This document shows positions 1 to 64,000 of a stretch of 64,000 nucleotides of DNA, in pieces. The stretch's first letter is position 1. The number at the start of each line of letters is the position of its first letter. The stretch is from Thermoanaerobaculia bacterium (lineage in GTDB: Bacteria; Acidobacteriota; Thermoanaerobaculia; Gp7-AA8). The position numbers were made by a program, and so were the translations under genes. The stretch is taken from contig DASVEE010000025.1 of NCBI GenBank assembly GCA_036380735.1, positions 3,041 through 67,040 on the forward strand. Reading direction: 5' to 3'. Under the pieces are notes generated by a model. That model had not been told where the DNA came from. It saw only the letters and a program-made list of their open reading frames with translations, and ran no database searches.

Positions 1-659
1 CCCAGTTGTACCAGTACATGCCTTCGGCCGAGCAGCACGACTTGTAGTCGCCCGGGAACACGGCGGAGGTGAATGCCGGTCCGGACGCGGCGCAATCCGT
101 CGACCACTGGCCGACGGTCCATTTGCCGAGGGAGATGCCGGACGGCTGGTACGCGGTGCAGGTGTTGGTGAAAGTCGACGGCTCCGGCTTGATCGTCACC
201 GAGGTGAGCGTGCGGCACTCGGTCCAGCCGAACTGCAGCGTCGTGCGCGCGGCGTGCTGGCCGCGGATGTCGTAACCGTCGAGGTAATACGTGAGACGGT
301 AGCCGCGCGTGCTCGTGGCTTCGACACTCCGGGCGAAGCGCCCGGTGCCGTTGTTCGGCGTCTTCGTTTCCGGCTCGGAGGAGCCTTGTTCGACGAGCCT
401 GGCGGTGAAAGTCTTGCCGTCGGCACCGATCGTCCACGCGTATGAGCTCGAGCCCGCGCGCTCCGACACCTTGCGCGCCGCGGCCACGGTCTTCGTACCG
501 TCGGACCACTCCAGCATCTGCATCGTCGCCCGCGCGTCGCTGCCCGCGGCCGGCGTCATGGCGGTCACGCGAACCAGCGTCCGCTCGGGGGAAGCAGCGA
601 ACAGCGAGCCCGCCACGAGCAGAGCGGCGGCACTACACAACAGAGATTTCCTGGACATG
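1..659 (-). CDS. secreted hypothetical protein (partial, continues past window start)
   Basis: Minus-strand frame open from 659 to the window edge; ATG at 657-659 with AAGGAGA SD about 8 nt upstream; N-terminus MSRKSLLCSAAALLVAGSLFAASPERT is a typical signal peptide; protein-like composition. Family not recognised. Confidence 0.6.
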
Positions 660-797
660 AAACGATTCTCCTTTTGAGCAAAGGTAGCCCTCAGCCGGAG
701 GATCGGGTTGCCATTTGTGATGGAACGGCTGATGGCCGTGACGAACGCCTGCTTTCCGTCCACCAAGAGATCAGAGGAAATGGTGGTTTAACAAGGA

Positions 798-912
798 GAC
801 GATAGGACGAATAGGACCTATAGGACGGATAGGACAGATAGGACTCGTCCGGGAGGGCGGGGTCCCATCCGTCCTATTCGTCCCATACGTCCTATTTGTC
901 CTATCGTTCCCC
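798..912. repeat. ATAGGAC-iterated palindromic element (copy 1)
   Basis: Left arm GACGATAGGACGAATAGGACCTATAGGACGGATAGGACAGATAGGAC, ~14-nt loop, right arm GTCCCATCCGTCCTATTCGTCCCATACGTCCTATTTGTCCTATCGTTCC is its imperfect reverse complement; intergenic, abuts stop of the GGDEF gene. Confidence 0.85.
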
Positions 913-3870
913 TCACGCCACCGCGCGCCACGCGTTGCGCCCGCTGCGCTTGGCCTCATACAGCGCGGCATCGGCCAGGTCGATCACCTGTTCCCACGAC
1001 TGGGAAGACGTCGGCCACACCGCCACGCCGATCGAGCACGTCTTGCGCAGTGCCGTTCCATCGGGCAGCGCGAACGTGTGCGCGTCGACGGCGGCGCGCA
1101 GCTTCTCCGCGAGCTCCGGTGCGCGCTCGCGCGCCACGAAGCGCACCACGATGAGGAACTCCTCGCCGCCCCAGCGCACGACCCAGTCGGAGGCGCGGAA
1201 CGTCGTCCGCAGCAGCTCCGCGAGCTGCACGAGCACCGCGTCGCCCGCGGCATGCCCGTACGTGTCGTTGACGCTCTTGAAGTGATCGAGGTCGACGAGC
1301 AGCGCGATCAACTCGCCGTGCCCGCGTCCCGCCAGCTCGAGGTCAGACGGAATGGCCTGCTCGAGGAAGCGCCGGTTGCGCAGCTTCGTCAGCGGATCGG
1401 TGAGGCTCGCTTCCTCGATGCGCGCGTAAGCCGTTTCGAGCTCGCGCGTGCGCTCCGCCACGATCCGCTCCAGCGCTCGCTCGCGCGCGCGCAACTGCCG
1501 CACGCGCAGGCGGTACGCGCCATACAGCAGCGCGGCGATCGCGAGCAGCAGCAGCGCGCGGAACCACGTCGTCTGATGCAGCGCGGGCAACACGGTCACC
1601 GGCAGCCGCAACTCGCGCGAGCCGCGATTCGCCAGCGCCGCGCGCAGGACGTACGATCCCGGCGGCAGACGGCTGTACGTGATCGTGCGCTGCGACGCGC
1701 CCATCGTCGTCCACTCCTCGTCGAGTCCTTCCAGCCGGTAGCGATAGAGCTGTCCCCGCGGCGCGACAAAGTCGACGGCCGCGACGTCGAGCGCGAAGCC
1801 GCGTTCCGCCGCCGACAGCTCCAGCCCCTGCAGCACCGTCGCCCCGGCGCGCGGCTTGCCTTCAACGCGCAAGGAGGTGGCGACGATCGCCGGTGCCTCC
1901 TGACTCCCCGGCAGCGCCCGCGGATCGACGATCAGCAATCCCTCGGGTGATCCGAACAGCAGCAGCCCTTCACGCGTGCGAGCCCGGCTGGCGATGAAGA
2001 AGTTGCGGAACGCCACGCCGTCCGCGGGGCCGAGCTCGCGCGAGGCCCGGTTGCGCGGATCGATGCGCAACCGCGGCCCCACCCACACCTGGCCGCTCGC
2101 ATCTTCCACCAGCGCCTCGGCCGCCGACGACGAGACCACGTCGAACCGCGCGATCTTCCCATCCCACGCTGTCATCACCGCGGCGCCGCCGGCAGTGCCA
2201 ACCCAGAGCCGCCCATCGCGCGCGAGCAGCAGATCGGGCACCCAGTTGTTCGGCAGGGCCTCCGGCGTGTTGGCGGCAGCGATGCGCGTCGCCGTCTCCG
2301 TCGCGGGATCGAATGCGTACAACCCGTTGTCGCTCCCGACCCACAGCTTCCCGTCGCCGCCCACGACGATCGACTCGATCGCCGGCGACGACTTCGCCGC
2401 GCCGGGCCACTGCCGGTACACCTTCGTCGCCATCGTCCGCGGCTCGACGCGCACCATCCCCTCGGCCGCCCCGGCCCACAACGTGCCGTCCGCGCTGAAG
2501 GCCATCGTGCGGATCGGTCCACCCGGCAATCGCGCGACCGGAATGCGCTCGAAACTCGTCGCGCCGGCGCGCAGCCGGTGGAGCATCGAGTTGAGCGTCG
2601 CCACCCAGACCGCGCCGTCCGCGCCTTGCGCGAGACAGGTGATGCCGCCGTCGGCGAGCGCGCCCGGATCGTTTGCGTTCGGGCGGTGCGCGGCGACACG
2701 GCGCAGTCCGCGGTCGAGGATGTCGATCCCGTTGCCGTTCGTCCCGACCCAGATGCGGCCGTCCTGCAGCTCCATCGCCCGCACCGCCGCGGCGTGCGAC
2801 AGCCCGTCGGGGCGATTGGGGGAGAAGCGCAGCGCCCGGAAGGCGCGCGTTCGCGGATCGTGCCGCGCGATCCCTTCGCCCCACGTCCCGACCCACATCA
2901 CCCCGTTGCGATCGCGAAAGACGGCGCCGATGCGATCGGCCGCGATCGTGTCCGAGAGCGTGGCGTCGTGCCGCAGCCGGTCGATGACGCGCAACGTGTT
3001 CGCGTCGACGACGTCGACGCCCCCACCGAACGTCGCCACCCACATCTCGTCACCCGGGCCCTCGGCGAACCCGTAAACCCAGTAGTGACTCAGCCCCTCG
3101 GGATCGACGGGCCGCGGTGCGATGCGCGTCAAGTTTTCGCCGTCCAGCACTGCCGCGCCATGCTCCTCTGTCCCGATCCAGAGGCGGCCGCGGCGATCCT
3201 CCACGAGCTCGGTGATGAACTGCCCGGCGAGCGACGGTGCGACGCGCTCGAAGCCACGGCCCTCGCCGAGCCACCGCTGCAACCCGTCGCGCGTGCCGAC
3301 CCACAGCACGCCCTGCCGGTCGACGAGCAGCCCCCGCACGCGATCGTCGGCGATGCTGCGCGCGTCTTTCGCGTCGTGGCGGAAAGAGTCGACGCGCCCG
3401 CTGCGCACGTCGAGGCGGCCCAGCCCCGCGTTGCTCGCGATCCAGAGGTGTCCCTGCCGATCCTCCGCCAGCCCCTCGACGCGGCCGTACGCGAGCGGCA
3501 CGCGCGTGAACGTCTCCGTCCGCGGATCGAACACCGACAACCCGCCGCTGAACGAGCCGATCCAGAGCCGCCCGTCCGACGCGACGAGCAACGCACGCAC
3601 GTAGTTCCCGGCGAGCGTCGACGGATCGTTCGGCTTCGACCGGAAGACGCGGAACTCATGACCGTCGTACCGCACGAGCCCACCCTGCGTGCCGAACCAC
3701 AGCAACCCCTGCCGGTCCTGCGCGATGGCGCTGGTCAGGTGCGCCGGCACGTCGTCGGGGATGGCCACCCGCTGAAAGGAGACCAGCGCCACTCGGCTGT
3801 CGAGCGCGTGCAGGCCCAGGGACAGCAGCACGATGACGATCAGCGCAGCAATGCGGGGCATGGCGCGCAT
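913..3870 (-). CDS. sensor diguanylate cyclase: periplasmic two-component-regulator-propeller repeats + Y_Y_Y + TM + GGDEF
   Basis: 985-aa ORF; N-terminal signal/TM; more than 10 Reg_prop-type repeats (LWFGTQGGLVRYDG, LWIGSFSGGLSVFD, LWVGTRDGLQRW ...); single TM (LLLLAIAALLYGAY); C-terminal GGDEF domain with RWGGEEF active-site motif. Confidence 0.9.
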   Translation of the reverse strand: MRAMPRIAALIVIVLLSLGLHALDSRVALVSFQRVAIPDDVPAHLTSAIAQDRQGLLWFGTQGGLVRYDGHEFRVFRSKPNDPSTLAGNYVRALLVASDGRLWIGSFSGGLSVFDPRTETFTRVPLAYGRVEGLAEDRQGHLWIASNAGLGRLDVRSGRVDSFRHDAKDARSIADDRVRGLLVDRQGVLWVGTRDGLQRWLGEGRGFERVAPSLAGQFITELVEDRRGRLWIGTEEHGAAVLDGENLTRIAPRPVDPEGLSHYWVYGFAEGPGDEMWVATFGGGVDVVDANTLRVIDRLRHDATLSDTIAADRIGAVFRDRNGVMWVGTWGEGIARHDPRTRAFRALRFSPNRPDGLSHAAAVRAMELQDGRIWVGTNGNGIDILDRGLRRVAAHRPNANDPGALADGGITCLAQGADGAVWVATLNSMLHRLRAGATSFERIPVARLPGGPIRTMAFSADGTLWAGAAEGMVRVEPRTMATKVYRQWPGAAKSSPAIESIVVGGDGKLWVGSDNGLYAFDPATETATRIAAANTPEALPNNWVPDLLLARDGRLWVGTAGGAAVMTAWDGKIARFDVVSSSAAEALVEDASGQVWVGPRLRIDPRNRASRELGPADGVAFRNFFIASRARTREGLLLFGSPEGLLIVDPRALPGSQEAPAIVATSLRVEGKPRAGATVLQGLELSAAERGFALDVAAVDFVAPRGQLYRYRLEGLDEEWTTMGASQRTITYSRLPPGSYVLRAALANRGSRELRLPVTVLPALHQTTWFRALLLLAIAALLYGAYRLRVRQLRARERALERIVAERTRELETAYARIEEASLTDPLTKLRNRRFLEQAIPSDLELAGRGHGELIALLVDLDHFKSVNDTYGHAAGDAVLVQLAELLRTTFRASDWVVRWGGEEFLIVVRFVARERAPELAEKLRAAVDAHTFALPDGTALRKTCSIGVAVWPTSSQSWEQVIDLADAALYEAKRSGRNAWRAVA

Positions 3871-3885
3871 TATCGCCAGTCCCCG

Positions 3886-5418
3886 CTATCGCAGCGTATC
3901 CACCGGCGCGTAGTCATCCGTCAGCAGCGGCACGTCCGCTTTGGCGGCGTACGGCTGCAGCCCGCGCAGGTGCTCCGCGAAGGTGGGCAGCTTTCCCGCC
4001 GGGGTGCTGCTGGCGCGCGCCAGCGCCTCTTCGGGGGACGTCAGCAGCGCCACGTCGCTCGCCAGAATCTCACCGGCGGTCACGTATGTGGAGCCGAAGA
4101 CGCTGGCGATGGTCTTCTGCAGCGCCAGCAGCAGCTTCGAGCCGCCGAACGCGCAGTGGTAGTGCAGCACGCCGCCGTCGTTGAGGTGCCGCGACACCTC
4201 CTCGAAGAACTCGCGCGTGGCGAGATGCGCCGGGATCGTGTCGCCGTAGCGGTTCGTGGTGTAGGCGTCGATGATGATCAGGTCCCACTTCTGTTTCGAG
4301 TGCTTGAGGAACATCCGTCCGTCGCCGGTGTAAATGCGCAGGCGCTCGCTCGTCTGGACGCCGAAGTACTTCTGCGCCACGTCGACTACGACGGGATCGA
4401 CTTCCACGACATCGACGTGCACGTCGGGGTAGTAGTGCACGAACTGCTTGGCCGTCGTGCCGCCGCCGAGGCCGATGATGAGGACGCGGCGGAGCTGCGG
4501 GCGCATGAAGCGGGTGATGTGCATGGAGTCCGTGTACGGATTGCCCGGTCCGAGCGGATCATCGAGCCGCATCGACGACTGCGTGGCCAGCGCGAAGTTC
4601 AGCACGCGCACGCTGCCTTGCCGCTCGCGCACCGTCACGCGGTGGTACGGGCTGTCGCCGACGAACAGCACGCGCCAGGAGGAGTCCTGCGCGATCAGCG
4701 TGCGCTCGATGTTCGTCGAGCGGATGAACGCCACCGCCGGCACGCCGACGGCGAGGGCCACCGCGAGCGCGATCGCGTACGGCCGCAAGCCGGCGCGCAT
4801 GCCGCCTTCCGTGCGCAGACGCGGCAGCGTCGCCAGCGCCAGCATCAGCGCCGTGATGCACGTCGCCAGCGCCACCGTGATCACGGTCCGGGAGATGCTC
4901 CCCAGCCAGTCGATCAGCAGGAATGCGGTCACGACGCTCCCGGCGATGCTGCCGATCGTCGACACCGCGGAGATCGACCCGGCGGTCGAGCCGCTCCGGC
5001 CGGTGCTCGTCGCGAAGAGGCGCACGGCGATGGGGGAAACGGAGGCGAACAGGATCGTCGGCAGCGCGAACAGCAGCGCCGTCGCCGCGAACGCATGCGT
5101 CGCGAGATCGAGGTTCGACTCGGCAATCACCGGCGAGACCAGCGCGTCCAGCCACGGCACCACCATCAACAGCGCCGCCGCATTCAATAGGACGGCGATG
5201 AGCGTCGTCGAGCGCGGCCAGCGGTCGCCGGCCCGTCCACCGAGCCAGTAGCCGATACTCATCGCCGCCAGGAAGATGGCGATGACGGCCGTCGTCTCCC
5301 GGAGCGCCGAGCCGAACGTCTTGCCGATGATCCGGAAGGCGGCCACCTCCAGACCCATGAGCAACGCACCGCTGAGGAAGACCGTGACGTAGACCGCAAG
5401 ACGTTCAATCCGAGGCAT
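3886..5418 (-). CDS. fused MFS-like membrane domain / spermidine synthase family protein
   Basis: 510 aa; N-terminal ~220 aa multi-TM domain; C-terminal aminopropyltransferase fold (VLIIGLGGGTTAKQ ... VDVVEVDPVVVDVAQKYFG ... DLIIIDAY). Architecture matches the widespread fused MFS/spermidine synthase family. Confidence 0.8.
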   Translation of the reverse strand: MPRIERLAVYVTVFLSGALLMGLEVAAFRIIGKTFGSALRETTAVIAIFLAAMSIGYWLGGRAGDRWPRSTTLIAVLLNAAALLMVVPWLDALVSPVIAESNLDLATHAFAATALLFALPTILFASVSPIAVRLFATSTGRSGSTAGSISAVSTIGSIAGSVVTAFLLIDWLGSISRTVITVALATCITALMLALATLPRLRTEGGMRAGLRPYAIALAVALAVGVPAVAFIRSTNIERTLIAQDSSWRVLFVGDSPYHRVTVRERQGSVRVLNFALATQSSMRLDDPLGPGNPYTDSMHITRFMRPQLRRVLIIGLGGGTTAKQFVHYYPDVHVDVVEVDPVVVDVAQKYFGVQTSERLRIYTGDGRMFLKHSKQKWDLIIIDAYTTNRYGDTIPAHLATREFFEEVSRHLNDGGVLHYHCAFGGSKLLLALQKTIASVFGSTYVTAGEILASDVALLTSPEEALARASSTPAGKLPTFAEHLRGLQPYAAKADVPLLTDDYAPVDTLR

Positions 5419-5535
5419 GAGGCCGCCATCATGAAAAACTTTTCGCCCGATGTCGATCCGGCGTCTTCCCGTTCGACGTGTTCATGAAACGTGGCTCTAC
5501 CGAGGGCCACCAGACGAATGAAGGAGAAGCAACCG

Positions 5536-6012
5536 ATGGACAAGATCACCCCCTTCCTCTGGTTCGACACGCAGGCCGAAGAGGCCGCGAACTTCTACAC
5601 CTCGATCTTCCCCAACTCGAAGGTCGGCAAGAAGACCTACTACGGAGACGCCGGTCCCGGCCCGAAAGGCACGGTTGTCACGGTGGAGTTCGAGCTCAAT
5701 GGCCAGCAGTTCGTCGGCCTCAACGGGGGGCCGCAGTTCCCGTTCACCGAGGCCGTGTCGTTCTCGATCGACTGCGGCGATCAGCAGGAAGTCGACTACT
5801 ACTGGGACAAGCTCACCGCCCGCGGCGGCCAGCCGGTGCAGTGCGGCTGGCTCAAAGACAAATTCGGCCTCTCCTGGCAGGTCAACCCCCGCATCCTGGG
5901 GCAGCTCATCAGCGACCCCGATCCGGCAAAAGCGAACCGCGTCATGCAAGCCATGCTGAAGATGGTGAAGATCGACATCGCGGAGCTGCAGCGCGCGTAC
6001 GACGGCCGCTGA
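5536..6012 (+). CDS. VOC/glyoxalase-superfamily protein (PhnB-like, 3-demethylubiquinone-9 3-methyltransferase-domain family)
   Basis: Start MDKITPFLWFDTQAEEAANFYTSIFPNSK with GAAGGAGAAG SD; the listed ORF begins further upstream at 5491, but the SD favours 5536. Strong resemblance to the PF06983 family. Divergent from the spermidine-synthase gene. Confidence 0.8.
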   Translation: MDKITPFLWFDTQAEEAANFYTSIFPNSKVGKKTYYGDAGPGPKGTVVTVEFELNGQQFVGLNGGPQFPFTEAVSFSIDCGDQQEVDYYWDKLTARGGQPVQCGWLKDKFGLSWQVNPRILGQLISDPDPAKANRVMQAMLKMVKIDIAELQRAYDGR

Positions 6013-6145
6013 ATTCACGATGGACCTATGGGCCAACGGGGCGCACACGCGCCCAGGTCCATAGGTCCCGTTGGTCGCCTTCAACCCGTCGGTCCATCGC
6101 TTCCGCTCACACGGACGGCTCGCTTTCGTCACGAATTCGTGATGC
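6013..6145. repeat. nested palindrome related to the ATAGGAC family (divergent copy)
   Basis: GAATTCACGATGGACCTATGGGCC...CCAGGTCCATAGGTCC...CACGAATTCGTGATG: outer inverted repeat TGAATTCACGA/TCGTGAATTCG enclosing GGACCTATGG/CCATAGGTCC. Shares the (C)CTATGG/ATAGG core. Confidence 0.35.
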
Positions 6146-6209
6146 GCATTCTGCGTACCTCGGGTGCTAGTCTCGCTTTCCGAAATCGCTGAGACCGAGG
6201 TGCTGTCTG

Positions 6210-8024
6210 GTGTTACTCCTCCGGGTTTCTCTCGTCCTTTCCGCCACCCTGCTCGTAGTTGCCGCTGCGGCGCGGACGCCGGTTGCCGAATGTCATGGCG
6301 GCGCGACGCTGACCGAGGCGCAGATTCGCGCTGACGTCAGCCGCAGCACGGAGCTCGTCGCGCGCGCGGAGGCAGCGACCGATGGGCGGCGCCGCGCCTC
6401 ACGCCAGCCGGTGAACCTCATCGACGAAGAAATCTTCGGCGCGATGAAGGCGGCGGGCGTCGTGCCGGCGCCGCTCTCCACCGATGTGGAGTTCCTCCGT
6501 CGCGTGACGCTCGATCTCACCGGGCAACTGCCGACGCCGGAGGAGGTCGATGCGTTTCTCGCCGACCAGCGGTCGAACCGGCGCACGCTGGCCGTCGACC
6601 GGCTGCTGGCGTCCGAGGCGTTCAGCGACCGCTGGGCGCTCTTCTTCGGGGATCTCTTCCGCAACACGATCCAGTTCGGTGTCGCGAGCGGGCCGTCGGC
6701 GCGCAAGAATTTCCACGACTATCTGCGCACCTCCGTGCGCGACGGCAAACCATACGACGAGATGGTGCGCGAGCTCATCACCGCCACCGGCGACGCGCGC
6801 CACAATGGGCCCGTCAACTTCGTCATCCGCGACTTCATCTTCGGTACCGATCCTCCTCAGGACACCTTCGACGGTCTCGCCGTCTCGACGAGCAACGCCT
6901 TCCTCGGCGTGAACACCTTCTGCATCTCCTGTCACGACGGCGCCGGACACACGACCGAGCTAAACTCGTTCCTCACCTCGAAGAAACGGGCGCAATTCTG
7001 GGAGTCGGCGGCATTCTTCGCGAAGCTCCGATTCGGCCCGAGCCCCGGCTCGCCCTTCGACGTGGCGTTCGCAGCCGAGGAAGATCCGGCCGGCGAGTAC
7101 GAGACCGGCACGACGAGCGGCAACAAGGCGCCGCGAAACCCGGCGGTCGCCGATGGCCGCCGGACGATCGAGCCGGCGTTCCTGCTGACGGGCGAACGCC
7201 CGGCGCCGGGTGAACCGCGCCGCGCCGCGTACGCGCGCATGCTCACGGCGCACCCGCAGTTCGCGCGCGCCACGGTGAACTATCTCTGGAAGGAGATGTT
7301 CGTCCTCGGCATCGTCGAGCCGGTGAACAACTTCGACCTCGTGCGTCCGAACCAGGCCACGCATCCGCGCCTGCTCGACCGTCTGGGGCGCGCGTTCGCG
7401 GCGAGCGGCTACAACCTCCGCGCGCTGCTGCGCATGATGGCGCTGTCCGAGGCGTATCAACTCTCGGCGAGCTACCCCGGCGAGTGGAAGGCGGAGTACA
7501 CGCGCCTGTTCGCGCGGCGCTTCGTGCGACGGTTGACGGCCGAGGAGATGCACGACGCCGTCTCCGCGGCGACGAACGTGTGGATCCCGATTCCGATCCC
7601 CAGTGGCGATCCGGTGCTGCGCGCGGGGCAACTGCCGGACGTCGTGGTCCCGTCGGACACCCAGGCGCCCGAGACGCGCCTGCTGCTCGACTCCTTCCTG
7701 CGCGGCAACCGCAAGGACACGGCGCGCTCCTCGGAGCTCACGCTGCATCAGATGCTGAGTCTTCTGAACAACTCCAGCGTCGTGGCCGGACGCGTCGAGT
7801 CGCCGCAGTCGCGTGGACGTGTGATGCTGGCGCGTGGCGATGCTCCGCGCGACATCGTGCGCGCGCTCTGGAGCGCGACGCTCGGACGCCGTCCGACGGC
7901 GGCGGAGGAAGCGGCGGCGCTCGAAGCGTTCACCGCGGCCACCACACAGCAGCAGCGTGAGGAAGCCGTCGAGGATCTGCAGTTCGCGCTCATCAACAAA
8001 CTCGAGTTCCTGTTCAATCACTGA
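6210..8024 (+). CDS. DUF1549/DUF1553 domain protein (PSCyt2/PSD1-type, secreted)
   Basis: 604 aa; GTG start with GAGGTG SD; hydrophobic N-terminus; DUF1549 signature VEFLRRVTLDLTGQLPTPEEVDAFLAD...RLLASEAFSDRWA; C-terminal DUF1553-like region; followed by its usual DUF1501 partner. Confidence 0.85.
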   Translation: MLLLRVSLVLSATLLVVAAAARTPVAECHGGATLTEAQIRADVSRSTELVARAEAATDGRRRASRQPVNLIDEEIFGAMKAAGVVPAPLSTDVEFLRRVTLDLTGQLPTPEEVDAFLADQRSNRRTLAVDRLLASEAFSDRWALFFGDLFRNTIQFGVASGPSARKNFHDYLRTSVRDGKPYDEMVRELITATGDARHNGPVNFVIRDFIFGTDPPQDTFDGLAVSTSNAFLGVNTFCISCHDGAGHTTELNSFLTSKKRAQFWESAAFFAKLRFGPSPGSPFDVAFAAEEDPAGEYETGTTSGNKAPRNPAVADGRRTIEPAFLLTGERPAPGEPRRAAYARMLTAHPQFARATVNYLWKEMFVLGIVEPVNNFDLVRPNQATHPRLLDRLGRAFAASGYNLRALLRMMALSEAYQLSASYPGEWKAEYTRLFARRFVRRLTAEEMHDAVSAATNVWIPIPIPSGDPVLRAGQLPDVVVPSDTQAPETRLLLDSFLRGNRKDTARSSELTLHQMLSLLNNSSVVAGRVESPQSRGRVMLARGDAPRDIVRALWSATLGRRPTAAEEAAALEAFTAATTQQQREEAVEDLQFALINKLEFLFNH

Positions 8025-8035
8025 GGAGAGCGCGC

Positions 8036-9469
8036 GTGAAGCACAACAAGGATTGCCAGCACACCGGAAATCGCCTCTTTCGCGGACCGGAGCTTTCGCG
8101 GCGCGCGTTCGCGCGTCTGACCGGCACCGGCCTCGTGGCCTCATGGTTTCTCCCATCGCTCGCCGCGGCCACGACGCACAAGCAAGCGCTCGACGTGCCG
8201 ACGCTGTCGACCGCGAAGAACGTCATCTTCATCACGCTCACCGGCGCGCCGAGCCACGTCGACACCTTCGACCTGAAGGAAGGGGCGTGGACGCCGTCGA
8301 AGCTGCAGCCGACCTCGTACGGCGAGATCCGCTGGCCGCGCGGCCTGATGCCGAAGCTCGGCGACCATCTCAACAAGATCGCGATCGTCCGCTCGTGCCT
8401 CGCGTGGGCCGCGGTGCACGACATCGCGCAGCTGTGGGCGCAGATCGCGCGCAACCCGGCCAGCGCGCTCGGAGCGATCGCGCCGCACATGGGCTCCGTC
8501 GTTTCGCTCGAGCTGGAGTCGCGGCGCGATCCGGCGCGCGACGTCCTGCCGACGTTTCTCTCCTTCCGCGCAACGAGCGGCGCCGTGCTGCGCTCCGGCG
8601 GCTACTTCCCGAGCAGCTACGCCCCGTTCACCATGCCGCAGCCGAAGCCCGAGGGAACGCCGCTGTTCGCGCACCAGGCGGGCAACGAGCGCTTCGCCCG
8701 CCGCTGGGCGTTGCTCGACAAGCTCGACGGCGCGGCGCGGCGTGACGCCGCGTATGGCAAGGATGCGTCCGACGCCGATCTGCTGTATCGGCAGGCGCGC
8801 GCGCTCACCGAGTCGAGCGACGTCGGTGCGCTGATGAAGTACGACCAGACCGCCGCCTCGCGCTACGTCTATGAGCGCGATCCGTACGGCTATGGCGCGA
8901 TGTTCCTCATTGCGTACCGTGTGCTTGCGGCACGCCGCGGCACGCGCTTCATCCACCTGACGGGGCTCGACTGGGATCATCACGCGGAGATCTATTCCGA
9001 GGATTCGGCGCAGTTCAATCTGCGCAGCGAATCGTCGAAGCTCGACCTTGCGCTCTCCTCGTTGATCACCGACCTGGCGAACACACCGGGCGAGACCGCC
9101 GGCAAGACGCTGCTCGATGAGACGCTGATCGTCGTCGGCGGTGAATTCGGCCGCACCGTCGGCGCGCTCAACCCGAGCAAGGGACGCGACCACCATCTGC
9201 GCCACAGCATCCTCTTCGCCGGCGGCGGCGTGCGCGGCGGCCGCACGATCGGGAAGACCGACGCGATGGGGGAGGGATTGGTCGAAGCCGGATGGGGCAG
9301 CGATCCGACGCGCGACACGCGCGCCGAGGACGTCGCCGCCACGATCTACTCCGCCCTCGGCATCGACTACACGACGTGGCGCACCGACGACCCGCTGCGC
9401 CGCGGCTTCGAGTACGTGCCGCTGGCGCGGAGCGGTTACTACAAACCGATCGACGCGCTGTTCAGTTGA
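8036..9469 (+). CDS. DUF1501 domain protein (sulfatase-like fold), Tat-signal
   Basis: 477 aa; GTG start with GAGGAGAG SD; twin-arginine motif SRRAFARLTGTG; DUF1501 hallmark FITLTGAPSHVDTFDLK; 12-nt gap after the DUF1549/1553 gene. Confidence 0.85.
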   Translation: MKHNKDCQHTGNRLFRGPELSRRAFARLTGTGLVASWFLPSLAAATTHKQALDVPTLSTAKNVIFITLTGAPSHVDTFDLKEGAWTPSKLQPTSYGEIRWPRGLMPKLGDHLNKIAIVRSCLAWAAVHDIAQLWAQIARNPASALGAIAPHMGSVVSLELESRRDPARDVLPTFLSFRATSGAVLRSGGYFPSSYAPFTMPQPKPEGTPLFAHQAGNERFARRWALLDKLDGAARRDAAYGKDASDADLLYRQARALTESSDVGALMKYDQTAASRYVYERDPYGYGAMFLIAYRVLAARRGTRFIHLTGLDWDHHAEIYSEDSAQFNLRSESSKLDLALSSLITDLANTPGETAGKTLLDETLIVVGGEFGRTVGALNPSKGRDHHLRHSILFAGGGVRGGRTIGKTDAMGEGLVEAGWGSDPTRDTRAEDVAATIYSALGIDYTTWRTDDPLRRGFEYVPLARSGYYKPIDALFS

Positions 9470-9507
9470 GCGATCGGGCCGATGACACGAAGAGAAGGTC
9501 GGCGGGG

Positions 9508-9606
9508 AAACGATAGGACCTATAGGACGGATGGGACAAATAGGACGAATGGGACTGAACGACGTCTGTCTGTCCTATAGGTCCTATTCGACCCATCGTC
9601 CCCCCC
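9508..9606. repeat. ATAGGAC-iterated palindromic element (copy 2)
   Basis: AACGATAGGACCTATAGGACGGATGGGACAAATAGGACGAATGGGAC - loop - GTCTGTCCTATAGGTCCTATTCGACCCATCGTCCCCCC; between convergent genes. Confidence 0.85.
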
Positions 9607-9611
9607 GCCCT

Positions 9612-10841
9612 TCACATGAAGTTCGGCGTGTGCAGGTCGGACAGCATCTGCGCCTGTTCAGCCGTGAAGCCGGCGCTGCGGAGGCGGCGGGTGCGGCCTT
9701 CGTGCATCGTGGCCAGCAGCTCGCGGAAGGCGTCGTGGCCGTGGCGGATGCGTTTGGGGTCGCTGCTGCCGGCGGCGTAGATCGTCAGCGCGTCCTGGAC
9801 CGGGGCCGGGACTCCGCCGGTGCCGGAGAGGGTTGCGGCGCGGTGGCGCACGGCCAGCTCGAGGCGGGGGTAGAGCGTGGCGTCGTGCGCGAGCGCGTGG
9901 CGCACGTGGGCCATGCCGAAGTGCACGTGACGGGCTTCGTCGATGCGGGCGCGGCGCGCGAGCTCCGCGGTGGCTTCGTCGGGGGCGAAGCGCTCGACGT
10001 ACGCCAGCAGGTCGAGGAACGTTCCCTCGCCTAGCACGGACAGCAGGAACGCCGACTCGGTGAAGTCGTGGACCTGCAGCAGCGAGTGCAGGGAGTGCGA
10101 CGTCGTCGACGATGAGATCGCCGAGGGCGATGCCGTCGCTCGCGCGCGGCGGAGGAAGACGTCGATGTGGCGCGACTCGTCCTGCATCTGCGTGGCCAGG
10201 AACATCGCCACGCCGACGTACGCCGGATGCAGCCGCGCGATGAAGCGGGACGGCACGTAGAGCGCGGACAGCTCGTTTTCGGCGAGGAACGTCATCACCT
10301 GCCGCACCGCCAGCTCCAGCGCCGGCTCGTGCCGCGGGATCGTGTCCCACGGGATGTCGCGCGCCGCGCTCCATTGCGCCGCGACGGCCTGTTCGTACAG
10401 CTCCGTCACTTCCGGAGCCGTGACGTGATCGCGCTCGACGAGATCGAACGGGTAGAGCGGCCCGCCGGCTTCGACGACCGTGCCGTGCGGTGCGAAGCCG
10501 GTTGCCGCATCGGCGCGCGGCGGCAGCTCCTGCGCAACGTCGTTCGCCGGCTCCGCGCTGCGATGCACGCCGAAGCGGCCGCGCCGCACGAGGTAGTGCG
10601 TCGTGCCGTCGCCGAGAACTTCCGCGCCGAGGTAGTCGTTCCGCTCGGCGCGGCACCACGATTCGAGATCGTCCGCGACGCCGCGGCCGCGCGAGAGGAT
10701 CGCCAGCAGTCCTCCCGGCTCGAGCAGCGTCAGCGCCGGCCGCACGAGCGCCAGCAGACCGCCGCCGAGCGGCAGGTCGCCGCCGTCGATGGCGATCGCG
10801 CCGGCCGGGGAGGGGCGCTCCTCCCAGCGATCCGCGGTCAT
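9612..10841 (-). CDS. ferritin-like diiron-carboxylate protein (AurF/diiron-oxygenase-like) with unknown ~120-aa N-terminal domain
   Basis: 409 aa; two E-x-x-H motifs about 90 aa apart (QMQDESRH, IDEARH) plus further conserved Glu in helical context, typical of diiron carboxylate proteins; 4-nt spacing from upstream gene. Confidence 0.55.
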   Translation of the reverse strand: MTADRWEERPSPAGAIAIDGGDLPLGGGLLALVRPALTLLEPGGLLAILSRGRGVADDLESWCRAERNDYLGAEVLGDGTTHYLVRRGRFGVHRSAEPANDVAQELPPRADAATGFAPHGTVVEAGGPLYPFDLVERDHVTAPEVTELYEQAVAAQWSAARDIPWDTIPRHEPALELAVRQVMTFLAENELSALYVPSRFIARLHPAYVGVAMFLATQMQDESRHIDVFLRRARATASPSAISSSTTSHSLHSLLQVHDFTESAFLLSVLGEGTFLDLLAYVERFAPDEATAELARRARIDEARHVHFGMAHVRHALAHDATLYPRLELAVRHRAATLSGTGGVPAPVQDALTIYAAGSSDPKRIRHGHDAFRELLATMHEGRTRRLRSAGFTAEQAQMLSDLHTPNFM

Positions 10842-10844
10842 CGG

Positions 10845-11663
10845 CTAACCCGCCGCGGCGAGCGTGCGCTCCTCCGCCAGCGCGTCGATGAGGCTCTGGT
10901 ACCCCTCCTCGCGCGGCGGCATCCATTCGCGCAGCCCCTCCAGCTCCAGCAGGCGCCGGTGCACGGGATCGTCCCAGCGCATCGCGAACAGCGAACGCAC
11001 GAAACCTTCGCGCTTCACCGGCGACAGCGTCGGCAGCGCGTCGAACATGCAGTGGTCGAAGCCGGGCGTGGTGTAGAGCACTTCGAGCCGCGCCGGATCG
11101 ACGTGTCCGGCGGCCTGCTCCAGCACCCACACGAGGTCGCCCACCGCTCCGGCATCCGCGCGTCCTTCGACCAGCGCGCGCAGCACGTCGAGCTCACTGG
11201 TTCCCGTGTCGCCGTGCTTCCCGAGGTCGGTGTCGAAGGGGACGAGGTGAACGCGACCGAGGTCGACGCCCTCCTCCTTCAGAAAGTGCAGCGGGAGAAT
11301 GCGCGCCTGCGTCGAGTCGCGGCTGCCGACGGCGAGCCGCCGCCCGTGCAGGTCCTGCAGCGACGTGATGCCGGCATCGGTGCGCACGATGATCTTCGCG
11401 TGGAAGTCGCGATCGGAGTCGCGCATGCCGAGGGAGAGGCTCGCACCGGCGGTGCGCTGGCGGACGCGCACGTGCGCCAGCGGCGTGTTCCACGCGATGT
11501 CGATATGACCGGCGAGCAGCGACTCGACCTGCCGCTCGTAGTTCGAGAAGAGCGCGAAGTCGAGCGGCGTGCCCGACTCGTTGAAGTACTGGCGAATGCC
11601 TTCCCAGATCGAGACGACCTTCGGATCGTAGGCGACGGCGCCGAGGAGAATCGTGTTGTCCAT
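10845..11663 (-). CDS. PhnD/SsuA/transferrin-family substrate-binding-like protein (no signal peptide)
   Basis: Start MDNTILLGAVAYDPKV 14 nt after the upstream stop. The longer listed ORF (to 12119) overlaps the acyl-CoA dehydrogenase gene and is rejected. PhnD-like motifs (DIAWNTPLAHV, SLQDLHGRRLAVGSRDSTQARILP). Confidence 0.7.
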   Translation of the reverse strand: MDNTILLGAVAYDPKVVSIWEGIRQYFNESGTPLDFALFSNYERQVESLLAGHIDIAWNTPLAHVRVRQRTAGASLSLGMRDSDRDFHAKIIVRTDAGITSLQDLHGRRLAVGSRDSTQARILPLHFLKEEGVDLGRVHLVPFDTDLGKHGDTGTSELDVLRALVEGRADAGAVGDLVWVLEQAAGHVDPARLEVLYTTPGFDHCMFDALPTLSPVKREGFVRSLFAMRWDDPVHRRLLELEGLREWMPPREEGYQSLIDALAEERTLAAAG

Positions 11664-11677
11664 TGCTGCGTCTCCGT

Positions 11678-12844
11678 TCAGAACAGCGGGAGGCCGGTGA
11701 GCGCGCGGCCGACGAAGTCGCGCAGGTGATCGGCGGTCGGCGCCATCACCCAGCCGGCGCGCGCATCGCGGAAGAAGCGCTCCACGCCAACCTGCTTTGA
11801 GAACGCCGCACCGCCGCACGCTTTCATCGCCAGGTCGGTCACGTCGGTCGCCGCTTCGATCGCGGCGAGCCGCGACTGCAGCACGAACAAAGGCGCGGCG
11901 TCGGAGCCGCTTTCGATCACATCCAGCGTGTAGCCGAGGAGGGCGCGCGACTGCGAGACGCGCACGCTCATGTCGGCGAGGCGCGCGCGAAGCGTCGGCA
12001 GGTCGCGGAGCGCGGTGCCGGTGTGGGCGAAGCCGGTCGCCTGCATGTGCTGCGCGGTGCGCGCCGTGGCGGCGCGGCTGATGCCGTTCGCCATCGCCGC
12101 GGTGCCGATCGAGAACCACGGCAGCACGACCTGCAGCATCGTGTTCGCCCCTTCACCCTGGGCGCTGATGAGCTCACCCGCATCGACATGCAGCTCTTCG
12201 AGTGCGACGGGCGACGAGTCGTTGCCGCGCAGCCCGAGGCCGCGGAAGTCGCCGGAGGTACGCACGCCGGTGGTGCCGCGGCGGATGAGATAGATCGTCG
12301 ATTCGAGCGGGGAGGCGGCGCCGGGACGCTGCGCGCTGGAGACGTAGGAGTCGGCGTGATCCGCCGAGGTGACCCACGACTTGGACGCGGAGGTGATGAA
12401 GCCGCCGTTGCCGTCGGACTCGAGGCGCGACACCGGCGCCCAGAACTGCGAGCGCGAGCCGGTCTCGGAGAACGCGAGCGTCGTGAGGTGACGGCCGGCC
12501 GCGATCTCGCGCAGGATCTCGTCGCGCTGCTTCAGCGTGGGCGAAGAGGCGATCGCCTGCGCCGCCGTCACGTGCATGACGTAGATCATCGCCGTCGAGG
12601 GGCACGCGGTCGCGAGCTCCTCGACCACGCCGGCGAACGCGCGCATCGACTGACCGCCGCCGCCGAGCTGCGCCGGCACGCACAGGCCGAGCAGCCCCGC
12701 CGACGCGAGCGCGTCGAGATTCTGGCGCGGGAACGTCCCGGCTTCATCGACCGCCGCGGCATTCGCCGCGACGATTCCGGCAGCGAGCTGCGTGGCGGTT
12801 TCCAAGTGGGGGTTCTGCTCTGCTTTCAGGTAAGGATGAATCAA
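11678..12844 (-). CDS. acyl-CoA dehydrogenase family protein
   Basis: 388 aa; TTG start 7 nt downstream of an AGGAG SD; acyl-CoA dehydrogenase-fold similarity throughout (N-terminal alpha domain, middle beta domain SQFWAPVSRLESDGNGGFITSASKSWVTSA, C-terminal helical domain). Confidence 0.85.
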   Translation of the reverse strand: MIHPYLKAEQNPHLETATQLAAGIVAANAAAVDEAGTFPRQNLDALASAGLLGLCVPAQLGGGGQSMRAFAGVVEELATACPSTAMIYVMHVTAAQAIASSPTLKQRDEILREIAAGRHLTTLAFSETGSRSQFWAPVSRLESDGNGGFITSASKSWVTSADHADSYVSSAQRPGAASPLESTIYLIRRGTTGVRTSGDFRGLGLRGNDSSPVALEELHVDAGELISAQGEGANTMLQVVLPWFSIGTAAMANGISRAATARTAQHMQATGFAHTGTALRDLPTLRARLADMSVRVSQSRALLGYTLDVIESGSDAAPLFVLQSRLAAIEAATDVTDLAMKACGGAAFSKQVGVERFFRDARAGWVMAPTADHLRDFVGRALTGLPLF

Positions 12845-12981
12845 TGCGTACTCCTTCGATGGGGGCGTAAGTATAGCGAGGTGCGTTGGCGGCGGATGGA
12901 CGACTCCGCTGACATAAGGACGGCACGTGATTGGCAGAACGCGACTCTTCGTCTGGAAGCACGTTGCAATGGAGGCATCTC

Positions 12982-13590
12982 GTGATCAAACGTACAGTCA
13001 TCGCTCTCGCACTTCTCCTGCTCCCTCTCGCCGCTACTGCACAGCCGGCCAATGAGTTCGGCATCTTCATCTCCACCTCTCAGTTCGATGACGCCGTGCT
13101 CACCGACGGCATCGATGAAGCCGACGTCGAGTTCGACGAGGACATGGGGTATGGCGTGCTGTACAACCGCTTCTGGTTCGGCGGCTTCTCGACCGAGTTC
13201 GCCTACCAGCGCCTCGGTGCCGATCTCACCCTCTCCTTCCAGGACATCACGGAAGACGCGGGCGAGCTCGATCTCGACGTGCTCTCCGGGACGGCCCAGT
13301 TCCACTTCGCCCGCGGCGGCCTGATCAGCCCGTACATTGGCGCCGGCGTGGCCTATATCAGCGGCGAAGCGGGCGCGATCGACGAGGACGAGCTGGAAGC
13401 GGTCGATCTGGAAAGCGAAGTCGAGTTCCTCGCCAACGCCGGCCTCAACGTCAACTTCGGCCAGGGCTTCTCGATCTTCGCCGACGGCAAATACATCATG
13501 TACGAGGCCCGCGGCGAAGGCGATCCGGATGACGAAGCGCTGGAGCTGAACCCGCTGATCATCTCCGCTGGGATCAAGTTCCGCTTCTGA
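12982..13590 (+). CDS. outer-membrane beta-barrel protein (OmpW/OmpA-like small barrel)
   Basis: GTG start after GGAGG SD; signal peptide MIKRTVIALALLLLPLAATAQ; alternating amphipathic beta-strands; C-terminal GIKFRF aromatic terminus typical of OMPs. Confidence 0.7.
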   Translation: MIKRTVIALALLLLPLAATAQPANEFGIFISTSQFDDAVLTDGIDEADVEFDEDMGYGVLYNRFWFGGFSTEFAYQRLGADLTLSFQDITEDAGELDLDVLSGTAQFHFARGGLISPYIGAGVAYISGEAGAIDEDELEAVDLESEVEFLANAGLNVNFGQGFSIFADGKYIMYEARGEGDPDDEALELNPLIISAGIKFRF

Positions 13591-13601
13591 AGTTTGCCGT
13601 A

Positions 13602-13645
13602 CGAGTGGATGCCGCAGCCAGCCGGCATCCACTCGTGTTTCGCTT
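13602..13645 (+). terminator. rho-independent terminator-like hairpin
   Basis: CGAGTGGATGCCG-CAGCCAG-CCGGCATCCACTCG perfect 13-bp stem directly after the stop of the OMP gene, followed by GTGTTTCGCTT. Confidence 0.6.
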
Positions 13646-14171
13646 GCCACACACGTAGCGCCCTCGCTCCGACGGTATGACCTGGGCGCATCACCGGATT
13701 GCACCACTCGTCCGCGGCTGAACGCGCTGACAGTTCCAGGTGCGCCGTGTCGCCGTGAGTCGTAAGGCGACTGAGATCGCGGGATGAACAGCAATTCTCG
13801 TGTCCCCTGAGAATCGACTGCAACCGAGCCTTCTAGAACCGACCACAAAAACAAATAGAAGCTCGTCGATCGCATCGAGTGCGCGGCGTCTAGGCATTGT
13901 GGATTGGCGGCCGGCGCCTGTCCCGCCACAAAAAGGTCGAATCGGGAGCCCGGACGATGGACATCGAGCCATTCATTGCCATGAGACAGCTTGCCGTGGC
14001 AAAAGCAGATTTTCGAGTCTGCATTTAGCCCATGCGTCCTCGGTGCTATGCTACGCGCACACTTAATTCAACAATCACTGACCGGGCGGTTCTCAAGAGC
14101 TGATGTCCGGCTGCGGCTTTCAATTTCGACGGCACAGCCGCGCGTTTCCTCCGCCAGAGGAAGGAGAAGCA

Positions 14172-17100
14172 ATGAAGAAGTGGACGCCATTTTTCTGCGG
14201 GCTCGCGATCATTCTGTTGTCATCTACAGGTGCGGCGGCGGGCGAGATGGACCGTTCACAAAACCCACCGAGCTCTCGTGAATTGAGCGTCGCACTCGAA
14301 ACTAAGCCATCCAAGCTCACTTCGGAATTCCAAGAGCTGGCTCGCCTCGATCGATGGCGCGGTCGAGCGGCGGCGCAGTCGTTTGCTGCCGAGCGCGGAC
14401 TTTCGTTCTCTGGCGCCACGGTCAAAGTGGTCATCCAGTTCGTCCCGGGAAGTGTGGTAGCTGTGAAAAGTCATCTCCACACGCTCGGTGCCACGGTAGA
14501 AACGGTCGCAACCGACCTGATTCTCGCGCGCGTTCCTGTCAGCGCGCTGCAGGCACTCGCATCGGCCGACGAGGTGAAGATCGTCCGACGGCCGCACGCC
14601 CCCACACCGTTTGGAGCCACGAGCGAAGGCGTCAATGCCATGGGTGCGATCGCATGGCATGCGGCGGGCCGAAAGGGAGCCGGCGTCAAAGTCGCCATTC
14701 TTGACCTCGGCTTCTCCGGCTATCAGTCGCTGATGGGCAGTGAGATCCCGAATATTCCACCGACACGGATCAAGTCATTCAGCGGCGACATCGGGGGCGG
14801 CACAGAACATGGCTTGGCGGTCGCCGAAATCGTCCACGATGTTGCGCCAGAGGCGGAGCTTTATCTCGCGAACTTCTCGAACGACGTGGAACTCGAGCTC
14901 GCTGTTCAATGGCTGATCGATCAGCGCGTCCATGTCATCAATGCCTCGTGGGGATATCCGTGCGGCGGACCATTGGACGGTACCGGACCGACGAACGCGC
15001 TCGTACGTCGCGCTGCAGAAGCGGGGATACTGTGGATCTCTGCCGCGGGAAACTTCGCACAGCGCCATTGGTCCGCGGCGTTCAACGACAGCAATGCCGA
15101 TGGATGGCACAACTTCGCCTCCAATGAGGAGGGGAACACCGTATTCCTGAACTCGGGAGACGAGCTCCGTGTCTGCGTGGCGTGGGACGATTGGACAAAG
15201 CGAGATCAGGACTTCGACCTTTATGTTTGGAACAGTAATGGAGCCATCGTCGGCTCCTCGACTAATAGCCAGGGCGGTCCCGACACACACGATCCGTCGG
15301 AACTCGTCACTTTCACCGCGAGCGCGACAGGCAACTATCACATTGGAGTGAAAAGAGATCGGGGAACGCGGAATCCCGTACTGCACCTCTACGCGTATCC
15401 TCCCGGCACGGAATGCGCGATCGAGGCGGTCGCCGCCGCTCACGATCCCATGCCGAGCGATTTTCTGGGCGAACTGCGCCAATTTCGGGATCACGTTCTT
15501 GCTCCTTCGCGATTCGGAAGGGTGCTGATCGAATCGTACTACCGCCACTCGGCTGAGCTTAGACGTACCCTGTTGTCCCATCCACTCCTGGCGATCGAAG
15601 CCGTGGCGCTGATGCGAGCGTCCCGGCCGGCGGTTCAATCTGTGCTGTTGAGCCGGCGCGGTGTTTCGAGCGACGGGGGCTTCGTCATCTCCGAGGCCTA
15701 CGCGTCGCGTGTCGACCGCTTTCTCGATCGAGTGAGCGAGGTCGCCTCACCAACGCTCGGTGCGGATCTTGCGGAGTTTCGCGCGAAAGCAGCGTTGTCC
15801 GCGGCCGCCGGTCAGAGTGTGCAGCAGTACTGGGAATCACTGCTCCGACAACCCCCGATCCTCAACGGCGCCGCAGACGCGACATATCCTGACCCGGGGT
15901 ACCTGCGCTACGCAACGCTGAGCACCAGCGTCGTGCCGCCGGCGGATTCGGCCTACTCCTTGACAGTTGGTGCGATCAACTGGGCGACCGGTGTCCTGGA
16001 GGAGTTCAGTTCCCGCGGTCCGACTGCGGATGGCCGGGTCAAGCCGGAAATCGCCGCAACCGACGGCGTTTGCACGGCAACCTATGGCAACTGCGGTATG
16101 GGCGGCTTCGCTGGCACCTCCGCTGCGGCTCCTCATGTTGCCGGTGCTGCGGCATTGGTCCAGCAGGTATATCCGCTGCGAACTCCCGCAGAAATCCGCA
16201 ATTTCCTGACCGGCCGCGCGGTGGATGTGTCACCCGCGGGAGCGGACAATCAGACGGGTGCGGGACGTCTTGCGCTGGGCGCGATGACTGATGTCGACGT
16301 TCTGCCAGCGCCATCCTTGTTGGGTCCGCTCGGAACGAATGCGCCGATCTGGCCCACGTTCCACTGGTCGGAGATCGATGGAGCGGCGTCTTATCGGCTC
16401 ATGGTGGCCACCAGCGCCACGGCATTGCCGACAGATCCGCTCACTCAGGCTTGCAGCGGTTGTCTAGTCAACACGACGGTCTCGACTTCCTACTTCACCC
16501 CGGCGGTGCCGTTGCTGGCGGCGTCTACGTATTACTTCCAGGTGCAGGGACGGACGGCAGTGAAGAATGGCCTATGGGCTCGCGCGACGTTTGTGACGTC
16601 CGTTTCCCCGGAGCTGACGCGGCCGGAACGCACTAATTTGATCGAGGAATCAGGACCGTGGCCGGCAGCCGCCGGCAAGGCCGTGTTGATCACGCATGGC
16701 TGGCGGGCAAGCGCTGCTCCGAAGGTCAGTGGAGAGCAAACCTGGGTTAAGGAAATGGCGGAAAAGATGTGTGGCCGGCTCTCCGCGGATCGGGTCGTCA
16801 CGTCCGTAGGAGCCGGGGCCCTGACGAAAATGTGTCAGGCGCAAGGGTGGGATGTTTGGGTGATGGACTGGAGCGCCAGAGCGGACACGGGGCTGCCCTG
16901 GAGCGCCGTTGCCAATGCCACGGCGATGGGCGAAGCAGTCGCTACAAACCTGATAACCAAAAACTATACGCATCTTCATTTGATTGCCCACAGTGCGGGA
17001 TCGAACCTGATTGACTCGGCGACGCGGCGACTGAAACTCTGGACGGCGCAGGAGAACCGTCCCGGGATCAACATTCACGAGACCTTTTTGGACGCGTACG

Positions 17101-18023
17101 AGCCGGCTCGGGATGCAGGACGCTATGGTGTAGCCGCGGACTGGGCGGACAATTATGTCGATACTCGTGACCTCGTTAAATATCACCTCGGCCTCGACGG
17201 CACGCAGCTGTTTCTGACGAACGCCTACAACATCGATGTCACGCCGCCCGGCCCAGACAGTCCGAATGTCAACGCTTTAGCTCGTCACGGAAGGCCCTAC
17301 CGTTTTTATGGTCTATCGGTCGCCTCCTCGTTTGTTGGTGACGGCGCTCACGCGGCAGCCGATCCTATTGGCGGCGGCGGTGGCGTTGGATATCCTCTTT
17401 CTGTTGAAATGAGTCGGTCGCTGAGCTCTCTCGGTGCCACATACAAAAGAGGTGAAGGATGTTTAGTGACCGGCTCCTCCTGTATTCCGCAGGTAAATCC
17501 GGCCCGGCGGGAGCGGTTGGGTCCCGTGAAGGCTTTGCAAACCGTCGTCTCCGCGGCCAGAGCTGTGACCTGGATTGCGAAACCTGGAAGTTCATTTCTG
17601 TTTGATCTCATCAAAATCGGTTTCGTATCCATGCTGTCTGAAGCTCCGAACGTAAGCACCGCAGTTGCTTCAGCAGTGCCGACGGAAGCACCTGCCCACA
17701 TCGTCATCGACGTGGTGACCACCCAGCCAGTCGATAAGTTGCGCTTCAACCGGCGCTTCGGTGCCACAGGCGAAGGCTTTTTGCGCGTCTTTGTCGGAGG
17801 GATGTTGGTGCGCGAAACGGACCAACGTCATGTCGCAGTCGGTTTGGCGGAGGTGGAGGAGATCTATATCGGCGGCGCAGCCGGTACGTTGCCGCCCGGG
17901 ACTCACCGCATCGTCTTTCGACTGGATGGTTTCGGCACGCGCGCCAGCGGGGTGGAAATTACCGGAGTCGAGTTGGGTCTGACCTCTGAATCGACGGCTC
18001 GTCGTCGAGCCGTGGGCCACTGA
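14172..18023 (+). CDS. secreted subtilisin-like (S8) serine peptidase fused to a C-terminal alpha/beta-hydrolase (lipase/esterase-like) domain
   Basis: ATG after GAGGAAGGAGAAG SD; signal peptide MKKWTPFFCGLAIILLSSTGAAAG; S8 triad in order D (VAILDLGFSG), H (HGLAVAEIVHD), S (GTSAAAPHVAG); central Ig/FN3-like region; C-terminal ~450 aa with VLITHGW oxyanion-type motif and nucleophile elbow IAHSAGS. The listed ORF starts upstream at 14103. Confidence 0.85.
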   Translation: MKKWTPFFCGLAIILLSSTGAAAGEMDRSQNPPSSRELSVALETKPSKLTSEFQELARLDRWRGRAAAQSFAAERGLSFSGATVKVVIQFVPGSVVAVKSHLHTLGATVETVATDLILARVPVSALQALASADEVKIVRRPHAPTPFGATSEGVNAMGAIAWHAAGRKGAGVKVAILDLGFSGYQSLMGSEIPNIPPTRIKSFSGDIGGGTEHGLAVAEIVHDVAPEAELYLANFSNDVELELAVQWLIDQRVHVINASWGYPCGGPLDGTGPTNALVRRAAEAGILWISAAGNFAQRHWSAAFNDSNADGWHNFASNEEGNTVFLNSGDELRVCVAWDDWTKRDQDFDLYVWNSNGAIVGSSTNSQGGPDTHDPSELVTFTASATGNYHIGVKRDRGTRNPVLHLYAYPPGTECAIEAVAAAHDPMPSDFLGELRQFRDHVLAPSRFGRVLIESYYRHSAELRRTLLSHPLLAIEAVALMRASRPAVQSVLLSRRGVSSDGGFVISEAYASRVDRFLDRVSEVASPTLGADLAEFRAKAALSAAAGQSVQQYWESLLRQPPILNGAADATYPDPGYLRYATLSTSVVPPADSAYSLTVGAINWATGVLEEFSSRGPTADGRVKPEIAATDGVCTATYGNCGMGGFAGTSAAAPHVAGAAALVQQVYPLRTPAEIRNFLTGRAVDVSPAGADNQTGAGRLALGAMTDVDVLPAPSLLGPLGTNAPIWPTFHWSEIDGAASYRLMVATSATALPTDPLTQACSGCLVNTTVSTSYFTPAVPLLAASTYYFQVQGRTAVKNGLWARATFVTSVSPELTRPERTNLIEESGPWPAAAGKAVLITHGWRASAAPKVSGEQTWVKEMAEKMCGRLSADRVVTSVGAGALTKMCQAQGWDVWVMDWSARADTGLPWSAVANATAMGEAVATNLITKNYTHLHLIAHSAGSNLIDSATRRLKLWTAQENRPGINIHETFLDAYEPARDAGRYGVAADWADNYVDTRDLVKYHLGLDGTQLFLTNAYNIDVTPPGPDSPNVNALARHGRPYRFYGLSVASSFVGDGAHAAADPIGGGGGVGYPLSVEMSRSLSSLGATYKRGEGCLVTGSSCIPQVNPARRERLGPVKALQTVVSAARAVTWIAKPGSSFLFDLIKIGFVSMLSEAPNVSTAVASAVPTEAPAHIVIDVVTTQPVDKLRFNRRFGATGEGFLRVFVGGMLVRETDQRHVAVGLAEVEEIYIGGAAGTLPPGTHRIVFRLDGFGTRASGVEITGVELGLTSESTARRRAVGH

Positions 18024-18354
18024 CGGATGTATGTAGTCCCCTTACTCGCTGCGCGAGGTAAGTAAAGCGCAGTCGGCATTCCGACCACGCGGATGTTCCC
18101 GAGGGAACGGATTAGGCTGCCGATCAGCGGCGAGAGGTACAACTCCCAGTTTGGTCAATATGCTGAAAAACCTGGCGAGGCCCGCGAGCCACGCGCCGAA
18201 GCCGATGCGAAGCCCACAGAATGACGATTCGAGATGGGCATCCACGGGTGGCCGAGCAGCGTCGGTGACGTGTCACTGTCGCCGGTGTCACCTTCGAAGA
18301 GATCCGGCGATAGGAAGCGTGAACGTGCCCCCGGGGTGTGCGGGGAATCTGTAA

Positions 18355-18412
18355 CGGGACCATAGGTCTCATTCGTCTATGGGTCCAATTCGTCCCGTCC
18401 CATCGTTACCCC
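18355..18412. repeat. short degenerate ATAGGAC-family hairpin
   Basis: GGGACCATAGGTCTCATTCGTCTATGGGTCCAATTCGTCCCGTCCCATCGTTACCCCC between convergent genes; shares ATAGGTC / ATTCGTCCC / CCATCGTT termini with the family. Confidence 0.5.
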
Positions 18413-19191
18413 CGCTCTTTCCTGGTGACGAACATCCCGTAGCTGATGGCCGTCAACAGCACAAAAGACCCCGCCGCCAGCCACGGCAGCTGCGCGTACG
18501 CCGCAAAGTGCGCTCCCTTCGGGGTGCCGCGCAGGTAGTGCACGATCGTGTAGCCGTACGGCCACCACACCGCGAACTTCGACGAAACGGCCGCCAGCGC
18601 GCCGACCCAGGCCATGAAGCCGATGCCGATCGGCACCAGCGCGTTGCTCGCGCGGAGCGCCAGCAGGTACTGCGCGCCGACGATCGGCAGACAGGCGATG
18701 AAGTAGGCCGCGTTCTCCCGGAGCAGCGGCAACGCGAAGAAGCTGCCGCTCGGCGCGGGCACGCCGGGGACCAGCAGCGACGGCAGCATCGCCGCCGCGT
18801 AGATCCCCAGATTGAACAGCACGAGGAACTGCACCAGCATCACCAGGATCACCGCCAGCTTCGAGAGGAAGATGGACGCCGTGCTGACGGGGAGCGCGTG
18901 CACCTGCTTCCACGCATTGCTCTTGAACTCGAGCTGCGTGATGAGGCTCGTCGCCAGGATCGCGCCGAGCGGCAGGAAGAACACCGCCATCGACTCCCAG
19001 CACGCCCTCCACATGCTCGGCCAGAACGAAGCCGCCGCGTAAAGCGTGGGGAGCGTCTCCCAGTGGATCAGCCGCACGGTGGCGACGATCGCCGGCGTGA
19101 AGAGACTCCCCACCAGCACCATCGAGGAGGCGAAGCTCCGCTTCCGCTTGAGCCATTCGCTGTGAAAGACGTCGACAAAGGTGGCCGTCAC
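18406..19191 (-). CDS. ABC-2 family transporter permease
   Basis: 261 aa, 6 predicted TM helices; GTG start 2 nt after the stop of the upstream ATPase gene (GGAG SD inside it). Confidence 0.8.
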   Translation of the reverse strand: MTATFVDVFHSEWLKRKRSFASSMVLVGSLFTPAIVATVRLIHWETLPTLYAAASFWPSMWRACWESMAVFFLPLGAILATSLITQLEFKSNAWKQVHALPVSTASIFLSKLAVILVMLVQFLVLFNLGIYAAAMLPSLLVPGVPAPSGSFFALPLLRENAAYFIACLPIVGAQYLLALRASNALVPIGIGFMAWVGALAAVSSKFAVWWPYGYTIVHYLRGTPKGAHFAAYAQLPWLAAGSFVLLTAISYGMFVTRKERG

Positions 19192-19193
19192 CG

Positions 19194-20096
19194 TTACTCC
19201 CGCACCAGGTTCAGGAAGATCGTTTCGAGGTCGTTGCGCACGCTGCGGATCTCGTAGACGTCGAGGTTGCGCAGGGTCAGTTGCCGGTTGATCGCGGCGA
19301 TACGCTCGCCGGGCAGCGCGGGGAGCACGATCTCTCCTTCGTCCATGCGCGCCGCGATCCCCTCGTCGCTGATGGCCTGCACGGCCGCGGCGTTGTCGCT
19401 CGTGGAGACGCGGACGGAGAGCACCTCCTGCCGGTGCCGCCGCAGCTCGTCGATCGTTCCCTGGAACAGCAGCTTCCCGCGCCCGAGAATCCCCACGTGC
19501 GTCGCCACACGCTCCACCTCGGACAACAGATGGCTGGAGACCAGGATCGTGCAGCCATCCCGCCGGTTCAACTCGATCAGCAGGTTGCGGATCTCGATGA
19601 TGCCGCTCGGATCGAGGCCGTTCGTCGGTTCGTCGAGGATGATGAGCGACGGCCGGTGCAGCAGCGCCGCGGCGATCGCCAGCCGTTGCCGCATCCCGAG
19701 CGAGAACTGCTTCGCGCGCTTCTTCCCCGTAGCGGCCAGCCCGACCAGCTCCAGCACCTCGCGGATGCGGCTCCCGGGACAGCGATGCACGACCTGCATC
19801 AGCCGCAGGTTCTCGGCGGCGGTCAGGTGGTCGTAGAGGGAAGGGCTCTCGATCATGGAGCCGACGTGCTGGAGGATGGCGATGCGCTCCCGTTCGAAGC
19901 GCTTGCCGAAGATCCGGATCTCCCCCCGCTGCGTCTTCAGCAGCCCGAGGATCAGACGGAGGGTCGTAGTCTTCCCGGCGCCGTTCGGCCCGAGAAAACC
20001 GTAAATGCTGCCCTCCGGGACGTGCATGTCGATGCCGCGGAGCACGTCCTGCCGGGCAAAGCGGTGGTGGAGATCGGACGTTTCGAGGCAGTACAT
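19194..20096 (-). CDS. ABC transporter ATP-binding protein
   Basis: Walker A GPNGAGKTT, ABC signature LSLGMRQRL, Walker B LIILDEPTNGLD; 300 aa. Confidence 0.9.
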   Translation of the reverse strand: MYCLETSDLHHRFARQDVLRGIDMHVPEGSIYGFLGPNGAGKTTTLRLILGLLKTQRGEIRIFGKRFERERIAILQHVGSMIESPSLYDHLTAAENLRLMQVVHRCPGSRIREVLELVGLAATGKKRAKQFSLGMRQRLAIAAALLHRPSLIILDEPTNGLDPSGIIEIRNLLIELNRRDGCTILVSSHLLSEVERVATHVGILGRGKLLFQGTIDELRRHRQEVLSVRVSTSDNAAAVQAISDEGIAARMDEGEIVLPALPGERIAAINRQLTLRNLDVYEIRSVRNDLETIFLNLVRE

Positions 20097-20162
20097 GACT
20101 TTAAGTAAGAGTTAAATTAGCATCAGCACCAGCGACGGTCAATTCGGGCGTCGCCAAGGGGA

Positions 20163-20675
20163 GTGATGGGGATGAAAACCAGCGCCACTGCCGCCCTCCA
20201 ACTGCACAGCGCGCGGATGCGCCGCTTCGTGACGCTCCTCTGGAGCGTCTCCCTCACGCTGGTCGTGCTGGAGCGCTTCAGCGCCGCCACGATCCGGCTG
20301 TTCGCCAGCGGCTTCGCGGGGGAGGCGGTCCGCGCGCTGGCGTGTCAGGCCGCGGCGGCGGTGCCGGAGGGGTTGTTCCTGCTGGGGCTGTGGTGGGTAC
20401 GCGACGCGCTCGCGGCGTTCGCGCGCGGCGAGTTGTTCGCGCTGCCGATGACGCGGATGCTCGAGCGCGTCGGGGTCGTGCTCGCCTGCGCCTCCGCCGT
20501 GCGCATCCTGCTCGTTCCCGGCGCCTGCCGCCTCCTCGGCTTCGACGCCGGCCACTGGATCGCCTTCGATGCCGCGGGGCTGGTGCTCGGCGCGATCGGC
20601 CTGGCCCTCAAGGCGATCGCCGGGGTGCTGCGCCACGCCGCCACGATCCAGTCCGAGCTCGACGAGATCTTCTGA
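20163..20675 (+). CDS. DUF2975-like membrane protein
   Basis: 170 aa, 4 hydrophobic helices, immediately (1 nt) upstream of a small XRE regulator, the canonical DUF2975/YozG pairing. The opposite-strand ORF 20139..20825 is rejected. Confidence 0.7.
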   Translation: MMGMKTSATAALQLHSARMRRFVTLLWSVSLTLVVLERFSAATIRLFASGFAGEAVRALACQAAAAVPEGLFLLGLWWVRDALAAFARGELFALPMTRMLERVGVVLACASAVRILLVPGACRLLGFDAGHWIAFDAAGLVLGAIGLALKAIAGVLRHAATIQSELDEIF

Positions 20676-20676
20676 C

Positions 20677-20910
20677 ATGCCGATCGTCATCACCATCGAC
20701 GCCGTCCTCGCCGCGCGGAAGTTGAAGGCAAAGGAAGTCGCCGCGATGATCGGCGTCAGCGAGACCCACCTGTCGCTGTTCCGCTCCGGGAAGGTGAAGG
20801 GTGTGCGGTTCTCGACGCTGGCCAAGCTGTGCGCCGCGCTGGAGTGCCAGCCGGGGGATCTGCTGGCGTATCAGCCCGCGCCGGAGGATCTGACCGCGCC
20901 GGAAGACTAG
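20677..20910 (+). CDS. XRE-family helix-turn-helix transcriptional regulator (YozG-like)
   Basis: 77 aa; HTH KLKAKEVAAMIGVSETHLSLFRSGKVKGVRFSTLAKLCAALECQPGDLL; TAG stop lies at the first bases of the adjacent ATAGGAC element. Confidence 0.8.
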   Translation: MPIVITIDAVLAARKLKAKEVAAMIGVSETHLSLFRSGKVKGVRFSTLAKLCAALECQPGDLLAYQPAPEDLTAPED

Positions 20911-20911
20911 A

Positions 20912-21247
20912 GGGGACGATGGGACCTATAGGACGAATAGGACCCATGGGACGGATAGGACGTCGGGGCGCGGACAGGGTGTGTCGGGGCGCGGACAGGG
21001 TGTGTCGGGCCTCCGACAGGGTGTGTCGGGCGTCCGACAGGGTGTGTCGGGCCTCCGACAAGGTGTGTCGGGCCTCGGACAGGGTATGTCGGGCGTCCGA
21101 CAGGGTGTGTCGGGCCTCCGACAGGGTATGTCGGGGCGCGGACGCGGTGCGTCGCAGGCCCGGCACGAACGGAACTTACAGGACGTGCACTCCGCTCCGC
21201 GGAGCCATTCGTCCCATAGGTCCCATTCGTCCCATTCGTCCTATCTA
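20912..21247. repeat. composite ATAGGAC-family element carrying an internal 21-bp tandem array
   Basis: Left arm GGGACGATGGGACCTATAGGACGAATAGGACCCATGGGACGGATAGGAC (20912-20962), right arm CCATTCGTCCCATAGGTCCCATTCGTCCCATTCGTCCTATC (21205-21247); about 190 bp between them is a tandem array. Confidence 0.85.
20965..21152. repeat. tandem array, about 9 copies of 21-bp unit GACAGGGTGTGTCGGGCCTCC
   Basis: Direct reading: CGGACAGGGTGTGTCGGGGCG / CGGACAGGGTGTGTCGGGCCTC / CGACAGGGTGTGTCGGGCGTC ...; each unit contains the mini-palindrome GTCGGGCCTCCGAC. No unique spacers, so not CRISPR. Confidence 0.85.
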
Positions 21248-23818
21248 ATGATGTGAATACGGCGTCTGCAGCGGCGCCACCTGGACCACGGTCATCATGC
21301 CGCGGTCTTCGTGCGCCAGGATGTGGCAGTGGATGACGTAGTAGCCGGAGTAGTCGACGAAGCGGCTGCGCAGCTTGAAGTGCCCCGGGATCTGCACCAC
21401 CGTCGCCCCCTGGCTGTCGACGAACGTGCGGCCGGACGGCATCGGGAAGACGTCCCACCAGATGCGGTTGTTCGGCGGCACGGTGGCGCCGCACGGCTGC
21501 CAGGTCTTCGAATCGTTCGGATCCAGCAGGCACTGGCCGGGACGCACGTTCGTGGGATCGACCGTGTACAGCGGCATCGCGGCGACGTACGTCGAGGGCG
21601 TCGTGACCGGCTTCTTGTTGCCCGCCACCGCGTCCATGGTCAGCTCCGTATCGCTGACGATCGACATCACCATCCCCGGCGCCATGGCTCCGCCGCTGGT
21701 GCTGACGCCATTGATCCAGATCCAGTCGCCGACCTGGAAGTCTTTGGTGAACGCGGTGCCGACACCGGTCACCGTCGATGTATTCGCTGTCGGCGTTGCC
21801 ATCACGACCGTCACCGTGCCGGCGCCGTCGGCCGTCGAGGCCACGGCGTTCGGGTCGAACACCTCCGTCACCTGGAACGGGTTGATGTGGATGTGGAACG
21901 GATGGGAGATCTGGTTGCCCGTCGCCGGCGGATACGTCTTGTTGACGATCTTCCACTCCTCGGCCTTGTTCAGGCCGACCACGACGCCGAGCTCCCCGTC
22001 GAACTGCTTGCCGTCGATGGTCTGCTTCGACGCCGGCGGCGGACCGGGAGGAATCGCCGACGAAGCGAAGACGATGGTCTTCGTCCCCGTCACGTCCTCG
22101 TCCTTGATGTCGGCGAGGAACGCGGGGAAGGTGGGGGCGTTGGGCATGAACTGCATCGCCGGCCCGTCGGGCGTCACGTTCACGGTGAGGAGCGTCGCCG
22201 GCGCAACCGCGGGCTTGGCCGGCGGCCGGTCGCTCGCATCGACCGTGTTGTAGACGAGCACCGCGTACGAGTTGTTGCCGTTCGGCACGTATTTCGGCGC
22301 CTTCACCAGCAGGTCGGCGCGGTTGCCCGAGGCGAGGAGGAACGCGCGGTTGAAATTGCTCGAGCTGCCGTAGTTCGCGTCGTTGAACTGCACGCCGTCC
22401 TGTGCGAGCTGCTTCCACTGCAGCCCCGTCGCCGGCGCGGCGAAGTACACGCCGCCGCGGCCGGACGTGTTGGCGATGCGCCACATCTGCACCGAGCCGC
22501 CCGCCATTTCCAGCGTCGGCTGCAGCGCGCCGTTCACCGAGTACTGCGGACCCGGCCCGCCGCCTCCGCCGAACAGCAGTCCGGGCGTCGTGCCGAGCTG
22601 CTGGATCACCATCGTCTTCGCGTTCGACGAGCGCGTCCACTTCACACCGTTGACGTTGCCGTAGTAGGCATTGATGGCGTCGTCGTAGTCGCCCTCGATG
22701 ATCAGCGCGCCGGTCATGCCGTTCAGGACGTTGATCGTCGTGGAGCCGTGCTTGTGCGCGTGGTACCAGTGCGTGCCGGGCGCCTGTCCCATTACCAGCG
22801 GACGTTTCGGCGCCGCCGCCTCATCCACCTCGGCCGATCCCGCTCCGTCCGTGTTCGGCGTGTGCACGTGTGCGGACGCGGCCCCGGGGATGATTGTCGT
22901 CGCCGTCGACGCCGTGTACAGCGGAAGCTGGAAGCAGTACGGATACGCCGCGACGTAGTACTGCGGCCAGTTCCCCTGCTCAATCAGCTCGTTGTTCGCC
23001 TTGAACCATGCCGGCGCGTGCGTCTCCACCGGATCCATCAGCGTCTTCTGCAGCCCCGCCGACAGATCGCTCCAGCGGCGCGGCCACATGGCCGTCGGGC
23101 CGGCCGCCTTCAGCTTCTGCGTGCACTGCGCGAAGAACTTCGCGAACTCGTCCTTCACCATCGCCTCGGTGATCAGCGGCTCGTTGCTGCCGCCCGTCTT
23201 GCGCGGCGCGGGGCGGATGTTGAGGAACACGTTGTCCGCCGTGGTGTTCGGGCTCGTGTGCGTCCCGTGGTAGTGCATGTTCGTGTAGACCGAGCCGGCG
23301 AAGCAGTCGGGATACTGGTCGGCGCCCGCGCCGGTGCCGGGATAGGAGGAGGTCTCGTCGCACTTGCCGTCGTCGACCCCGGGGAACTTGTTGGCGTCGA
23401 TGACGTTGAGGAACGTCAGCGTCACGATGTCGCCGGCGCGCGCGCGCAGCGTCGGCCCCGGCCGCGGATCGGTGATCGTCGACGACGGCGGATTCCAGCT
23501 CGACGGAGCGGTGGCGCGGTACGCGCGCACCCACTGCGGGTAGCACGGCCCGCCGACGGTGGTCGTCATGCGCACCTGCTCCGAGACCGTGTACAGCGTG
23601 CCGTTGAGCACACCGTCCTTCGTCACGATCTCGTCGAGCACCGGCAGCGCCTGCGTCGGCGTGCACTTGATCGTGTTCGTCGGAGTGGTGGCCTTCGCGC
23701 CCGTTCCGCTTCCGCGTTGTGCCATGGCCGGCGGCACCAGCAGCGCCGTCGCGAGCAGCAGGAGCGACAGCCTGCGTGTAATTGCGTGAATGGAAGAAGG
23801 CGATTTGCGCACGTTCAT
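21245..23818 (-). CDS. multicopper oxidase (three-domain laccase-like, 857 aa, secreted)
   Basis: Start MNVRKSPSSIHAITRRLSLLLLATALLVPPAMAQ (signal peptide); four copper-ligand motifs: HYHGTH, HWYHAHKHG, HPFHIHINPF, HCHILAHEDRGMM. The longer listed ORF (to 24076) has an Arg-rich non-native N-extension and is rejected. Confidence 0.85.
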   Translation of the reverse strand: MNVRKSPSSIHAITRRLSLLLLATALLVPPAMAQRGSGTGAKATTPTNTIKCTPTQALPVLDEIVTKDGVLNGTLYTVSEQVRMTTTVGGPCYPQWVRAYRATAPSSWNPPSSTITDPRPGPTLRARAGDIVTLTFLNVIDANKFPGVDDGKCDETSSYPGTGAGADQYPDCFAGSVYTNMHYHGTHTSPNTTADNVFLNIRPAPRKTGGSNEPLITEAMVKDEFAKFFAQCTQKLKAAGPTAMWPRRWSDLSAGLQKTLMDPVETHAPAWFKANNELIEQGNWPQYYVAAYPYCFQLPLYTASTATTIIPGAASAHVHTPNTDGAGSAEVDEAAAPKRPLVMGQAPGTHWYHAHKHGSTTINVLNGMTGALIIEGDYDDAINAYYGNVNGVKWTRSSNAKTMVIQQLGTTPGLLFGGGGGPGPQYSVNGALQPTLEMAGGSVQMWRIANTSGRGGVYFAAPATGLQWKQLAQDGVQFNDANYGSSSNFNRAFLLASGNRADLLVKAPKYVPNGNNSYAVLVYNTVDASDRPPAKPAVAPATLLTVNVTPDGPAMQFMPNAPTFPAFLADIKDEDVTGTKTIVFASSAIPPGPPPASKQTIDGKQFDGELGVVVGLNKAEEWKIVNKTYPPATGNQISHPFHIHINPFQVTEVFDPNAVASTADGAGTVTVVMATPTANTSTVTGVGTAFTKDFQVGDWIWINGVSTSGGAMAPGMVMSIVSDTELTMDAVAGNKKPVTTPSTYVAAMPLYTVDPTNVRPGQCLLDPNDSKTWQPCGATVPPNNRIWWDVFPMPSGRTFVDSQGATVVQIPGHFKLRSRFVDYSGYYVIHCHILAHEDRGMMTVVQVAPLQTPYSHH

Positions 23819-23838
23819 CTCTGCTCTCCGTTGCTGCG

Positions 23839-24204
23839 TCACGCGATCAGCTCGATCGTCCCGTGCTCGCCGGGATGCACCGTGCAGGCGTAGTAGATGG
23901 TCACCGGAAACTCGACGGTCGCCGGCGGTGTGGGGGAGGCGTCCGCCGTCGCGGTGACGTACGCATTCAGCGACGGCTTCCACGGCTCGATCGCCTTCGT
24001 GATGCTGGCGCCGGGATTCTCGAAGTTCGCGTCGGTGATCGAGAGATCGTGCGGCTCCTCGGTCTGGTTGCTCCACGACACGACATCGCCGGTGGAGGCC
24101 ACCAGTGACTCCGATGGCTCCGTATCCGGGTCGTGGTAAACGTCAGGAACGAAGGTGTTGGGACTCCCTGGATTGATGTTGATACACCACTGCTGTCCGG
24201 CCAT
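23839..24204 (-). CDS. small cupredoxin-like (blue-copper) protein
   Basis: 121 aa; GGAGG SD; C-terminal YYACTVHPGEHGTIEL resembles the type-1 copper Cys-His loop with an upstream His (EEPHDLS). 20 nt upstream of the MCO gene. Confidence 0.5.
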   Translation of the reverse strand: MAGQQWCININPGSPNTFVPDVYHDPDTEPSESLVASTGDVVSWSNQTEEPHDLSITDANFENPGASITKAIEPWKPSLNAYVTATADASPTPPATVEFPVTIYYACTVHPGEHGTIELIA

Positions 24205-24291
24205 GCCGCGCCTCCAATACTTCCCGTTTTAGTGGATGGATCCCACCGAGGAGAGTCGCCGGAGGGGAGTTTCCCTACCCTGAATGATGGG

Positions 24292-24375
24292 TCGATAGGA
24301 CGCAGCCTCAAACCCGCGGAGCGCCTGGTCCCATCCGTCCTATTCGTCCCATTCGTCCTATCCGTCCTATCGTCA
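24292..24375. repeat. ATAGGAC-family element (short left arm)
   Basis: GTCGATAGGACG - ~25-nt loop - GTCCCATCCGTCCTATTCGTCCCATTCGTCCTATCCGTCCTATCGTCA; the terminal TCA is the TGA stop of the gene at 24373..25662. Confidence 0.75.
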
Positions 24376-25662
24376 TCCCCCGCCCATGCGGATGCCGCAC
24401 TGTTTCAGCAGGTCGAACGGCGGCACGCCTCCGGCGAAGATGAAGACGTAGTCGTTGGGCAGGTCGCGCTCCGCGTCGCCGAGGCGCAGCGTCACGCGGT
24501 CGGGGTGGATCACAACCGGCTGCGAGCCAAACAGCGTCTGAATTTTCCCGCCGGCGACCAGCTTCGCGAACGCATCCTCATTCTTCTTCTTGATCCGCAC
24601 CAGCTTGTCGCGCCGGTAGGACAGCGTCACCACGTTGCCCGGCTGCAGCGCCAGGCCGATGGCGGCTTCGACGGCGCTGTCGCCGCCGCCGACGACGAGG
24701 ACGCGCTGCTGGCGGTAGCTCTCCGCGTCCATGAGGCGGTACATGACCTTCGGCAGCTCTTCCCCCGCGACGTCGAGCCGCCGCGGCGTACCGCGCCGCC
24801 CGAGCGCCAGCACCACCGCGCGCGCGCGATGCTCGCCGCGTGCGCTGCGCACGACGAACGCGTCGCCGTCGCGCGCGATCGACTCGACCGGCTCGCCAAA
24901 GCGCACGTCCAGCCCCTTCTGCGCGACGAGCGTCTCGAACAGCTCGAGCAGGCTTTCCTTCGCGTACTCCTCGCGGTCGAGCCGTACGCCGGCCGCGATC
25001 TCCACCGGCTGCAGCAGCACCATCTTGCGCCGCGGGTAGTGGAGGAGGCTGCCGCCGAGGGAGGCTTCCTTCTCCAGCACGACGCAGCGCAGTCCGCGCG
25101 CCGCTGCTTCCGCCGCCGCGCTGAGACCCGAGGGCCCGGCGCCGACCACGAGCACGTCGAGCGCATCGCCGTCGCCCCTGGCGATGTTGCGCATCACCTC
25201 GCGTCCCTGCTTCACCGCGTTCCTTACCAGAGAGAGGCCGCCGAGCTCACCGACGATGTACATCCCCGGGACGGTCGTCTCGTAGTCGTCGGTCAGCAGC
25301 GGGACGTCGGCGCGCGACTTGAGATCGCCGAGACCGACTTCGATCGCGCCGACGGGGCACGCTTCTTCGCAGCGCGCGTGACCGACGCAGCGCAGTCCGT
25401 TCACCACCACCGCCGTCCCGCCGACGATGCCGAGGACGTCGCCTTCAGGGCAGGCGCGCACGCAGGCGCCGCAGCCGATGCAGTGCGCAGGATCGATGAA
25501 CGGGAACTGCGCGTTCGGCTTGTCGATCCCGAGCTGCGCCGCCTCCGTCTTCCGCGCGCGGTCGTGCTTCAGCCGTCGCCGGAACTGCAGCACATACGGC
25601 ACCACGACGCCCGCCGAAATCGCCGCGGCGGCGCCCCACACCAGGAGTGCCTCGGAGATCAT
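24373..25662 (-). CDS. membrane-anchored 2x[4Fe-4S] ferredoxin domain fused to FAD/NAD(P)-dependent pyridine-nucleotide-disulfide oxidoreductase
   Basis: 429 aa; N-terminal TM; CIGCGACVRACP and CVGHARCEEACP cluster motifs; Rossmann GXGXXG VLVVGAGPSGLSAA and a second VLVVGGGDSAVEAA (thioredoxin-reductase-like). Confidence 0.8.
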   Translation of the reverse strand: MISEALLVWGAAAAISAGVVVPYVLQFRRRLKHDRARKTEAAQLGIDKPNAQFPFIDPAHCIGCGACVRACPEGDVLGIVGGTAVVVNGLRCVGHARCEEACPVGAIEVGLGDLKSRADVPLLTDDYETTVPGMYIVGELGGLSLVRNAVKQGREVMRNIARGDGDALDVLVVGAGPSGLSAAAEAAARGLRCVVLEKEASLGGSLLHYPRRKMVLLQPVEIAAGVRLDREEYAKESLLELFETLVAQKGLDVRFGEPVESIARDGDAFVVRSARGEHRARAVVLALGRRGTPRRLDVAGEELPKVMYRLMDAESYRQQRVLVVGGGDSAVEAAIGLALQPGNVVTLSYRRDKLVRIKKKNEDAFAKLVAGGKIQTLFGSQPVVIHPDRVTLRLGDAERDLPNDYVFIFAGGVPPFDLLKQCGIRMGGG

Positions 25663-25668
25663 CCCGCC

Positions 25669-27159
25669 TCAGAAACGGTAGCCGACGCCGACGTTAATCC
25701 GGTGCCCCGCCACAGCGTCGCCGCCGGTCAGCTCCACCTCGGCCCGCGTGAACACGTCGTACGGCAGCTCGATCCACAGGCCGGCGCGAATCCACGAGGT
25801 GATGGTGACGTCGTCGAGCGCCGCTTCGTCGACGGCGATGACGCCGGCCGTCAGCTCCGCCATGTGACCGCCGCCGAAGGAGCGGGCGAAGCGGGTGTTC
25901 GCGAAGACACCGTCGTTGAGCGGCGAGGAGAAGCCGGTGGCGCTGATGCTGGCGCCGACGCCGAAGAAGAGGCTCGGGTGCGACAGGCCGGCGGTGGCGG
26001 AGAACGTGACGTCGTCCTCACCGTTCGCCAGCACGCTGTCCTCTTCGCCCGTGCGGACGCCGCCGCCGACGAAGTAGTTCGGATGCCGCAGCATGACGCG
26101 GAAGCCCTGGCGCAGCTCGTCTTCGATGAGCTGATCGGTCGTGCGCAGGTCATCGTCGATGCCGGGCTGGATCCGCTCGTAGGAGACGCTCAGCGAGGTG
26201 TTCGCGCCGATGCGGCCGATGGCGGTGAGGATCGTGTCGACGCCGCGCTCCTGGTCCGCTTCGCCGGAGATTCCCGCGCGGCCGTGGGCGAAGAAGGAGA
26301 AGCGCTCGCTCGGCGAGTAGCGGCCGTCGACGGCGACGAACGAGCTTTCGTCCGTGTCGTTCTGCGTCTGTACGCCGGCGACGGTGAGCTCCGCCATCGG
26401 CACCGGATTGACGCGCACGAACGCGCCGTACTTCGTCGTCGACGTGTCGGGGGCGAGCTCGGTGATGTTGGGGCGGAAGCCGTAGAACGCGCCCGCCTCG
26501 AAGCCGTCGATGATGCGAACGCGCGCGAGCGCACCGTCGAGATAGCCGAGGCCGATGGCGGGCGTGTTGCCGATGCGTCCGGCTTCGACGGCTACGCGCC
26601 CGTCGAACGGTTCGTAGAGGAGGGACAGCTCATAGAGCCGGTGGCGATCCTGCCCGGCTTCCTGACCGACGCGGAGTCTCGTGCGCACCATGAGCGGTAG
26701 CCCGGCGACGTTGCGTGCGCGGGCGCTGACGCGCGCCAGCGTCCGGCCGTCGCCGCGATCCGTGGTGCCGTGGTCGAGCGAGACGTTGCCGCTGAGCGAG
26801 GTACTCGCGTAACGGCGTCCGCCGCCGAGGCCGGGCATCGCGGGAGGCGGCGGTGGCGGCTGGGCCGCGACCGGAGTGCCGACGCGCCGCACCGCATCGC
26901 CGGCCTGCACCGCCGTCGTCTCGGAGACGATGCGCGCGGACGCCGACTGCTCGGCCGCGAACTGCACCTCGATGACGGCGATGACGTTCCCTCCGCGCAG
27001 CACCTCGAAGCGGTCGCCGACGTTGATCCCCGCGGCGCGGCCGGCGGTGATGTAGATCGTGTTCTCCGTCCGATACCGCACGGCCAACTGCCCCTCGGCC
27101 GCCGCAACTCCGAGGAGCACGATCACCGCGGCGAGCACCGCGCGCGCGGCGGTTTTCAT
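25669..27159 (-). CDS. outer-membrane beta-barrel protein (porin-like), candidate conduit partner of adjacent multihaem cytochromes
   Basis: Start MKTAARAVLAAVIVLLGVAAAEG (signal peptide); 497 aa rich in alternating beta-strand pattern; C-terminal VGVGYRF OMP signature. Start overlaps the upstream cytochrome gene by 4 nt. The listed ORF start 27327 is rejected. Confidence 0.75.
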   Translation of the reverse strand: MKTAARAVLAAVIVLLGVAAAEGQLAVRYRTENTIYITAGRAAGINVGDRFEVLRGGNVIAVIEVQFAAEQSASARIVSETTAVQAGDAVRRVGTPVAAQPPPPPPAMPGLGGGRRYASTSLSGNVSLDHGTTDRGDGRTLARVSARARNVAGLPLMVRTRLRVGQEAGQDRHRLYELSLLYEPFDGRVAVEAGRIGNTPAIGLGYLDGALARVRIIDGFEAGAFYGFRPNITELAPDTSTTKYGAFVRVNPVPMAELTVAGVQTQNDTDESSFVAVDGRYSPSERFSFFAHGRAGISGEADQERGVDTILTAIGRIGANTSLSVSYERIQPGIDDDLRTTDQLIEDELRQGFRVMLRHPNYFVGGGVRTGEEDSVLANGEDDVTFSATAGLSHPSLFFGVGASISATGFSSPLNDGVFANTRFARSFGGGHMAELTAGVIAVDEAALDDVTITSWIRAGLWIELPYDVFTRAEVELTGGDAVAGHRINVGVGYRF

Positions 27160-27965
27160 TCGCGTCCATCCGGATGGCACGAGCGGCAGGCGGTGCTCTC
27201 GTACCGGTAGTTGCGCACGTCGTCGTGCTCGTCGTCCATCTCGTCGCGGCGATGCTCGTGGCAGTTGATGCAGGAGAAGACGCGGAAGTTGTTCTCGTTC
27301 GTATGGCAGTCGTTGCACGAATCCCACGCGCCGCGATGCGGGCCGGAGAAGATCGGGAAGATCTGGTCGTGGTTCGGGAAGAACGCCCCCTCGAACGTGG
27401 CCGTCGAGTGGCAGGTCTCACATTGCCGCGGGAAGCCGGCGTGCGAGGGACGAGCGCGCGAGAGATCGTCGGCGTGACAGGCGATGCAATCGCGGCGGGC
27501 GCCGAAGAAGCGATCGGGCGACTGGGTGTGGCACTCCGCGCACTCGACGCTGACGTGTGCGCCGGTGAGGGGGAACAGCGCGCCGCTATGCACCTCGAGG
27601 ATGCGCGAGCGGTTATGCCAGCCGGTCGTGTCGTGGCAGCGCTCGCAGGCGAACCCGAGCTCCGCGCGATGCGGGTCCTTGTGACAGTCGGCGCAGGCGC
27701 TGCCGACGTGCGCGAAGCGGAGATCCTCGTGGCACCCGGTGCAGTTCACCCCCTTGTGCCCGAAGCGCAGGGGGAAGCCGGTGTGCTTCGCATGATCGAA
27801 GAGGAGGGGACGGCGCAACGAGGTCCAGCTCTCCGCGGTGTGGCAGTTCGAGCACTCCACCGCGATCGGCCCATGCGGATTCTCGACGCGCGGCTGGCTG
27901 ACCAGCCGCAGAGAGCCCGCCACCATGCAGGCGATCGTCAGCACCGCGAAAACGTAGGATTTCAC
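27156..27965 (-). CDS. decahaem c-type cytochrome (paired-CXXCH / c7-like repeats)
   Basis: 269 aa with signal peptide and 10 CXXCH motifs (CSNCH, CTGCH, CADCH, CERCH, CAECH, CIACH, CETCH, CNDCH, CINCH, CRSCH) spaced with conserved His. Confidence 0.85.
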   Translation of the reverse strand: MKSYVFAVLTIACMVAGSLRLVSQPRVENPHGPIAVECSNCHTAESWTSLRRPLLFDHAKHTGFPLRFGHKGVNCTGCHEDLRFAHVGSACADCHKDPHRAELGFACERCHDTTGWHNRSRILEVHSGALFPLTGAHVSVECAECHTQSPDRFFGARRDCIACHADDLSRARPSHAGFPRQCETCHSTATFEGAFFPNHDQIFPIFSGPHRGAWDSCNDCHTNENNFRVFSCINCHEHRRDEMDDEHDDVRNYRYESTACRSCHPDGRE

Positions 27966-28012
27966 GCTTGCGAAGGGGCTTGTGCAAACGGCGTGTCATG
28001 CCGGTAGGCAGC

Positions 28013-28145
28013 CATAGGACGAATAGGACCGATAGGACCGATGGGACGAATAGGACCTATAGGACGGATAGGACCTATCGGTCTCGGGTGGGCGGGGCCC
28101 CATTCGTCCTATAGGTCCTATAGGTCCTATTCGTCCTATCGTTCC
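28013..28145. repeat. ATAGGAC-iterated palindromic element (copy inside the cytochrome operon)
   Basis: Seven forward units CCATAGGACGAATAGGACCGATAGGACCGATGGGACGAATAGGACCTATAGGACGGATAGGACCTATCGG - loop - CCCATTCGTCCTATAGGTCCTATAGGTCCTATTCGTCCTATCGTTCC. Right arm overlaps the 3-prime end of the 23-haem cytochrome gene. Confidence 0.9.
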
Positions 28146-29773
28146 TTTGTCACGTGACACGCCGCGCACGCACGCGGCACGCCCTTGAACCCGGTCTTGT
28201 GGCACTCCGCGCAGCGGACCCGTGCGTGCGCCCCTTCCAGCGGAAAGCCGGTCTTCGTGTGATCGAACGCCACGCGCCCCCACGCCTCCAGGCGATGGCA
28301 GGTCGTGCAGGTGCCGAAGCGCGCGGTCTCGCCGCGGTGCGGGTCGCGGTGGCAGTCGGTGCAGGCGGCCGAGGAGAGGCGGAACTGCACGACGTTCTGC
28401 TTCTTCACGTGGCAGGCGTTGCACGGCACCGCCAGGTGCGCCCCGGCGAGCGGGAACTTCGTGCGCTGATGCTGCTCCACGCCGAAGGTCGAGGGGAGGA
28501 AGCGCGTCACGCTGTGACAGTCGGCGCAGTCGCCCGTCATCTGCCCGGCATGCACGTCGCGATGGCAACTGCCGCAGCGGTCGAAGCGCGAGAACTTCAG
28601 CGCCCGCCCTGTGGTGTGACACGACTCGCACTTGGCCGTGCGATGCGCGCCGCGCAGCGGGAAGCGGGTGGCGTCGTGGTCGAAGCCCGACACCTTGGCG
28701 AAGCCGGCGGTCGAGTGGCAGCTTTCGCACGCTTTGCCGAGGCGGCCCTTGTGTGGATCGGTGTGACAGCCGTTGCAGGTCATCGGCACGCCGCGCAGCT
28801 TCCCGCCGGTGTGGCACTGCGCACAACGCACGGCCGTGTGGCGGCCGGTCAGAGGGAAGCGCGTGCGGGTGTGATCGAAGTTCGCTACGGCGCGGAACGT
28901 GGTCGTGGAGTGACAGCGCTCGCACGATTTGCCGAGACGCCCTTCGTGCGGATCGCGGTGACAGGAGGTGCACGTCTTCGGCGTCCCCTGGAACTTACCG
29001 GCGCGGTGACACTCGGAGCATTGCGCCGTCTTGTGCGCGCCCGTCAGCGGGAAGCCGGTCTTCGCGTGATCGAAGTTCGCTGTCGCCTGCACGCCTTTCC
29101 ACGCGGCGGTGGAGTGGCATTGCGTGCACGTCGGGCCGAAGCGCCCCGCGTGCGGGTCCTTGTGGCAATCGGTGCAGCGCTGGAAGGCGACGCCGCGGAA
29201 GGCGGGCGTCGGGTGGCATTTGGCGCAGGCGACGTTCACATGCTTCCCGGTGAGCGGGAAGCGCGCTTTCGCATGATCGAACTTCGGCGCCGGCTTCCAC
29301 GCCGTCATGGCGTGGCACGACGTGCAGGAGGGGAGCTGCCCCTTGTGCGGATCGGTGTGGCACGACGTGCACGATTGCGAGAGCCCGAGGAACGAGCGTG
29401 TCTTGTGGCAGCTCGCGCACTTGGCTTTCGCGTGCGCTCCTTCGAGCGGGAAGCCGGTCTGGCGGTGATCGAACTTCGCCGGGTCCCAATGGATCAGACG
29501 GAAGGCGCGCCCGTGATGCTCGTTGTGGCAGCGCTCGCACGTGCGGTACTCCGGCCGCGCGTGCAGCCCCTTGCCGGCCTGGATGCGCGCGCGCAGCGCG
29601 GTGTGGCAGGTGAGGCACTTGGCCGGACTCACGCCTTGCTTCGCCTCATGGCACTTGAGGCAGTTCGCCGCCCCTTCCAGCTTCGCGTGCGCTTCGCTGA
29701 GCGGACCGGGGGAGATCTGCGCGTGCGCCGCCAGCGCTCCCCACATCGCTAGCAGCAGGAGCCAGCGTCTCAT
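28136..29773 (-). CDS. large multihaem c-type cytochrome (about 23 CXXCH motifs in 546 aa)
   Basis: Start MRRWLLLLAMWGALAAHAQ (signal peptide), overlapping the upstream membrane-protein stop by 4 nt (ATGA). 23 CXXCH motifs counted, embedded in repeated FDH..TGFPL.GAH.. paired-CXXCH modules. The listed 781-aa ORF includes a non-native upstream extension. Confidence 0.85.
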   Translation of the reverse strand: MRRWLLLLAMWGALAAHAQISPGPLSEAHAKLEGAANCLKCHEAKQGVSPAKCLTCHTALRARIQAGKGLHARPEYRTCERCHNEHHGRAFRLIHWDPAKFDHRQTGFPLEGAHAKAKCASCHKTRSFLGLSQSCTSCHTDPHKGQLPSCTSCHAMTAWKPAPKFDHAKARFPLTGKHVNVACAKCHPTPAFRGVAFQRCTDCHKDPHAGRFGPTCTQCHSTAAWKGVQATANFDHAKTGFPLTGAHKTAQCSECHRAGKFQGTPKTCTSCHRDPHEGRLGKSCERCHSTTTFRAVANFDHTRTRFPLTGRHTAVRCAQCHTGGKLRGVPMTCNGCHTDPHKGRLGKACESCHSTAGFAKVSGFDHDATRFPLRGAHRTAKCESCHTTGRALKFSRFDRCGSCHRDVHAGQMTGDCADCHSVTRFLPSTFGVEQHQRTKFPLAGAHLAVPCNACHVKKQNVVQFRLSSAACTDCHRDPHRGETARFGTCTTCHRLEAWGRVAFDHTKTGFPLEGAHARVRCAECHKTGFKGVPRACAACHVTKER

Positions 29774-30557
29774 CCGAAGCCGTATCCGGTGACCGTGGCC
29801 ACGGCGATGTGCACGATCAGGAAGAGGTACATGATGATGGCGAACGGCTTGTGGAAGATGTGCCAGTGGTGGAAGATCGCCTGCATGCGGTGCCAGCGGA
29901 CGATGCGGCGGTGCAGCCGCGCCTTCCGCTCGATGACGGCGACGAGCTCGCGCCCGCCGTGCTGCCGCTCGAAGGCGCGCAGTTGCGAGCGCCGCTGCCA
30001 GGTGCCGGGCGTCGCGGCGATCGTCTCCAGCTCCGCGAGCCGCTCCTCCGGCATGCCGAGGCGGCGGAGCTCCGCGGAGAGCTCGCCGCTCTCGCGCTCC
30101 ACGTCGGCCAGCGTCCGCTCGTCGCCGGCGCGCGTGCGGGGGATCTGTAAATAGAGGTAGCGCCCCAGCACCCCGGAGAGCGCCACGGCGATCATCGACC
30201 AGAAACTGAGCGCCACCAGTCCCTGCACCTTGAACGAGCTGTGCAGGATGATCAGCAGCGGCCCGATGACCCCGCAGAAGATGTGGAAGTCGAGCCAGAT
30301 GCTCAGCGGCCCCGCCTTCCGCAACGGCCGTACGCGCTTGCGCACGGAGTAGAGCAGCATCACCGTCATCAGCCCCGCGCCGATGATCCCGAAGGCGCGT
30401 CCGAGCGTCCCCGCCGGCTTCAGCGACCAGAACTGCGGATGATGCGGCCGCTCGATCAAAGGCGTCCGGTAGTAATCCCACCCCTCGGTCAGGTAATGCG
30501 CCAGCGCCGCAAACGCGACGGCATACAGCAGCGCAAGAACCACGCGATGGGGCCGCA
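29770..30557 (-). CDS. integral membrane protein (about 5 TM) co-operonic with multihaem cytochromes; start uncertain
   Basis: Hydrophobic helices (VVLALLYAVAFAALAHYL, IIGAGLMTVMLLY, IFCGVIGPLLIILH, LSFWSMIAVALSGVLG, FAIIMYLFLIVHIAVA), His-rich C-terminus (HRMQAIFHHWHIFHKPF). The listed start 30633 lies inside a repeat element; probable GTG start near 30557. Family not recognised. Confidence 0.6.
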
Positions 30558-30592
30558 CTGGTGGCGGACTATGCCACTGGCGGGCCAGGGGG

Positions 30593-30766
30593 AACCGATA
30601 GGACAGATGGGACCGATGGGACCTATGGGACATGGGACCAATGGGACCTATAGGACCTATAGGCCTGCGGACCCTGGCACTTCGTGGGTGGAAGGGGGCC
30701 TACCTATGGGTCCCATCGGTCCCATCGGTCCCATAGGTCCCATTTCCCATCGGTCCCATTCATCCA
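30593..30766. repeat. ATGGGAC/ATAGGAC-iterated palindromic element
   Basis: AACCGATAGGACAGATGGGACCGATGGGACCTATGGGACATGGGACCAATGGGACCTATAGGACCTATAGG - ~38-nt loop - CCTATGGGTCCCATCGGTCCCATCGGTCCCATAGGTCCCATTTCCCATCGGTCCCATTCATCC; in a divergent intergenic region. Confidence 0.9.
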
Positions 30767-30915
30767 ATCCCCACGCAGCTTCGCCGCCCCCGGTCCACAT
30801 TTACTCACGTGATCCTGCTGTGTGGAAGTTAATATGTCCGCCTCTCAACAACACGCACCGTGTCCCGGACGCCGCAGCGGCGCCGTGGGTACGGACGGAA
30901 CTCATAGGAGGCTGG

Positions 30916-32622
30916 ATGTCGAAAGTGCTGTCGTCCTTTGTCCTTGCCGCAATGGTCGCTGTTTCCCCGTCTCTCGTCGCCGCGAACGGCAAAACCACCA
31001 TCGATCTGAGCTCCAAAGGCGCGCGCGTCCACCGGGCGGACGGCAACGCGCCGCTCACCCCGCCGTCGCGCGGCGCACGTGCCGATGCCGTGCGCGGCTT
31101 CCTCTCCCAGAAGGGACGCGGGCCGGCCGCACAGTCTCTGCACGCCGTCTCCGAGAACGCCCGCGGGCCCGTGACGCACCTCCGCTTCGAGCAGCGCGTC
31201 GCCGGTCTTCCGGTCTACGGGACCTACGTCAAGGCAGCGGTCGACGGGCAGGGGCGGCTGCGCAGCATCATCGAGAACATCGTCGACCCGGCGCCGATCG
31301 CTCCGGCCTCCATCAACGGTGATGAAGCCGTCGCGCGCGCGGTCGGCTTCCATCACCCGGCTCGTGCGGTGAACCCGGGCAGCGACTTCTGGTTCCGCAC
31401 GCCCGCCGCCTCGCGCGTCGCGGTGCCGCTGGCTGACGGCTCCCTCATCGAGGGCTACCTCGTCGAGACGTGGGAGAACGCGTCGAACAACCTGTGGCAC
31501 ACGGTCGTCGGCGGCGACGGCAGCATCGTCTACGCTGAGCTCCGCACCGCCTCCGACACGTACAAGATCTTCCCCAACCATCCGGGCGTGACGGCGCAGA
31601 CCGTCGTCACCGGGCCGGGCGCGGGTAACGCGCAGTCGCCGGTGGGCTGGGTCACGAACAACACGACGGTGGGCAACAACGTCGACGCCTACCTCGACCG
31701 CGACAACAACAACGCCGCGGACACGAACGGCCGTCCGGTCTCCTCGACCAAGACGTTCGAGTTCACCGCCGACATGACGCAGGCGCCGACGCTCGCCGTC
31801 AACCAGATGGCCGCGGTGTCGAACCTCTTCTACCTGAACAACGTCATCCACGACAAACTGTACCGGCACGGCTTCAACGAGGCGGCCGGCAACTTCCAGA
31901 CGAACAACTTCGGCAAAGGCGGCCTCGGGAACGACGCCGTGCTGGCCGAGGCGCAGGACGGCGGCGGGACGAACAACGCGAACTTCGCGACGCCCGCGGA
32001 CGGCAGCAAGCCGCGCATGCAGATGTACCTCTGGAACCGCTCCACGCCGAACCGCGACGGCGACTTCGACTCCGACATCGTCTGGCACGAGTACGGTCAC
32101 GGCCTCACGTGGCGCATGATCGGCACGATGAGCGGCCCGCTCGCCGGAGCGATTGGGGAAGGCATGAGCGACGTGCTCTCGCTCTACATCAACCGCAATG
32201 ACGTCGTGGGCGAGTATTCGTACAACGCGCCGGGCGGCATCCGCCGCTTCCCGTACACCAACTACCCCAACACGTTCAGCGACGTCGCCGGCTCGAGCGT
32301 GCACGCCGACGGCGAGATCTACGCCGCGACGATGTGGCGGCTGCTCGCTCTCTGGGAAGCGGCCGGCTACACGCAGGACCAGCTCTTCGACTACGTCATC
32401 GACGGCATGAACTACACGCCGGCGCGCCCGTCGTACGAAGACATGCGCGACGGCATCCTCGCGGCCGTGCCGACGGCGGCGCAGGACTGCATCGTGTGGA
32501 ACGCCTTCTCGCAGTTCGGCATCGGCCAGGGCGCCGACGGCCGCGTCACCTGCTACTTCGGCATCTTCTGCAGCGCGCCCGTGATCGTGGAATCGTTCAC
32601 CAAGCCGGCGACCTGCCTGTAG
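30916..32622 (+). CDS. secreted M36 (fungalysin-type) zinc metallopeptidase with FTP propeptide
   Basis: ATG after AGGAGG SD; signal peptide MSKVLSSFVLAAMVAVSPSLVAANG; HEXXH as VWHEYGHGLTWRM and downstream EGMSD; length and propeptide organisation of fungalysin family; TAG stop. The listed ORF start 30241 is rejected. Confidence 0.85.
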   Translation: MSKVLSSFVLAAMVAVSPSLVAANGKTTIDLSSKGARVHRADGNAPLTPPSRGARADAVRGFLSQKGRGPAAQSLHAVSENARGPVTHLRFEQRVAGLPVYGTYVKAAVDGQGRLRSIIENIVDPAPIAPASINGDEAVARAVGFHHPARAVNPGSDFWFRTPAASRVAVPLADGSLIEGYLVETWENASNNLWHTVVGGDGSIVYAELRTASDTYKIFPNHPGVTAQTVVTGPGAGNAQSPVGWVTNNTTVGNNVDAYLDRDNNNAADTNGRPVSSTKTFEFTADMTQAPTLAVNQMAAVSNLFYLNNVIHDKLYRHGFNEAAGNFQTNNFGKGGLGNDAVLAEAQDGGGTNNANFATPADGSKPRMQMYLWNRSTPNRDGDFDSDIVWHEYGHGLTWRMIGTMSGPLAGAIGEGMSDVLSLYINRNDVVGEYSYNAPGGIRRFPYTNYPNTFSDVAGSSVHADGEIYAATMWRLLALWEAAGYTQDQLFDYVIDGMNYTPARPSYEDMRDGILAAVPTAAQDCIVWNAFSQFGIGQGADGRVTCYFGIFCSAPVIVESFTKPATCL

Positions 32623-32636
32623 TGCTTTCGTGGGAA

Positions 32637-32663
32637 GGGCGGCCAGGGCCGCCCTTTCTTTCC
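32637..32663 (+). terminator. rho-independent terminator
   Basis: GGGCGGCC-AGG-GCCGCCC perfect 8-bp GC stem followed by TTTCTTTCC, 15 nt after the M36 stop. Confidence 0.7.
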
Positions 32664-32676
32664 CCGGCCGGCCCGG

Positions 32677-32770
32677 AACGCAGAACGCAGAATGCAGAAC
32701 GCAGAACGCAGAATGTAGAAAGAACCGCAGAGGTCTCAACTTCTAAGTTCTACATTCTGCGTTCTGCGTT
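32677..32770. repeat. hairpin whose arms are tandem GCAGAAC heptamers
   Basis: GAACGCAGAACGCAGAATGCAGAACGCAGAACGCAGAATGTAGAA - loop - TTCTACATTCTGCGTTCTGCGTT; a second, distinct iterated-arm palindrome type. Confidence 0.8.
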
Positions 32771-32859
32771 CAATCTTTGTCCCGCGTCCGCCTTCAACTT
32801 TTTTCACGATCCATCTGAAATTTCTCTTCGTCTTCCGCATAGCCGTGTGGAGGAACCAC

Positions 32860-34536
32860 ATGAAGAGAACCGTCGTCACCATCCTTTCGTTGCTGTTCGC
32901 CGCCGTCTCGTTCGCGCAGACCGGCATCCATCCACCTTCCTGTCCCGACGTCGTGCCGGCGATTCCGGCGGCGTGTAATACGCCCGGCACCTGGGCCGCC
33001 GCGGCCGCGTGTCTCGACGCAATCGCGGCCACGCATCCCACGCTTTTCCCCGGCGCCGTCATCGGCTATCAGCAGGACGGCGGGCCGATGAACCTTTACG
33101 CCAAGGGGCCCGGCTTCGCTACCAACTCCGTCGTCTCCCTCGCCTCGGTGTCCAAGCCGTTCGTCAGTCTCGGCCTCGTCAAGCTGGTGCAGGACCATTA
33201 CGCCTCGCCGGCCTGCACGCCGATGACGGCGAACTGCGTCTTCCCGCAGAAGTTCGAGACGCCGCTCGTCACCGCGCTGACGAAGATAGACCAGTTGCGC
33301 GGCACCGACACCGTCACGCGCTGGTTCAACCGCACGGCGTTCGACGATGCCACGCTGCAGCGCTCGTGGAAGAACCAGATCCGCATCAAGCACATCCTGC
33401 AGATGACGAGCGGCTTCCCGCCGATCTCGTTCACCGGCTACGTCTTCTGCCCCGGCGGCGTGTGCCCCGAGGTGATGGAGCACGACGTCACGTGCAATCC
33501 CGACCAGCCGGGCGCGTGCCGGCAGGCGTACCTGTACAACCAGTACCTCGCGCGGCGCGGTCCGGCGATCCCGAACGGCTGCCGCCCGCGTCCTGCCAGC
33601 GGCCCGCGCCTCTTCAACTTCAGCACGTACTACGACGGCCGCGTGGACGCGCCGTACAAACTGATGCGCGAGTTCGAGCGCCGCTATTCGTACGAGCCGG
33701 GGCTCTTCAATGAATGCGTGCTGCAGGAGAATTCACTGGGCTCGGCCTGGGTCGACAGCCGCACCGTTCATGAGAGCGAAGTCGCCAAGTTCTTCCTCGG
33801 CATGCCGCTCCTCAGCGCACCCGGCACCGAATACCACTACTCGCAGCCGAACCTCTACGTCTCCGCGTACCTCATCGCAGGTGTGACGGGGCAGCGCTTC
33901 GACGACTATCTCGAGGCGCAGCTCTTCGCGCCGCTCGGCATGACCGACACCAGCTTCGTCGTGGCTCCAGGCTCGCCGCAGCACCAGCGTCTCGCCGACA
34001 TCAAACGCATCCCGACCACGCCGCTGCGCACGCTGCCGGACCTTGCCTCGCCGGTGAACCTCGACTCCATCTACGGCACCGACAAGAACTGGGACGAGCT
34101 GCGCGGCGGCTGGCGGAACCGCTGGCCCGAAGGTGGCGCGACGTCGTCTGCGGCGGACCTCCTGCGCTTCCTCCGCTTCATTCGCACGGGCCAGGCGCCG
34201 GACGGCCGCGTCCTGCTCAACGCCGAATCGCTGCAGCTCGTGACGACGCAAGTCGGGCCGGTGGGCACGCGCACCTACGCCTTCAACAGCACGGGGCCGG
34301 GACTGATCGGCGGGAACGGCTACTTCGGCACGATGATGCGCCGCGACCTGAACCGCTGCACCAACCTCACGGTGCTGCCGCAGATCGTCACCGAGTCACC
34401 CGAGGGCGCGCCCGAGCATCGCGTGCAGCTCTGCAACTACCAGTACGGCGACGTGTTGCACCTGCGCGCCGCGCTGATTCGCATGATCGACGGCATTCCC
34501 GCCTCGTGCGGACCGGCGTCACCGCTGGAACCGTAA
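32860..34536 (+). CDS. secreted serine hydrolase of the beta-lactamase/PBP-like family
   Basis: ATG after GGAGGAACCAC; signal peptide MKRTVVTILSLLFAAVSFAQ; S-x-x-K active site SLASVSKPF; 558 aa. Confidence 0.8.
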   Translation: MKRTVVTILSLLFAAVSFAQTGIHPPSCPDVVPAIPAACNTPGTWAAAAACLDAIAATHPTLFPGAVIGYQQDGGPMNLYAKGPGFATNSVVSLASVSKPFVSLGLVKLVQDHYASPACTPMTANCVFPQKFETPLVTALTKIDQLRGTDTVTRWFNRTAFDDATLQRSWKNQIRIKHILQMTSGFPPISFTGYVFCPGGVCPEVMEHDVTCNPDQPGACRQAYLYNQYLARRGPAIPNGCRPRPASGPRLFNFSTYYDGRVDAPYKLMREFERRYSYEPGLFNECVLQENSLGSAWVDSRTVHESEVAKFFLGMPLLSAPGTEYHYSQPNLYVSAYLIAGVTGQRFDDYLEAQLFAPLGMTDTSFVVAPGSPQHQRLADIKRIPTTPLRTLPDLASPVNLDSIYGTDKNWDELRGGWRNRWPEGGATSSAADLLRFLRFIRTGQAPDGRVLLNAESLQLVTTQVGPVGTRTYAFNSTGPGLIGGNGYFGTMMRRDLNRCTNLTVLPQIVTESPEGAPEHRVQLCNYQYGDVLHLRAALIRMIDGIPASCGPASPLEP

Positions 34537-34592
34537 TGAAAAAAGAAGGGGGCGGGCCGCGGCCCGCCCCCTTTGTGGATCGCTGTGTGCGA

Positions 34593-36086
34593 TTACTGCT
34601 CGAGGCAGTACGGCCTGCCGCAGCAAGTGGAGTAGCAGCACGGATCACCGGCGCACGGATCGATATACGTGCCGGCGTACACGCTCTGCACGGACTGGCT
34701 GGTCTTTCCGGTGTTGTCCGTCACGGTCAGCGTCACGGTGAAGTACCCTTCGTACGGATAGACGTGGTTGACGACGGCTCCGGAGCCGGTCGTGCCGTCG
34801 CCGAAGTCCCACGCGTAGCTGACGATGCTGCCGTCCGGGTCGTAGCTGCCGGACGCGTTGAAGTCGACCCAGGTGCTCGAGGCCGAGTAGGTGAACGTCG
34901 CCACCGGACGCGCGCCGCAGCCGGAGCCCGGGTTGTACGTCAGAATCGCCGCGCCGACCCAGTGGAAGTAGTCGATGGCCATGTAGATCGCATCGCCGTC
35001 GCTGATGCTGCCGCTGCTGATGCCGTAGGCGAGGTTGTCGACGAACCACGGGCCGCCGCTGTCGCCGGGCCGCACCAGGATGGCGCCGTAGCCGTTCACG
35101 CGGATGTACGAGTCTTCGCCGTTGCCCGGGATGTAGCTCGGGTTGTAGCTCTTGCTCTGGATGTAGCCGCACGTGCGCGCCGTGGCGTTGCCCCACTTGC
35201 ACACGTACGTGCCGATGGCCTGCTGGGCGCGGGTGCGCGTGCCGAGGCAGGCGCGGTAGCCGAGGCCGCTGTTGAACTCGTTGCTGACGTCGGTGTAGCC
35301 GCAGGCCGAGTGCCACTGCACGTCGCCCGCGTCATAGAAGACCTCCGCGACGAAGGGCAGAGCCATTCCCTGGAAGGTCTGGTAGTTGTCGCAGTGTCCG
35401 GCGGTGGAGATGCCGAACGACGTGGAGTCGGTCGAGCGGACGGTGAAGCCGCCGGAGCAGAAGCCCTGGTCGCCGTCGCCGCCGCGCAGCACGGCCGGTT
35501 TGGCCAGTTCGGGCACGGACATGATCTCGACGCGCTCCGGCAGCGGGGCGCGCTCGGCCGCGATCGCCGCGCGGACCGACTGGGCGCGCTCCGAGTAGAT
35601 CTCCACACGGTTCTCTTTCACATTGATGTCGATGTCGACGGCGAAGCCGAGATGCCGCACGCGCTGGAGGGCAGCCGTGCGCCGCTTCTCGAGCTGCCTG
35701 AGCGACGCCGCGGCGCGGCGCGTCTCGCGCACGATGCCTTCGAGCGGCGTGCCGGCGACACGCTTGCGCAGCCGCACTTCGGCCGCCGCGTCCGTGAAGC
35801 GCACGACGACGCGATACTGCGGCGTGTGCTCGATCCAGAGGCCGGCAAAGCTCGGCTCCTGCTGCTCGAGCGTCTCTTCGAGCTTGCCGACTTCCGACTG
35901 CAGCTCGAGGCGCCGCACCGCCTCATCGAGCGAGACCCCCGTCTGCGCGGCATAGGAAGCCGCGTCCTGACGGAGACCCTGACTCGCCGAGCCGGGTGAA
36001 GGGGTTTGAGCGAAGGTGGGGGAGAGGGAGAGGGAGAGGAGGGAGGAGAGGCCAACCGCAACCACCAGACGACGGGAAATGGACAT
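34593..36086 (-). CDS. secreted S1E (alpha-lytic/streptogrisin-like) serine peptidase with pro-region and C-terminal PKD domain
   Basis: Signal peptide MSISRRLVVAVGLSSLLSLSLSPTFAQ; catalytic His TAGHC and Ser GDSGGPW; C-terminal PKD-like YAWDFGDGTTG...TLTVTDNTG; Cys-rich tail. Confidence 0.85.
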   Translation of the reverse strand: MSISRRLVVAVGLSSLLSLSLSPTFAQTPSPGSASQGLRQDAASYAAQTGVSLDEAVRRLELQSEVGKLEETLEQQEPSFAGLWIEHTPQYRVVVRFTDAAAEVRLRKRVAGTPLEGIVRETRRAAASLRQLEKRRTAALQRVRHLGFAVDIDINVKENRVEIYSERAQSVRAAIAAERAPLPERVEIMSVPELAKPAVLRGGDGDQGFCSGGFTVRSTDSTSFGISTAGHCDNYQTFQGMALPFVAEVFYDAGDVQWHSACGYTDVSNEFNSGLGYRACLGTRTRAQQAIGTYVCKWGNATARTCGYIQSKSYNPSYIPGNGEDSYIRVNGYGAILVRPGDSGGPWFVDNLAYGISSGSISDGDAIYMAIDYFHWVGAAILTYNPGSGCGARPVATFTYSASSTWVDFNASGSYDPDGSIVSYAWDFGDGTTGSGAVVNHVYPYEGYFTVTLTVTDNTGKTSQSVQSVYAGTYIDPCAGDPCCYSTCCGRPYCLEQ

Positions 36087-36228
36087 GGAGCACCTTTCGA
36101 GAGATTCTCAGACCACGCCCAGAGCAGCCGCGAGGCCGCCGGGGATCGTGCTCGGAGTGTGGCGGCTTTATATACTGCCGTAACGCCGCACGCAAGCAGT
36201 CGCAGGCATTCCCTTGCGGTGGTCGGAA

Positions 36229-36262
36229 GGGACGGATAGGACGGATAGGACGGATGGGACTG
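36229..36262. repeat. half ATAGGAC-family element (left arm only)
   Basis: GGGACGGATAGGACGGATAGGACGGATGGGAC followed by CTTGCGGCGTTGCTGCG, which also occurs in the loop of the copy at 36941..37061; no recognisable right arm. Confidence 0.6.
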
Positions 36263-36319
36263 GGCACCTTGCGGCGTTGCTGCGTGGTGACGGCGCCCCT
36301 CCCCCTATAATCGCCCCTC

Positions 36320-36607
36320 ATGAGCGCTTTGATCATCGTCGACATCGAAGTCACCGATCCCGTGCGGTATGAGGACTACAAGCGCCTCGCCTCGGAGTCC
36401 ATCGCGGCGCATGGCGGGCGTTATCTGGTCCGGGGCGGCGCCAGCGAGGTGCTCGACGGTGACTGGACGCCGCGGCGTCTCGTCGTGCTGCAGTTCGACT
36501 CCGTCGAGCAGGCGAAGGCGTGGCGCGCTTCGCCCGAGTACGCCGAGGCGAAGAAGGTGCGCGAAGGATGCGCGCGCTCGAACATGGTGGTCGTCGAAGG
36601 CATGTGA
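36320..36607 (+). CDS. DUF1330 domain protein
   Basis: 95 aa; strong match to DUF1330 family pattern (IVDIEVTDP..YEDYKRLA...HGGRYLVRGG..EVLDGDWTPRRLVVLQF.S.EQAKAW..SPEY.EAKK.R...A..NMVVVEG). Confidence 0.85.
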   Translation: MSALIIVDIEVTDPVRYEDYKRLASESIAAHGGRYLVRGGASEVLDGDWTPRRLVVLQFDSVEQAKAWRASPEYAEAKKVREGCARSNMVVVEGM

Positions 36608-36895
36608 GCGGTTTGGATCGCCACGCGAGCGGTTTTTCGGCTTACGCAGGCGGTTTGGAGCGCCGCGCGAGCGGTTTTGCGGCTCACGCGAGCGGTTTTG
36701 CGGCCCATGCGAGCGGTTTTTCAGCTCGTGCGAGCGGTTTTTTCGGCTCACGCGAGCGGTTTTTCAGCTCACGCGAGCGGTTTTGCGGCTCACGCGAGCG
36801 GTTTTGCGGCTCACGCGAGCGGTTTTTCGGCTCACGTGAACGGTTTTTCGGCTCACGCGAGCGGTTTTGTCGACTACGCGAGCGGGTTTGTCGCA
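36606..36895. repeat. tandem array, about 13 copies of 22-bp unit CACGCGAGCGGTTTTTCGGCT
   Basis: GAGCGGTTTTTCGGCTTACGCAG/GCGGTTTGGAGCGCCGCGC/GAGCGGTTTTGCGGCTCACGC/... repeated head-to-tail; each unit carries a T4-6 tract, so T-tracts recur every about 22 bp. Begins at the stop codon of the DUF1330 gene. Confidence 0.9.
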
Positions 36896-36940
36896 ACGCT
36901 GGCCAGAGGCGCTGGTGCACGTACTCAGTACCACGACGCT

Positions 36941-37061
36941 GGAATCGGACGAATCGGACAAATAGGACGTATAGGCGTGCGGACCCTGCGGCGTTGCTGC
37001 GGGTGGGTGCGGTCCTATCTGTCCCATTCGTGCTATTCGTCCCATAGGTCCTATCGTTCCC
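36941..37061. repeat. ATAGGAC-family element adjoining the 22-bp array
   Basis: GGAATCGGACGAATCGGACAAATAGGACGTATAGG - loop containing CCTGCGGCGTTGCTGCG - GGTCCTATCTGTCCCATTCGTGCTATTCGTCCCATAGGTCCTATCGTTCC. Confidence 0.85.
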
Positions 37062-37137
37062 TGTTCCGCATCGAACGCCTGTCCACATTTCCCGGCCGGG
37101 TGCGTAACAACCGGCAACTCACCATGGGAACTGCCTT

Positions 37138-40100
37138 TTGCCACTGAAGCTGCTGGAGATCTTCCGCTTCGAGCTCGACTTCCGCATGCGCCGCCCGGCG
37201 ACGTGGCTGCTGCTCCTCATCTTCGTCGGCCTGTCGTTCTTCGCCGCGAAGGGACTGCTGATCGATGAGGCGCAACGCGCCGGCGATCTGTACGCGAACG
37301 GCCCCGCGGGGATTGCGGTGACGCACGTCTTCGTGAGCATGATCGGCATGATCGTATCGGCGGCGCTGTTCAGCGGGGCCGCGCTGCGCGACCTCGAGAC
37401 GCGCATGCATCCGCTGTTCGCCACGTCCCCGATCACGAAGACGGACTACCTCGGCGGCCGCTTCGCCGGCGCCCTGCTGGTGAACCTGCTGCTCGCGACG
37501 GTGGTGCCGTTCGCGTTGATGGTCGCACTCCGGCCGGAGCTCGTGAGTCCGGAGCTCCTCGGCCCCTTCCGTGCCGCGTCGTTCGTGCAGCCCTATCTCT
37601 TCCTGCTGCTGCCGAACATCTTCTTCACCGGGACGGTGCTGTTCGCCGTGGCGGTGCTGACGCGGCGGTCGCTGCCGGTCTTCGCGACCGCGGTGGTTCT
37701 CTTCATCGGGGGCCTGCTGGTCGAAGAGATCGTGGCGGAGCAGTTGGGGCGCGGCGGGCTCGCGTCGCTGCTCGATCCTTTCGGCTTCACCGCGCTCAGC
37801 GAGCTGTGGGAGTTCTGGACGACGCACGAGAGGAACACGCAGCCGGTGCGGTTCGAGGGGTCGCTGGTGTGGAACCGGCTGCTCTGGTTCGGCGCCGGCG
37901 TGCTGGTGCTCGCGTTCACCCGCTACCGCTTCCGGATGGACCTGTACGAAGCGCGGGGACGGCGCCGCGGCGCCAAGGTGGTGGTGGAGGAGGAGGCGAG
38001 TGTGCCGGTGCGCCTGGACGCAATTCCGGTGGCGCCGTCGTTCGGCCCGGGCACGCGGCTGCGGCAGATGCTGTCGGTCGCCCGCGAGTCGTTCCGCGCG
38101 CTTGTGCTCACGCGCGATTTCCTCCTGATCTCCGTGGCGTTGTTCATCCTCGTCCTCCTCGTCGGGCAGACGATGTCCGACAACTTCGGCGTCCCTTTCT
38201 GGCCGCTCACGCAATTCATCGCACCGCTCCTCGGCGGCTTCTTCCCGGCCATGGCGATCTCGCTGCTCACCGCCTTCTATGCGGGGGAGCTGGTCTGGCG
38301 CGAGCGCGACAACGGGCTGGCCGACATTGCCGACGCGAATCCGGTTCCGGGGTGGGCGCTGTTCGCCGGGAAGTTCGCGGCGCTCGCGCTGATGCTGACG
38401 GCGCTGCAGGGCGTGATGATGCTGTCGGGCATGCTCCTGCAGGCATTCGCCGGCTACTTCCGCTTCGAGCCCGCGCTCTACCTGAAGATCGTGTTTGGCT
38501 TGCAGCTCACCGAGTACCTGCTGCTCGCCGCGCTGGCGATGCTGGTGCACGTGCTGGTGAACAACAAGTACTTCGGTCACCTGCTCGTCGTGCTCTGCTA
38601 CCTGTTCATGGTCTTCGGGCGGCGGTTCGGTATTGCGCACAACCTGCTGCTGTACGGTGGCGACGGCGGCTGGGTGTACTCGGATGTCAGCGGCTTCGGC
38701 CCGTTCATGGAAGCGGTGGTCTGGTTCCGGCTGTACTGGACGGGATGGGCGGTGTTGTTCGCGGTGCTCGCGAGCCTGCTCTGGATCCGCGGGCGCGATC
38801 GTGGACTGCGCAAGCGGCTGCGGCTCGTGCGTCTGCGCTTCAATCGCGGCGCCGCGCTGGCGACGGCGGCTGCCGTTCTGCTCATCGTGAGCGTCGGCGG
38901 CTACATCTACTACAACACGAACGTGCTCGCGGGGTACCTCACGCCGTACGCGGCGGGGGAGCTGCGCGCGGAGTACGAGCGCCGCTACGGCAAGTTCGAG
39001 AGAGCCGCGCAACCGACCGTGCGGGGGACGAAGCTGCACGTCGAGCTCTACCCGGAGCGGCGCGTGGTCGATGTGCGCGGCACGTACACGCTGCTGAACG
39101 CGACGGCGCAGCCGATTCGCGCGGTGCATCTGTTCCTCAACCCGGAAGTGGAGAACCGCGCCGTCTCTTTCGACCGGCCGAGCCGTGTGGCCATCGCCGA
39201 CGACAAGCTGGGACATCGCACGTACGAGCTGGCGAGCGCGCTCGCGCCGGGCGAGTCGCTGGAGATGCAGTTCGCCCTGCGCTTCGCACCGCGCGGCTTC
39301 CCCAACAACGATCCGAACACCTCGGTCGTCCGGAACGGGACGTACTTCGATCACAACGGCGGCCGGCGTACGAATCACCGGCGCTGGTTTCCGCTCGTCG
39401 GCTACCAGCCGACGCGGGAGCTGAGCGCGGCACGTGCACGCCGCGAGCATGGGTTACCGCCACGGCCGCTCGCGCGCTCGCTCGACGAGGCGAGCAGCGT
39501 TCACGACTCCGCGGGCCGCGAGTCGATCACGTTCGAGGCGGTCATCGGCACCGACGCGAAGCAGCTCGCCGTCGCACCGGGGACGCTGCGCCGCACGTGG
39601 ATGCAGAACGGCCGGCGCTACTTTCACTACGCGCACGACCGCACCGTGAAGAACTCGTTCGCGATCTTTTCCGCCGACTACGCGGTGCACCGCGAGCTGT
39701 GGAACGACGTGCAGATCGAGCTCTTCCACCATCCGACGCATACGTTCAACGTGCCGCGCTTCGCGCGCAGTGCTCGGGCTTCGCTCGATTACTACACGAA
39801 GAACTTCGGTCCGTATCCGCACAAGCACGTGCGCATCGCGCAGTTCCCGCGCTACGCGAATCTGGCGCACGCGTATCCCGGCACGATCTCCTACGCCGAG
39901 ACGACCGGATGGCTGACACGCATCGACGAGAGCCGGCATTTCGACCTCGCCTCGATGACCGTGGCGCACGAGATCGCGCATCAGTGGTGGGGCTTCCAGG
40001 TGATGCCCGCGGCGGTCGAAGGAGGACCGACGATCGCCGAGGTGCTGTCGCAATACAGCGCGCTGATGGTGGTGGAGAAGATCTATGGGCCGGAGATGGT

Positions 40101-40755
40101 GCGGCGCTTCCTGTACAACACGCGCATCGAGTACCTGAACCGCCGCGGACGGCCGGAGCACCCCGAGGTGCCGCTGCTGCGCGTCACCGACCACGCGAAC
40201 CTGGTCTACCGCAAAGGGCCGCTGGCGATGTACGCCCTGCGCTACTACATCGGCGAGGAGCAGCTCAATGCCGCGCTACGCCGGCTCGTGGAAAAGCATG
40301 GCTCCGGCGAGCCTCCGTACGCGACGACGCGCGATCTCTACCGCGAACTGAAACTCGCGACGCCTCCGGAGTACCACTACCTGCTCGAAGATTTCCTGGA
40401 GACGATCACGCTCTGGAGACTGCGCACGACCGCGGTCACCGCGACGCCTGCCGCCAACGGCACGTGGCGCGTCACGATGGACGTGGACGCGCACAAGCTG
40501 CGCGCCGACGGGAGCGGCAAGGAGACGGAGGTGCCGATGCACGACTTCGTCGACATCGGTGTCTTCGGCCCCACCACGAATGTGAATGAGCTCGGCGAGG
40601 AGCTGTACCTCCAGAAGCACCGCATCCGTTCCGGAGCGCAGCGCATCACGCTGACGGTGAAAGGCAAACCGGGGAAGGTGGGGATTGATCCGCACCTGCA
40701 CCTGATCGACCGCAACTGGATGGACAACGTGCGGCGCATCAGCGGGGTGAAATAG
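37138..40755 (+). CDS. ABC-2-type permease domain fused to M1-family (aminopeptidase N-like) zinc metallopeptidase
   Basis: 1205 aa; TTG start; N-terminal ~550 aa with 10-12 TM helices (ABC-2 permease-like); C-terminal gluzincin domain with HEIAHQWWG ... E about 20 residues later; TAG stop at start of adjacent repeat. No cognate ATPase gene adjacent. Confidence 0.8.
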   Translation: MPLKLLEIFRFELDFRMRRPATWLLLLIFVGLSFFAAKGLLIDEAQRAGDLYANGPAGIAVTHVFVSMIGMIVSAALFSGAALRDLETRMHPLFATSPITKTDYLGGRFAGALLVNLLLATVVPFALMVALRPELVSPELLGPFRAASFVQPYLFLLLPNIFFTGTVLFAVAVLTRRSLPVFATAVVLFIGGLLVEEIVAEQLGRGGLASLLDPFGFTALSELWEFWTTHERNTQPVRFEGSLVWNRLLWFGAGVLVLAFTRYRFRMDLYEARGRRRGAKVVVEEEASVPVRLDAIPVAPSFGPGTRLRQMLSVARESFRALVLTRDFLLISVALFILVLLVGQTMSDNFGVPFWPLTQFIAPLLGGFFPAMAISLLTAFYAGELVWRERDNGLADIADANPVPGWALFAGKFAALALMLTALQGVMMLSGMLLQAFAGYFRFEPALYLKIVFGLQLTEYLLLAALAMLVHVLVNNKYFGHLLVVLCYLFMVFGRRFGIAHNLLLYGGDGGWVYSDVSGFGPFMEAVVWFRLYWTGWAVLFAVLASLLWIRGRDRGLRKRLRLVRLRFNRGAALATAAAVLLIVSVGGYIYYNTNVLAGYLTPYAAGELRAEYERRYGKFERAAQPTVRGTKLHVELYPERRVVDVRGTYTLLNATAQPIRAVHLFLNPEVENRAVSFDRPSRVAIADDKLGHRTYELASALAPGESLEMQFALRFAPRGFPNNDPNTSVVRNGTYFDHNGGRRTNHRRWFPLVGYQPTRELSAARARREHGLPPRPLARSLDEASSVHDSAGRESITFEAVIGTDAKQLAVAPGTLRRTWMQNGRRYFHYAHDRTVKNSFAIFSADYAVHRELWNDVQIELFHHPTHTFNVPRFARSARASLDYYTKNFGPYPHKHVRIAQFPRYANLAHAYPGTISYAETTGWLTRIDESRHFDLASMTVAHEIAHQWWGFQVMPAAVEGGPTIAEVLSQYSALMVVEKIYGPEMVRRFLYNTRIEYLNRRGRPEHPEVPLLRVTDHANLVYRKGPLAMYALRYYIGEEQLNAALRRLVEKHGSGEPPYATTRDLYRELKLATPPEYHYLLEDFLETITLWRLRTTAVTATPAANGTWRVTMDVDAHKLRADGSGKETEVPMHDFVDIGVFGPTTNVNELGEELYLQKHRIRSGAQRITLTVKGKPGKVGIDPHLHLIDRNWMDNVRRISGVK

Positions 40756-40909
40756 GGCCAATGAACGGATAGGACCGATAGGACGAATAGGACCTATAGG
40801 ACGAATAGGACCTCTGACACTTCCGCGCGTGCCGGGCTGCGACCGTCGCGCAGCGGGGTGGGTGGGGTCCCATTCGTCCTATCGGTCCTATCTGTCCTAT
40901 CGTTCCCCC
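40752..40909. repeat. ATAGGAC-iterated palindromic element
   Basis: AATAGGGCCAATGAACGGATAGGACCGATAGGACGAATAGGACCTATAGGACGAATAGGACC - ~50-nt loop with internal CTGCGACCGTCGCGCAG palindrome - GTCCCATTCGTCCTATCGGTCCTATCTGTCCTATCGTTCC. Confidence 0.9.
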
Positions 40910-40935
40910 TTCCCCCGGTGCAGTAGAATCACCCC

Positions 40936-41472
40936 ATGGCCCGTGCACTAGCCCTGATCCTTCCGCTGTTGATCGCGTTCGGCGCCGCGGCGCAGTCGGC
41001 GGAGTTCGGCCGGGCCACAGGCGGGGAACTGGTGCTGACGCCGAAGGGCACCGCGCCGTTTTCCGGCTCGCTGGAGCTTGCGCTGTCGAATGGGGCGCCC
41101 GCGTACGGCCTGACCGCCGGCGGCACGCTCGTGCAGGACCGCCTCTGGTTCTTCGCTTCCGCCTCGCGGCAGGAGGGGGCGCCCGCGCGTTACCAGCAGC
41201 TCGAGCTGCCGCAGAACGCCACCAGCAGCGCGATCGGCGGCCGGGTCAGCGGCCAGCTCGGCGCCAGCCACGATTTCGGCGGCTTCTTCGAAGCCGCCCG
41301 CAGGCCGGAGCTCTCGACGACGGCGCCTGCCTCGTTCACCGGCAACACGCTGCCATCGTCGTTCCTCTCGCTGCGCTACACCGGCATCGTCTCCAGCAAC
41401 ATGTTCTTCACCGCGAACATCTCGCGCAGTGAAGGCACGGCGCAGCGCTTCGGCATCGTGCCGGCGCCCTAG
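40936..41472 (+). CDS. hypothetical secreted protein (possible gene remnant)
   Basis: 178 aa with clean signal peptide MARALALILPLLIAFGAAAQS and protein-like composition, but no SD and no recognisable domain; reads like an isolated fragment of a larger secreted/OM protein. Confidence 0.35.
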   Translation: MARALALILPLLIAFGAAAQSAEFGRATGGELVLTPKGTAPFSGSLELALSNGAPAYGLTAGGTLVQDRLWFFASASRQEGAPARYQQLELPQNATSSAIGGRVSGQLGASHDFGGFFEAARRPELSTTAPASFTGNTLPSSFLSLRYTGIVSSNMFFTANISRSEGTAQRFGIVPAP

Positions 41473-42293
41473 AACGGCGACTCGATCTCGAAGAACTCGC
41501 CGCGCATCATCACTGACGGCGCGATGCCGAACATCTGATGGAACGTGCGCGTGAGGTGCGCCGCGTCGGCAAAGCCGGCCGCGTGCGCGGCGGCGGCGAG
41601 CGTGCGCTCCCGGCCGATGGCCACCACCGCGCGCGTCAGCTTGCGCCAGAGCATGTAGCGGCGGAACGGGAGCCCCACTTGCTGCTTGAACAAATGCGCG
41701 AACCGCCCCTCGGAGAGGAACACCGACGCGGCGGCGCTCTCGAGTGAGATCCGGAGGTCGTCCGACGCGCGAATCTCCCGCAGCACCTTCGTGACCCGCT
41801 CGTCCATCTTCCGCGAGGGCGGCGCGCCGGCGCACACGGCCTGGACGCACTGCAGGATCAGCGGCCGGATCTCCATGCTCTCGTGCGGCCGCTCGAGAAA
41901 CTTCCGCAGCTCGTTTGCGGCCGGCACGACCCGCTCCTCCGGCACGAACGCGATCTCGCGCTTGAACGTGCTGCGCAGCCAGACGCCTTCGCTCGACTCG
42001 GGATCGACGAAGAGCATGGCCGCGATAGCCCCCAAGCCGTCGTAGGAGTGCTCGACGTCGGGCGGCACCACGAGGCCGCGGCCGGACTGCCACTCTCCGC
42101 GCGCCGCTTTGATGCCGATGACGCCGTCGATGGCGATCACGAGCTGAAACGCGTGATGCGCGTGCGGCTGCACGACCCCTTCGCTGGACCCGACGGCGAA
42201 GAAGCCGCCGTCCCAGAGATACCAGCGCGGACCGTCGCCTTCCCAGCGCGAATCACGAATAGCCGGTTTGTACAAGAAATCCGTCGAGCTCAT
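41469..42293 (-). CDS. AraC-family transcriptional regulator (cupin sensor + HTH)
   Basis: 274 aa; C-terminal AraC HTH (SLESAAASVFLSEGRFAHLFKQQVGLPFRRYMLWRKLTRAV ... LTRTFHQMFGIAPS); N-terminal cupin-like domain. Confidence 0.85.
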   Translation of the reverse strand: MSSTDFLYKPAIRDSRWEGDGPRWYLWDGGFFAVGSSEGVVQPHAHHAFQLVIAIDGVIGIKAARGEWQSGRGLVVPPDVEHSYDGLGAIAAMLFVDPESSEGVWLRSTFKREIAFVPEERVVPAANELRKFLERPHESMEIRPLILQCVQAVCAGAPPSRKMDERVTKVLREIRASDDLRISLESAAASVFLSEGRFAHLFKQQVGLPFRRYMLWRKLTRAVVAIGRERTLAAAAHAAGFADAAHLTRTFHQMFGIAPSVMMRGEFFEIESPF

Positions 42294-42333
42294 TCAATCG
42301 TCCCGCGAGTGCGATCCCTATCTTGCGATCATC

Positions 42334-42759
42334 ATGAAGAACAAACAAATCTTCGCTGTCATCGTTACCGTTCTTACCCTGACCACGTTCACCGCCTGCG
42401 CCTCGAAACCGCCCGCGGACCAGTTCGGATTCGGCCCGCGCACGTCAGTCCAGAGCCGCTACGTCGCCACGCTCGAGCCGCCTGCCCAGCCGCTGAAGCC
42501 GCGCCGCCTGCTGAAGATGCAGGTGTCGATTCGCGACGCCGCCGGACGGCCGGTGGACGGCGCGACGATCGAAGTCGACGGCGGCATGCCGCAGCACGGC
42601 CACGGTCTTCCCACCAAACCCCGCGTCACGAAAAGCCTCGGCGACGGACGATACGAGATCGAAGGCCTCCGCTTCAACATGGGCGGCTGGTGGGAGCTCG
42701 ATCTCGCCATCGTCTCGCCGGCCGGCGCCGACCACGTGACGTTCAACCTGCAGGTCTGA
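42334..42759 (+). CDS. lipoprotein with YtkA/FixH-like Ig-fold domain
   Basis: Start MKNKQIFAVIVTVLTLTTFTAC (lipobox TAC); about 140 aa; divergent from araC-like gene; immediately upstream of the dihaem peroxidase gene. Confidence 0.5.
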   Translation: MKNKQIFAVIVTVLTLTTFTACASKPPADQFGFGPRTSVQSRYVATLEPPAQPLKPRRLLKMQVSIRDAAGRPVDGATIEVDGGMPQHGHGLPTKPRVTKSLGDGRYEIEGLRFNMGGWWELDLAIVSPAGADHVTFNLQV

Positions 42760-42766
42760 GGCGATC

Positions 42767-44038
42767 ATGAACGGAAAGCGCATCGCCATCGTCGCCGCTC
42801 TGCTCCTCGCCGCTGCGCTGACCGCCGTCGCCGCCACCCGCGGCGACCGGTGGTCGGACGAGGAAGTCGAAATCCTGCGCGGCCTGTCGCTCGCCGAGCT
42901 GGAGCCGCTGCCGGCCGACCCGACGAATCGCGTCGCCGACGATCCGCGCGCGGTGCGGCTCGGGCAGCGGCTCTTCTTCGACACGCGTCTCAGCTCGAAC
43001 GGCAAGGTGGCGTGCGCGACCTGCCACGTGCCCGACCGCGAGCTGCAGGACGGGACGCCGCTGGCGAAAGGCGTCGGCACGACCGACCGGCGCACGATGC
43101 CGATCGCCGCGACCGCCTACAGCCCGTTCCTCTTCTGGGATGGCCGCAAGGACAGCCAGTGGGCGCAGGCGCTGGGACCGCTGGAGAGCGCGGTGGAGCA
43201 CGGCGGCTCGCGCGCGCAGTACGCGCACGTCATCGCCGGGCACTATCGCGAGGAGTACGAGCGGACGTTCGGACCGCTGCCGGAACTGAGCGCCATCCCT
43301 CGGGCCGCGGGTCCGGTCGCCGATCCGGCAGCGCGCGCCGCGTGGGAGGCGATGAGCGACGAACAACGCGTGACCGTGACGCAGGTATACGTCAACATCG
43401 GCAAGGCGATCGCGGCGTACGAACGGCGGCTCCAGTACGGCGCCTCGCGCTTCGACCGCTACGTCGACGCGCTCGTCGCAAGCGGACGCGCCCCCGCGGA
43501 CGTGCTCACGCGCGACGAGCTCGCCGGACTGCGCCTCTTCATCGGGAAGGCGAACTGCACGCAGTGCCACAACGGACCGCTGCTCACGAACAACGAGTTC
43601 CACAACACCGGCGTGCCCGCCGCGGCCATCGCGAAAGTGGACCGCGGCCGGACGGCCGGCGCGAAGGACGTGCTGGCGGACGAGTTCAACTGCCGCAGCC
43701 GCTGGAGCGATGCGAAGGACGGCCAGTGCTCCGAGCTGGAGTTCCTGGTGTCCGAGGGGCACACGCTGGAGCGCGCGTTCAAGGTGCCGTCGCTGCGGAA
43801 CGTCGCCGACCGCGCGCCGTACATGCACGCGGGGCAGTTCGCCAGCCTGGATGACGTGGTGGCGCACTACAACGGCGCGCCGGCCGCACCGGCCGGCCAC
43901 AGCGAGCTGAAACCGCTGCGCCTGAGCGCGCAGGAGGTGCAGCAACTTGTGTCCTTCCTGCGCACCCTCAGCGGCGGCACCGCGGCCCCCGCGGAACTGC
44001 TGCGCGATCCGCATCAGGGACGACGACAGGACGAATAG
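42767..44038 (+). CDS. dihaem cytochrome c peroxidase (CCP/MauG family)
   Basis: 423 aa; signal peptide; two haem sites CATCHV and CTQCHN with family-typical spacing and conserved W/PxxG regions; TAG stop contributed by the adjacent repeat (GACGAATAGGAC). Confidence 0.85.
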   Translation: MNGKRIAIVAALLLAAALTAVAATRGDRWSDEEVEILRGLSLAELEPLPADPTNRVADDPRAVRLGQRLFFDTRLSSNGKVACATCHVPDRELQDGTPLAKGVGTTDRRTMPIAATAYSPFLFWDGRKDSQWAQALGPLESAVEHGGSRAQYAHVIAGHYREEYERTFGPLPELSAIPRAAGPVADPAARAAWEAMSDEQRVTVTQVYVNIGKAIAAYERRLQYGASRFDRYVDALVASGRAPADVLTRDELAGLRLFIGKANCTQCHNGPLLTNNEFHNTGVPAAAIAKVDRGRTAGAKDVLADEFNCRSRWSDAKDGQCSELEFLVSEGHTLERAFKVPSLRNVADRAPYMHAGQFASLDDVVAHYNGAPAAPAGHSELKPLRLSAQEVQQLVSFLRTLSGGTAAPAELLRDPHQGRRQDE

Positions 44039-44142
44039 GACCGACGACGAATAGGACGATGGGACAAACCGCAGCCGTTAGCCGGCGTGCTGCTGTCCTA
44101 TAGGTCCTATTCGTCCTATTCGTCCCATTTGTCCTATCGTCA
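44027..44142. repeat. ATAGGAC-iterated palindromic element between convergent genes
   Basis: CAGGACGAATAGGACCGACGACGAATAGGACGATGGGAC - loop - GTCCTATAGGTCCTATTCGTCCTATTCGTCCCATTTGTCCTATCGTCA; left end supplies the TAG stop of the peroxidase gene, right end the TGA stop of the minus-strand M1-fusion gene. Confidence 0.9.
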
Positions 44143-47100
44143 CTTGCCGGTCGTCACCTCCACCGTGTTGTCGCGCCAGACGGTGTCGATCAGGATGTTG
44201 CGGGGGTCGATGCCCGCGCGGGCTGGTTTGCCGGGCACCGTGACGGTGACCGTCTGCTGGCCGGGCTTGATGCGGTGCTGCCGGAGGTACAGCGGCTTGC
44301 CCTCCGCGGCGAAGACGCCGATCTCGATGAGGTCGTTCATCGGACGCACCGTTTCGGCGCCCTCGGTGTTCACCGCCACCTTCTTCGCGGCCACGTTCAG
44401 CGTGACGCGCCAGGCGCCGCCGCTCGCCGGCTCGGCGGTGGCGGCCTTCGTGGAGAGCTCCCAGAAGGTATTTACTTCGAAGAGGTCGACCAGGAGATAG
44501 CGGAGCGGCTCGGGCGTGACGGCTTTCAGCTCCGCGTAGAGGTCGAGCGTCGTCGGCAGCGGCGCCGTGCCGTTGCGATGCTTGTCCATCAGGCGGCGGA
44601 GGGCCAGCGTCACCTGTTTCTCGCCGACGTACTCGCGGAGGGCGTACATGGCGAACGGACCCTTCCGGTAGCCGACGAACCAATCGTCGGCGCGGAGCAG
44701 CGGGACGTCGGCACGCCCGCGAGGGTGGAGGTACGCCTCGCGCAGGATGTCGAGGAAGCGGCCGAGATGCTCGGGCCCGTAGGTCTGGTCGACGGCGTTC
44801 ATGGCGCTGTACCACGACAGACTCTCGCTGAGGAGCGCCGCGCCCTCGACGTTCGCGGGCGTGAGCTGGTTGCCCCACCATTGGTGCGCGACCTCGTGTG
44901 CCACGACGGCGAAGGGGAAGTCGACGTTCCGGTCGTCGGTGCTGGAATTGAGCAGCGCGAAGCCCTCGAAGAAGCGGATGTTGATGGGATGCGAGCGAAG
45001 ACCGATCGACGAACCGGGTGCCTCGACGAGGCGGATCTGCTGGTGCGGGTACGGGCCGAGATCTTTCGTGAACGACTCCAGCGAAGCCTGCACGCCTTTG
45101 ACGATGCGCTCCACGTTCCACGGATGGCCGCGGTGGTGGAGTACCTCGATGTCCACGTCGCGCCAACGCGCGCGATGCACGGCGTAGTCGGCGGAGAAGA
45201 TGGCGAAGCCGGGGCGGATCGGCGTGTCGGTCGCGTAATGGAAGTAGTGCCGCCCCTGTGCGCGCCACGTGCGGCGTAGGGTGCCGGGAGCGACGGCGGT
45301 CTCGTTCGCGGCCGTGCCGATGACCGCCTCGAACGCGATGCGCTCGCCGCGAGTTTCGTCGTTGCGACCGCGTGCGTCCTCCAGCCGCGGCAGCGGTGGC
45401 CGCGCAGGGAGGCCATGCAGCTTCCGCTCGCCGGCGTTCGACAGCTCCCGGTCGGGCTGGTAGCCGATGGCGGGGAGCCAGTCGCCTTCGAAGTGGGTGC
45501 CGTTGCTCGCGACGCGATCGTTGACACCGCCGTTGGTGAAGCCGCGCGGACGGAAGCGCACGCGGAACTGCATCCGCAGCGAGTCGCCTGGCTGCAGCGG
45601 CTCTTTCAGCGTGTAGATGCGATGGCCCAGTTGCTTGTCGACCAGGCGCGGCGCGAACGGCCGGTTGAACTGGATGCCGTCCGTCTCCACCTCGCGTGCC
45701 GTGGCCAGATGGATGGCGTCGATCGGCGCGGCGGTCTTGTTCACGAGATCGTAGGTGCCGCGGATGTCGGCCTCACCGCGTGCCGGCTCCAGCTCGATGT
45801 GCAGCGACGTGGCGGTCCGGCGCGGTTGCGGCACACCGTCATAGCGGCCGTGGCGCTGCTCGTACCGCGCGCGCCGCGCCGTCAAATCGTCGGAGGGCGC
45901 ATAGGCGTGCAGCACGTTCGTGTTGTAGAAGACGAAGCTTCCGACGAGCACGATGACGCCCGCCGCCGCGGCGAGACTCCACCGGGCCGGCGTGCTCACA
46001 CGGCCACGCCCGAGCCGCAGCCGCTCCTTCATGCCGCGTGACGTGCCGCGCGGCCACAGCAGCTTCGCCACGACCGCGAACAGCAACGCCCAGCCGCCCC
46101 AATACAGCTTGAACCAGAGGACCGGCGCGAGATGCGGACCGAAGCCACTCATATCGGAGTAGTCCCATCCCGGATCGGAGCCGTAGATGAGGAGGTTGTG
46201 CTCGATCCCGAGGTCGCTCGCGTACGCGGTCAGGGCGTAGGCGAGGATCACGACGAGATGGCCGACGTACTTCTGGTTGACGATGACGTGCACCGCGACC
46301 GCGAGCGCCGTGAAGAGGAGGTAGCCGCTGAGGTAGATGCCGAACAGCACGATCAGATAGAGCCCGACCTCGAAGTCGTGATGGCCGAGGCGGATCTGGG
46401 TGAGCAGGCCGCCGCCCATCATCAGTGCCTGCAGCAGCACGAGCACGAGCGTGAGTCCCAGCAGCTTGCCCGTGAACGGCACCCAGTCGGGGACCGGCGT
46501 CGCATCGGCGATGACGCTCATGCCCGCGTCGCGCTCGCGCCAGATCACTTCGCCGGCGTAGAAGACCATGAGAAAGATGGCCATGAAGCCGGGGAGATCG
46601 CCCGGGCCGGCGAGGTGCGCGAGGATGCGCTCCGTCACGGGGTGGAGCGGGATGCCGATGTGCTCCATCAGCTCCGGCCCCGCCGCGACGAGGAACAGCA
46701 CCACGACCGCCAGCGCGATCGCGCCCCAGCTCAGCACGATCTCGCGGAACGAGCGCCGCGTGATGACGAGCATCTGCCGCACGCGCGTGCCGAAGCCGAA
46801 GCGGCGTTCGACCGCGGGAACGGCGATCGGCGTGGTGCTCTGCTCTTCGTTCGGGGAGAGTGCCGCCGCAGGGCGTGAACGCCGGAGCCACCGCGGCATG
46901 AACGTCCGCGGGGTGTGATGGGCGAAGCGGAAACCGGCATACGTCAGCGCGAGCACGCCGACGGCGATGCCGAGCCAGAGCAGGCGATTGGTGAGGAGGA
47001 TGCCTTCGAGCGCGAGGAGTTGCGACCCTTTCTGCGCCGGCGTCCATGCGCGCGACAACGCGCTCATGACGGTAAAGCCGAATGGATCGAGTTGTTGCGC

Positions 47101-47715
47101 CAGCTCCCATTTGCCGAGGTGCTTGGCGATGAATTCGTTGCCGAAGGTCGGCAGCAGGAAGAGGATGGCGGCACCGATGTAGCTGGCAATCGAGCGGCGC
47201 GTCAACGCGGCCAGGGCGAAGAGGATGGCCGTCGTGACGAACGCGTTCGGGAGCGTGCAGACCGTGTACGCGTTGAGGTACACGGCGGGACGGAACGGAG
47301 CGATCAGCTCCGCCTCGATGCCCGGTAACCGCGCGGCGACGATCAGCCCGATCGGCACCGCGGCGAGCAGCAGGGCGCTCATGGCGAAGGCGCCGAGGAA
47401 ACGTCCGCCGAGGTGCGCGGCTTTGCTGATGGGCGTGGTGTAGAGGAGCGGCTCCATCCGCGTCTGCATGTCGCGCGTCGCCGCATCTCCGGCGATCGCG
47501 GCCGCGACCAGCAGCGCGAACATGCTGCCGATGACGGAGACGGCGGCGGTGGTGAACGGCCCGTTGAAGAAGTAGCCTCCGGTGCGCGCGTTGCCGAGGA
47601 ATGCTTCGGTGCCGACCTGCAGCGTGAGACCGAGGACGGCGGCGAAATAGAGCCACGTCGAGCGGCGCCGTGTCTGGTAGGCGAGCTCGAAGCAGAAGGT
47701 CTTCCAGACCTTCAT
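44140..47715 (-). CDS. ABC-2-type permease domain fused to M1-family zinc metallopeptidase (paralogue of 37138..40755)
   Basis: 1191 aa; N-terminus MKVWKTFCFELAYQTRRRSTWLYF aligns with the paralogue (MPLKLLEIFRFELDFRMRRPATWLLL); HEVAHQWWGNQ gluzincin motif; start overlaps upstream ATPase stop by 4 nt. Confidence 0.85.
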   Translation of the reverse strand: MKVWKTFCFELAYQTRRRSTWLYFAAVLGLTLQVGTEAFLGNARTGGYFFNGPFTTAAVSVIGSMFALLVAAAIAGDAATRDMQTRMEPLLYTTPISKAAHLGGRFLGAFAMSALLLAAVPIGLIVAARLPGIEAELIAPFRPAVYLNAYTVCTLPNAFVTTAILFALAALTRRSIASYIGAAILFLLPTFGNEFIAKHLGKWELAQQLDPFGFTVMSALSRAWTPAQKGSQLLALEGILLTNRLLWLGIAVGVLALTYAGFRFAHHTPRTFMPRWLRRSRPAAALSPNEEQSTTPIAVPAVERRFGFGTRVRQMLVITRRSFREIVLSWGAIALAVVVLFLVAAGPELMEHIGIPLHPVTERILAHLAGPGDLPGFMAIFLMVFYAGEVIWRERDAGMSVIADATPVPDWVPFTGKLLGLTLVLVLLQALMMGGGLLTQIRLGHHDFEVGLYLIVLFGIYLSGYLLFTALAVAVHVIVNQKYVGHLVVILAYALTAYASDLGIEHNLLIYGSDPGWDYSDMSGFGPHLAPVLWFKLYWGGWALLFAVVAKLLWPRGTSRGMKERLRLGRGRVSTPARWSLAAAAGVIVLVGSFVFYNTNVLHAYAPSDDLTARRARYEQRHGRYDGVPQPRRTATSLHIELEPARGEADIRGTYDLVNKTAAPIDAIHLATAREVETDGIQFNRPFAPRLVDKQLGHRIYTLKEPLQPGDSLRMQFRVRFRPRGFTNGGVNDRVASNGTHFEGDWLPAIGYQPDRELSNAGERKLHGLPARPPLPRLEDARGRNDETRGERIAFEAVIGTAANETAVAPGTLRRTWRAQGRHYFHYATDTPIRPGFAIFSADYAVHRARWRDVDIEVLHHRGHPWNVERIVKGVQASLESFTKDLGPYPHQQIRLVEAPGSSIGLRSHPINIRFFEGFALLNSSTDDRNVDFPFAVVAHEVAHQWWGNQLTPANVEGAALLSESLSWYSAMNAVDQTYGPEHLGRFLDILREAYLHPRGRADVPLLRADDWFVGYRKGPFAMYALREYVGEKQVTLALRRLMDKHRNGTAPLPTTLDLYAELKAVTPEPLRYLLVDLFEVNTFWELSTKAATAEPASGGAWRVTLNVAAKKVAVNTEGAETVRPMNDLIEIGVFAAEGKPLYLRQHRIKPGQQTVTVTVPGKPARAGIDPRNILIDTVWRDNTVEVTTGK

Positions 47716-48662
47716 GACGCCACGCCGTTCAGCCGCCGCAGCTCCGTCCGTGTGAGGGTTTGAACAGCCGCGCCGTTGGCCACGTGCCCGTTCATGGTGC
47801 AGAAGTAGACGTCCTCGAGGTCCGGCTCCACCGGCTCGAAGCCGGTCGGCGCGGTCTCGCTGTAGACGTGCACGAGCGTCCGTCCGGCGAGGAGGCGCGT
47901 GGAGATGACGGCGTGCTGCCGCTCCAGCGCCGCGAGGTCGCTCTTCTCGACGACGCGCTTCCAGATGCGGCCGCGCAGCTCGTCGACCGCGCGCAGCGGC
48001 TCGGCTTCGAGCAGGATGCGTCCCTTGTCGATGATGGCCATGCGGGTGCAGAGCTCGGAGACGTCTTCGACGATGTGTGTGGAGAGGATGACGACGCTGT
48101 TCTCACCGAGCTCGCTGAGGAGGTTGAGGAAGCGCACGCGCTCGGCGGGATCGAGTCCCGCGGTGGGCTCGTCGACGATCAGCAGCTTCGGGTTGCCGAG
48201 CAGCGCCACCGCGACGCCGAAGCGCTGGCGCATGCCGCCGGAGTAGCCGCCGAGCTTCTGCTTGCGCGCCTCCCAGAGGTTCGTCTGCCGCAGCAGTGCC
48301 TCGATGACCTGCTTCCGGTCGCCGCGCGCGGTGATCCCTTTGAGGACCGCGAAGTAGTCGAGCAGCGCCTCGGCGCTCGACTTCGGGTAGACGCCGAACT
48401 CCTGCGGCAGATAGCCGAGCGTCTTCCGCACCTCGTCCTTCTGCCGCAGCACGTCGAGGTCGCCGAGCTGAATCGCGCCGGAGTCGGGCTCCTGCAGCGT
48501 AGCGATCGTGCGCATGAGCGTCGACTTCCCGGCCCCGTTCGGCCCGAGCAGCCCATACATCCCGCGAGGGATCGTCAGACTGACGTTCTGCAGGGCCTTG
48601 AGCCCGTTCGTGTACGTCTTGGAAAGGTTTTCGATGCGCAGTTCAAGCGGAGCGGTGGCCAT
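47712..48662 (-). CDS. ABC transporter ATP-binding protein
   Basis: Walker A GPNGAGKST, signature YSGGMRQRF, Walker B LLIVDEPTAGLD; 316 aa; translationally coupled to the permease-M1 fusion. Confidence 0.9.
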   Translation of the reverse strand: MATAPLELRIENLSKTYTNGLKALQNVSLTIPRGMYGLLGPNGAGKSTLMRTIATLQEPDSGAIQLGDLDVLRQKDEVRKTLGYLPQEFGVYPKSSAEALLDYFAVLKGITARGDRKQVIEALLRQTNLWEARKQKLGGYSGGMRQRFGVAVALLGNPKLLIVDEPTAGLDPAERVRFLNLLSELGENSVVILSTHIVEDVSELCTRMAIIDKGRILLEAEPLRAVDELRGRIWKRVVEKSDLAALERQHAVISTRLLAGRTLVHVYSETAPTGFEPVEPDLEDVYFCTMNGHVANGAAVQTLTRTELRRLNGVAS

Positions 48663-48753
48663 GTCCCTCTGTATACGGGCGACGGGGCGCGCGGTGTACA
48701 GGGTGAGGGGCGGTTGGTACGAACGGTCGGATTCCGGGGGTAAAGGTGGCGGG

Positions 48754-48838
48754 GACAGGACGGATGGGACGAATAGGACGGATGGGACGGATGGGCCTCC
48801 GGTGAGTCCTATCTGTCCTATTCGCCCTATCCGTCATC
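48754..48838. repeat. ATAGGAC-family element
   Basis: GACAGGACGGATGGGACGAATAGGACGGATGGGACGGATGGG - short loop - GAGTCCTATCTGTCCTATTCGCCCTATCCGTCATCG. Confidence 0.85.
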
Positions 48839-48846
48839 GCGCTGGC

Positions 48847-49059
48847 TTACAGGTCACCCGGCGTCAGACCGGTCCGCTTGGCAATGCGCGCCAGCATCCG
48901 CGGTCCGATCTCATCGTGATCGTGGAACGCGAATACATAGTCCGGCCAGCCTGCACGTTCGAGCACGCGGTGCGACGTGCCGGATTGCCGCTTGAGCGAC
49001 CAGCCGATTCGCGTCAGTGCGGCAAAAACACGGCTTGCCTTGGATGACGGCCAGTTCAT
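48847..49059 (-). CDS. hicA: HicA-family mRNA-interferase toxin
   Basis: 70 aa; conserved HicA core GWSLKRQSGTSHRVL ... DEIGPRMLARIAKRTGL; overlaps hicB stop by 4 nt. Confidence 0.75.
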   Translation of the reverse strand: MNWPSSKASRVFAALTRIGWSLKRQSGTSHRVLERAGWPDYVFAFHDHDEIGPRMLARIAKRTGLTPGDL

Positions 49060-49265
49060 CCGCTGATCGCGAAGACTCCGTCGAGCTCCGGGATCTGCTC
49101 GCCGTGCTCGAGGCGGTCGGCCAGTACGCGGAAGGCAAGTGCTTTTGCTTTGGCAACAGCTTCTTCGCGGCTGGCGCCGTACGTAAGCACGCCGGGTAAA
49201 TCGACGACTTCGCCAATCCAGCGTCCGTCTTCTTCGCGCTCGACCTCTACGGTGAAGTCACTCAT
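49056..49265 (-). CDS. hicB: HicB-like antitoxin (UPF0150 fold, short form without DNA-binding tail)
   Basis: Start MSDFTVEVEREEDGRWIGEVVDLPGVLTYGASREEAVAKAKALAF typical of the HicB N-domain; an alternative upstream start at 49307 would overlap the MBL gene stop. Confidence 0.65.
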   Translation of the reverse strand: MSDFTVEVEREEDGRWIGEVVDLPGVLTYGASREEAVAKAKALAFRVLADRLEHGEQIPELDGVFAISG

Positions 49266-49303
49266 CGCCGTTATCGTACTCCGCTCGGTCCTTTCGCTCC
49301 ACG

Positions 49304-50521
49304 TCACAACTCGTAGTCACACCACATTTCCCCCACTTTGAACGGCCGGTCCACCTGATCCAACGCGTCGCTTTGGGCGTAACGGTTCCCAACCCGTTCC
49401 TTCACCGCATCCACCAGCTTGGGATACGGCACCGGGAAGTGGCCGCGGTTGAACGACTTGACGGTGTCCGTGGACGCCATCGCCACGACGCCTTTGGCGT
49501 TCATCAGGTCGAGCGCTCCGTGCGGCGTGGCGTTGTGGCTGCCGTGGTGGCCGACCTTGTAGAAGCTGATGTCGCCGAGGATCGACTCCCAGTCGGCTTC
49601 CCACGACTTCCAGTTGCCCCATTGCGCGTCGCCGGGGAACAACAGCGTCTTGCCGCGGTACTGCAGCAGCAGCGAGAGACTCGTGTTGTTGAGGTAGTTG
49701 TCGACCGAGAGCGCGAGCGCCTGCAGCGGGATCGCGCACTGCTGCACGAGCAGCTCGCGATACGCCTCGTCGAGCACCGGCGTGCTGTCGTTCCAGCGGT
49801 CGCCGAAGGGGAGGAGGTTGTCGGTGGTGACCTGGCCGTTTTCGTCGAGCCCGAACAACTGCGAGTCGGGCGGATGCATCTTGCTGAGGAACGACGTGTC
49901 GGTCGACGGCGCGAGCACGCGCACGGTGAGTCCCTTGATGCCGCCCGCATCGGTGAGGACGTCGCCGCCTTTGAGGTACTTCGTTCGGCTCTTGTCGCCG
50001 AAGCCGTCGCGGAGCAGCGCCAGCGCCTTCGCGTTGTTGCCGGTGGAGGAGCGCCCCTTCGCGCCGAGCGCGTTGAGCGTGACCCACTCGATGAGCGGGT
50101 CCGGCGGCGCGCCGTCCGCCGCAACCCGAGTCATGTGCGCATCGAGCAGCGACGCCAGCGCGGCCGCTTTGGCGTGCAGCTTCTTCGCGGCCGGATTGCT
50201 GAGATCCTCGAGCCACGGCATCCACACCTCACCGACTTCGAAGCGGCTGAACCGCTCCGCCTCGGTACCAAACCCGCTGATGTGATCCGCATGCGCGTGC
50301 GTCGCGACGATCACGTCGAGCTTTCCGCCGGTCTCTTCCTCGATCGCCTCGACAGCTTCCGCGAGTCCTTTGAACTGGCTCTGCGAGTGGACGCCGCAGT
50401 CGATCAGGATGTGCTGCGCTTTCGATCCGGAGCCGATAGTGACGAGGAAGCAGTCGCCCATACCGACGCGATACATCCGGACGCGCAGCTTCGCACCGCT
50501 GGTGTTCTTCTTCACGGCCAT
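49304..50521 (-). CDS. MBL-fold metallo-hydrolase
   Basis: 405 aa; HxHxDH motif VIVATHAHADHISG, further conserved His/Asp (KVGHHGSHNA); no signal peptide; 1-nt gap from upstream peptidase gene. Confidence 0.8.
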   Translation of the reverse strand: MAVKKNTSGAKLRVRMYRVGMGDCFLVTIGSGSKAQHILIDCGVHSQSQFKGLAEAVEAIEEETGGKLDVIVATHAHADHISGFGTEAERFSRFEVGEVWMPWLEDLSNPAAKKLHAKAAALASLLDAHMTRVAADGAPPDPLIEWVTLNALGAKGRSSTGNNAKALALLRDGFGDKSRTKYLKGGDVLTDAGGIKGLTVRVLAPSTDTSFLSKMHPPDSQLFGLDENGQVTTDNLLPFGDRWNDSTPVLDEAYRELLVQQCAIPLQALALSVDNYLNNTSLSLLLQYRGKTLLFPGDAQWGNWKSWEADWESILGDISFYKVGHHGSHNATPHGALDLMNAKGVVAMASTDTVKSFNRGHFPVPYPKLVDAVKERVGNRYAQSDALDQVDRPFKVGEMWCDYEL

Positions 50522-50522
50522 G

Positions 50523-52370
50523 TCAGCACCCCCGATGAATCGCCGACAGGTGCAGCGCCGGCGGAGTGACGTCGGTCAGATAGTTGGTGAACGGTGACGC
50601 GGCGAGCGCGGTCTCGACGAACGACTTCTGCCGCTTGCGCCGCGACTTGGAGGTGAGGTTCTTGTACACGATCATCGTCGCCGTGCCGGCCGTGTCGAAC
50701 ACGACGGTCGCACCTCCCTTGAAGCGCTTCTCCGTGTCGCCCGGCTCGAGCTCCGCGTGCCCCACGATGTGCGCGATGAACTCGACCTGCGGACGCTGGC
50801 TCCCGCCGCGGACGACCATGTTCACCGACCGCACCGCGCGCGGAATCCGCGGAATGTCGCAGTTGCAGGTCGCCTTCGTGTGCGTGTCGTCTTCGCAGAG
50901 ACCGAAGGCGAAGGGATGCGCGCGCACGACCTCCTCCAGCTTGTTGCAGTTGTCGTCGAAGAACTTGTTCGGCTCGAGGAGGTCGAAGCAAAGCCCGGGA
51001 CAGGCGGGCGTGTCCGGCGGGGCCTTCTGCCACAGCAGCGACTCCTCGGCCAGCGAAGTGACGTCGTCCGGCACGATGCCGCGCGCGCGGAACGCCTGGA
51101 TGAAGGCGTCGCGATAGTCGTGATCGTCGCTGCGGTACAGCTCCGTGTCGGCGGTGATGAGCGCGCGGAGGAAGTCGCCGAAGGTGATGTCGACCGGCGG
51201 ACAGTAATCGATGGCGCGGATGCACATCGTGCAGAAGTGACTCGCGACTTTCGACGCTTCCTTGGCCAGCCTCGCGGCGATGTCGGGATGGATCTCGTCC
51301 GAGCCGCTCGACACCGCGCGCGCGAGGCGGATCAGGTCGGCCGTGCGGTGCATGAAGGAGCTGAAGAACGCGTCGAACACGGCGGCGACGAGCACTGCTC
51401 CGCGCTCGTGCGCTTCCGTCGCCTCGGCCAGCGCTCGCGGATTGGGAGCGACGCCGAGGGCCGAGCGGAGCGCGGCGCGCCGGCCCATCGATTCGCCGAA
51501 CTGGCGCGCCAGGTCGAGGAGCGGGTTCCCTTCCGGCATCTCGCCGACGATGAAGATCGGGCTGTCGGGGTCGCGGTCGGCGACGGCGCCGCGCGGCGCG
51601 AGGTCGAAGCGGTGCAGCACCCCGCCGGAGCGCTGCAGCGTGTCGCGCACGACGTCCTCGAAGCGGAAGTGCTGGAACAGCGCGACGATGTCCGCGAAGG
51701 CCTCATGGAACCCGAGCACGTCGGGGTTCGTCGCCTCCATGAACGTGTCGCGGAGCGTGTCGACGATGGCGTGCGTCGTCTCGTGCGCGATGATGTCGTG
51801 CGAGAGGCAGGTGAAGACGGTGCCGGCGGGCAGTCCGCTGCCGGCTTCCTCGCTCGACGCACGGAAATAGCCGAAGAGCAGCGCGCCGAGCTCACGCGAG
51901 TAGTACGCGTTCGGCTCGTACATCGCGTGCGGGAAGATGCGCAGCACGTTGCGCGAGCCGGCCGCGTCCTGGAACCGGAAGAGGATGTCGCGTCCGAGGG
52001 CACGCTCGAAGATGTTGATCGTCTCCATGGCCACGGCGTAGACCATCTGCTGGTGAAAGCGTGGATCGGATTCGCTCGGCGCGAGTCCCCCCTCCACGAG
52101 CGCGGCGGGGGAGTTGAGGTCGACCGGCTTGTAATAGAGGTTGTTCGTGGCGTCGAAGTCGATGACGTGGATCTGCTGCCCTTCGAGCCGCTGCTCGAGG
52201 TCCTCGTACTTGACCCGGACGGTCATGTGATTGCCGAGGCGGCGGCCACGCCCGGGATCGAAGGCGTACACGCGCAGCGCACGATACGGCGGCTTATCGA
52301 CCTCGGGTGCGAGGTCCGGTAGCGGGTTCGCGGACATAGGAATCTCCTCTGAGGACGACGACTCGTACAA
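50523..52370 (-). CDS. leaderless thermolysin-like (M4-type zincin) metallopeptidase with Cys-rich C-terminal region
   Basis: 615 aa; no signal peptide; HEXXH IIAHETTHAIVD followed about 25 aa later by GFHEAFADIVALF (matches M4 NEAxSDIFG third-ligand motif); C-terminal Cys clusters (CTMCIRAIDYCPP, CPGLCFD, CEDDTHTKATCNCD). Confidence 0.65.
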   Translation of the reverse strand: MYESSSSEEIPMSANPLPDLAPEVDKPPYRALRVYAFDPGRGRRLGNHMTVRVKYEDLEQRLEGQQIHVIDFDATNNLYYKPVDLNSPAALVEGGLAPSESDPRFHQQMVYAVAMETINIFERALGRDILFRFQDAAGSRNVLRIFPHAMYEPNAYYSRELGALLFGYFRASSEEAGSGLPAGTVFTCLSHDIIAHETTHAIVDTLRDTFMEATNPDVLGFHEAFADIVALFQHFRFEDVVRDTLQRSGGVLHRFDLAPRGAVADRDPDSPIFIVGEMPEGNPLLDLARQFGESMGRRAALRSALGVAPNPRALAEATEAHERGAVLVAAVFDAFFSSFMHRTADLIRLARAVSSGSDEIHPDIAARLAKEASKVASHFCTMCIRAIDYCPPVDITFGDFLRALITADTELYRSDDHDYRDAFIQAFRARGIVPDDVTSLAEESLLWQKAPPDTPACPGLCFDLLEPNKFFDDNCNKLEEVVRAHPFAFGLCEDDTHTKATCNCDIPRIPRAVRSVNMVVRGGSQRPQVEFIAHIVGHAELEPGDTEKRFKGGATVVFDTAGTATMIVYKNLTSKSRRKRQKSFVETALAASPFTNYLTDVTPPALHLSAIHRGC

Positions 52371-52453
52371 GGTGAGTCATTGGACAGGGGAAACCCTACC
52401 CGAAAAACAGATCGGGACCTACAGGACAGCGGCGCGCCTCTAGTCCGCAGGCA

Positions 52454-53833
52454 CTACCGCGCCTGGAAGCGCACCGTGGCGTTGTTCTCACCCGCCATCA
52501 CCGCGATGGAGATCGGCGCGGCAAAGTCCGTGGCGGTGTCGTAGATCGTCTGTCCCTCGACGAGAGTGCGGTAGGGCCAGAACTCGTAGGTGCCGGCGGG
52601 GATGCGCTCGAGGGAGAGGCTCCCTTGTGCGTCCGTCATCAGCGGGAAGCCGCGGCTGCCGAGCAGGCGTGCGATCGCCGGCGGCACGGCGATGCCGTCG
52701 ATGCGCATCAGCACGATCATGTCGGAGAACGGCTCGCCGGCGACGGTCTTCAGCGTCAGCCGCAGCGAGGATGTCCCTTCCTTGACGCGGATCACGAGCG
52801 GCTCCGTTCCTTCTACCGCCTGGATGGCGAAGGACCCTTCGTTCGGCAGGACATAGATCGCGCAGGAGGAGCCGCCCGGCAACGCGACGTTCGCGATGCC
52901 TTCAGCGTTCGTGACCGTCGTCGACTTGAGGTGGCCACCGCACGCCGTGAACAACGTGGCGCCGGCGAGCGGCGCGTCGCGCATGTCGACGACGCGCACC
53001 GCGCGCGGCTCGCCGCGCGTCAGCTCCACATCGAGGACCTTCTGCCCCGGTGCACCGCGGAGGTCGAACGTGACGGCATCGCTGTCGAGATAGGAAGGAG
53101 CGCGCGCCGTGAGCGTCAGGGCACCTTCGCGAACGCCGAAGAACTCGAAGCGGCCATCGGGCGCGGACTGCGTGCGGAGCGTCAGCACTCCTTCGTTATC
53201 CTCGGAGCGCAGGAGGATGACCGCGCCGGCGACCGGCTTACCGCCGGCGGCGATGCGGCCGGTGACGTGCCGGTCCGGAACGTCGATCGTCAACGGCTCG
53301 GGTTTGAGCGCGACGTCGACGGTATGCGGCGCCGAAGTGGGCTCGCGGCGCACGCCGACGCCGTAGCCGCCCGGCTCCCACAACTCGCCCTCGAAGCGCC
53401 CGTCGTCACCCGTCCGGACCCCCGTAGTCCAGCGAAGTTTGTCGTGAGTCAGTGTGACTTGGGCGCCGGCGAGCGGCTCGCCGGCCAGCGTCGCGTGCAG
53501 CACGGTTTTCGAGCGGGGGAGGACGAGGCGGATCGTGCTGCCGCCGGTTCCGAGGTTCGCCTTCGCGCTGAGCCGCTGCAGCGGCTGCGGTCCGCTTGCC
53601 AGGACGACGTAGAGCCCCTCGGTCAGATCGGGAAAGCTCACCGCGGATTTGCCGGCGGGGAGCGTCTTCGTCACGGACCAATGGGGAGGCTCTCCATCGA
53701 CGCGAGGCGCGACGGCCACCTGGATCGGACCGGCGAAGCCCTGGCGGCTCACTTCGACGTTGAGCGTGGCGGCGGATGCGGTGGTTGCGAGCAGCAGGAC
53801 GAACGCTACGGCGAGGAATGTGCGCATGGTCAT
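52454..53833 (-). CDS. secreted protein with tandem carboxypeptidase-regulatory-like (CarboxypepD_reg) beta-sandwich domains
   Basis: GGAGG SD; signal peptide MTMRTFLAVAFVLLLATTASA; at least 4 repeats of the ..G.PLAGA.V.L........T..DGRFE/F.. pattern. Confidence 0.7.
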   Translation of the reverse strand: MTMRTFLAVAFVLLLATTASAATLNVEVSRQGFAGPIQVAVAPRVDGEPPHWSVTKTLPAGKSAVSFPDLTEGLYVVLASGPQPLQRLSAKANLGTGGSTIRLVLPRSKTVLHATLAGEPLAGAQVTLTHDKLRWTTGVRTGDDGRFEGELWEPGGYGVGVRREPTSAPHTVDVALKPEPLTIDVPDRHVTGRIAAGGKPVAGAVILLRSEDNEGVLTLRTQSAPDGRFEFFGVREGALTLTARAPSYLDSDAVTFDLRGAPGQKVLDVELTRGEPRAVRVVDMRDAPLAGATLFTACGGHLKSTTVTNAEGIANVALPGGSSCAIYVLPNEGSFAIQAVEGTEPLVIRVKEGTSSLRLTLKTVAGEPFSDMIVLMRIDGIAVPPAIARLLGSRGFPLMTDAQGSLSLERIPAGTYEFWPYRTLVEGQTIYDTATDFAAPISIAVMAGENNATVRFQAR

Positions 53834-53882
53834 GACCTCCGGAAAGCGGCGATCTCTCCCGCGGTCGTGATGGCGAATTGGG

Positions 53883-54215
53883 CTAGTGCGCCGCGGTGGC
53901 GTGGGCCGCCGGCGCGGCAGCCTCGGTCAGCTCGGCCGCAGCCGGAACCGTGACCGCTTCCGGCGCGGGGCGGCTGATCTCGATCGAGGCGACTCTCCAG
54001 TCGGTGAGGACCGGCGACGGGGTGAAGGGAATGCTGCAGCGCTCGAAAGTCGTATAGCAACGGCTCGTGGCGGAGTCGTACCGGCACCGTTCGAAATCGC
54101 CGGGTAGGGACTGACACTGATTCGACTCATTGCAGTGGCCGCAGAGCGGCAAGGCAAACGTTGGGACAGCAGCCAGCAGCAACAGCGTACAGACCAGCAG
54201 GATTCTGACTTTCAT
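53883..54215 (-). CDS. small secreted Cys-rich protein
   Basis: 110 aa; signal peptide MKVRILLVCTLLLLAAVPTFA; six Cys in 35 residues (CGHCNESNQCQS...CRYDSATSRCYTTFERC); Ala/Pro-rich tail. 50 nt upstream of the CarboxypepD_reg gene. Confidence 0.55.
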   Translation of the reverse strand: MKVRILLVCTLLLLAAVPTFALPLCGHCNESNQCQSLPGDFERCRYDSATSRCYTTFERCSIPFTPSPVLTDWRVASIEISRPAPEAVTVPAAAELTEAAAPAAHATAAH

Positions 54216-54258
54216 GGTGTTCTCCTTGGCAGGAAAGATCGCCGAAAGTCATTCTGCC

Positions 54259-54296
54259 TTTGCGCAAGTGCGCAACAACAGTGTTGTTTCTTGCGT
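54259..54296. promoter_or_regulatory. palindromic operator-like site in divergent promoter region
   Basis: TTGCGCAAGTGCGCAACAACAGTGTTGTTTCTTGCG: TTGCGCAA self-complementary octamer plus AACAACAG/CTGTTGTT inverted repeat, in the 254-bp region between the Cys-rich gene (minus) and the 1148-aa gene (plus). Confidence 0.4.
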
Positions 54297-54469
54297 GGCG
54301 ACTGCGACGTCCAGCCTCGGTCTTATGTCCTATCCGGCCCGCCGTCTGCGTCCACGCACGGTGGCCGTCCACATGGCGGTGGTGAAATGAGGCCGCGAAA
54401 AAATCCGGGACGCGGATGTAGAATTCCGCACCTCTGAAAACGAACGGGACCTGGCGGTGGGAGGTTCGG

Positions 54470-57400
54470 ATGTCTGTTGTGCGTGGTCGTGTGCTCGTGG
54501 CGCCTTCTGGCAGAGGCATCGCGAACCTGATCGTCGAGGCTTTCGACGTGGAAACGAAAGACCCGTCCGTGCCGAGGCGGCGGCTGGGATCGGGCGAGAC
54601 GAACGAGAAGGGCGAGTTCCGCATCGACTACACCGTCGATGCTGCAGACACGTCGGGTGTCGGTCTGATGATCGCGGTCTCGCCGCCCGAACGTCCGGAC
54701 CGGACCACCGTGCCGCTGTATATGTCGCGTGAGGTTCGCCAGCGCGCGGCGGCGGTGGAGGTCTTCCTCATTACGCTCACCGAGGGCGATCTCGAAAAAG
54801 GAGGCGGCGTGCCCGTCGTGCCGCCGCCGGGAGATCCGGAGCCGGCGTCGATGGCGGCCGCGCGTCTGCTGGCCGATTCGCGTCGCAGCCTGGACCTGGC
54901 GCGCGCCCGCACGGACGCGGAGCGGATGAAAGTCGATGAGGCGCGTGCGGTGACGGCCGCGTTCCGCGGGGAGTTCGCGCCCGCGCTGCAGCGCAGTCTG
55001 AGCAGCGTCAGCGAGGAACAGGCGCGCGCGGATACGTTCGTCGTCCCCGGAGCATCCGTCGCGGCGGTCTCTCGCGGCGCGATGACGAACGATCTCTTCA
55101 ATGTCATCAACAATCCGCAAAGACGCGCGCCGATGAAGGCGCGCATCGCGCTGACCGGCCAGCAGCTCACGGACCTCCGCGCGCGGCTGGGAGCAGGCAA
55201 TACGATCTCCGCGCACGCTCTGCATGAAGTCCTGGGAGGCCCTCCGCCTTCATCGCAGTCGAGCTATCTGCGCGAGGATCCGCTGGCGATCGTCTGCCGC
55301 GAGATCACCACGGACGAGCGCACCGCTGCCGCGGCTCTCGACGTGCCGCTTCCGGCCTCGACGCCTCCACCGGCGCCGCCGGATGGTGACGTCCCCGGCA
55401 CTGGCGTCGACGTGCTGGAAGCGGGTGACGTGAAGCGTTACCTGGCGCGGCTGGTGGACACGATGACGTCGCCCGAGGAGGGCGTGCTCGCGGGGCTGGA
55501 GCCACGCGCCACGCGCGGCATCGTCGACGCGCAGGTGCAGGGTCTCGCCTTCCAGCCCAGTCCTGCCGACACGACGGCGTACTACGACTTCCACAATCTT
55601 CAGGTCGCATTCCGGCACGTCTGGCAGGAGGCGGTGGATGAAGGCGTGCTCACTCTGGCCGAGGCAGCGTACGACGAGATCGTGATGGGCGGCGGCCGGC
55701 CGGCTCCGCAACCGGGCACGCCTCCGCTGCAGTCGCTGGTCAGCGAGGCGCAAGCCGTCAAGCGCGCGCGCGCCGGCACGCAGAGCGTCGGCTCCGCGCT
55801 GCGCAGCGGGTTGCTGCCGGGCTTCATCGACAATCTGCTCCATCCCGACAAGGTTCTCGACCCGCCGGCGGCGGAGGCTCTGCCGTCCCTCGTGAACGAG
55901 CTCACGCAACGTTTGCAGGAGCCGTACGCCTTCACCACCTTTGCCGCCAATCGCCAGGAGCGGAGCGTGAACTTCGGCATTCGCGTCACCTACCAGCAGG
56001 AGTGGAAGCCGCTGGAGTACCAGGCCGGCCGTCTGGCCAAGACCATCACGCTCGCTCCGAAGGAAGTGCGCAAGTACAGCAAGACGGTGAAGCGCCATCG
56101 CAAGCGCGCGGAGAAAGAGGTCGAGAAGCACGTCAGCATCCGCAAGGACGAGTTGAGCCAGACCTCGCGCGTGGAGCAGGAGATCATCCGCAAGGCCACC
56201 GCCAAGACGCATTTCGAGATCGGCTCCGAGACGTCGTCCGGCAACCCGGAGCTCACGCCGACGTCGACGGTGAAGACGTCGTTCGAGCGCGAGGTCGGCC
56301 AGGTCTCGGACAACGTCAAGAAGTCCTTCAACGAATCGGTGCGGAAAGCGGTGCAGGAGCTCACGAACGAGCTCACCGTGGAGATCAACCGCGAAGAGAC
56401 GGAGGATGTCGAAGAGACCGAGTCGGGTGAGATCGCCAATCCGAACGACGAACTGGCGGTGACGTTCCTCTTTTACGAGCTGCAGCGCCGCTACCGCATC
56501 GCCGAGCGCATTCATCGCATCATGCCGGTCGTGCTGGTGGCGCAGGAGATGCCCAAGCCGCACGAGATCAACGAGGCCTGGCTGATCAGTCACGACTGGA
56601 TCCTGCGCCGTGTGCTGCTCGACGATTCGTTCGCGCCGGCGTTGAGCTACCTCTCCAGCCAGGTGGTCGGAGACCAGGTCGCGCTGTCGGAGATGAAGAC
56701 CAATATCTCCCAGCAACGCGCGGCCATTCAGGAGCTGAAGCAGCAGTTGAAGGTCGTTCGGCAGCGTGCATCCACGTACCGCAATCTGCTCGAGCGATCG
56801 CTGCTGCACGCCGCCGAGAAGAGCAAAGACAGCGACGATGGTTGGTTCAGCGGCATCCCGATCGTCGGCGGCGCCGTCGAGCTGGTCGAAGACGCCATCG
56901 ACGCCGTCGGCGATTTCATCAACCCCGACATGCCCGAGGTCGGCCCCAGCCGGCAGGACACGCTCAAGGAAACGATCGAGCGGACCATCGATGAGGAGCG
57001 CGATCTGCTGATGCGTCTCGAGCGCGAGGTCACCGCGCTGAACGCGCTGACCGAGGCCTACGCGAAGCTCCTGGCCGAGAACTACAACCAGCGCACCCAG
57101 ATCCTGCGCCTGCGCACCCACGTGAAGCAGAACATCCTCTATTACATGCAGGCGATCTGGAATCACGAGCCTCCCGACCAGCGCTATCTGCGCCTGCATG
57201 AGACGCCGGTGCCGGTGTTCGTGGGCGACCAGACCTATCGCTTCGCCAGCGTCGACCCGGTGCCGGGCTCGATGAGCAATCCGCCGCATCGCAAGCTGGG
57301 CGTGGACACGCTCGATCCGACACAGGTTTTCGAGGCCGAGGTCTTCTGCAACCTCTCCACGCACGAGACGCGACCGCTCTCACGCGTCGCCGATCTCGAC

Positions 57401-57916
57401 AACCTCCTCGGCTATTTCGGCAACTACATGATCTTCGGCCTGAAGGAATCGAACGCGTTGACGGACTTCATGATGGAGCCGTACCTGCTGCGCGGCTTCG
57501 ACGAGCTGGTCGATCCCGACGACCTCGGCAACTGGAGTCTCGACGAGTTCGTCGACTACGTCGTTTGTCTCCGCGAGCGCATGACCGCCGAACAGTTCGA
57601 GCTCGTCAAGCCCGAGCTGCGCGCGCAGTACGAGCGTCTGATTACCGCTCCGCATCGAAACGGGGACGTGATCACCATTCCCACCGGCTCGCTGTTCATC
57701 GAGGCGCTGCCGGCCACGTCGTCGCTCATCGAGAAGTTCAAGGCCATCCACCGCGCGGTGGACGTGAAGAAGGCCCAGGCCGAGGCGCGCCACGCGGAGA
57801 TCCGGAACCTCTGGATGGTCGACCGGCTGCTGCACGACGAGCGCGAGGATCCCGACATCGACAAGAAGATCATCATCGAAGGCGCCGTCGGACCGGTCCT
57901 CCCGGTGGACGAGTAG
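54470..57916 (+). CDS. large uncharacterised protein (1148 aa; N-terminal CarboxypepD_reg/transthyretin-like fold, central Lys/Glu-rich coiled-coil region)
   Basis: GGGAGG SD 7 nt before ATG; no signal peptide or TM; N-terminus MSVVRGRVLVAPSGRGIANLIVEAFDVETKDP...GEFRIDY; central KEVRKYSKTVKRHRKRAEKEVEKH... charged block; no Walker motifs; clean protein-like composition over 3.4 kb while the opposite strand gives only an Arg-rich ORF. Confidence 0.75.
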   Translation: MSVVRGRVLVAPSGRGIANLIVEAFDVETKDPSVPRRRLGSGETNEKGEFRIDYTVDAADTSGVGLMIAVSPPERPDRTTVPLYMSREVRQRAAAVEVFLITLTEGDLEKGGGVPVVPPPGDPEPASMAAARLLADSRRSLDLARARTDAERMKVDEARAVTAAFRGEFAPALQRSLSSVSEEQARADTFVVPGASVAAVSRGAMTNDLFNVINNPQRRAPMKARIALTGQQLTDLRARLGAGNTISAHALHEVLGGPPPSSQSSYLREDPLAIVCREITTDERTAAAALDVPLPASTPPPAPPDGDVPGTGVDVLEAGDVKRYLARLVDTMTSPEEGVLAGLEPRATRGIVDAQVQGLAFQPSPADTTAYYDFHNLQVAFRHVWQEAVDEGVLTLAEAAYDEIVMGGGRPAPQPGTPPLQSLVSEAQAVKRARAGTQSVGSALRSGLLPGFIDNLLHPDKVLDPPAAEALPSLVNELTQRLQEPYAFTTFAANRQERSVNFGIRVTYQQEWKPLEYQAGRLAKTITLAPKEVRKYSKTVKRHRKRAEKEVEKHVSIRKDELSQTSRVEQEIIRKATAKTHFEIGSETSSGNPELTPTSTVKTSFEREVGQVSDNVKKSFNESVRKAVQELTNELTVEINREETEDVEETESGEIANPNDELAVTFLFYELQRRYRIAERIHRIMPVVLVAQEMPKPHEINEAWLISHDWILRRVLLDDSFAPALSYLSSQVVGDQVALSEMKTNISQQRAAIQELKQQLKVVRQRASTYRNLLERSLLHAAEKSKDSDDGWFSGIPIVGGAVELVEDAIDAVGDFINPDMPEVGPSRQDTLKETIERTIDEERDLLMRLEREVTALNALTEAYAKLLAENYNQRTQILRLRTHVKQNILYYMQAIWNHEPPDQRYLRLHETPVPVFVGDQTYRFASVDPVPGSMSNPPHRKLGVDTLDPTQVFEAEVFCNLSTHETRPLSRVADLDNLLGYFGNYMIFGLKESNALTDFMMEPYLLRGFDELVDPDDLGNWSLDEFVDYVVCLRERMTAEQFELVKPELRAQYERLITAPHRNGDVITIPTGSLFIEALPATSSLIEKFKAIHRAVDVKKAQAEARHAEIRNLWMVDRLLHDEREDPDIDKKIIIEGAVGPVLPVDE

Positions 57917-57920
57917 GGAA

Positions 57921-59727
57921 GATGGGCGACGGAATCACCGACGTCGAGCGCGGAGTGTCTGTCGCGCCGAAAGGGCTCGCCAGCGGTGAGGCGTGGCTGG
58001 CCATGGTCGAGCGCATGATGCAAATCGTCACAGGCGGGCAGCGCTGGGACTACTCCGTGCGTCACGACGTGGAGAAGGATATCGAGGAGTCGAGACGCAC
58101 CGGGATCACGCCCAGGCAGATGTTGGAAGGCCGCCGCCAGTTCTCTACCGATACGGAACGTCTCTACTATCTCCGCTTCCTGCTCGAATACGAGATCGAA
58201 GGAGGCGGGTGGATTCAACTCGGGATCTACTACCGCGGACCCAAGGACCCGGCCCGAATCGCCGCGGCCATGGCCGACTACGAGATCAAGCGCCTCCAGT
58301 CGGTGGCCGAGCAGGCGGTGCCGGTGCCGCCTCCTCTGCAGCGACAGCGAAGCGTGCGCGGCCTCGACACCGATTGGGAGCGAGGTGCGGCGCAGCGGGA
58401 ACGAGAAGAATATGAAGCGTTTCTGATCGAGGTGGCCCGCCAGGAAAGTGCGGACGAAGCACGTTCACGAGATCTTCAAGCGCGGTACGGTGGCAGGACG
58501 GGCACGAAGAGCATGCTCGATTACTACGTCGGCGACCCGGTCGTGTATGCCGCCGACCGAGCGATCAAGGCGGTCCCCGGAATGGTCAGCCTGGCGTTGG
58601 ATTTCGTTCCCGTCGTCGGTCAGTTGAAAGCCGCCCTGGAAGCGATCAGCGGCCGCGACCTGATCACCGGCCGGCATCTCGCCGACTGGGAGCGCGGCCT
58701 CAATATCCTTCTCTCGGTTCTGCCGTCGGCGAAAGCGGCGTTCCGCGGAGGCAAAGCGGGGCTCGCGGCGCTGGCCAAAGCGACGGCGCAGAGTGGCAAA
58801 CCGGCCGCCGAGGTCTATCGCGCCGCGAAGGGCGCGAGCCGGCTCACCGACGCGGAGGTGAAGGCGGCGAAGGTCCTTCGCAACGGCAAGCCCGTCAACG
58901 CGGCCGCATTCGACAAGGTCGCTGGCAGCATCGACGAGATGATGGGGACGCCGAAGGTCGGCCGCACCGAGATGTACCGCGTCGCGGCCGGCGAGATCCA
59001 CGATGGGCGCATGGTCACCAGCTCCATCGCCAGCTCACCGGTGAGCGTGCCGCCGAAGCCCGTCGGCCGCCCGGTGACGCCGACGCGAACGACGCCCCGC
59101 GTCGCCACGACGCTGGCGAACGCCGGTGTCCTCCCCGAGGCCATCGCGGCGCTGAACCGGGCCGGCGTGGCGGTGAACAAGGTATCCAGATTCCTGACCA
59201 CGCCGCGGGTGAGGGACTTCGTCAACACCTTCCATCAGAGTCCCGGCTTTCATCTGATCGTCGAGGATCTCGCCAAGGGCGCCACGAAGAAGAAAGGCGC
59301 GCTGTTCATCATCGACTTCGTCAATGACGCGAAGAACAAGATCGATCCGAAGCTGGCCATGTTCGAGATGGACGTGGGAATTACCAAGAGCCCGCTGCGG
59401 GACCGTTCCGCGCGGGTGACCGATCTCGTGGTGACCCAGGGGGGGCGCGCGTTGAACTACGAGTTCAAGGCGTACTCGATGGCCTCACTCAACAAAGCGC
59501 TCGCCGACCCGCAGAAGATCCTCCAACTGGTCAAGGACGTCGCCATCCACGGGCGCCGGAACATCAAGTGGGTGTTCGATTCCGCGGAGATCTCGGAGTC
59601 GTACCTCCACAAGAAGTTCACCGCCATCATCAATGCCGATCCGTTTCTCAAGAGCCGGTTCAGCGGCAAGGCGGACGAACTGGAAGCCATGCTGGACGAA
59701 CTGCTGATTCTTTACCCGAAGAAATAG
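57921..59727 (+). CDS. uncharacterised protein (602 aa) with pre-toxin-TG-like segment and candidate PD-(D/E)xK-like C-terminal domain
   Basis: ATG 5 nt after upstream stop (GGAAG SD); segment PGMVSLALDFVPVVGQLKAALEAISGRDLITGRHLADWERGLNIL resembles the pre-toxin TG module of polymorphic toxins; C-terminal FHLIVEDL ... VTDLVVTQGGRALNYEFKAY fits E ... D ... E-x-K spacing; no signal peptide. The listed ORF extends upstream into the previous gene. Confidence 0.7.
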
Positions 59728-59744
59728 TCTTCAGCCTCGTAGCG

Positions 59745-59788
59745 GTACGAACGGGACGATTCGCCTCGTCCCATTCGTCCCATCATCC
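59745..59788. repeat. short ATAGGAC-family-derived hairpin / bidirectional terminator
   Basis: GTACGAACGGGACGATTCG-CCTC-GTCCCATTCGTCCCATCATCC between convergent stops (59727 and 59792). Confidence 0.5.
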
Positions 59789-59791
59789 GCT

Positions 59792-62700
59792 TCACCGCCC
59801 CGCCGCCCTCCGCCGCCCGCCCGATTCGTCGATGGCCACCGCCGGCGCCAGGGTCCATTCGTACGAATTACCGGAGGCATCTTCGAAGCGCACCGTCAGG
59901 TCGATTGCCGCCGCTGTTGATTGGGACGCCGCCATCAGGTCCGCGCGGAACGTGGAGCCCAGCCCCGGGTGCCCGAGGGCGGCTTGCTCCGCGGCGGTGT
60001 TGGCGATCTCGGTGGCGATGTGCGTGGTGCGCAGTGGGAGCCACGCGGACGTGCCGTGGGGGCGCCACTGCACCGTGAGTGATTCCGTGCGGACCGGCGC
60101 GAACGTCAGCTCCTGCCGGTCTCCAGAGGGGATGAGATCCATGGCGGAGAACTGCAGCGTGCCGCCCTGGCCGCGGACGAGAGACGTGCGGTTGCGGCCG
60201 CCCGCGTCGAGCAGCTGGAACGTCGTCAGGAGCGGCGGCGCGACGTCCTCCAGCGTCGTATCGAAGCGCGCGTGCAGCAGCGCGCTGCCCGCGATGCCGC
60301 GCAGCGTGAACGGCTTCGTCACCTCGTAGTCGTAGCGTCCTGGCGGTACGTCAATGTTGCGCCAATCCGCGGCGCGCGGTGCGTCCACGACGGTGCCCGT
60401 GCTGTCGCGGAGGACGGCCCGCGAGCCGGTCATTTCGCCGAGACGATCCTCGCCGAGCGCACCGCGGTACTCCGGACGCATGACCAGCAGCCACAAGGCT
60501 CGCGTGACGATCGGCTGCACGTACCAGAGCCCCTCGCCGAAGACGAGCGTCTCGTTCTCCCTGGCCACATACGTCGCCGGCGTGGCGGTCTTGTAAGCCC
60601 AAGGCATGATGCCGGCCTCCGTCCTGCGGAGGCGCGGAGACTCGAGCAGCACCCACGGACGGACGGCCGCCGAACCTTTGATCTGCGCCTTGCCGGTGGC
60701 ACTCATCGCCGGATGACGGCTCGCGGTCAGATACAGCGTTCCTTCCCATTCGGAACCCGTCACGGCCTCCGCGAGTCCCCACGACGAAGCCGACGATTCG
60801 CGTGTGCCGTGCCACAGCCAGCCCGTGAGGATGACGGCCGTCGGTTGCACCGCGCCCTCCGGCACCTTCATCCGGATCGGCGTCCGCGACCAGTCGCTTT
60901 TCTCGATCGTGAGTTTCTGCGATGCGGCGAGTCCCGTGAGCGGCGCGTATTGCCCGCCGTACGCGCGCTTGCGATCGAGCTCGTCGTTGCACTGCTCGAA
61001 CGTCAGCAATGTGAAGCGATCGGAGATCGCGGATCCGAGGAATTTGCCTCCGGTCGCGGACACGATGGTGACGCCGTTCACGGTCTGCGAGGGGCCGATC
61101 AGCGCGAGGTACTGCTGGCAACGCCGCCCTTCCCGGATGTCGGCGCCCTTCTCATCCTCGGCGCTCAGCTCGAGCTCGTGCACCGCGGAGGCGCGGCGTA
61201 CCGGGATGGTCGTCGAGCCCTGGACGACCTGCTGTTCGACGACGATCACCGGCTGCTCGCCCGCCATGCCGGGCAGCGGAAACAGCTGCACGTCATACGT
61301 GCCGTGCGGCAGCAGCACCGAGCTGCGTCCTCGCGATTCCGTCGGGACGTGTCCCACGGTCGTGGTGCCGATCCCGAAGAGCAGCGCCTCGTACATCTCC
61401 GGACCGTCGTAGTCGATCGTGACCGCGGCGCCCTTGACGAACGCCCACGGCACGCGCAACGGCACCGCGCCGCCGGCGATCTCGATCGCACCGGAGTAGG
61501 AGAGCGAGTCGCTCTCCGGCACCGGTACGGCGGCGCTATCGACGTCGACGGTGAGGTGGACGTCGCGCGACGCTCCTGGCTCCAGCACCACCGTAGTGAC
61601 ATCGAGCGTGACGCCGATGCCCGCGTGCGGCGACTCCGCGGTGAGCGTGAGCGTCCGCGCCACCGTCCCGTGGTTCACCAGCGTCACCGTGCTTCGCGAC
61701 AGCCAGTGCGCCTCGGCGCTGCTCGCGCCGCCGAGACTGAGCACGCTCTGCTGCACGATCACATCCGCCGTCGCGGCGCGCAGCGCATCGACGCGACCGG
61801 CTCCTTCAGCCATCGCGTTTTTGGTGAGACCGACCGCCGTGCCGACGATCGCGGCCTTGATGTGCGCGGCGGGCCAGTCAGGGTGGATCGCGCGCAGGAG
61901 CGCCGCGATCCCGCTCACGTGAGGCGTGGCCATCGACGTGCCGCTCATCGGCTCCGTGCCGCCGCCGATCGAGGCGGACATGATGTTCTCACCCGGGGCG
62001 ACGACTTCCGGCTTGATCTCCAGCGACTGCACGATCGGCCCTTTCGACGTGAAGGACGCCAGCTGATCGTCGATGGACGAAGCGCCGACCGTGATCGCCG
62101 ACGGCGCGTTACCCGGCGATCCGATCCGCTGATAGCCGCCGTCGTTGCCGGCGGCGATGCAGAAGATCACGCCGGCCGCGCTCGCGCGCTCGACGGCCTG
62201 CGTCAACGGCGAGTCGGGATCTCCCGGTGCGCCGAGGCTCATGTTCGCCACGTGGACGTGATCGGCGGGGTTGCCGTCCTGGTTCGGATCGGCGGCACGC
62301 TCGACGCCGGCGACGATCGTCGACTCGCGACCGTGGCCCTCTTCGTCCAGCACCTTGTACGCGAGGAACGTGACTTCTGGCGCCACACCCGTGATGCCGC
62401 CGCCGTTGCCGCCGACGATCGCGGCGACGTGCGTGCCGTGGCCGTCGTCGTCCATCGGATCGGCGTCTTTGTTGATGAAGTCATAACCGCCGGCGACGCG
62501 CTGCCCCGGCCCGAATGCGCCGCCGAGCGCCGGGTGGCGGTAGTCGACGCCGGTGTCGAGGATCGCCACGACGATGTTCCTGCCGCGCGTCCCGAGCTGC
62601 GACCAGACCTCCGGCGCGCGAATCTTCGGCACGCTCCGCTCGAGCGACGCGCGCAGCGTGCGGTCGGGATGCACGGCGCGGACGTAGTCGAGCTGCGCGA

Positions 62701-63109
62701 TGCGCTCGATCGCGTCCGCCGAGACGGTGAGCGCCGCACCGGAGTAGACGCGCGAGAAGCGCTGCGTGATGCGTCCCTCCGTCGTTGCTGCCTGCGTGCT
62801 CACGCCCGGACGCCGCGCGAGCTCACGCTCGATGTTCGTGAGGTCGCGCTCGAACGTGGCGAAACGATCGGCGAACGCGCGCTGCGCTTCGCGCTTCGCG
62901 GACGCGCTGCCGTTCGCCGCGCGCTCGAAGAGCGGCGTGTCCCGAAACTGCACGATCACCGGCACGCGCCCGTTCTTCGGAACCGATATGGCCGAGGTGA
63001 TCGTCTGCCCATCGTCCCTGTGCACCTGCACGAGGGGAGTGCTGCCTCCCGCGATGGCAACCGTAGCGACGAGGCAGAGAAGAAAAGCCGTGGAGATCCA
63101 CCGATTCAT
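59792..63109 (-). CDS. secreted subtilisin-like (S8) serine peptidase with I9 propeptide and long C-terminal extension
   Basis: Signal peptide MNRWISTAFLLCLVATVAIAGG (alternative TTG start at 63148); catalytic D (VAILDTGVD), H (HGTHVAAIVGG), S (GTSMATPHVSG); about 650 aa beta-rich C-terminal region. Confidence 0.85.
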   Translation of the reverse strand: MNRWISTAFLLCLVATVAIAGGSTPLVQVHRDDGQTITSAISVPKNGRVPVIVQFRDTPLFERAANGSASAKREAQRAFADRFATFERDLTNIERELARRPGVSTQAATTEGRITQRFSRVYSGAALTVSADAIERIAQLDYVRAVHPDRTLRASLERSVPKIRAPEVWSQLGTRGRNIVVAILDTGVDYRHPALGGAFGPGQRVAGGYDFINKDADPMDDDGHGTHVAAIVGGNGGGITGVAPEVTFLAYKVLDEEGHGRESTIVAGVERAADPNQDGNPADHVHVANMSLGAPGDPDSPLTQAVERASAAGVIFCIAAGNDGGYQRIGSPGNAPSAITVGASSIDDQLASFTSKGPIVQSLEIKPEVVAPGENIMSASIGGGTEPMSGTSMATPHVSGIAALLRAIHPDWPAAHIKAAIVGTAVGLTKNAMAEGAGRVDALRAATADVIVQQSVLSLGGASSAEAHWLSRSTVTLVNHGTVARTLTLTAESPHAGIGVTLDVTTVVLEPGASRDVHLTVDVDSAAVPVPESDSLSYSGAIEIAGGAVPLRVPWAFVKGAAVTIDYDGPEMYEALLFGIGTTTVGHVPTESRGRSSVLLPHGTYDVQLFPLPGMAGEQPVIVVEQQVVQGSTTIPVRRASAVHELELSAEDEKGADIREGRRCQQYLALIGPSQTVNGVTIVSATGGKFLGSAISDRFTLLTFEQCNDELDRKRAYGGQYAPLTGLAASQKLTIEKSDWSRTPIRMKVPEGAVQPTAVILTGWLWHGTRESSASSWGLAEAVTGSEWEGTLYLTASRHPAMSATGKAQIKGSAAVRPWVLLESPRLRRTEAGIMPWAYKTATPATYVARENETLVFGEGLWYVQPIVTRALWLLVMRPEYRGALGEDRLGEMTGSRAVLRDSTGTVVDAPRAADWRNIDVPPGRYDYEVTKPFTLRGIAGSALLHARFDTTLEDVAPPLLTTFQLLDAGGRNRTSLVRGQGGTLQFSAMDLIPSGDRQELTFAPVRTESLTVQWRPHGTSAWLPLRTTHIATEIANTAAEQAALGHPGLGSTFRADLMAASQSTAAAIDLTVRFEDASGNSYEWTLAPAVAIDESGGRRRAAGR

Positions 63110-63177
63110 GCGCCGATCGTCCACCTGCACGGCCTGTTGCAAATGCAACCGAACAGGAAACTGCGGCCGGGCAGGGG

Positions 63178-63478
63178 AACGATAGGACGAATGGGACGGA
63201 TAGGACGAATGGGACGAATAGGACCGATGGGCAAACCTGGTGTCATCCCGAAGCCCCCGTATGGGGGCCGGGCGGGGGAGGGGGCTGAGGGATCTGTGTG
63301 GGGGAACGTGACACCACTTCTACGCCGCGATTCCCCCACACAGGTCCCTCACCGCCCTCCGCCGCCCACGCCCCCATACGGGCAGTTCGGGATGACACGC
63401 TTTATGCCTGTTGGACCTACTGTCTTTGTCCCATCCGTCCTATCCGTCCTATAGGTCCTATAGGTCCTATCGTCCCCC
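63178..63478. repeat. complex ATAGGAC-family element with nested internal palindromes
   Basis: Outer arms AACGATAGGACGAATGGGACGGATAGGACGAATGGGACGAATAGGACCGATGGG (63178-63231) and TTTGTCCCATCCGTCCTATCCGTCCTATAGGTCCTATAGGTCCTATCGTCCCCCC (63425-63478); inside, GTCATCCCGAAGCCCCCGTATGGGGGC pairs with GCCCCCATACGGGCAGTTCGGGATGAC, and CTGTGTGGGGG pairs with CCCCCACACAG. Confidence 0.85.
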
Positions 63479-63492
63479 CGTCGCTCTCCGCG

Positions 63493-63612
63493 ATCCGGCT
63501 GATTCGGGATGACACGAAGGGGATTGGACCTACTGTCTTTGTCCCATCCGTCCTATCCGTCCTATAGGTCCTATTCGTCCTATCGTCCCCCGACTCACTC
63601 CCCGCGATCCGG
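63493..63612. repeat. tandem duplicate of the right half of the preceding element
   Basis: TTCGGGATGACACG...GGACCTACTGTCTTTGTCCCATCCGTCCTATCCGTCCTATAGGTCCTAT.CGTCCTATCGTCCCC followed by CGCGATCCGGCT repeats the block at 63383-63500 almost exactly. Confidence 0.8.
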
Positions 63613-64000
63613 CTTGTTCAAATCCCGCCCCGTAAACGTAGTCACCACACGATCGAAGTTTGTCCAGGTCATGAAAGGCGCAAGGCGCGTGTGCAGGTCG
63701 TTCGCAGCGGCAATCAAATCCGGGCGGAACTCTTTTTCCAGCGACGTGTACAGGCGCAGCCGCTCCCACGTTGCGGCGAGGCCGTCGCTGAAGCAGGGGA
63801 GGCCGCGGTCCGTCAGCTGCACGAAAGCTTCGAGCGCCTCCTGGTGGCGCCCCAGGCGCGCGAGGTGCTCGCCGCGGATGGCGGCGCCGTCGGGCAGCCA
63901 AGGAAAGCCAGTCATCAGGTTGCCGCTCCAGTCGTGCAGGCGATCGAGGTGTCCGTAGCGCAGCAGCGAATACGCGCCGATGGCCGCCGCGATCGGGCCG
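63595..64000 (-). CDS. hypothetical protein (C-terminal part; gene continues past window end)
   Basis: Minus-strand frame open from 63595 to the window end with no stop upstream of the listed Met; protein-like sequence (..LLRYGHLDRLHDWSGNLMTGFPWLPDG..). Family not recognised. Confidence 0.5.
   Translation of the reverse strand, partial: GPIAAAIGAYSLLRYGHLDRLHDWSGNLMTGFPWLPDGAAIRGEHLARLGRHQEALEAFVQLTDRGLPCFSDGLAATWERLRLYTSLEKEFRPDLIAAANDLHTRLAPFMTWTNFDRVVTTFTGRDLNKPDRGE

Follow-up and report, generated by a model that had tools for sequence, protein, structure and literature searches.

The seven minus-strand genes at positions 21245–30558 of the window, a stretch of 64,000 nucleotides from a Thermoanaerobaculia bacterium, are read here as two independent units. 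The five genes at 24373–30558 would form an envelope-spanning electron conduit operon of the PCC3/PCC4 porin-cytochrome kind, and the two at 21245–24204 a copper module. The chances of this reading are put at about even. Judged from the sequences, the five-gene operon is conserved across soil Acidobacteriota, and the copper pair adjoins it by chance, in this genome only.

Organization of the region

The seven co-directional genes described in the earlier note were all found in place (Table 1), together with the 23 and 10 CXXCH motifs of the two cytochromes, two ATGA overlaps and two repeat-filled gaps. The domain assignments of the cytochromes, the flavoprotein and the multicopper oxidase (MCO) are borne out by Pfam. 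Spacings were computed from the ORF coordinates. The stop codon of the inner-membrane protein (IMP) gene and the ATG of the 23-haem cytochrome gene share an ATGA, as do the decahaem and barrel genes. The barrel and flavoprotein genes are 6 nt apart, and the small-protein gene is followed after 20 nt by the MCO gene, or overlaps it by 4 nt if the latter starts at GTG.

Table 1. Features of the region (positions in the window)
Feature	Position	Strand	Description
Inner-membrane protein (IMP)	29770–30558	-	262 aa, five TM helices
23-haem c-type cytochrome	28136–29773	-	545 aa, 23 CXXCH
Palindromic repeat element, inserted between both cytochrome genes	27966–28135		inverted arrays of 9-nt TAGGACCNA units
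Decahaem c-type cytochrome	27156–27965	-	269 aa, 10 CXXCH
Outer-membrane beta-barrel protein	25669–27159	-	496 aa
Membrane-anchored cytoplasmic Fe-S flavoprotein	24373–25662	-	429 aa
Intermodule gap, 168 nt	24205–24372		TAGGACCNA repeat remnant and GGAGG ribosome-binding site
Cupredoxin-like small protein	23839–24204	-	121 aa, without signal peptide
Multicopper oxidase (MCO)	21245–23818 (to 23842 if GTG start)	-	857 aa from ATG

Both the 170-nt gap between the cytochrome genes and the intermodule gap carry 9-nt-periodic TAGGACCNA repeats, a family matched 43 times in the window where 0 matches are expected. Upon folding, the element between the cytochrome genes forms one long hairpin (−88.8 kcal/mol, z = −9.8); the corresponding gap is 45 nt in locus L003 and absent from L001. 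The remnant in the intermodule gap is one-armed, and its folding is no better than that of shuffled sequence (z = 0.42). No terminator-like site was found in this gap, and the GGAGG site lies ahead of the small-protein gene. The gene beyond the flavoprotein differs from the small protein in all comparator loci. The gap is the boundary of the two modules.

Conservation of the five genes

The comparison covered 24 related barrel-containing loci from Thermoanaerobaculia, Holophagales, Vicinamibacteria and one unclassified bacterium. Genes for a 5-TM IMP, a 20–23-haem cytochrome, a second multihaem cytochrome, the barrel and the flavoprotein occur together in 18 of them, mostly in co-linear order (rearranged in L008 and L024). 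Four further loci are cut by contig ends and retain the barrel and flavoprotein genes, and in L022 the cytochromes and barrel have neither an IMP nor a flavoprotein gene nearby. The five genes of L001 are spaced solely by 4-nt overlaps and one 1-nt gap. The decahaem-to-barrel order is preserved in every co-linear locus, and wherever a locus is informative, even in the rearranged L008, the barrel gene comes after that of the second cytochrome; the gene calls of L001, L003 and L004 also show the 4-nt overlap between the two. An additional trio of IMP, cytochrome and flavoprotein genes, without barrel, stands ahead of the full set in L024, which ties the flavoprotein to the IMP.

All carriers found are uncultured MAGs. 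They look like soil heterotrophs, unlike known lithotrophic iron oxidisers. Neighbouring genes encode proteases, transporters and beta-lactamase-like proteins.

The copper-protein pair

The small-protein and MCO genes stand beside cytochrome genes in none of the 24 related loci. In GCA_035629865.1, the pair and the cytochrome-barrel unit lie on separate contigs, and in L005 and L007 the pair is found downstream of a TonB-dependent-receptor-like gene. The single seven-gene electron-transfer island proposed earlier is therefore not upheld. The small-protein gene is always directly upstream of the MCO gene and overlaps it by 4 nt in L006 and L007; on sequence grounds the pair is a separate two-gene module of a cupredoxin-like protein and a Tat-type MCO.

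The MCO exceeds the Pfam cut-offs for Cu-oxidase_2 (56.5 bits) and Cu-oxidase_3 (28 bits). It has a twin-arginine-like signal (ITRRLSLLL) and all four copper motifs, HxH (182), HxxHxH (350 and 639) and HCHxxxHxxxxM (830), including HCHILAHEDRGM. The nearest solved structures are Thermus-type laccases (1e-13), and the family counts 2030 matches at E ≤ 0.001, mostly from Thermoanaerobaculia and other Acidobacteriota. The model of NCBI is 865 aa long; its start is probably the GTG at 23842, the sole in-frame start codon eight codons upstream. The small protein has no match in Pfam. A profile of four homologues matches amicyanin over the whole domain (E 6.8e-4 to 7e-3); H52, C107 and H110 are invariant, and the axial-ligand position is variable (H/H/I/R).

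The inner-membrane protein and the flavoprotein

The five helices, the SGxxG and the two W-x3-H-x13-H motifs of the IMP are invariant across homologues and constitute the published signature of PCC3/PCC4 IMPs. This signature predicts a di-haem b transmembrane electron carrier of this type. The IMP family consistently matched di-haem b families of Pfam below threshold, as it did Ni_hydr_CYTB. DUF4405 has been demonstrated to bind haem b (PMC11334425). The IMP may hold a quinone site.

The flavoprotein consists of an N-terminal TM helix, a basic FRRR stretch, a ferredoxin domain with two clusters (residues 55–110) and an FAD and NAD(P)H domain (165–429), so that the Fe-S domain is the part nearest to the membrane anchor. 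The anchor followed by FRRR is kept in 21 homologues. Pfam matches include Pyr_redox_3 (1.4e-39) and Fer4_10 (1e-10), as well as Fer4 and Pyr_redox_3/2. The region 165–429 is of the TrxR/YpdA type without the redox CxxC; its top match in the PDB is YpdA/Bdr (7a7b, 1e-26), followed by TrxR and TrxR-type ferredoxin-NADP reductases. The invariant residues are C61/C64/C67/C71-P, C92/H95/C98/C102-P, GGGDSA and S348-Y349-R350...R356, this SYRR...R being presumably the type of motif that binds NADPH in TrxR-fold enzymes. The second ferredoxin motif reads C-x2-H-x2-C-x3-CP, with a histidine that replaces the second cysteine and is invariant in the 21 homologues. The flavoprotein therefore has seven cysteines and one histidine instead of eight cysteines, a refinement of the earlier description as a membrane-anchored 2x[4Fe-4S]/FAD oxidoreductase, which holds for the anchor, the Fe-S and the flavin domains.

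The multihaem cytochromes

Both cytochromes match Cytochrome_C7, c3_2 and CIII of Pfam, the longer one with 5e-30 for Cytochrome_C7. The latter has a Sec signal peptide, seven haem-motif triplets plus two extra motifs (spacing ~15–20/15–20/26–40), 23.7 residues per haem and 26 additional histidines. Its profile matches HmcA (1.7e-7), nonahaem cytochrome c (5.6e-7) and 3ov0 (1.8e-6), a "cytochrome c family protein" that we take to be Geobacter GSU1996, in the PDB, as well as one chain of the Mtr complex (6R2Q), presumably MtrA. Among the loci from Thermoanaerobaculia and Holophagales, the long cytochrome has 22–23 haems, and of the four most divergent loci three show 20; the count stays at 20–23 although the length spans about 510 to 656 aa. 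It is proposed to be a periplasm-spanning wire.

The decahaem cytochrome has a signal peptide and 14 histidines in addition to those of its haem motifs. For the second cytochrome, the haem number is 10 in the loci from Thermoanaerobaculia and Holophagales; raw CXXCH counts in hand-picked ORFs give about 22 for L023 and about 28 for L008. The decahaem homologues have SPase-I-type signals and no conserved lipobox, the h-region cysteine not being conserved, and neither cytochrome shows a lipobox or other sign of surface exposure in its sequence. The decahaem profile has no significant match among PDB sequences, including the putative MtrA chain of 6R2Q. The protein is proposed to be the partner of the barrel.

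The outer-membrane barrel

The barrel protein comprises a signal peptide, a β-sandwich domain (residues 25–92), a proline-rich linker and the barrel (121–495), and terminates with ...GYRF. The domain 25–92 is a conserved, FlgT_C-like periplasmic domain. A confident predicted model gives the barrel 22 strands, where about 20 had been considered large enough to host a cytochrome. The closest structural match is the FhuA barrel, the closest folds being FhuA and substrate-specific porins, and the insertion of a cytochrome in the barrel is therefore only an analogy. There is no match to Plug, to a TonB box or to any nutrient-porin family, and the gene surroundings are likewise not those of a nutrient porin with unrelated synteny elsewhere. 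Nothing significant was retrieved by the barrel profile among PDB sequences, 6R2Q included, and nothing even at E ≤ 10, so that the suggested MtrB-type kinship receives no support. A Cyc2-like barrel was ruled out because the barrel contains no CXXCH. The same kind of search as for the MCO family (E ≤ 0.001) yielded 58 matches.

Comparison with known systems

As compared by published description and motif signature, the five-gene unit best matches the PCC3 and PCC4 clusters, which are themselves bioinformatically proposed; PCC3 was still described as functionally unverified in 2025. PCC3 (He et al. 2017, PMC5566968; Gallionellaceae pangenome, PMC9900912) has an IMP of ~300 aa with the same five TM helices, SGxxG on TM4 and W-x3-H-x13-H on TM3 and TM5, a periplasmic cytochrome with 21–27 haems (23 here, both very haem-dense), a second, outer cytochrome with 10–35 haems (10 to about 28 here, variable in both) and, as here, a β-barrel. 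PCC3 belongs to Proteobacteria whereas the present unit is from Acidobacteriota, and the gene order differs. The PCC3 barrel has "up to 42 transmembrane regions", compared with 22 predicted strands and a FlgT_C-like periplasmic domain; the second cytochrome gives no sign of being extracellular here, and there is an extra conserved Fe-S flavoprotein gene. PCC4 subgroup II (He et al. 2017) likewise has the IMP motif signature, periplasmic-type cytochromes only (a decahaem included) and a porin, and the Fe-S protein that it encodes ahead of the IMP is a precedent for the flavoprotein. However, its three cytochromes are small (4, 5 and 10 haems, against 23 and 10), and for its Fe-S protein, a ferredoxin of the pfam13247 type, no flavin or NAD(P)H domain is reported, whereas the flavoprotein has both.

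With MtrAB, MtoAB and PioAB, the unit shares a decahaem gene directly ahead of a barrel gene and, with MtoAB and PioAB as in He et al., the lack of a surface lipoprotein cytochrome. A haem chain through a barrel, as in these systems, is the working principle proposed here by analogy. Profiles against the PDB detected no sequence relationship for either the barrel or the decahaem. MtrB has 26 strands in the 6R2Q structure, compared with 22 in the model. These systems reach the quinone pool via CymA-type proteins, in place of which a di-haem b IMP is predicted here. The earlier idea of a porin-cytochrome-type conduit thus retains the decahaem-barrel pairing, the 22-strand model and the PCC3/PCC4 match, and loses the sequence kinship with the relatives then proposed.

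Eukaryotic and bacterial NOX, FRE and STEAP proteins have six helices and a fused FNR-type dehydrogenase, whereas the IMP has five, the separate flavoprotein combines a TrxR fold with an Fe-S domain, and the electrons would be passed on to a cytochrome chain; in the comparison of the IMP with their ferric-reductase domains, no Pfam cut-off was reached. The Hmc and Tmc complexes of sulfate reducers also associate a periplasmic multihaem cytochrome c, here with HmcA matched by the 23-haem profile, a membrane cytochrome b and a cytoplasmic Fe-S protein. In these complexes the cytoplasmic subunit resembles HdrD and has a CCG domain, and an outer-membrane part is not known; Pfam found no CCG domain in the present unit.

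Proposed electron path and alternatives

The path would run from NAD(P)H to FAD, Fe-S, two haems b, the 23-haem wire, the decahaem with the barrel, and outside. Gene content, order, coupling, conservation, cofactor motifs and the barrel model are its observed basis, from which we infer haem b binding, protein contacts, flow direction and acceptor. The membrane-tethered cytoplasmic flavoprotein would oxidise NAD(P)H at its FAD and route the electrons via the two Fe-S clusters, the second of which is a plausible exit site because it is His-ligated. The clusters would reduce the five-helix IMP, whose two b haems, placed on the two H-x13-H pairs, would carry the electrons through the inner membrane. 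The 23-haem cytochrome, with its c7-like triplets, would take them over; it is expected to have the length needed to span the periplasm and would deliver them to the decahaem, seated in or at the 22-strand barrel. The final acceptor would be extracellular: Fe(III), Mn(IV), humic quinones or possibly O2.

The same PCC3-like hardware could instead conduct inward, fed outside the cell by Fe(II), Mn(II), reduced humics or minerals, with the IMP in exchange with the quinone pool. The flavoprotein would then have an accessory role, such as regulating the b haems or serving as an electron sink in the cytoplasm. Quinones as the exchange partner of the IMP, and inward flow in iron oxidisers, were proposed by He et al. 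2017 (PMC5566968); PCC3 and PCC4 are found in such organisms and modelled as electron uptake to the quinone pool, and the IMP of one PCC3 copy is upregulated during iron oxidation by Sideroxydans CL21. The below-threshold match to Ni_hydr_CYTB, a quinone-reactive cytochrome b family, and the resemblance of a decahaem and barrel without surface lipoprotein cytochrome to MtoAB/PioAB of iron oxidisers point the same way. The conserved membrane-tethered, NADPH-type flavoprotein is nevertheless hard to explain with a quinone-pool partner, and electrons bound for NAD(P)+ would have to move against both the redox gradient and the inside-negative membrane potential. As the hosts also look like soil heterotroph MAGs, with the neighbouring genes mentioned above, inward flow is considered rather unlikely.

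An ordinary role of the barrel in transport or anchoring, with no electrons crossing the outer membrane, is improbable; the operon would then be an inner-membrane and periplasmic redox system such as an electron store or a reductase of a soluble periplasmic substrate. The FhuA-like and substrate-specific porin folds would suit this, as would the barrel-less trio, the many porin-less IMP and cytochrome pairs in He et al. (PMC5566968) and the lack of a surface-localisation signal in either cytochrome. The gene overlap with the decahaem here and in three other loci, the constant position after the second cytochrome and the absence of Plug, TonB-box or nutrient-porin matches argue against it, and a plugless 22-strand barrel would be an open hole unless filled. 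Less probable still is that conduit and copper pair jointly oxidise or reduce metals outside the cell. Their genes are co-directional, just 168 nt without terminator-like site separate the flavoprotein and small-protein genes, and both units would handle electrons outside the cytoplasm. Yet this gap holds a mobile-repeat remnant and a ribosome-binding site of its own, the association recurs in 0 of 24 loci and is split over contigs in GCA_035629865.1, the conserved partner of the MCO pair is a different one, the TonB-dependent-receptor-like gene, and the family sizes are far apart (2030 against 58).

Read as a PCC3/PCC4-like conduit independent of the copper module, the five-gene unit would be new in its phylum, in a predicted 22-strand barrel unrelated in sequence to MtrB, and in its conserved cytoplasmic Fe-S flavoprotein of putative NADPH type.

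Gene content and synteny

ORF calling recovered, each in its place, all seven minus-strand genes that an earlier note had read as a single electron-transfer island (see the table), and the cofactor assignments were upheld by Pfam, NCBIfam and motif scans. ATGA overlaps join the gene of the membrane protein (IMP) to that of the large cytochrome, and the decahaem gene to that of the barrel protein; 6 nt lie between the latter gene and that of the flavoprotein. Two gaps, of 170 nt and 168 nt, both carry arrays of the repeat TAGGACCNA. The multicopper oxidase (MCO) of the window is 100% identical over its full length to a slightly longer NCBI model. For the barrel protein and the IMP, NCBI entries of 100% identity lie on a 79.9-kb contig of a Thermoanaerobaculia metagenome-assembled genome.

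Genes, motifs and repeats of the locus and its surroundings (window positions)
Feature	Position	Strand	Remarks
Membrane protein (IMP)	29770-30558	-	262 aa
Large cytochrome	28136-29773	-	545 aa, 23 CXXCH
Decahaem cytochrome	27156-27965	-	269 aa, 10 CXXCH
Acidic C-terminal stretch of decahaem	27156-27248		residues 240-269
Barrel protein	25669-27159	-	496 aa
Fe-S flavoprotein	24373-25662	-	429 aa
Second ferredoxin motif of flavoprotein	25357-25389		residues 92-102
Small protein	23839-24204	-	121 aa
MCO	21245-23818	-	857 aa; NCBI model 865 aa, consistent with GTG at 23842
Inverted arrays of 9-nt units (TAGGACCNA), intergenic	803-876, 9514-9586, 20929-20953, 24327-24342, 28015-28138
Same repeat family	30599-30742, 37038-37053, 40770-40899, 44094-44118, 63445-63582
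Tandem array, 21-nt unit GTCGGGGCGCCGACAGGGTGT	20962-21154		9.2 copies
S8 subtilase with PPC domain	14103-18023		1306 aa; 60.6% G+C
M36 fungalysin	30934-32622
M1-domain protein	37138-40755

Related loci were gathered via the barrel protein (58 homologues, word-indexed search), a GTDB scan (18 species-representative loci) and look-ups of encoding contigs, and all seven window proteins were compared by tblastn with every locus. Of the 24 loci with a barrel gene, 18 have the full set of five genes, from the IMP to the flavoprotein, with barrel identities down to 29%. The hosts are Thermoanaerobaculia, Holophagales (locus L015) and Vicinamibacteria (L023), with two loci (L024 and L026) classified only as Acidobacteriota or 'bacterium'. 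Most loci have the gene order of the window, and in L001 the five genes are separated by nothing but 4-nt overlaps and a 1-nt gap. The set is split into two divergent halves in L008 and rearranged in L024. Four more loci end at contig edges and retain the barrel and flavoprotein genes; only L022 has neither membrane protein nor flavoprotein nearby. By tblastn, the barrel gene was part of the cluster in every locus. The earlier note had thus rightly sensed a porin-cytochrome-type system, as multihaem cytochromes and barrel are kept together in related loci.

Its extension to the two copper genes did not survive the same comparison. The five genes travel together and the copper pair goes separately: neither the small protein nor its oxidase was detected by tblastn beside the cytochrome genes in any of the 24 loci. 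The only oxidase, in L014, is distant (32% identity, about 8 kb upstream, opposite strand). The oxidase family is much larger, with 2030 matches at E ≤ 0.001, and the small-protein gene directly precedes that of the oxidase in all three comparators, the two genes sharing 4 nt in L006 and in L007. The cytochrome locus L003 and the copper locus L005 belong to one assembly (GCA_035629865.1) but lie on different contigs. Because of the lack of adjacency in 24 loci, the linkage of small protein and oxidase to each other, and these separate contigs, the copper pair is an independent module; its position in the window genome, 168 nt beyond the downstream end of the cytochrome operon, is a matter of chance. 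The seven-gene island, put forward as an unusual combination, is therefore rejected on synteny as an accidental neighbourhood, and the pairing of cytochromes and copper oxidase should not be carried forward under the name of a metal-oxidation island.

In two comparators (L005:6605-12562 and L007:4671-10439), the copper pair directly follows a gene of about 990 codons for a TonB-dependent-receptor-like protein with CarboxypepD_reg and Plug domains. This hints at an outer-membrane uptake system, and not cytochromes, as the partner of the oxidase. A separate observation concerns L024, where a trio consisting of membrane protein, multihaem cytochrome and Fe-S flavoprotein, without barrel (L024:66-3975), is found directly upstream of a full set (L024:4300-12912). 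It suggests an inner-membrane module able to work alone.

The copper pair

The oxidase bears a twin-arginine-like signal and the copper motifs HYH (182), HWYHAH (350), HPFHIH (639) and HCHILAHEDRGM (830), a set that includes the Met axial ligand. The Pfam domains Cu-oxidase_2 (56.5 bits) and Cu-oxidase_3 (28 bits) were both matched above cut-off. The nearest PDB matches reach only about 1e-13 with partial coverage, and the protein contains large insertions relative to three-domain laccases.

The small protein is probably a divergent cupredoxin-like protein. Its profile matches amicyanin with E-values from 6.8e-4 to 7e-3, and no Pfam match was obtained. H52, C107 and H110 are invariant; the axial position is occupied by H, H, I or R, with no Met aligned. 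No signal peptide was detected in any of the four homologues, which share a conserved N-terminus MAGQxW..I, FVPDVY (small protein, window 23839-24204, ahead of the oxidase at 23716-23818; L006:7687-8004; L007:7678-8004). The protein may be exported with the oxidase by Tat 'hitch-hiking', or may be a cytoplasmic copper-handling partner.

Repeats and genomic surroundings

The 9-nt repeat gives 43 pattern matches in the window, where 0 are expected, and the behaviour is that of REP- or MITE-type elements. Within the operon, the copy at 27966-28135 folds into a very stable hairpin of -88.8 kcal/mol (z = -9.8) that has no T-tail, and a consensus scan detected no terminator in either the 170-nt or the 168-nt gap. 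When translated as ORFs, the repeats yield spurious 'GPIGPI/SYRSY' peptides. A promoter scan, uninformative for Acidobacteriota, returned nothing, and the Rfam scan of the window gave no match. The 21-nt tandem array, the unit of which is partly palindromic, lies between the oxidase stop codon and the convergent gene of an HTH_26 regulator, and is flanked by elements of the 9-nt repeat.

The subtilase gene fills the only stretch of lower G+C, the window being at about 67%; the suspicion of an rRNA operon at 14-18 kb is thereby dropped. The fungalysin and the M1-domain protein add to surroundings rich in secreted proteases.

The inner-membrane protein

The IMP contains five hydrophobic segments, which form five membrane-length helices in the AF2 model. 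Among 44 homologues, W88-x3-H92-x13-H106 on TM3, S128-G129-x2-G132 on TM4 and W232-x3-H236-x13-H250 on TM5 are invariant. The N-terminus and the loop after TM2 are basic; by the positive-inside rule the N-terminus should therefore be cytoplasmic and the C-terminus outside. This topology would bring H92 and H236 close to the cytoplasmic side of the membrane, and H106 and H250 close to its periplasmic side. His pairs at both membrane faces are the classical arrangement of two stacked b haems, and the IMP is presumed to bind two such haems. Pfam matches are consistent, all below cut-off: the window protein matches DUF4405 with an E-value of 0.036 (15 bits, cut-off 26.7) and Ferric_reduct with 0.43, and the homologues match DUF4405 in 44 of 44 cases (best 5.5e-6), Ferric_reduct (PF01794) in 39 and Ni_hydr_CYTB/cytochrome b561 in 26. 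Purified members of DUF4405 are haem b proteins (PMC11334425).

The two cytochromes

The 23-haem cytochrome bears a Sec signal, and its mature N-terminus, (I/L)SPG(P/K)LS, is conserved. The haem motifs form seven triplets at regular spacing, with two motifs in addition; there are 23.7 aa per haem and enough additional His for bis-His ligation. Across the loci the number of haems is 22-23, with 20 in the most divergent loci, for a length of about 510-656 aa. The profile matches HmcA, the nonahaem cytochrome c and PDB 3ov0, which we take to be the Geobacter dodecahaem cytochrome GSU1996. GSU1996 extends about 1 nm per haem; scaled likewise, the 23-haem cytochrome would span about 23 nm.

The second cytochrome has a Sec-type signal and no conserved lipobox. 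In the window it carries 10 haems at 26.9 aa per haem; CXXCH counts in hand-picked ORFs gave about 22 in L023 and 28 in L008. Its profile did not match the chain 6r2q_A, taken to be MtrA, at E ≤ 1, and NCBIfam returned only a stray HmcA match (E 0.002). A strongly conserved acidic stretch, R-x-E-M-D-D-E-H-D-D-V-x-x-Y, immediately precedes the last haem motif at the C-terminus; most of its positions are invariant in 14 homologues, and it may serve to bind metal or to dock a partner.

The barrel protein

A strongly conserved β-sandwich of 70 residues is followed by a disordered Pro-rich linker and the barrel, which ends with GYRF. The AF2 model, a confident one (pLDDT 82.8), has 22 strands. No solved outer-membrane protein, MtrB included, was matched when the family profile was run against PDB sequences. 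An exhaustive profile search yielded 2113 clusters (50% identity) at E ≤ 1e-3, of which 445 at E ≤ 1e-30; the family is large yet unannotated. The protein contains no CXXCH, CX3CH or CX4CH motif, and neither the N-terminal Plug domain nor the TonB box of TonB-dependent receptors. The periplasmic β-sandwich (residues 25-92) has many invariant residues and weakly matches FlgT_C and the secretin-associated TsaP. This domain may be where the 23-haem cytochrome docks, or may interact with peptidoglycan.

The Fe-S flavoprotein

An N-terminal helix and a conserved FRRR are followed by a two-cluster ferredoxin domain, then by an FAD/NAD(P)H domain of the TrxR/YpdA fold. As FRRR comes after the helix, the remainder of the protein is expected to be cytoplasmic; the Fe-S domain is the part closest to the membrane anchor. 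Of the two [4Fe-4S] clusters proposed earlier, the two-cluster domain was confirmed, but the second motif, C-x2-H-x2-C-x3-CP, has a His (His95) in place of the second Cys. This motif does not vary among 21 homologues with identities as low as 50%, and a His-ligated [4Fe-4S] or a [3Fe-4S] cluster is expected at this site from the sequence. In [NiFe]-hydrogenases, the His-ligated distal cluster is the electron exit site.

The flavin domain possesses only two Cys (C193 and C422), no CxxC, and the glycine motif GAGPSG. Its score with the TrxR/YpdA models of NCBIfam is far below cut-off (154.6 vs 339.9). A disulfide reductase of the TrxR or YpdA (Bdr) type is rejected because both the redox-active CxxC of TrxR and the active-site Cys in the GGGPCG motif of YpdA are missing. 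The protein retains GGGDSA and S-Y-R-R...R, the latter resembling the NADPH 2'-phosphate site of thioredoxin reductases.

Comparison with known conduits

The kinship with MtrAB/MtoAB or Cyc2-type modules suggested in the earlier note was not borne out. Neither the barrel nor the decahaem showed homology to the former when profiles were compared with PDB sequences, and motif counts separate the barrel protein, which has no haem motif, from Cyc2. The Geobacter Pcc combines an octahaem periplasmic cytochrome with a dodecahaem lipoprotein cytochrome. The haem numbers of the window (23 and 10) and the absent lipobox do not fit OmbB-OmaB-OmcB, and no NCBIfam match was obtained.

The closest likeness, through published descriptions, is to the predicted porin-cytochrome clusters PCC3 and PCC4, each of which comprises a porin and very haem-rich cytochromes (He et al. 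2017, PMC5566968). Their conserved IMP of about 300 aa has five helices, SGxxG on TM4 and W-x3-H-x13-H on TM3 and TM5 (He et al. 2017); the window IMP, with 262 aa and five TM helices, bears exactly this signature. The PCC3 periplasmic cytochrome has 21-27 haems at 22-39 aa per haem; a median of 21 haems is given for the periplasmic cytochrome and, in Gallionellaceae, 10-35 for the other (PMC9900912). The window unit likewise has a haem-dense cytochrome (23 haems at 23.7 aa each) and a second multihaem cytochrome, both conserved across loci, and a β-barrel gene within the cluster. An Fe-S protein gene stands beside the IMP gene in PCC4 subgroup II (He et al. 2017). Unlike PCC3 and PCC4, the unit occurs in Acidobacteriota, with a different gene order, an NAD(P)H-type flavoprotein, and a smaller barrel with an extra periplasmic domain. 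In PCC3 one cytochrome is taken to be extracellular; those of the window unit show only Sec-type signals, with no conserved lipobox and no sign of surface exposure. By its defining features the unit can be called PCC3-like; it appears to be a well-conserved acidobacterial variant of a predicted envelope-spanning conduit, in which the cytoplasmic component would be new.

No description of this exact five-gene cluster in Acidobacteriota was found in the literature. Studies of 2020 and 2026 describe other acidobacterial clusters for extracellular electron transfer, which are Mtr-, Ext- or Omc-like and differ from the window unit; a 2026 peat preprint presents other architectures, with modelled cytochromes of 8-13 haems. 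PCC3 was described as functionally unverified as late as 2025.

Proposed electron path and its meaning

Electrons would pass from NAD(P)H to FAD and the two Fe-S clusters in the cytoplasm, then to the two b haems in the inner membrane and the 23 c haems in the periplasm, and from these through the 10 c haems in or at the 22-strand barrel of the outer membrane to an external acceptor. Gene co-occurrence, overlapping gene pairs, cofactor motifs and the barrel model are the directly observed parts of this chain, along which contacts between the proteins are presumed. The decahaem is presumed to sit within the barrel, as in MtrAB, since a barrel of 22 strands without a plug needs an occupant. Outward flow is favoured: electrons moving inward to NAD(P)+ would have to climb in redox potential and also run against the membrane potential. 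Outward flow by itself would conserve no energy; it would serve electron disposal or the reductive mobilisation of Fe and Mn, as with the eukaryotic FRE reductases. A tentative reading, to which we give less than even chances, is that the five genes code for a conduit that is hard-wired from NAD(P)H in the cytoplasm to the cell surface and independent of quinones; its cofactors would be one FAD, two Fe-S clusters, two b haems and 33 c haems. Were it true, the unit would be a three-compartment bacterial counterpart of the NOX/FRE ferric reductases, widespread in soil Acidobacteriota, and would show which cytoplasmic partner the inner-membrane proteins of PCC3 and PCC4 have been missing and which way their electrons flow.

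Acidobacteriota are among the most abundant soil bacteria, and to our knowledge little has been established about how they exchange electrons with iron minerals or humic matter. Predictions of PCC3-type clusters date back to 2017; we know of no demonstration of their function or of the electron source of their IMP. The flavoprotein persists through rearrangements and in the barrel-less trio of L024; as a membrane-tethered protein of NADPH type kept in the operon, it allows a concrete proposal, open to testing, of how the chain ends in the cytoplasm and which way electrons run. If this proposal is correct, these organisms would have a route for electron disposal or reductive metal mobilisation that bypasses the quinone pool, and the modelling of their fermentation balance, of iron cycling and of humic reduction would change.

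Follow-up and report, generated by a model that had tools for sequence, protein, structure and literature searches.

What are the palindromes that recur between the genes of a soil-type Thermoanaerobaculia bacterium, and how did they come to be so numerous? The question arises from the window, i.e., the whole 64-kb stretch of MAG DNA that was analysed (64,000 nt). A first-pass annotation, made from the letters alone, had claimed that non-coding palindromes with periodic arms form a dense family dispersed over the window. This claim is borne out. The heptamer ATAGGAC was counted 68 times on both strands of the window against an expectation of 1.81 ± 1.40 (never more than 7 in 100 shuffles). At every site which had been listed Tandem Repeats Finder detects arrays with a period of 9, and no 7-mers in the window other than ATRGGAC/GTCCYAT recur threefold with this period. 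The units are 7 bp long, separated by variable gaps of 2 nt and set out as inverted arms: in a cluster the ATRGGAC units come first, the GTCCYAT units after (+++---). The arms are runs of 3-8 tandem 9-bp units (27-70 bp), and the elements are 85-340 bp long. About 13 of the arrays are clearly palindromic, and a further 2-3 copies are one-armed or decayed. This corresponds to about one array per 4 kb; together they take up roughly a third of the window's intergenic DNA. A palindrome of 7-bp units exists as a single case at 32676-32771.

The termini are conserved, as had been proposed. The left end carries GGGGAACG and the right end CGTTCCCC; GG(G/A)AACG stands before the first unit in about 7 of 12 copies, and 8 of 13 have GTCCTAT-CGT(T/C)CCC as the right terminus after their last unit. 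The sequence ATAGGNCCTAT is a short palindrome in itself. Five loops carry the motif GGGYGGGYGG. The arms had been described as reverse complements of each other, which they are not exactly: of 37 elements that were parsed, 25 have unequal unit numbers in the two arms, and at the variable positions the in-register match is only modest (265 versus 247 ± 5, a weak but significant signal). The notion that pairing is maintained by compensatory change found no support; it is the invariant 7-mer core that makes the pairs. Because every unit has the same 7-mer the arms pair in any 9-bp register, and the hairpin therefore outlasts a frequent gain or loss of units by slippage.

The individual copies differ in unit number, loop and surroundings. 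E1 (795-912) has five ATAGGACnn units, a 17-nt loop with GGGAGGGCGGG, five nnGTCCYAT units and the terminus CGTTCCCC. It abuts the TGA of the gene 913-3870(-) and has a predicted RNA fold of -81/-82 kcal/mol (z -10.5/-11.8). E3 (9505-9606; five left and 2-3 right units, -47 kcal/mol, z -4.5) lies between convergent genes; the stop of 9612-10841(-) is 6 bp away. E5 (20912-21247) has five left and four right units around a loop of 249 nt, in which a 21-bp sequence is tandemly repeated 9.2 times (20962-21154); a TAG straight after the last unit (21245-21247) is the end of the gene 21245-23818(-). E6 (24292-24375) is asymmetric with one left and five right units (-33 kcal/mol, z -2.7), and its last unit is 2 nt from the TGA of 24373-25662(-). 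E7 (28008-28148), originally delimited as 28013-28145, has seven units in its left arm (ATAGGACga/cg/cg, ATGGGACga, ATAGGACct/gg/ct) and 4-5 in its right arm; the loop of 31 nt contains GGGTGGGCGGGG, and the terminus reads CGTTCC. The last unit of E7 holds the stop codon (CTA = TAG, 28136-28138) of the gene 28136-29746(-). The ATGGGAC-rich E8 (30590-30770; 7-8 left units, loop of 53 nt, 5-6 right units, -120/-122 kcal/mol) occupies a divergent gap.

The gene 37138-40755(+) has a copy at either end. Upstream of it lies E10 (36938-37064) with three left units (ATCGGAC variants), five right units and a loop of 39-43 nt containing GCGGACCCTG, which it has in common with the loop of E8, and GGGTGGGTG. 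At its 3' end the TAG (40753-40755) of the first unit (ATAGGGC) of E11 terminates the gene. E11 (40748-40912; -93.7 kcal/mol, z -8.5) has a left arm of 5-6 units and a right arm of four, a loop of 55 nt with GGGGTGGGTGGG at its end, and the terminus CGTTCCCCC. E12 (44022-44145; -63.6 kcal/mol, z -8.1) is situated between convergent genes. It starts directly after the last conserved codon of a cytochrome c peroxidase, a gene which ends at a TAG within a unit (44036-44038); on the other side the last unit is 2 nt away from the TGA of 44140-47715(-). E13 (48750-48842; 4-5 left and three right units, -30.6 kcal/mol as ssDNA, z -6.0) is 9 bp from the stop of a HicA-like gene, 48847-49059(-). E15a (63174-63478) has five units in each arm, and its 203-nt loop is an unrelated long imperfect palindrome (63263-63306/63331-63374). 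E15b (63493-63612) is a tandem duplicate (97%) of the right arm of E15a plus flank, 63411-63478 being repeated at 63524-63591.

The original list of copies needs correction at several entries, the asymmetric E6 among them. At 36229-36262, on the forward strand, there is a solo left arm of three units; the partner arm is absent and no hairpin is formed (z +1.9). The copy at 18355-18412 is decayed, with degenerate right-arm units ending in CGTTACCCCC and a hairpin that is not significant (z -1.2). It is doubtful whether 6013-6145 belongs to the family, since its GACCTAT/ATAGGTC units are single and its hairpin is modest (z -3.5). A short or decayed copy at 59745-59788 has two GTCCCAT units and a very short hairpin (z -4.8), 4 bp from the stop of 59792-63130(-).

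An element is no more than 9 bp away from a stop codon in 11 of 15 cases, and five of the seven convergent gaps in the window hold one; other copies reside in divergent gaps or as solo arms. All copies had been called intergenic. They do lie between protein-coding genes, yet the term applies loosely, since four genes stop within or at terminal units (E5, E7, E11 and E12). The predicted folds of symmetric copies range from -80 to -94 kcal/mol. For E7 the RNA folds have -85.2 (z -7.6) and -80.3 kcal/mol (z -9.9), and as ssDNA -43.2 kcal/mol (z -7.0). A GC-skew profile gave no orientation of the elements relative to replication.

Six relatives with 83-89% amino acid identity (88 kb) have 0 arrays versus 15 in the 64-kb window. 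The arrays thus represent a lineage-specific bloom. The absence is as expected for a recent proliferation and supports the initial view of a recently active non-autonomous element. The peroxidase ends orthologous to the E12 site are array-less in all six relatives; downstream synteny is lost there and the exact junction is not definable. At element junctions in the window no consistent direct repeat indicative of a target-site duplication was seen. The family extends beyond the window. An independent short-read contig (L099) breaks at both ends inside copies, i.e., in E6 and E7, and further Thermoanaerobaculia MAGs carry arrays. An assembly artefact was rejected, as independent assemblies contain the elements too, among them a closed chromosome and long-read MAG contigs of >1 Mb. 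A BLAST search of a plasmid collection with the element gave no match, and no description of these nonamer-array elements was found in the searchable literature.

The first-pass annotation overlooked that the units are conserved across phyla and that a single gene, coding for an Avd/S23p-like 'suffix' protein, is associated with them. Palindromes with the same unit are present in Acidobacteriota, Planctomycetota, Lentisphaerota, Verrucomicrobiota, Desulfobacterota, Myxococcota, Nitrospirota, Hydrogenedentota, Armatimonadota and Patescibacteria; the 7-mer core is common to at least nine phyla. Among the motif matches in other genomes 47 of 98 are palindromic, and the arrays have a polarity bias of 42:7. 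Viral contigs were considered as a vector and rejected: the motif matches there are true collagen-like genes, with a single four-helix-bundle suffix (4HB-suffix, TIGR04258) locus.

An unbiased all-against-all clustering of the ORFs near arrays returned only one recurring family, the 4HB-suffix genes (six loci, 0-8 bp away). In the reciprocal test two or more exact units lie no farther than 250 bp from 18 of 80 4HB-suffix genes. Further, in 46 of the 80 genes the units continue in frame in the linker between helices 3 and 4. These units, flanking and internal, are the ATRGGAC/GTCCYAT units of the window. In genes with an S-D linker, GTCNGAC nonamers are found both within the gene and in its flanks. 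When unit types inside and in the flanks are compared, 17 genes are SY/SY, six are SD/SD and none is crossed; by hand the probability of this concordance is 1/C(23,6), about 1e-5, uncorrected for phylogeny. The match could stem from shared ancestry or gene conversion and not from recognition. In-frame arrays are seen at several positions within the gene, and one start codon lies inside a unit. At L082, L090, L098 and L108 the gene is partly enclosed by inverted repeats, and L161 has a second, truncated copy which ends in an array. On long contigs the mini-arrays are positioned at the flanks of the 4HB-suffix gene only, and the called neighbours are unrelated housekeeping genes. Around the gene the arrays have no uniform polarity.

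The 4HB-suffix proteins share 60-65% identity over five phyla. The fold matches XCC0516, S23p and Avd, the accessory protein of diversity-generating retroelements (DGRs); the protein has no catalytic domain and no match in PADLOC or PHROGs. The sole protein match in the plasmid collection, from Prevotella nigrescens (44% identity), has no ATAGGAC arrays and different, TAGGAA-type palindromes downstream. Searches of the 64-kb window for the gene or a remnant (phmmer, family HMM, tblastn) returned only matches of arrays to the linker.

The explanation that we favour, with a probability of roughly 0.55, is that the elements in the window are ORF-less, amplified members of a widespread, apparently undescribed family of nonamer arrays which is tied to the horizontally spreading 4HB-suffix gene. 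It builds on the repetition, the hairpin potential, the lineage-specific bloom, the spread across phyla, the exclusive association with one gene and the agreement of unit type inside this gene and in its flanks. Several points weigh against it. The window has no 4HB-suffix gene, arrays are away from such a gene at 92 of 98 loci, and 62 of the 80 genes are without exact flanking arrays. The lack of a catalytic domain in the protein, of a target-site duplication and of a precise empty site counts against it as well, as do the other possible origins of the unit-type match and the non-uniform polarity. Moreover, genomes with the gene usually have no bloom, which means that the gene is not sufficient. 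An element is composed of GGGGAACG, a run of ATRGGAC+NN, a G+C-rich loop (often GGGYGGGYGG), a run of NN+GTCCYAT and CGTTCCCC. In most genomes the units are present only as mini-palindromes close to the TIGR04258 gene, in some copies also in frame inside it. In a few lineages, this Thermoanaerobaculia genome included, the arrays would have escaped from the gene and multiplied. Loop motifs and termini common to several copies suggest that whole elements were copied to new sites. They probably settled at gene 3' ends, where insertion is tolerated, and they sometimes supply the stop codon. The inserted hairpins might incidentally act as 3' structures which stabilise or process mRNA.

How the protein might participate is a matter of decreasing confidence. 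Tentatively, and with the odds against it, the bundle protein may recognise the folded nonamer array as ssDNA or RNA, working with a catalytic partner. Unlikely in its full form is a bolder proposal, according to which the PF05635/TIGR04258 protein would be the recognition subunit of a transposase-less mobile element; it would bind the folded array, SY- and SD-type proteins each their own unit, and have the arrays copied into new sites by a host enzyme that it recruits, be it a polymerase, a reverse transcriptase or a recombinase. If this were true, it would provide the first function for a very large protein family, and it would account for the 23S rRNA intervening sequences and for 'four helix bundle' genes inside operons. 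To our knowledge, no function outside DGRs is known for the many thousands of members of the PF05635/S23p-Avd-like family.

The arrays may instead have spread passively, i.e., by slippage, hairpin-induced replication errors and recombination or gene conversion, with no dedicated protein at all. The 4HB-suffix gene would then be no more than a selfish passenger, landing in arrays or being transferred from one to another by homology. The unequal arms, the local tandem duplication of E15b and the repeats nested in loops are consistent with such a process, as are the truncated gene copy ending in an array, a protein without a catalytic fold and the many genomes which have the gene and no bloom. 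Passive processes explain growth at existing sites, but not how new copies with common termini and loop motifs arose at about 15 unrelated sites. They also leave the complete absence from relatives unexplained, and in-frame arrays at several positions of the gene, together with a start codon in a unit, suggest landing beyond chance. On balance we judge an exclusively passive origin improbable.

Distinctly less probable is a REP/REPIN- or MITE-like element which owes its mobility to a RAYT (Y1) or another transposase acting in trans from a different part of the genome. High-copy intergenic palindromes with conserved termini and a preference for gene 3' ends and convergent gaps are reminiscent of REPs (PMC3733652). 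However, the RAYT/IS200-type partner which had been envisaged at first found no support: the window contains no transposase, RAYT or reverse transcriptase, and at the 98 loci in other genomes neither a transposase nor a reverse-transcriptase family recurs beside the arrays. One end of a REP/BIME element is marked by a conserved tetranucleotide, GTAG or CGTC (PMC3733652). An unpaired GTAG tag is absent from the termini GGGGAACG and CGTTCCCC, and CGTC occurs only within tcGTCCTAT units. A REP is a palindrome of 20-40 bp, whereas here the arms alone are 27-70 bp of tandem units in elements of 85-340 bp. A target-site duplication is not evident. Finally, REP families are species-specific, whereas the nonamer unit is found in at least 9 phyla.

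We consider it unlikely that the structures are selected by the host, be it as RNA hairpins at 3' ends (terminators, mRNA stabilisers, RNase III sites) or as arrays for a host DNA-binding protein that regulates the neighbours. The vicinity to stop codons, the filled convergent gaps and the extreme hairpin stability would agree with such roles, and the short palindrome ATAGGNCCTAT would suit a dimeric binder. Yet the arrays are missing in all six close relatives with the same genes and are therefore not needed for those genes. Copies also exist in divergent gaps and as solo arms. No hairpin in the window is followed 3' by a U-tract, and the transcribed strand has no consistent folding advantage (three better, two worse, two equal). 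At gathering score the whole window has 0 Rfam matches and no rRNA; at permissive thresholds the large-loop element has only generic long-hairpin miRNA matches far below threshold, and the conserved L068 loop has none.

Two further readings, Gly-X-Y (collagen-like) genes surviving as remnants or exons and an array of CRISPR type, can be practically dismissed. ATA-GGA-CNN does read I-G-X, and genuine collagen-like genes on viral contigs have the same DNA motif. But the units of a single locus occupy both strands over some 100 bp, their ATA/GGA codons contrast with a genomic GC3 near 0.88, they encounter TAG in one frame, vary at codon positions 2 and 3 and are flanked on either side by real genes. 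The GPIGPI ORFs are spurious, as was suspected. A CRISPR array has direct repeats of 23-50 bp and unique spacers about as long as these; 7-bp units in inverted arms with 'spacers' of only 2 nt are not CRISPR.

An amplified family of ORF-less arrays with a link to the 4HB-suffix gene thus remains our preferred reading. As a rule, the palindromes interspersed in bacterial genomes, REPs and MITEs for example, are specific to a species and linked with a transposase. The nonamer-array family sets itself apart by its modular arms which pair in any register, by a core present in at least nine phyla and by a helical-bundle protein as its only genetic partner. If the link to the gene is causal, it offers a testable route to the function of the bundle protein and to mobility without a recognisable transposase. 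There are practical consequences as well. The arrays break short-read assemblies, as the independent contig with both ends inside copies illustrates, they create spurious collagen-like ORFs, and in MAGs of Thermoanaerobaculia and others they alter the 3' ends and stop codons of genes.

How do these elements relate to known systems? The initial statement that they are not REP/BIME, ERIC, Correia or CRISPR repeats is supported. Collagen-like genes have identical DNA with a periodicity of 9 nt, GGACCTATA coding for G-P-I. There, the repeats constitute long, one-stranded coding ORFs on viral contigs, whereas the elements of the window are two-stranded, non-coding palindromes. Cyanobacterial STRR heptamer arrays and small dispersed repeats were reportedly described by Mazel in 1990 and by Elhai in 2008. 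They are likewise intergenic, have short tandem units and an obscure mechanism of spreading, and small repeats are nested in hairpins. The STRR unit is 7 bp long and occurs in other taxa; the nonamer arrays have 9 bp, obligatorily palindromic arms and an associated gene. The bacterial MITEs (Correia/NEMIS, ERIC, RUP, Nezha) are also ORF-less and non-autonomous, have terminal inverted repeats, fold as RNA and are inserted beside coding regions. In contrast, the inverted repeats of the nonamer arrays are internally periodic and variable in length, and neither a target-site duplication nor a parent IS with the same termini was found, no transposase family standing beside arrays at the 98 loci.

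REP/BIME and REPIN elements with their RAYT are similar in that they are high-copy intergenic hairpins, mostly downstream of genes or in convergent gaps, with a lineage-specific abundance. The similarity extends to the REPtron, since the arrays of the window's family bracket one small gene in other genomes in a like architecture. The gene of the REPtron is an HUH/Y1 transposase, whereas that bracketed by the nonamer arrays codes for an Avd/S23p-like helical bundle. Avd itself has about 10% sequence identity to the 4HB-suffix protein. A diversity-generating retroelement comprises a reverse transcriptase and a template/variable repeat pair, and neither was found adjoining arrays or 4HB-suffix genes.

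In 23S rRNA intervening sequences S23p (PF05635) is encoded between long-stem inverted repeats; they are considered selfish elements and also occur in ORF-less form (PMC4990558, PMC11270868). In the literature 23S_rRNA_IVP genes are reported as insertions in cas operons and in CPR rRNA insertions; repeats are not mentioned. The nonamer arrays and the intervening sequences thus have in common a protein of the same superfamily between inverted repeats as well as ORF-less forms. They differ in location, as the intervening sequences sit in rRNA whereas the copies of the window lie between protein-coding genes and enclose no PF05635 ORF. They also differ in the protein: the one tied to the nonamer arrays possesses an extra 'suffix' domain in comparison with S23p.

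Counting both strands, the 64-kb window contains 68 copies of the heptamer ATAGGAC, whereas dinucleotide-preserving shuffles yield 1.81 ± 1.40 (maximum 7). No 7-mers other than ATRGGAC and GTCCYAT recur threefold with a 9-bp period in the whole window. Each site proposed for the family is called as a period-9 array by Tandem Repeats Finder, and clustering of ATRGGAC and GTCCYAT matches returns '+++…---' blocks at the same places. Thus, the repeat family of the first-pass annotation is real, hairpin-forming and dispersed. The element flagged first, at 28013-28145, has a left arm of seven units (ATAGGACga, ATAGGACcg, ATAGGACcg, ATGGGACga, ATAGGACct, ATAGGACgg, ATAGGACct), a 31-nt loop which includes GGGTGGGCGGGG, and four to five right units, with GTCCTAT-CGTTCC as the terminus. 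Its folding energy is -85.2 kcal/mol for RNA (z -7.6) and -43.2 kcal/mol for ssDNA (z -7.0); values of -81 to -94 kcal/mol (z -8 to -12) are attained by other symmetric copies. The termini are conserved roughly as had been claimed: of 13 window copies, 8 have CGT(T/C)CCC after the last unit, and GG(G/A)AACG stands before the first one in about 7 of 12. Most of the copies originally listed stand, but 36229-36262 consists of a lone arm, the decayed 18355-18412 lacks a significant fold, 59745-59788 is very short, one unit faces five in 24292-24375, and the membership of a supposed divergent relative at 6013-6145 is doubtful. Summed by hand, the elements total about 2 kb and so make up about one third of all intergenic DNA (6.4 kb) in a window of 66.8% G+C.

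The motif is not restricted to the window. A scan for three consecutive units, using one genome per species, returned at least 98 loci, and the unit is conserved across phyla. Among the matches listed 47 of 98 are palindromic. These span 39% to 68% G+C and belong to Acidobacteriota (Thermoanaerobaculia, Blastocatellia/Pyrinomonadaceae, others), Planctomycetota, Lentisphaerota/Victivallales, Verrucomicrobiota, Desulfobacterota/Syntrophia, Myxococcota, Nitrospirota, Hydrogenedentota, Armatimonadota and Patescibacteria. Among the matches listed, the ATAGGAC arm leads in 42 cases and is the second arm in 7; it leads in 13/13 window elements. The motif alone is not diagnostic of the element; its occurrences on viral contigs lie in genuine collagen-like genes, which are one-stranded, e.g., GATGAQGPIGPIGPIGAT in locus L229. 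A 957-aa surface-type protein in a Saccharibacteria MAG (L098, 102-2975) carries in-frame unit runs (…SPISPISPI…, …ISPIEPISPIGPIEE…), so that true coding sequence can take up 9-bp arrays with the frame left intact.

In the same Saccharibacteria locus an ORF between arrays matches PF05635 (23S rRNA intervening sequence protein), TIGR02436 and TIGR04258, the four helix bundle suffix domain (4HB-suffix). Five further motif-selected loci, from Patescibacteria, Blastocatellia, Armatimonadota, Verrucomicrobiota and Acidobacteriota, have a 4HB-suffix gene 0-8 bp from an array. When all ORFs ≤1.2 kb from arrays were clustered all-against-all, this was the only specifically recurring family; next came ABC-F ATPases and Ser/Thr kinases, which are ubiquitous and vary in their distance from arrays. 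4HB-suffix proteins from five phyla share 60-65% identity, and the family comprises at least 8000 candidates at E ≤ 1e-20. The reciprocal test used 80 metagenomic loci selected by the protein alone. At least two exact units are located ≤250 bp from the gene in 18 of them (chance about 0.07 units per flank), and in 46 units lie in-frame within the gene, where they encode a …NRSYxTYRSY… linker which joins bundle and suffix domain. In CPR copies the units also encode an insertion in the helix 1-2 loop, and the start codon is inside a unit. In a sister clade GTCCGAC/GTCTGAC/GTCAGAC nonamers encode an (x-S-D)n linker, and palindromic arrays of those very nonamers flank the gene. The unit type, SY or SD, agrees between gene interior and flanks in all 23 informative loci (17 SY/SY, 6 SD/SD, 0 crossed); by hand the chance of this is about 1e-5, 1/C(23,6), a figure which ignores shared ancestry. 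The association of arrays with TIGR04258 genes is exclusive and reciprocal, and the unit type matches between gene interior and flanks. On long contigs of gene-bearing Acidobacteriota mini-palindromes (ATAGGNCCTAT-type) are present only at the immediate flanks of the gene and nowhere else within ±10 kb. Hence, the gene plus mini-arrays looks basal, and the window is an array-rich bloom devoid of the ORF.

The simplest explanation for a 7-mer conserved across genomes of 39% to 68% G+C would be that the array family travels between phyla together with the TIGR04258 gene. Elements would be copied whole to new sites, and the bundle protein would recognise the folded array. By sequence XCC0516 alone is detected, weakly; PADLOC and PHROGs gave no match. 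It is predicted to be a nucleic-acid-binding accessory fold with no catalytic domain, so that a role in mobility, if any, would need a partner. Alternatively, the arrays may spread passively with the 4HB-suffix gene as a hitchhiker.

Several family members are labelled 'restriction system protein' in IMG. In two SD-type loci (L163, 3532-3730; L174, 1424-1620) an array comes after the 4HB-suffix ORF, and beyond the array lies a CxxC…CxxC zinc-finger segment of topoisomerase type. Locus L161 (1490-1700) has a second, truncated copy which terminates in an SD-type array, with the full copy immediately downstream; this suggests recombination at arrays. Prevotella nigrescens (L279, NZ_CP082843.1) has a 44%-identical gene without S-Y/S-D linker arrays, directly followed by different TAGGAA/TTCCTAG-type palindromes (4640-4720), possibly a third unit type in a cultured, growable organism.

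The bloom itself is lineage-specific. Six syntenic loci from relatives, 88 kb in total with peroxidase genes 83-89% identical to that of the window, contain no arrays, as against 15 in the window. This presence/absence comparison supports recent proliferation of what had been annotated as an active or recently active element. Window positions 24345-28068 match an independent short-read contig (Logan SRR25158503) at 100% identity, and both ends of this contig are inside elements, a pattern typical of a dispersed repeat. All peroxidase homologues share …AELLRDPHQ at the 3' end; in the window an element starts directly after that codon (CATCAG, then GGACGACGACAGGACGAATAG…) and provides a new six-residue tail and stop codon. 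Synteny downstream is not kept in the relatives, and no exact empty site or target-site duplication is definable at this locus.

Loops and termini common between copies suggest that whole elements were copied to new sites rather than originating afresh at each. GCGGACCCTG is common to the loops of 30590-30770 and 36938-37064. GGGYGGGYGG(G) adjoins the right arm in five window copies (851-861, 28086-28097, 30691-30706, 36997-37009, 40857-40869), always on the + strand and with any direction of the flanking genes; an inner stem CCnCCCnCCC…GGGnGGGnGG is found in loops of other Thermoanaerobaculia MAGs. The strand bias may reflect orientation relative to replication rather than transcription, a point on which the GC-skew profile of the window is uninformative. 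The arms differ in unit number in 25 of 37 parsed elements from the window and related loci. Over the three positions that vary (both spacer bases, and A/G at unit position 3), the match between arms in the best register sums to 265, against 247 ± 5 with unit order shuffled and 211 ± 8 with units drawn from the pool; 0/500 shuffles reached 265. Thus, the arms retain a trace of true palindromy, and upkeep of pairing by compensatory change is not borne out. The invariant 7-mer guarantees pairing whatever the 9-bp register, an unusual and quite elegant trait which protects the hairpin against slippage.

Some loops host other repeats. That of 20912-21247 contains a 9.2-copy array (20962-21154) of GTCGGGsCkCCGACAGGGTGT, with a small GTCGG…CCGAC palindrome in each 21-bp unit. 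The loop (63225-63427) of 63174-63478 is a long, unrelated imperfect palindrome (63263-63306/63331-63374, 84% complementary); right arm and flank of this element are tandemly duplicated (63411-63591, 97% identity, 113-bp offset). Other repeats thus appear to land preferentially in hairpin loops. Loops of about 110 nt in two Myxococcota/'Deltaproteobacteria' MAGs (L068, 4430-4540; L096, 625-735) are 80% identical, have no Rfam match, and may be conserved cargo or a small RNA. Between two + strand genes, just past a canonical-looking terminator hairpin (32638-32665), a single-copy palindrome (32676-32771) has arms of tandem 7-bp units (GAACGCA/GAATGCA x6 … TGCGTTC x3), a second case of unit-built arms in the source genome, absent from all other loci compared. 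From the stop of the DUF1330 gene run 13.6 tandem copies (36606-36893) of a 21-22-bp unit, GAGCGGTTTT(T)CGGCTCACGC, each a mini hairpin; the last is close to the element at 36938-37064.

A gene map from codon usage, annotated with Pfam, shows ordinary chromosomal content (peptidases, cytochromes, ABC transporters, a GGDEF regulator); a Thermoanaerobaculia (Acidobacteriota) MAG encodes a protein with 100% identity to the cytochrome c peroxidase. Array elements flank both a PT-TG pre-toxin domain protein (57922-59727) and a HicA-like toxin gene (48847-49059). The host might have selected the elements as 3' hairpins or binding arrays: a stop codon is ≤9 bp away for 11 of 15 elements, four genes terminate at a TAG within or abutting the terminal unit (stops 28136, 21245, 44036, 40753), and elements occupy 5/7 convergent gaps, 7/27 tandem and 2/7 divergent ones. 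However, the window hairpins have no U-tract at their 3' side, and the transcribed strand folds better than the opposite one in three elements, worse in two and equally in two. An unseen RAYT or other transposase, as had been surmised, may also move the elements. In the window map, however, genes for a transposase, RAYT, integrase or reverse transcriptase are absent, as is PF05635, and no transposase or reverse transcriptase family recurs among ORFs ≤1.2 kb from arrays elsewhere.

Other identities were rejected for the window elements: CRISPR; an Rfam RNA (no family match in the window); an rRNA intervening sequence (no PF05635 gene in the window); a DGR (no reverse transcriptase in the window, no such family near arrays); and a collagen gene. 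The GPIGPI frames are spurious, as the first-pass annotation held: they use ATA and GGA codons against a genomic GC3 of about 0.88, their variable bases are codon positions 2 and 3, and units occupy both strands of one locus.

In a searchable literature of 8 million papers, subscription-only work and database family notes aside, no description of unit, arrays or gene-array link was found. If the 4HB-suffix protein drives the spread, this would be a plausible route to something categorically new. In behaviour REP/REPINs and MITEs come closest, as intergenic, non-autonomous hairpin repeats. Yet the elements fall short of the defining tests, which supports the first-pass annotation in that it did not recognise REP/BIME, ERIC, Correia or CRISPR repeats in them. 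Unlike REP/REPINs, the elements have no GTAG/CGTC tag, size and architecture are wrong, and no RAYT was found in the window or recurring near arrays; unlike MITEs, they have no parent IS that we could find and no visible target-site duplication, an exact empty site lacking for comparison. Cyanobacterial STRRs are heptamer arrays, and in concept the elements recall these; through their protein partner they recall the intervening sequences of 23S rRNA.

Follow-up and report, generated by a model that had tools for sequence, protein, structure and literature searches.

A leaderless thermolysin-fold metalloprotease paired with a ComEC-like MBL-fold hydrolase: a possible protease-licensed immune cassette

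Proteases of the thermolysin family (M4) are secreted as pre-pro-enzymes, with a signal peptide and an FTP/PepSY propeptide, yet a 64,000-nt stretch of DNA from a Thermoanaerobaculia bacterium (GCA_036380735.1, DASVEE010000025.1:3041-67040; hereafter the window) encodes a thermolysin-like zincin that has neither. What would such an enzyme do in the cytoplasm, and what connects it to the MBL-fold hydrolase encoded next to it? The initial annotation had raised this question by describing a leaderless zincin gene coupled to an MBL gene and followed by hicB and hicA, all of which lie on the minus strand, and by likening the arrangement to an anti-phage or stress module.

The longest zincin ORF (50523..52370, minus strand) starts at a TTG and encodes the 615 aa originally reported. 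Judging by the sequence, the likely start is rather the ATG at 52337, which shortens the product to 604 aa (gene at 50523..52337, minus strand), the length given in the NCBI MAG record; an AGGAG resembling a Shine-Dalgarno motif can be read directly from the sequence 6 nt 5' of this ATG (52344..52348, minus strand). An in-frame TGA stands immediately 5' of the TTG, so that no earlier start exists and an N-terminal extension or signal peptide is impossible; the protein is indeed leaderless. In alignment, the N-termini of its homologues are short, polar, non-hydrophobic and variable, and a Pfam search found no FTP or PepSY propeptide domain in the zincin. An ordinary secreted M4 protease with a mis-called start, lying by chance beside an unrelated hydrolase gene, would agree with the name 'peptidase M4' that some databases give to homologues. 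It is contradicted by the upstream TGA, the homologue N-termini, the absence of Pfam M4, FTP and PepSY domains, and an MBL partner conserved across phyla (see below). We consider its probability negligible and reject it on the grounds of the missing upstream start, the homologue N-termini and the conserved pairing.

The catalytic residues of the zincin are intact. HETTH (residues 185-189; 51771..51785, minus strand) provides two zinc ligands and the catalytic Glu, and GFHEAFADIV (residues 209-218; 51684..51713, minus strand) contains E212, the presumed third zinc ligand. H185, E186, H189 and E212 are invariant in alignments of 19 and of 72 zincins, as are F210, H211, F214 and D216; these lie in the M4-type active-site elements first noticed in this protein. 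An HExxH motif with a Glu ligand about 20 residues downstream is the signature of gluzincins, and the spacing of GFHEAFADIV after HExxH is like that of thermolysin. The predicted fold agrees, being the two-domain fold of thermolysin or fungalysin.

Membership in family M4 itself did not hold up when models were used. The zincin of the window has no Pfam match to the M4 profiles PF01447 and PF02868 and no NCBIfam match at threshold, and its relatives reach 17-19.5 bits against an M4 Pfam cut-off of 22.4. Among the top matches, thermolysin (M4) and fungalysin (M36), both of clan MA(E), share 9-18% identity with it. It further differs from M4 and M36 enzymes in having an additional beta segment at the N-terminus, a loop at 241-270 that is hypervariable, and a C-terminal region of ~160 residues with a conserved F-x-x-L-H tail, and in being cytoplasmic and operon-coupled to a putative nuclease.

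This C-terminal third (residues 441-604; 50526..51017, minus strand) is made up of three parts: a hypervariable linker that contains a Cys cluster, an alpha/beta domain (about 501-580) and the F-x-x-L-H tail, the last being found in nearly all of 66 sequences. Mean pairwise identity falls from 55-60% in the catalytic core to 21% over residues 441-500 and 31% over 501-604; pLDDT is 94-98 over 441-520 and below 50 in the tail. Part of the Cys-rich region, or zinc ribbon, that had been proposed here survives comparison: C446 is conserved across the family, but C481, C491 and C493, which all of 23 close relatives carry, align to a gap in 46 of 49 distant relatives and are specific to the clade of the window. 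Profiles from Pfam, PADLOC and NCBIfam recognised no known sensor domain in the zincin, and we regard the C-terminal third as a candidate sensor or regulatory region.

The MBL gene (49304..50521, minus strand) starts 1 nt after the zincin stop, the junction reading TGA-c-ATG, exactly as first described. The association of the two genes is widespread: an MBL lies immediately 3' of the zincin, on the same strand, in 74 of 80 loci, which come from different species and many phyla, and the pair was found again in 13 of 13 additional loci. In most loci the distance between the zincin stop and the start of the MBL ORF is -4 to +10 nt, and the pairwise distances of the two proteins are correlated (r = 0.88, Mantel p = 0.001, n = 66). 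While the correlation may reflect joint inheritance alone, the close coupling and the correlated divergence together suggest that the two proteins are partners, physically or functionally. In the neighbourhoods of related loci the pair has no further conserved companion; the conserved unit is a two-gene cassette, zincin then MBL. The zincin is the constant part of it, since two loci (L051 and L052) keep a patatin and an S8-zincin and yet have no MBL. The cassette is widespread, with 3,410 protein clusters at 50% identity, at least 576 species hits and 99 plasmids, and none of the present profiles, of families or of defence systems, matches it.

The toxin-antitoxin genes downstream of the MBL do not belong to this unit. 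The hicA gene (48847..49059, minus strand) matches HicA_toxin (PF07927) at 38 bits against a cut-off of 27, and its start is overlapped by 4 nt by a short hicB-like antitoxin gene (49056..49307, minus strand). The latter begins either at GTG 49307, which overlaps the MBL stop (GTGA), or at ATG 49268, 36 nt beyond that stop, and is probably co-transcribed. A HicA domain above threshold and a small, overlapping upstream partner are as expected of a type II HicAB system, although the hicB-like product is short (70-83 aa) and scores below the family thresholds (HicB_lk_antitox PF15919, 21.4 bits; UPF0150 PF21748, 21.2 bits; cut-offs about 27). Neither the 80 loci nor the 13 further ones contain hicBA, and it was not found in relatives of 77%, 76% and 68% identity or in the other loci examined; it is therefore a local neighbour outside the module, contrary to the arrangement first drawn.

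Downstream of hicA lies a palindromic element of 9-nt repeats (GGACGRATR; 48753..48835), the ATAGGAC element that had been taken to delimit the cluster. The inverted repeat is real, with 30-nt arms built from the 9-nt repeats (48759-48835) and an RNA hairpin of -50 kcal/mol (z = -6.2), and it may act as a terminator-like hairpin. It marks no cluster boundary, however: it flanks one side only, and its pattern is scattered through the window, with 67 matches at 15 or more sites where 0.13 are expected. It is a generic interspersed genomic repeat.

The MBL gene encodes a 405-aa ComEC-like hydrolase, a candidate latent DNase, with a Pfam Lactamase_B match of 9e-12 and an AF2 model of pLDDT 83.7. 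By sequence and by fold (E 2e-11 for the latter), its top match is the ComEC domain 9ic4. HAHADH (residues 75-80; 50282..50299, minus strand) forms the metal-binding motif, and H75, H77, D79, H80, D298, H325 and H326 vary little or not at all in alignments of 58 and 66 sequences. The HxHxDH, GD and HHGS motifs are held in common with the MBL domain of ComEC/Rec2 (PDB 9ic4), from which the protein differs in being soluble and stand-alone, with neither membrane channel nor OB domain; many of its homologues, unlike ComEC, also carry a Lys/Ala/Pro-rich N-terminal tail. Residues 86-276 span 190 residues where ComEC has 69, and the excess of about 120 residues lies in two insertions.

Insertion 1 (about residues 105-175; 49997..50209, minus strand) is predicted with confidence to be helical (pLDDT 79-97), and shows indels and low conservation, with residues 151-162 forming a variable loop. 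Insertion 2 (about residues 205-280; 49682..49909, minus strand) contains an indel-rich loop (222-250) modelled with low confidence (pLDDT 59-67), with conservation of 0.2-0.33 and inserts of 37 and 70 alignment columns. Within this hypervariable loop, between variable flanks, sits a conserved island, Pro238-Phe239 (49805..49810, minus strand): P238 is conserved in 91% and F239 in 97% of 66 sequences from many phyla, and F239 is invariant in the set of 58. From this pattern we infer a candidate recognition or cleavage site.

The closest relatives found for the MBL of the window are MBLs that match PADLOC models of defence systems. Its own PADLOC matches are LmuA-MBL (8e-23, a partial match), Avs1a and RTasMBL; against the NCBIfam Avs1a model it scores 57.9 bits, far under the cut-off of 420. 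Alignment with the PADLOC-matching MBLs reaches 98.4% (E 7e-15) in hhalign and covers the full length in pairwise comparison (E 2e-10), and its two insertions are collinear with theirs. On the strength of the partial LmuA-MBL match, the Avs1a score below cut-off and the hhalign result, the MBL appears to form a clade related to, but distinct from, the defence MBLs. In three loci (L002, L020 and L034), the cassette is adjoined by MBL genes that match the PADLOC defence models and are themselves paired with large CHAT-like genes.

The gating of 'suicide' enzymes by proteases emerged in 2025 as a common logic of bacterial immunity. Among such enzymes are MBL pro-nucleases that have two gating insertions and that partner trypsin-like, caspase-like or subtilisin-like proteases activate: HamMAB, the trypsin-MBL pairs of Avs1/Avs2, the caspase-nuclease 'Canu' and a subtilisin-associated MBL clade (Tuck et al. 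2025, PMC12799240; Evans et al. 2025, PMC12642450). The initial annotation, which did not recognise the pair as a named system, was right in that the zincin matched no PADLOC system, but had missed these modules, the closest precedent. Their ~400-aa ComEC-like MBL with two insertions, the adjacent and co-diverging protease gene, the copies on plasmids, sometimes in defence islands, and a comparable modularity of effectors are all features of our cassette. The order of the genes, protease then MBL, is that of Canu and differs from that in the trypsin modules. The cassette differs in its protease, a thermolysin-fold metalloprotease where the known modules use Ser or Cys proteases; a metalloprotease partner is unmentioned in the texts of Tuck et al. 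(PMC12799240) and Evans et al. (PMC12642450), and the zincin falls outside the three protease classes given by the latter. The known MBL-activating proteases are moreover fused to sensors, whereas the zincin has no fused STAND, HamA or other recognisable sensor, and insertion 1 of its MBL is predicted to form ordered helices where disordered loops are described for HamM and Avs1a.

Our favoured explanation is a model to which we give slightly less than an even chance and every functional step of which we infer: the pair would be a self-contained abortive-infection (conflict or anti-phage) cassette, with the metalloprotease licensing a latent nuclease. Translational coupling of the genes would yield both proteins at once in the cytoplasm, the MBL as a ComEC-type zinc-dependent DNase kept latent by the two segments inserted in its core, and the zincin as an enzyme that needs a trigger to become active. 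Sensing of this trigger would probably fall to its fast-evolving C-terminal third, and release of the F-x-x-L-H tail might play a part. Once activated, the zincin would cut the flexible loops of the MBL, with Pro238-Phe239 as the candidate site, and the cut MBL would degrade DNA and stop the infected cell. An anti-phage role, as first suggested for this locus, is plausible in view of the homology of the MBL to MBLs matching PADLOC defence models and of two plasmid copies that lie beside CBASS.

The same cassette could also serve conflict or defence with its enzymes acting as parallel effectors or in the reverse order, the zincin degrading phage or host proteins as the Lit protease does and the MBL being controlled by something other than proteolysis. 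We think this rather unlikely. Both active sites are intact, one copy has a Peptidase_U49 (Lit family) gene nearby, the two loci with patatin and no MBL imply that an MBL substrate is not strictly needed, and the ordered helices predicted for insertion 1 do not look like a floppy gate. Yet the spacing of -4 to +10 nt seen almost everywhere and the correlated divergence suggest a partnership, the insertions have the architecture of the PADLOC-matching MBLs, those MBLs of this kind that have been published are zymogens (PMC12799240), and an ungated cytoplasmic DNase would be toxic.

Licensing by the zincin may extend beyond the MBL. Of the 80 loci, 19 have an adjacent patatin gene; in L090 a PLD-like gene is encoded upstream, and N-terminal fusions join the zincin to S8, phosphoesterase, Amidase_2/3 and DUF2278 domains. 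There, the adjacent or fused patatin, PLD-like protein, S8 protease, peptidoglycan amidase or phosphoesterase would likewise be licensed by this protease module. Peptidoglycan amidases and similar partner domains would also suit a toxin used between bacteria or a lytic function, and the whole could be an offensive or lytic toolkit of protease, DNase, lipase and cell-wall amidase, exported by a non-classical route and used in interbacterial killing, predation, autolysis or developmental cell death. Activities such as Amidase_2/3, patatin, PLD-like, phosphoesterase and S8 are characteristic of toxins or lytic enzymes; some copies have RHS or polymorphic-toxin genes in their vicinity, the window itself contains a PT-TG pre-toxin gene, and a 'cell wall hydrolase' is encoded upstream in L089. 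We nevertheless judge such a role distinctly unlikely: signal peptides are missing, the zincin of the window having no room for one and the Amidase_3 fusion beginning at residue 4; the neighbourhoods of related loci contain no conserved immunity gene, secretion-system marker or adaptor; and both the defence-model matches of the closest MBL relatives and the two plasmid copies beside CBASS, one of which has Hachiman-like genes next to it as well, point elsewhere.

Genomic context bears on both the favoured model and a housekeeping alternative. The zincin is carried by 99 plasmids, 49 of them conjugative. On two of six plasmids examined, the cassette lies beside CBASS: in pRle248a between CBASS and Hachiman-like genes, and in pColt5.8d next to CBASS/SAVED; on other plasmids integrases or transposases flank it. 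Flanks differ in every locus examined, even among relatives of 76-77% identity. Several chromosomal copies, however, sit in ordinary housekeeping neighbourhoods, which counts against a defence reading.

A protease and a DNA-processing MBL nuclease form a logical pairing for crosslink repair, as exemplified by SprT/Wss1-type proteases and SNM1-type MBL nucleases. Together with these chromosomal contexts, this would fit repair or turnover, such as the removal of DNA-protein crosslinks or the salvage of DNA and peptides. Given the presence of the pair on plasmids, its different context in every locus examined, its links to phospholipases and amidases, its position beside defence systems on some plasmids and the lack of similarity between the zincin and known crosslink-repair proteases, we find this very improbable.

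We return to the model of a metalloprotease that licenses a latent nuclease. A more far-reaching form of it, which we put forward as a doubtful proposal, is that the cassette represents a fourth, autonomous and metalloprotease-based class of protease-licensed immune effector module. Here a single thermolysin-fold protein of ~600 aa would both sense the trigger, through its variable C-terminal region and the conserved F-x-x-L-H tail, and cleave. As a hub it would unlock a ComEC-type pro-nuclease and, in addition, lytic zymogens that change from locus to locus and are fused to the zincin or encoded next to it: lipases of the patatin or PLD kind, peptidoglycan amidases, a subtilase and a phosphoesterase.

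The protease-gated immune enzymes described to date depend on serine and cysteine proteases that are joined to known sensors. If the model is true, a zinc-metalloprotease version would join them, and a thermolysin-fold enzyme would act as a regulated switch inside the cytoplasm. The variable partners fused to the zincin would then offer a route to further latent effectors and to the trigger, and the cassette, with two genes in about 3 kb, is compact enough to be directly testable.

The minus strand of the window carries a head-to-tail series of four genes, encoding a thermolysin-like zinc protease (hereafter zincin), an MBL-fold protein, a HicB-like protein and HicA. At its longest, the zincin ORF extends from a TTG at 52370 down to 50523; translation almost certainly begins at an ATG at 52337, preceded by an AGGAG at a distance of six bases, and the resulting product is 604 aa long and 100% identical to the one annotated in a Thermoanaerobaculia MAG. 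Because an in-frame TGA directly precedes the TTG, a longer N-terminus or signal peptide is impossible, which upholds the initial annotation’s description of the zincin as leaderless and excludes the alternative that it is a mis-called secreted M4 protease. The proposed zincin-MBL gene arrangement was likewise confirmed from the sequence: the junction reads TGA-c-ATG, and the downstream gene (49304..50521, minus strand) encodes a 405-aa MBL-fold protein with a HAHADH motif. The MBL stop overlaps the GTG of the short hicB-like gene, or sits 36 nt ahead of its ATG, and the hicB-like gene and hicA overlap by 4 nt. HicA scored above the Pfam threshold and the hicB-like product below it.

When the zincin was compared with Pfam, NCBIfam, PADLOC, PHROGs and PDB sequences, no match at threshold and nothing meaningful was obtained. 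Its own relatives are nevertheless abundant, numbering at least 8,000 in a 90%-clustered protein collection and, at 50% clustering, grouping into 3,410 clusters when the cut-off is E ≤ 1e-3 and 929 when it is E ≤ 1e-30. Alignments of these proteins contain four invariant blocks (NAYY, CLSHDI-x-HE-x-x-H, FHE-x-FAD and D-Y-C-P-P), which, together with the lack of a family-library match, indicate a thermolysin-fold gluzincin that constitutes a separate, cytoplasmic family. The earlier M4-type reading thus holds for the fold, while the protein is not M4 proper. Members share 55–60% identity across the catalytic core (residues 76–240 and 288–440), 21% across residues 441–500 and 31% across residues 501–604, and nearly all have F-x-x-L-H within a few residues of their C-terminal end. 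The Cys-rich C-terminal region noted initially is present as a cluster of C481, C491 and C493, and is confined to the window zincin’s own clade.

A scan of one genome per species revealed at least 576 loci encoding a zincin relative, the best 80 of which were analysed. In 74 of these, an MBL homologue is encoded directly 3' of the zincin on the same strand, and of the six loci lacking it, four are on contigs truncated too early. In most loci, a spacing of -4 to +10 nt separates the zincin stop from the start of the MBL ORF. The pair was also present in all 13 further loci (drawn from plasmids, metagenomic contigs and a single unverified ‘phage’ contig), corroborating the coupling of the two genes, and the pairwise distances of the two proteins are correlated (r = 0.88, Mantel p = 0.001). 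The ‘phage’ contig (GenBank MT836994.1, a 9.5-kb ‘UNVERIFIED: Bacteriophage sp.’ sequence from human faeces, L095) carries the pair at 3623-6602, with 46% and 34% identity; either a phage or a mobile element is the carrier of the cassette here, or bacterial DNA has been mis-binned.

No hicA or hicB was found in any of the 80 and 13 related loci, and the genes flanking zincin relatives of 77%, 76% and 68% identity differ from those in the window. HicBA had been counted as a component of the system; it is inserted locally and is probably co-transcribed with the pair in the window. All-against-all clustering of the ORFs of the 80 loci in search of a conserved third gene yielded only a patatin, in a minority of loci; SH3-domain neighbours on two contigs were considered as a third component and rejected, being secreted proteins that do not recur.

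The ATAGGAC element that had been assigned as the boundary of the cluster proved to be a generic interspersed repeat. It belongs to a palindrome of 9-nt repeats (GGACGRATR) 3' of hicA, at 48753-48835, with a predicted hairpin of -50 kcal/mol (z -6.2), and the pattern has 67 matches across the window against 0.13 expected. The units are arranged in tandem, usually as two inverted blocks, at 15 or more sites, with copies at 805-901, 9516-9559, 20922-21241, 24333-24367, 28017-28145, 30601-30765, 36221-36255, 36947-37051, 40763-40897, 44029-44134, 48753-48835, 59764-59780, 63176-63228 and 63424-63580. Its appearance is that of a REP- or terminator-like repeat in the genome of this Thermoanaerobaculia bacterium. 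Of the interpretation first offered, then, the pair is real, whereas hicBA lies outside it, the protease is of another family and the repeat marks no boundary.

Several other loci of the window deserve mention. On the plus strand, a 1148-aa ORF that matched neither Pfam nor PADLOC (54470-57916) is followed by a 720-aa ORF (57565-59727) with a PT-TG pre-toxin domain, a marker of polymorphic toxins; as these mechanical ORFs overlap by ~350 nt, the true start of the second gene must lie further downstream. The two (54470-59727) have the look of a further conflict-type locus near the zincin-MBL pair. The minus strand encodes a 1118-aa subtilase at 59792-63148 (Pfam Peptidase_S8, 2e-58), matching the PADLOC ‘subtilase’ (4.5e-34) and IetS models, and, at 44140-47715, a 1191-aa protein whose translation reads as a multi-pass membrane N-terminal half with a C-terminal HEVAHQWWG zincin motif, and which by eye resembles a fusion of a permease and an M1-type aminopeptidase. 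An ABC ATPase gene (47712-48662, minus strand) overlaps the gene of the latter by 4 nt.

Among solved structures, the MBL protein is most closely related, in both sequence and fold, to the nuclease domain of ComEC, a competence protein, and all metal-binding residues are conserved across the MBL homologues. Compared with ComEC, the MBL has ~120 extra residues in two blocks, at roughly 105–175 and 205–280. The second block holds an indel-rich loop of low confidence in the predicted structure, in which the sole conserved spot is Pro238–Phe239 (conserved in 91% and 97% of 66 sequences spanning many phyla). The window MBL matched the PADLOC models LmuA-MBL (8e-23), Avs1a and RTasMBL, and NCBIfam Avs1a far under the cut-off. 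In three related loci, each from a different species, the zincin-MBL pair is immediately adjoined by another MBL gene, distinct from its own and of the type matched by the PADLOC defence models, together with a gene for a ~980-aa protein (L002, 9281-13412; L020, 1581-5650; L034, 9253-13247), an arrangement similar to that of Canu, a published caspase-nuclease system. The C-terminal region of the ~980-aa protein is CHAT/caspase-like by eye, and its L020 copy gave one weak, sub-threshold Pfam Peptidase_C25 match. The L002 MBL encoded beside this large CHAT-like gene matches LmuA-MBL at 8.7e-77 and aligns collinearly with the window MBL over the whole length (E 2e-10). Against an alignment of the L002 MBL and three sequence relatives from L020, L028 and L034, the window MBL scored a profile–profile probability of 98.4% (E 7e-15). 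Many zincin-linked MBLs (e.g., P0200, P0211 and P0239) also bear a low-complexity N-terminal tail of 20-50 residues rich in Lys, Ala, Pro and Thr, which may bind DNA; it is absent from the window MBL.

ComEC-like MBLs with two insertions have been described as pro-nucleases that are cut at two sites by partner proteases, whereupon they degrade DNA and abort infection (PMC12799240, PMC12642450; both 2025). The partners are trypsin-like, caspase-like or subtilisin-like proteases that are fused to a sensor, for example a STAND NTPase or HamA (PMC12799240, PMC12642450). Tuck et al. mention ‘other diverse protease families’ and name none (PMC12799240); metalloprotease or zincin terms are absent from the main text of both papers, and these, metallopeptidase and thermolysin from the supplementary text of PMC12799240. 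Our literature searches found no description of a metalloprotease-MBL or zincin-patatin-MBL system. Given the published protease-activated MBLs and the lack of any mention of a metalloprotease partner, we interpret the window pair as a clade of its own that follows the same logic.

With the anatomy, folds, conservation, homology and contexts of the pair established, we infer that the MBL is a latent nuclease that would be cleaved by the zincin, with Pro238–Phe239 as the candidate cleavage site. The trigger would probably be sensed by the zincin’s own variable C-terminal region, and its C-terminal tail would have a regulatory role. Alternatively, the two proteins could act as parallel effectors with no zymogen step; a repair role for the pair is unlikely.

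Beyond the MBL, other degradative enzymes accompany the zincin. A gene for a patatin phospholipase adjoins the pair in 17 of the 80 loci, usually directly upstream and sometimes directly downstream, and a PLD-like gene lies upstream of it on a Bradyrhizobium plasmid. Two loci, from Pyrinomonadaceae and Acidobacteriota, lack the MBL gene and retain a short patatin gene followed by a subtilase–zincin fusion (L051, 3366-7809; L052, 3428-7812, where the fusion is split), such that a lipase appears to stand in place of the nuclease. Match positions indicate N-terminal extensions on roughly 40% of the best 150 zincin cluster representatives, and those sampled comprised Peptidase_S8, Amidase_3, Amidase_2, DUF2278, a phosphoesterase or a second zincin copy. 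Zincin-MBL (Rosetta-stone) fusions were sought among the ~1,000-aa zincin relatives and none was found, these candidates being tandem zincins or N-terminal S8, phosphoesterase or amidase fusions; in one tandem protein (P0046), both copies keep the HExxH. As the fused and adjacent degradative enzymes change, the zincin emerges as the constant element.

The zincin was also detected on 99 plasmids, 49 of them conjugative, mainly of rhizobia and Hymenobacter. On pRle248a of Rhizobium leguminosarum, a CBASS operon and a DUF1837 + helicase (Hachiman-like) pair flank a patatin–zincin–MBL trio, whose proteins are WP_020048022, WP_026264760 and WP_162676347. On pColt5.8d the cassette has CBASS/SAVED with ImmA-HTH on one side and an AAA-HNH pair on the other. 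Two-gene versions of the cassette occur in loci of Pseudomonas (L070), Caballeronia (L041) and Bradyrhizobium (L010, L039). Other plasmid copies adjoin integrases, Tn3 or IS630 elements, and VapC or CHAT genes, and several chromosomal copies sit among housekeeping genes. Among the sampled loci, the association with defence islands is real in some examples. In one locus (L085), a Peptidase_U49 gene (13699-15048, minus strand) lies two genes downstream of the pair, with RHS-repeat toxin genes upstream; Peptidase_U49 is the family of the E. coli phage-exclusion protease Lit. The amidase and lipase partners, and the RHS or PT-TG toxins nearby, could also suit an offensive or lytic toolkit, but no leaders, immunity genes or secretion markers were found. 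We favour an anti-phage cassette, in which a cytoplasmic metalloprotease would license a latent nuclease, and other lytic enzymes in its relatives. The pair occurs widely, fits no existing profile of a family or defence system, and is compact and directly testable.
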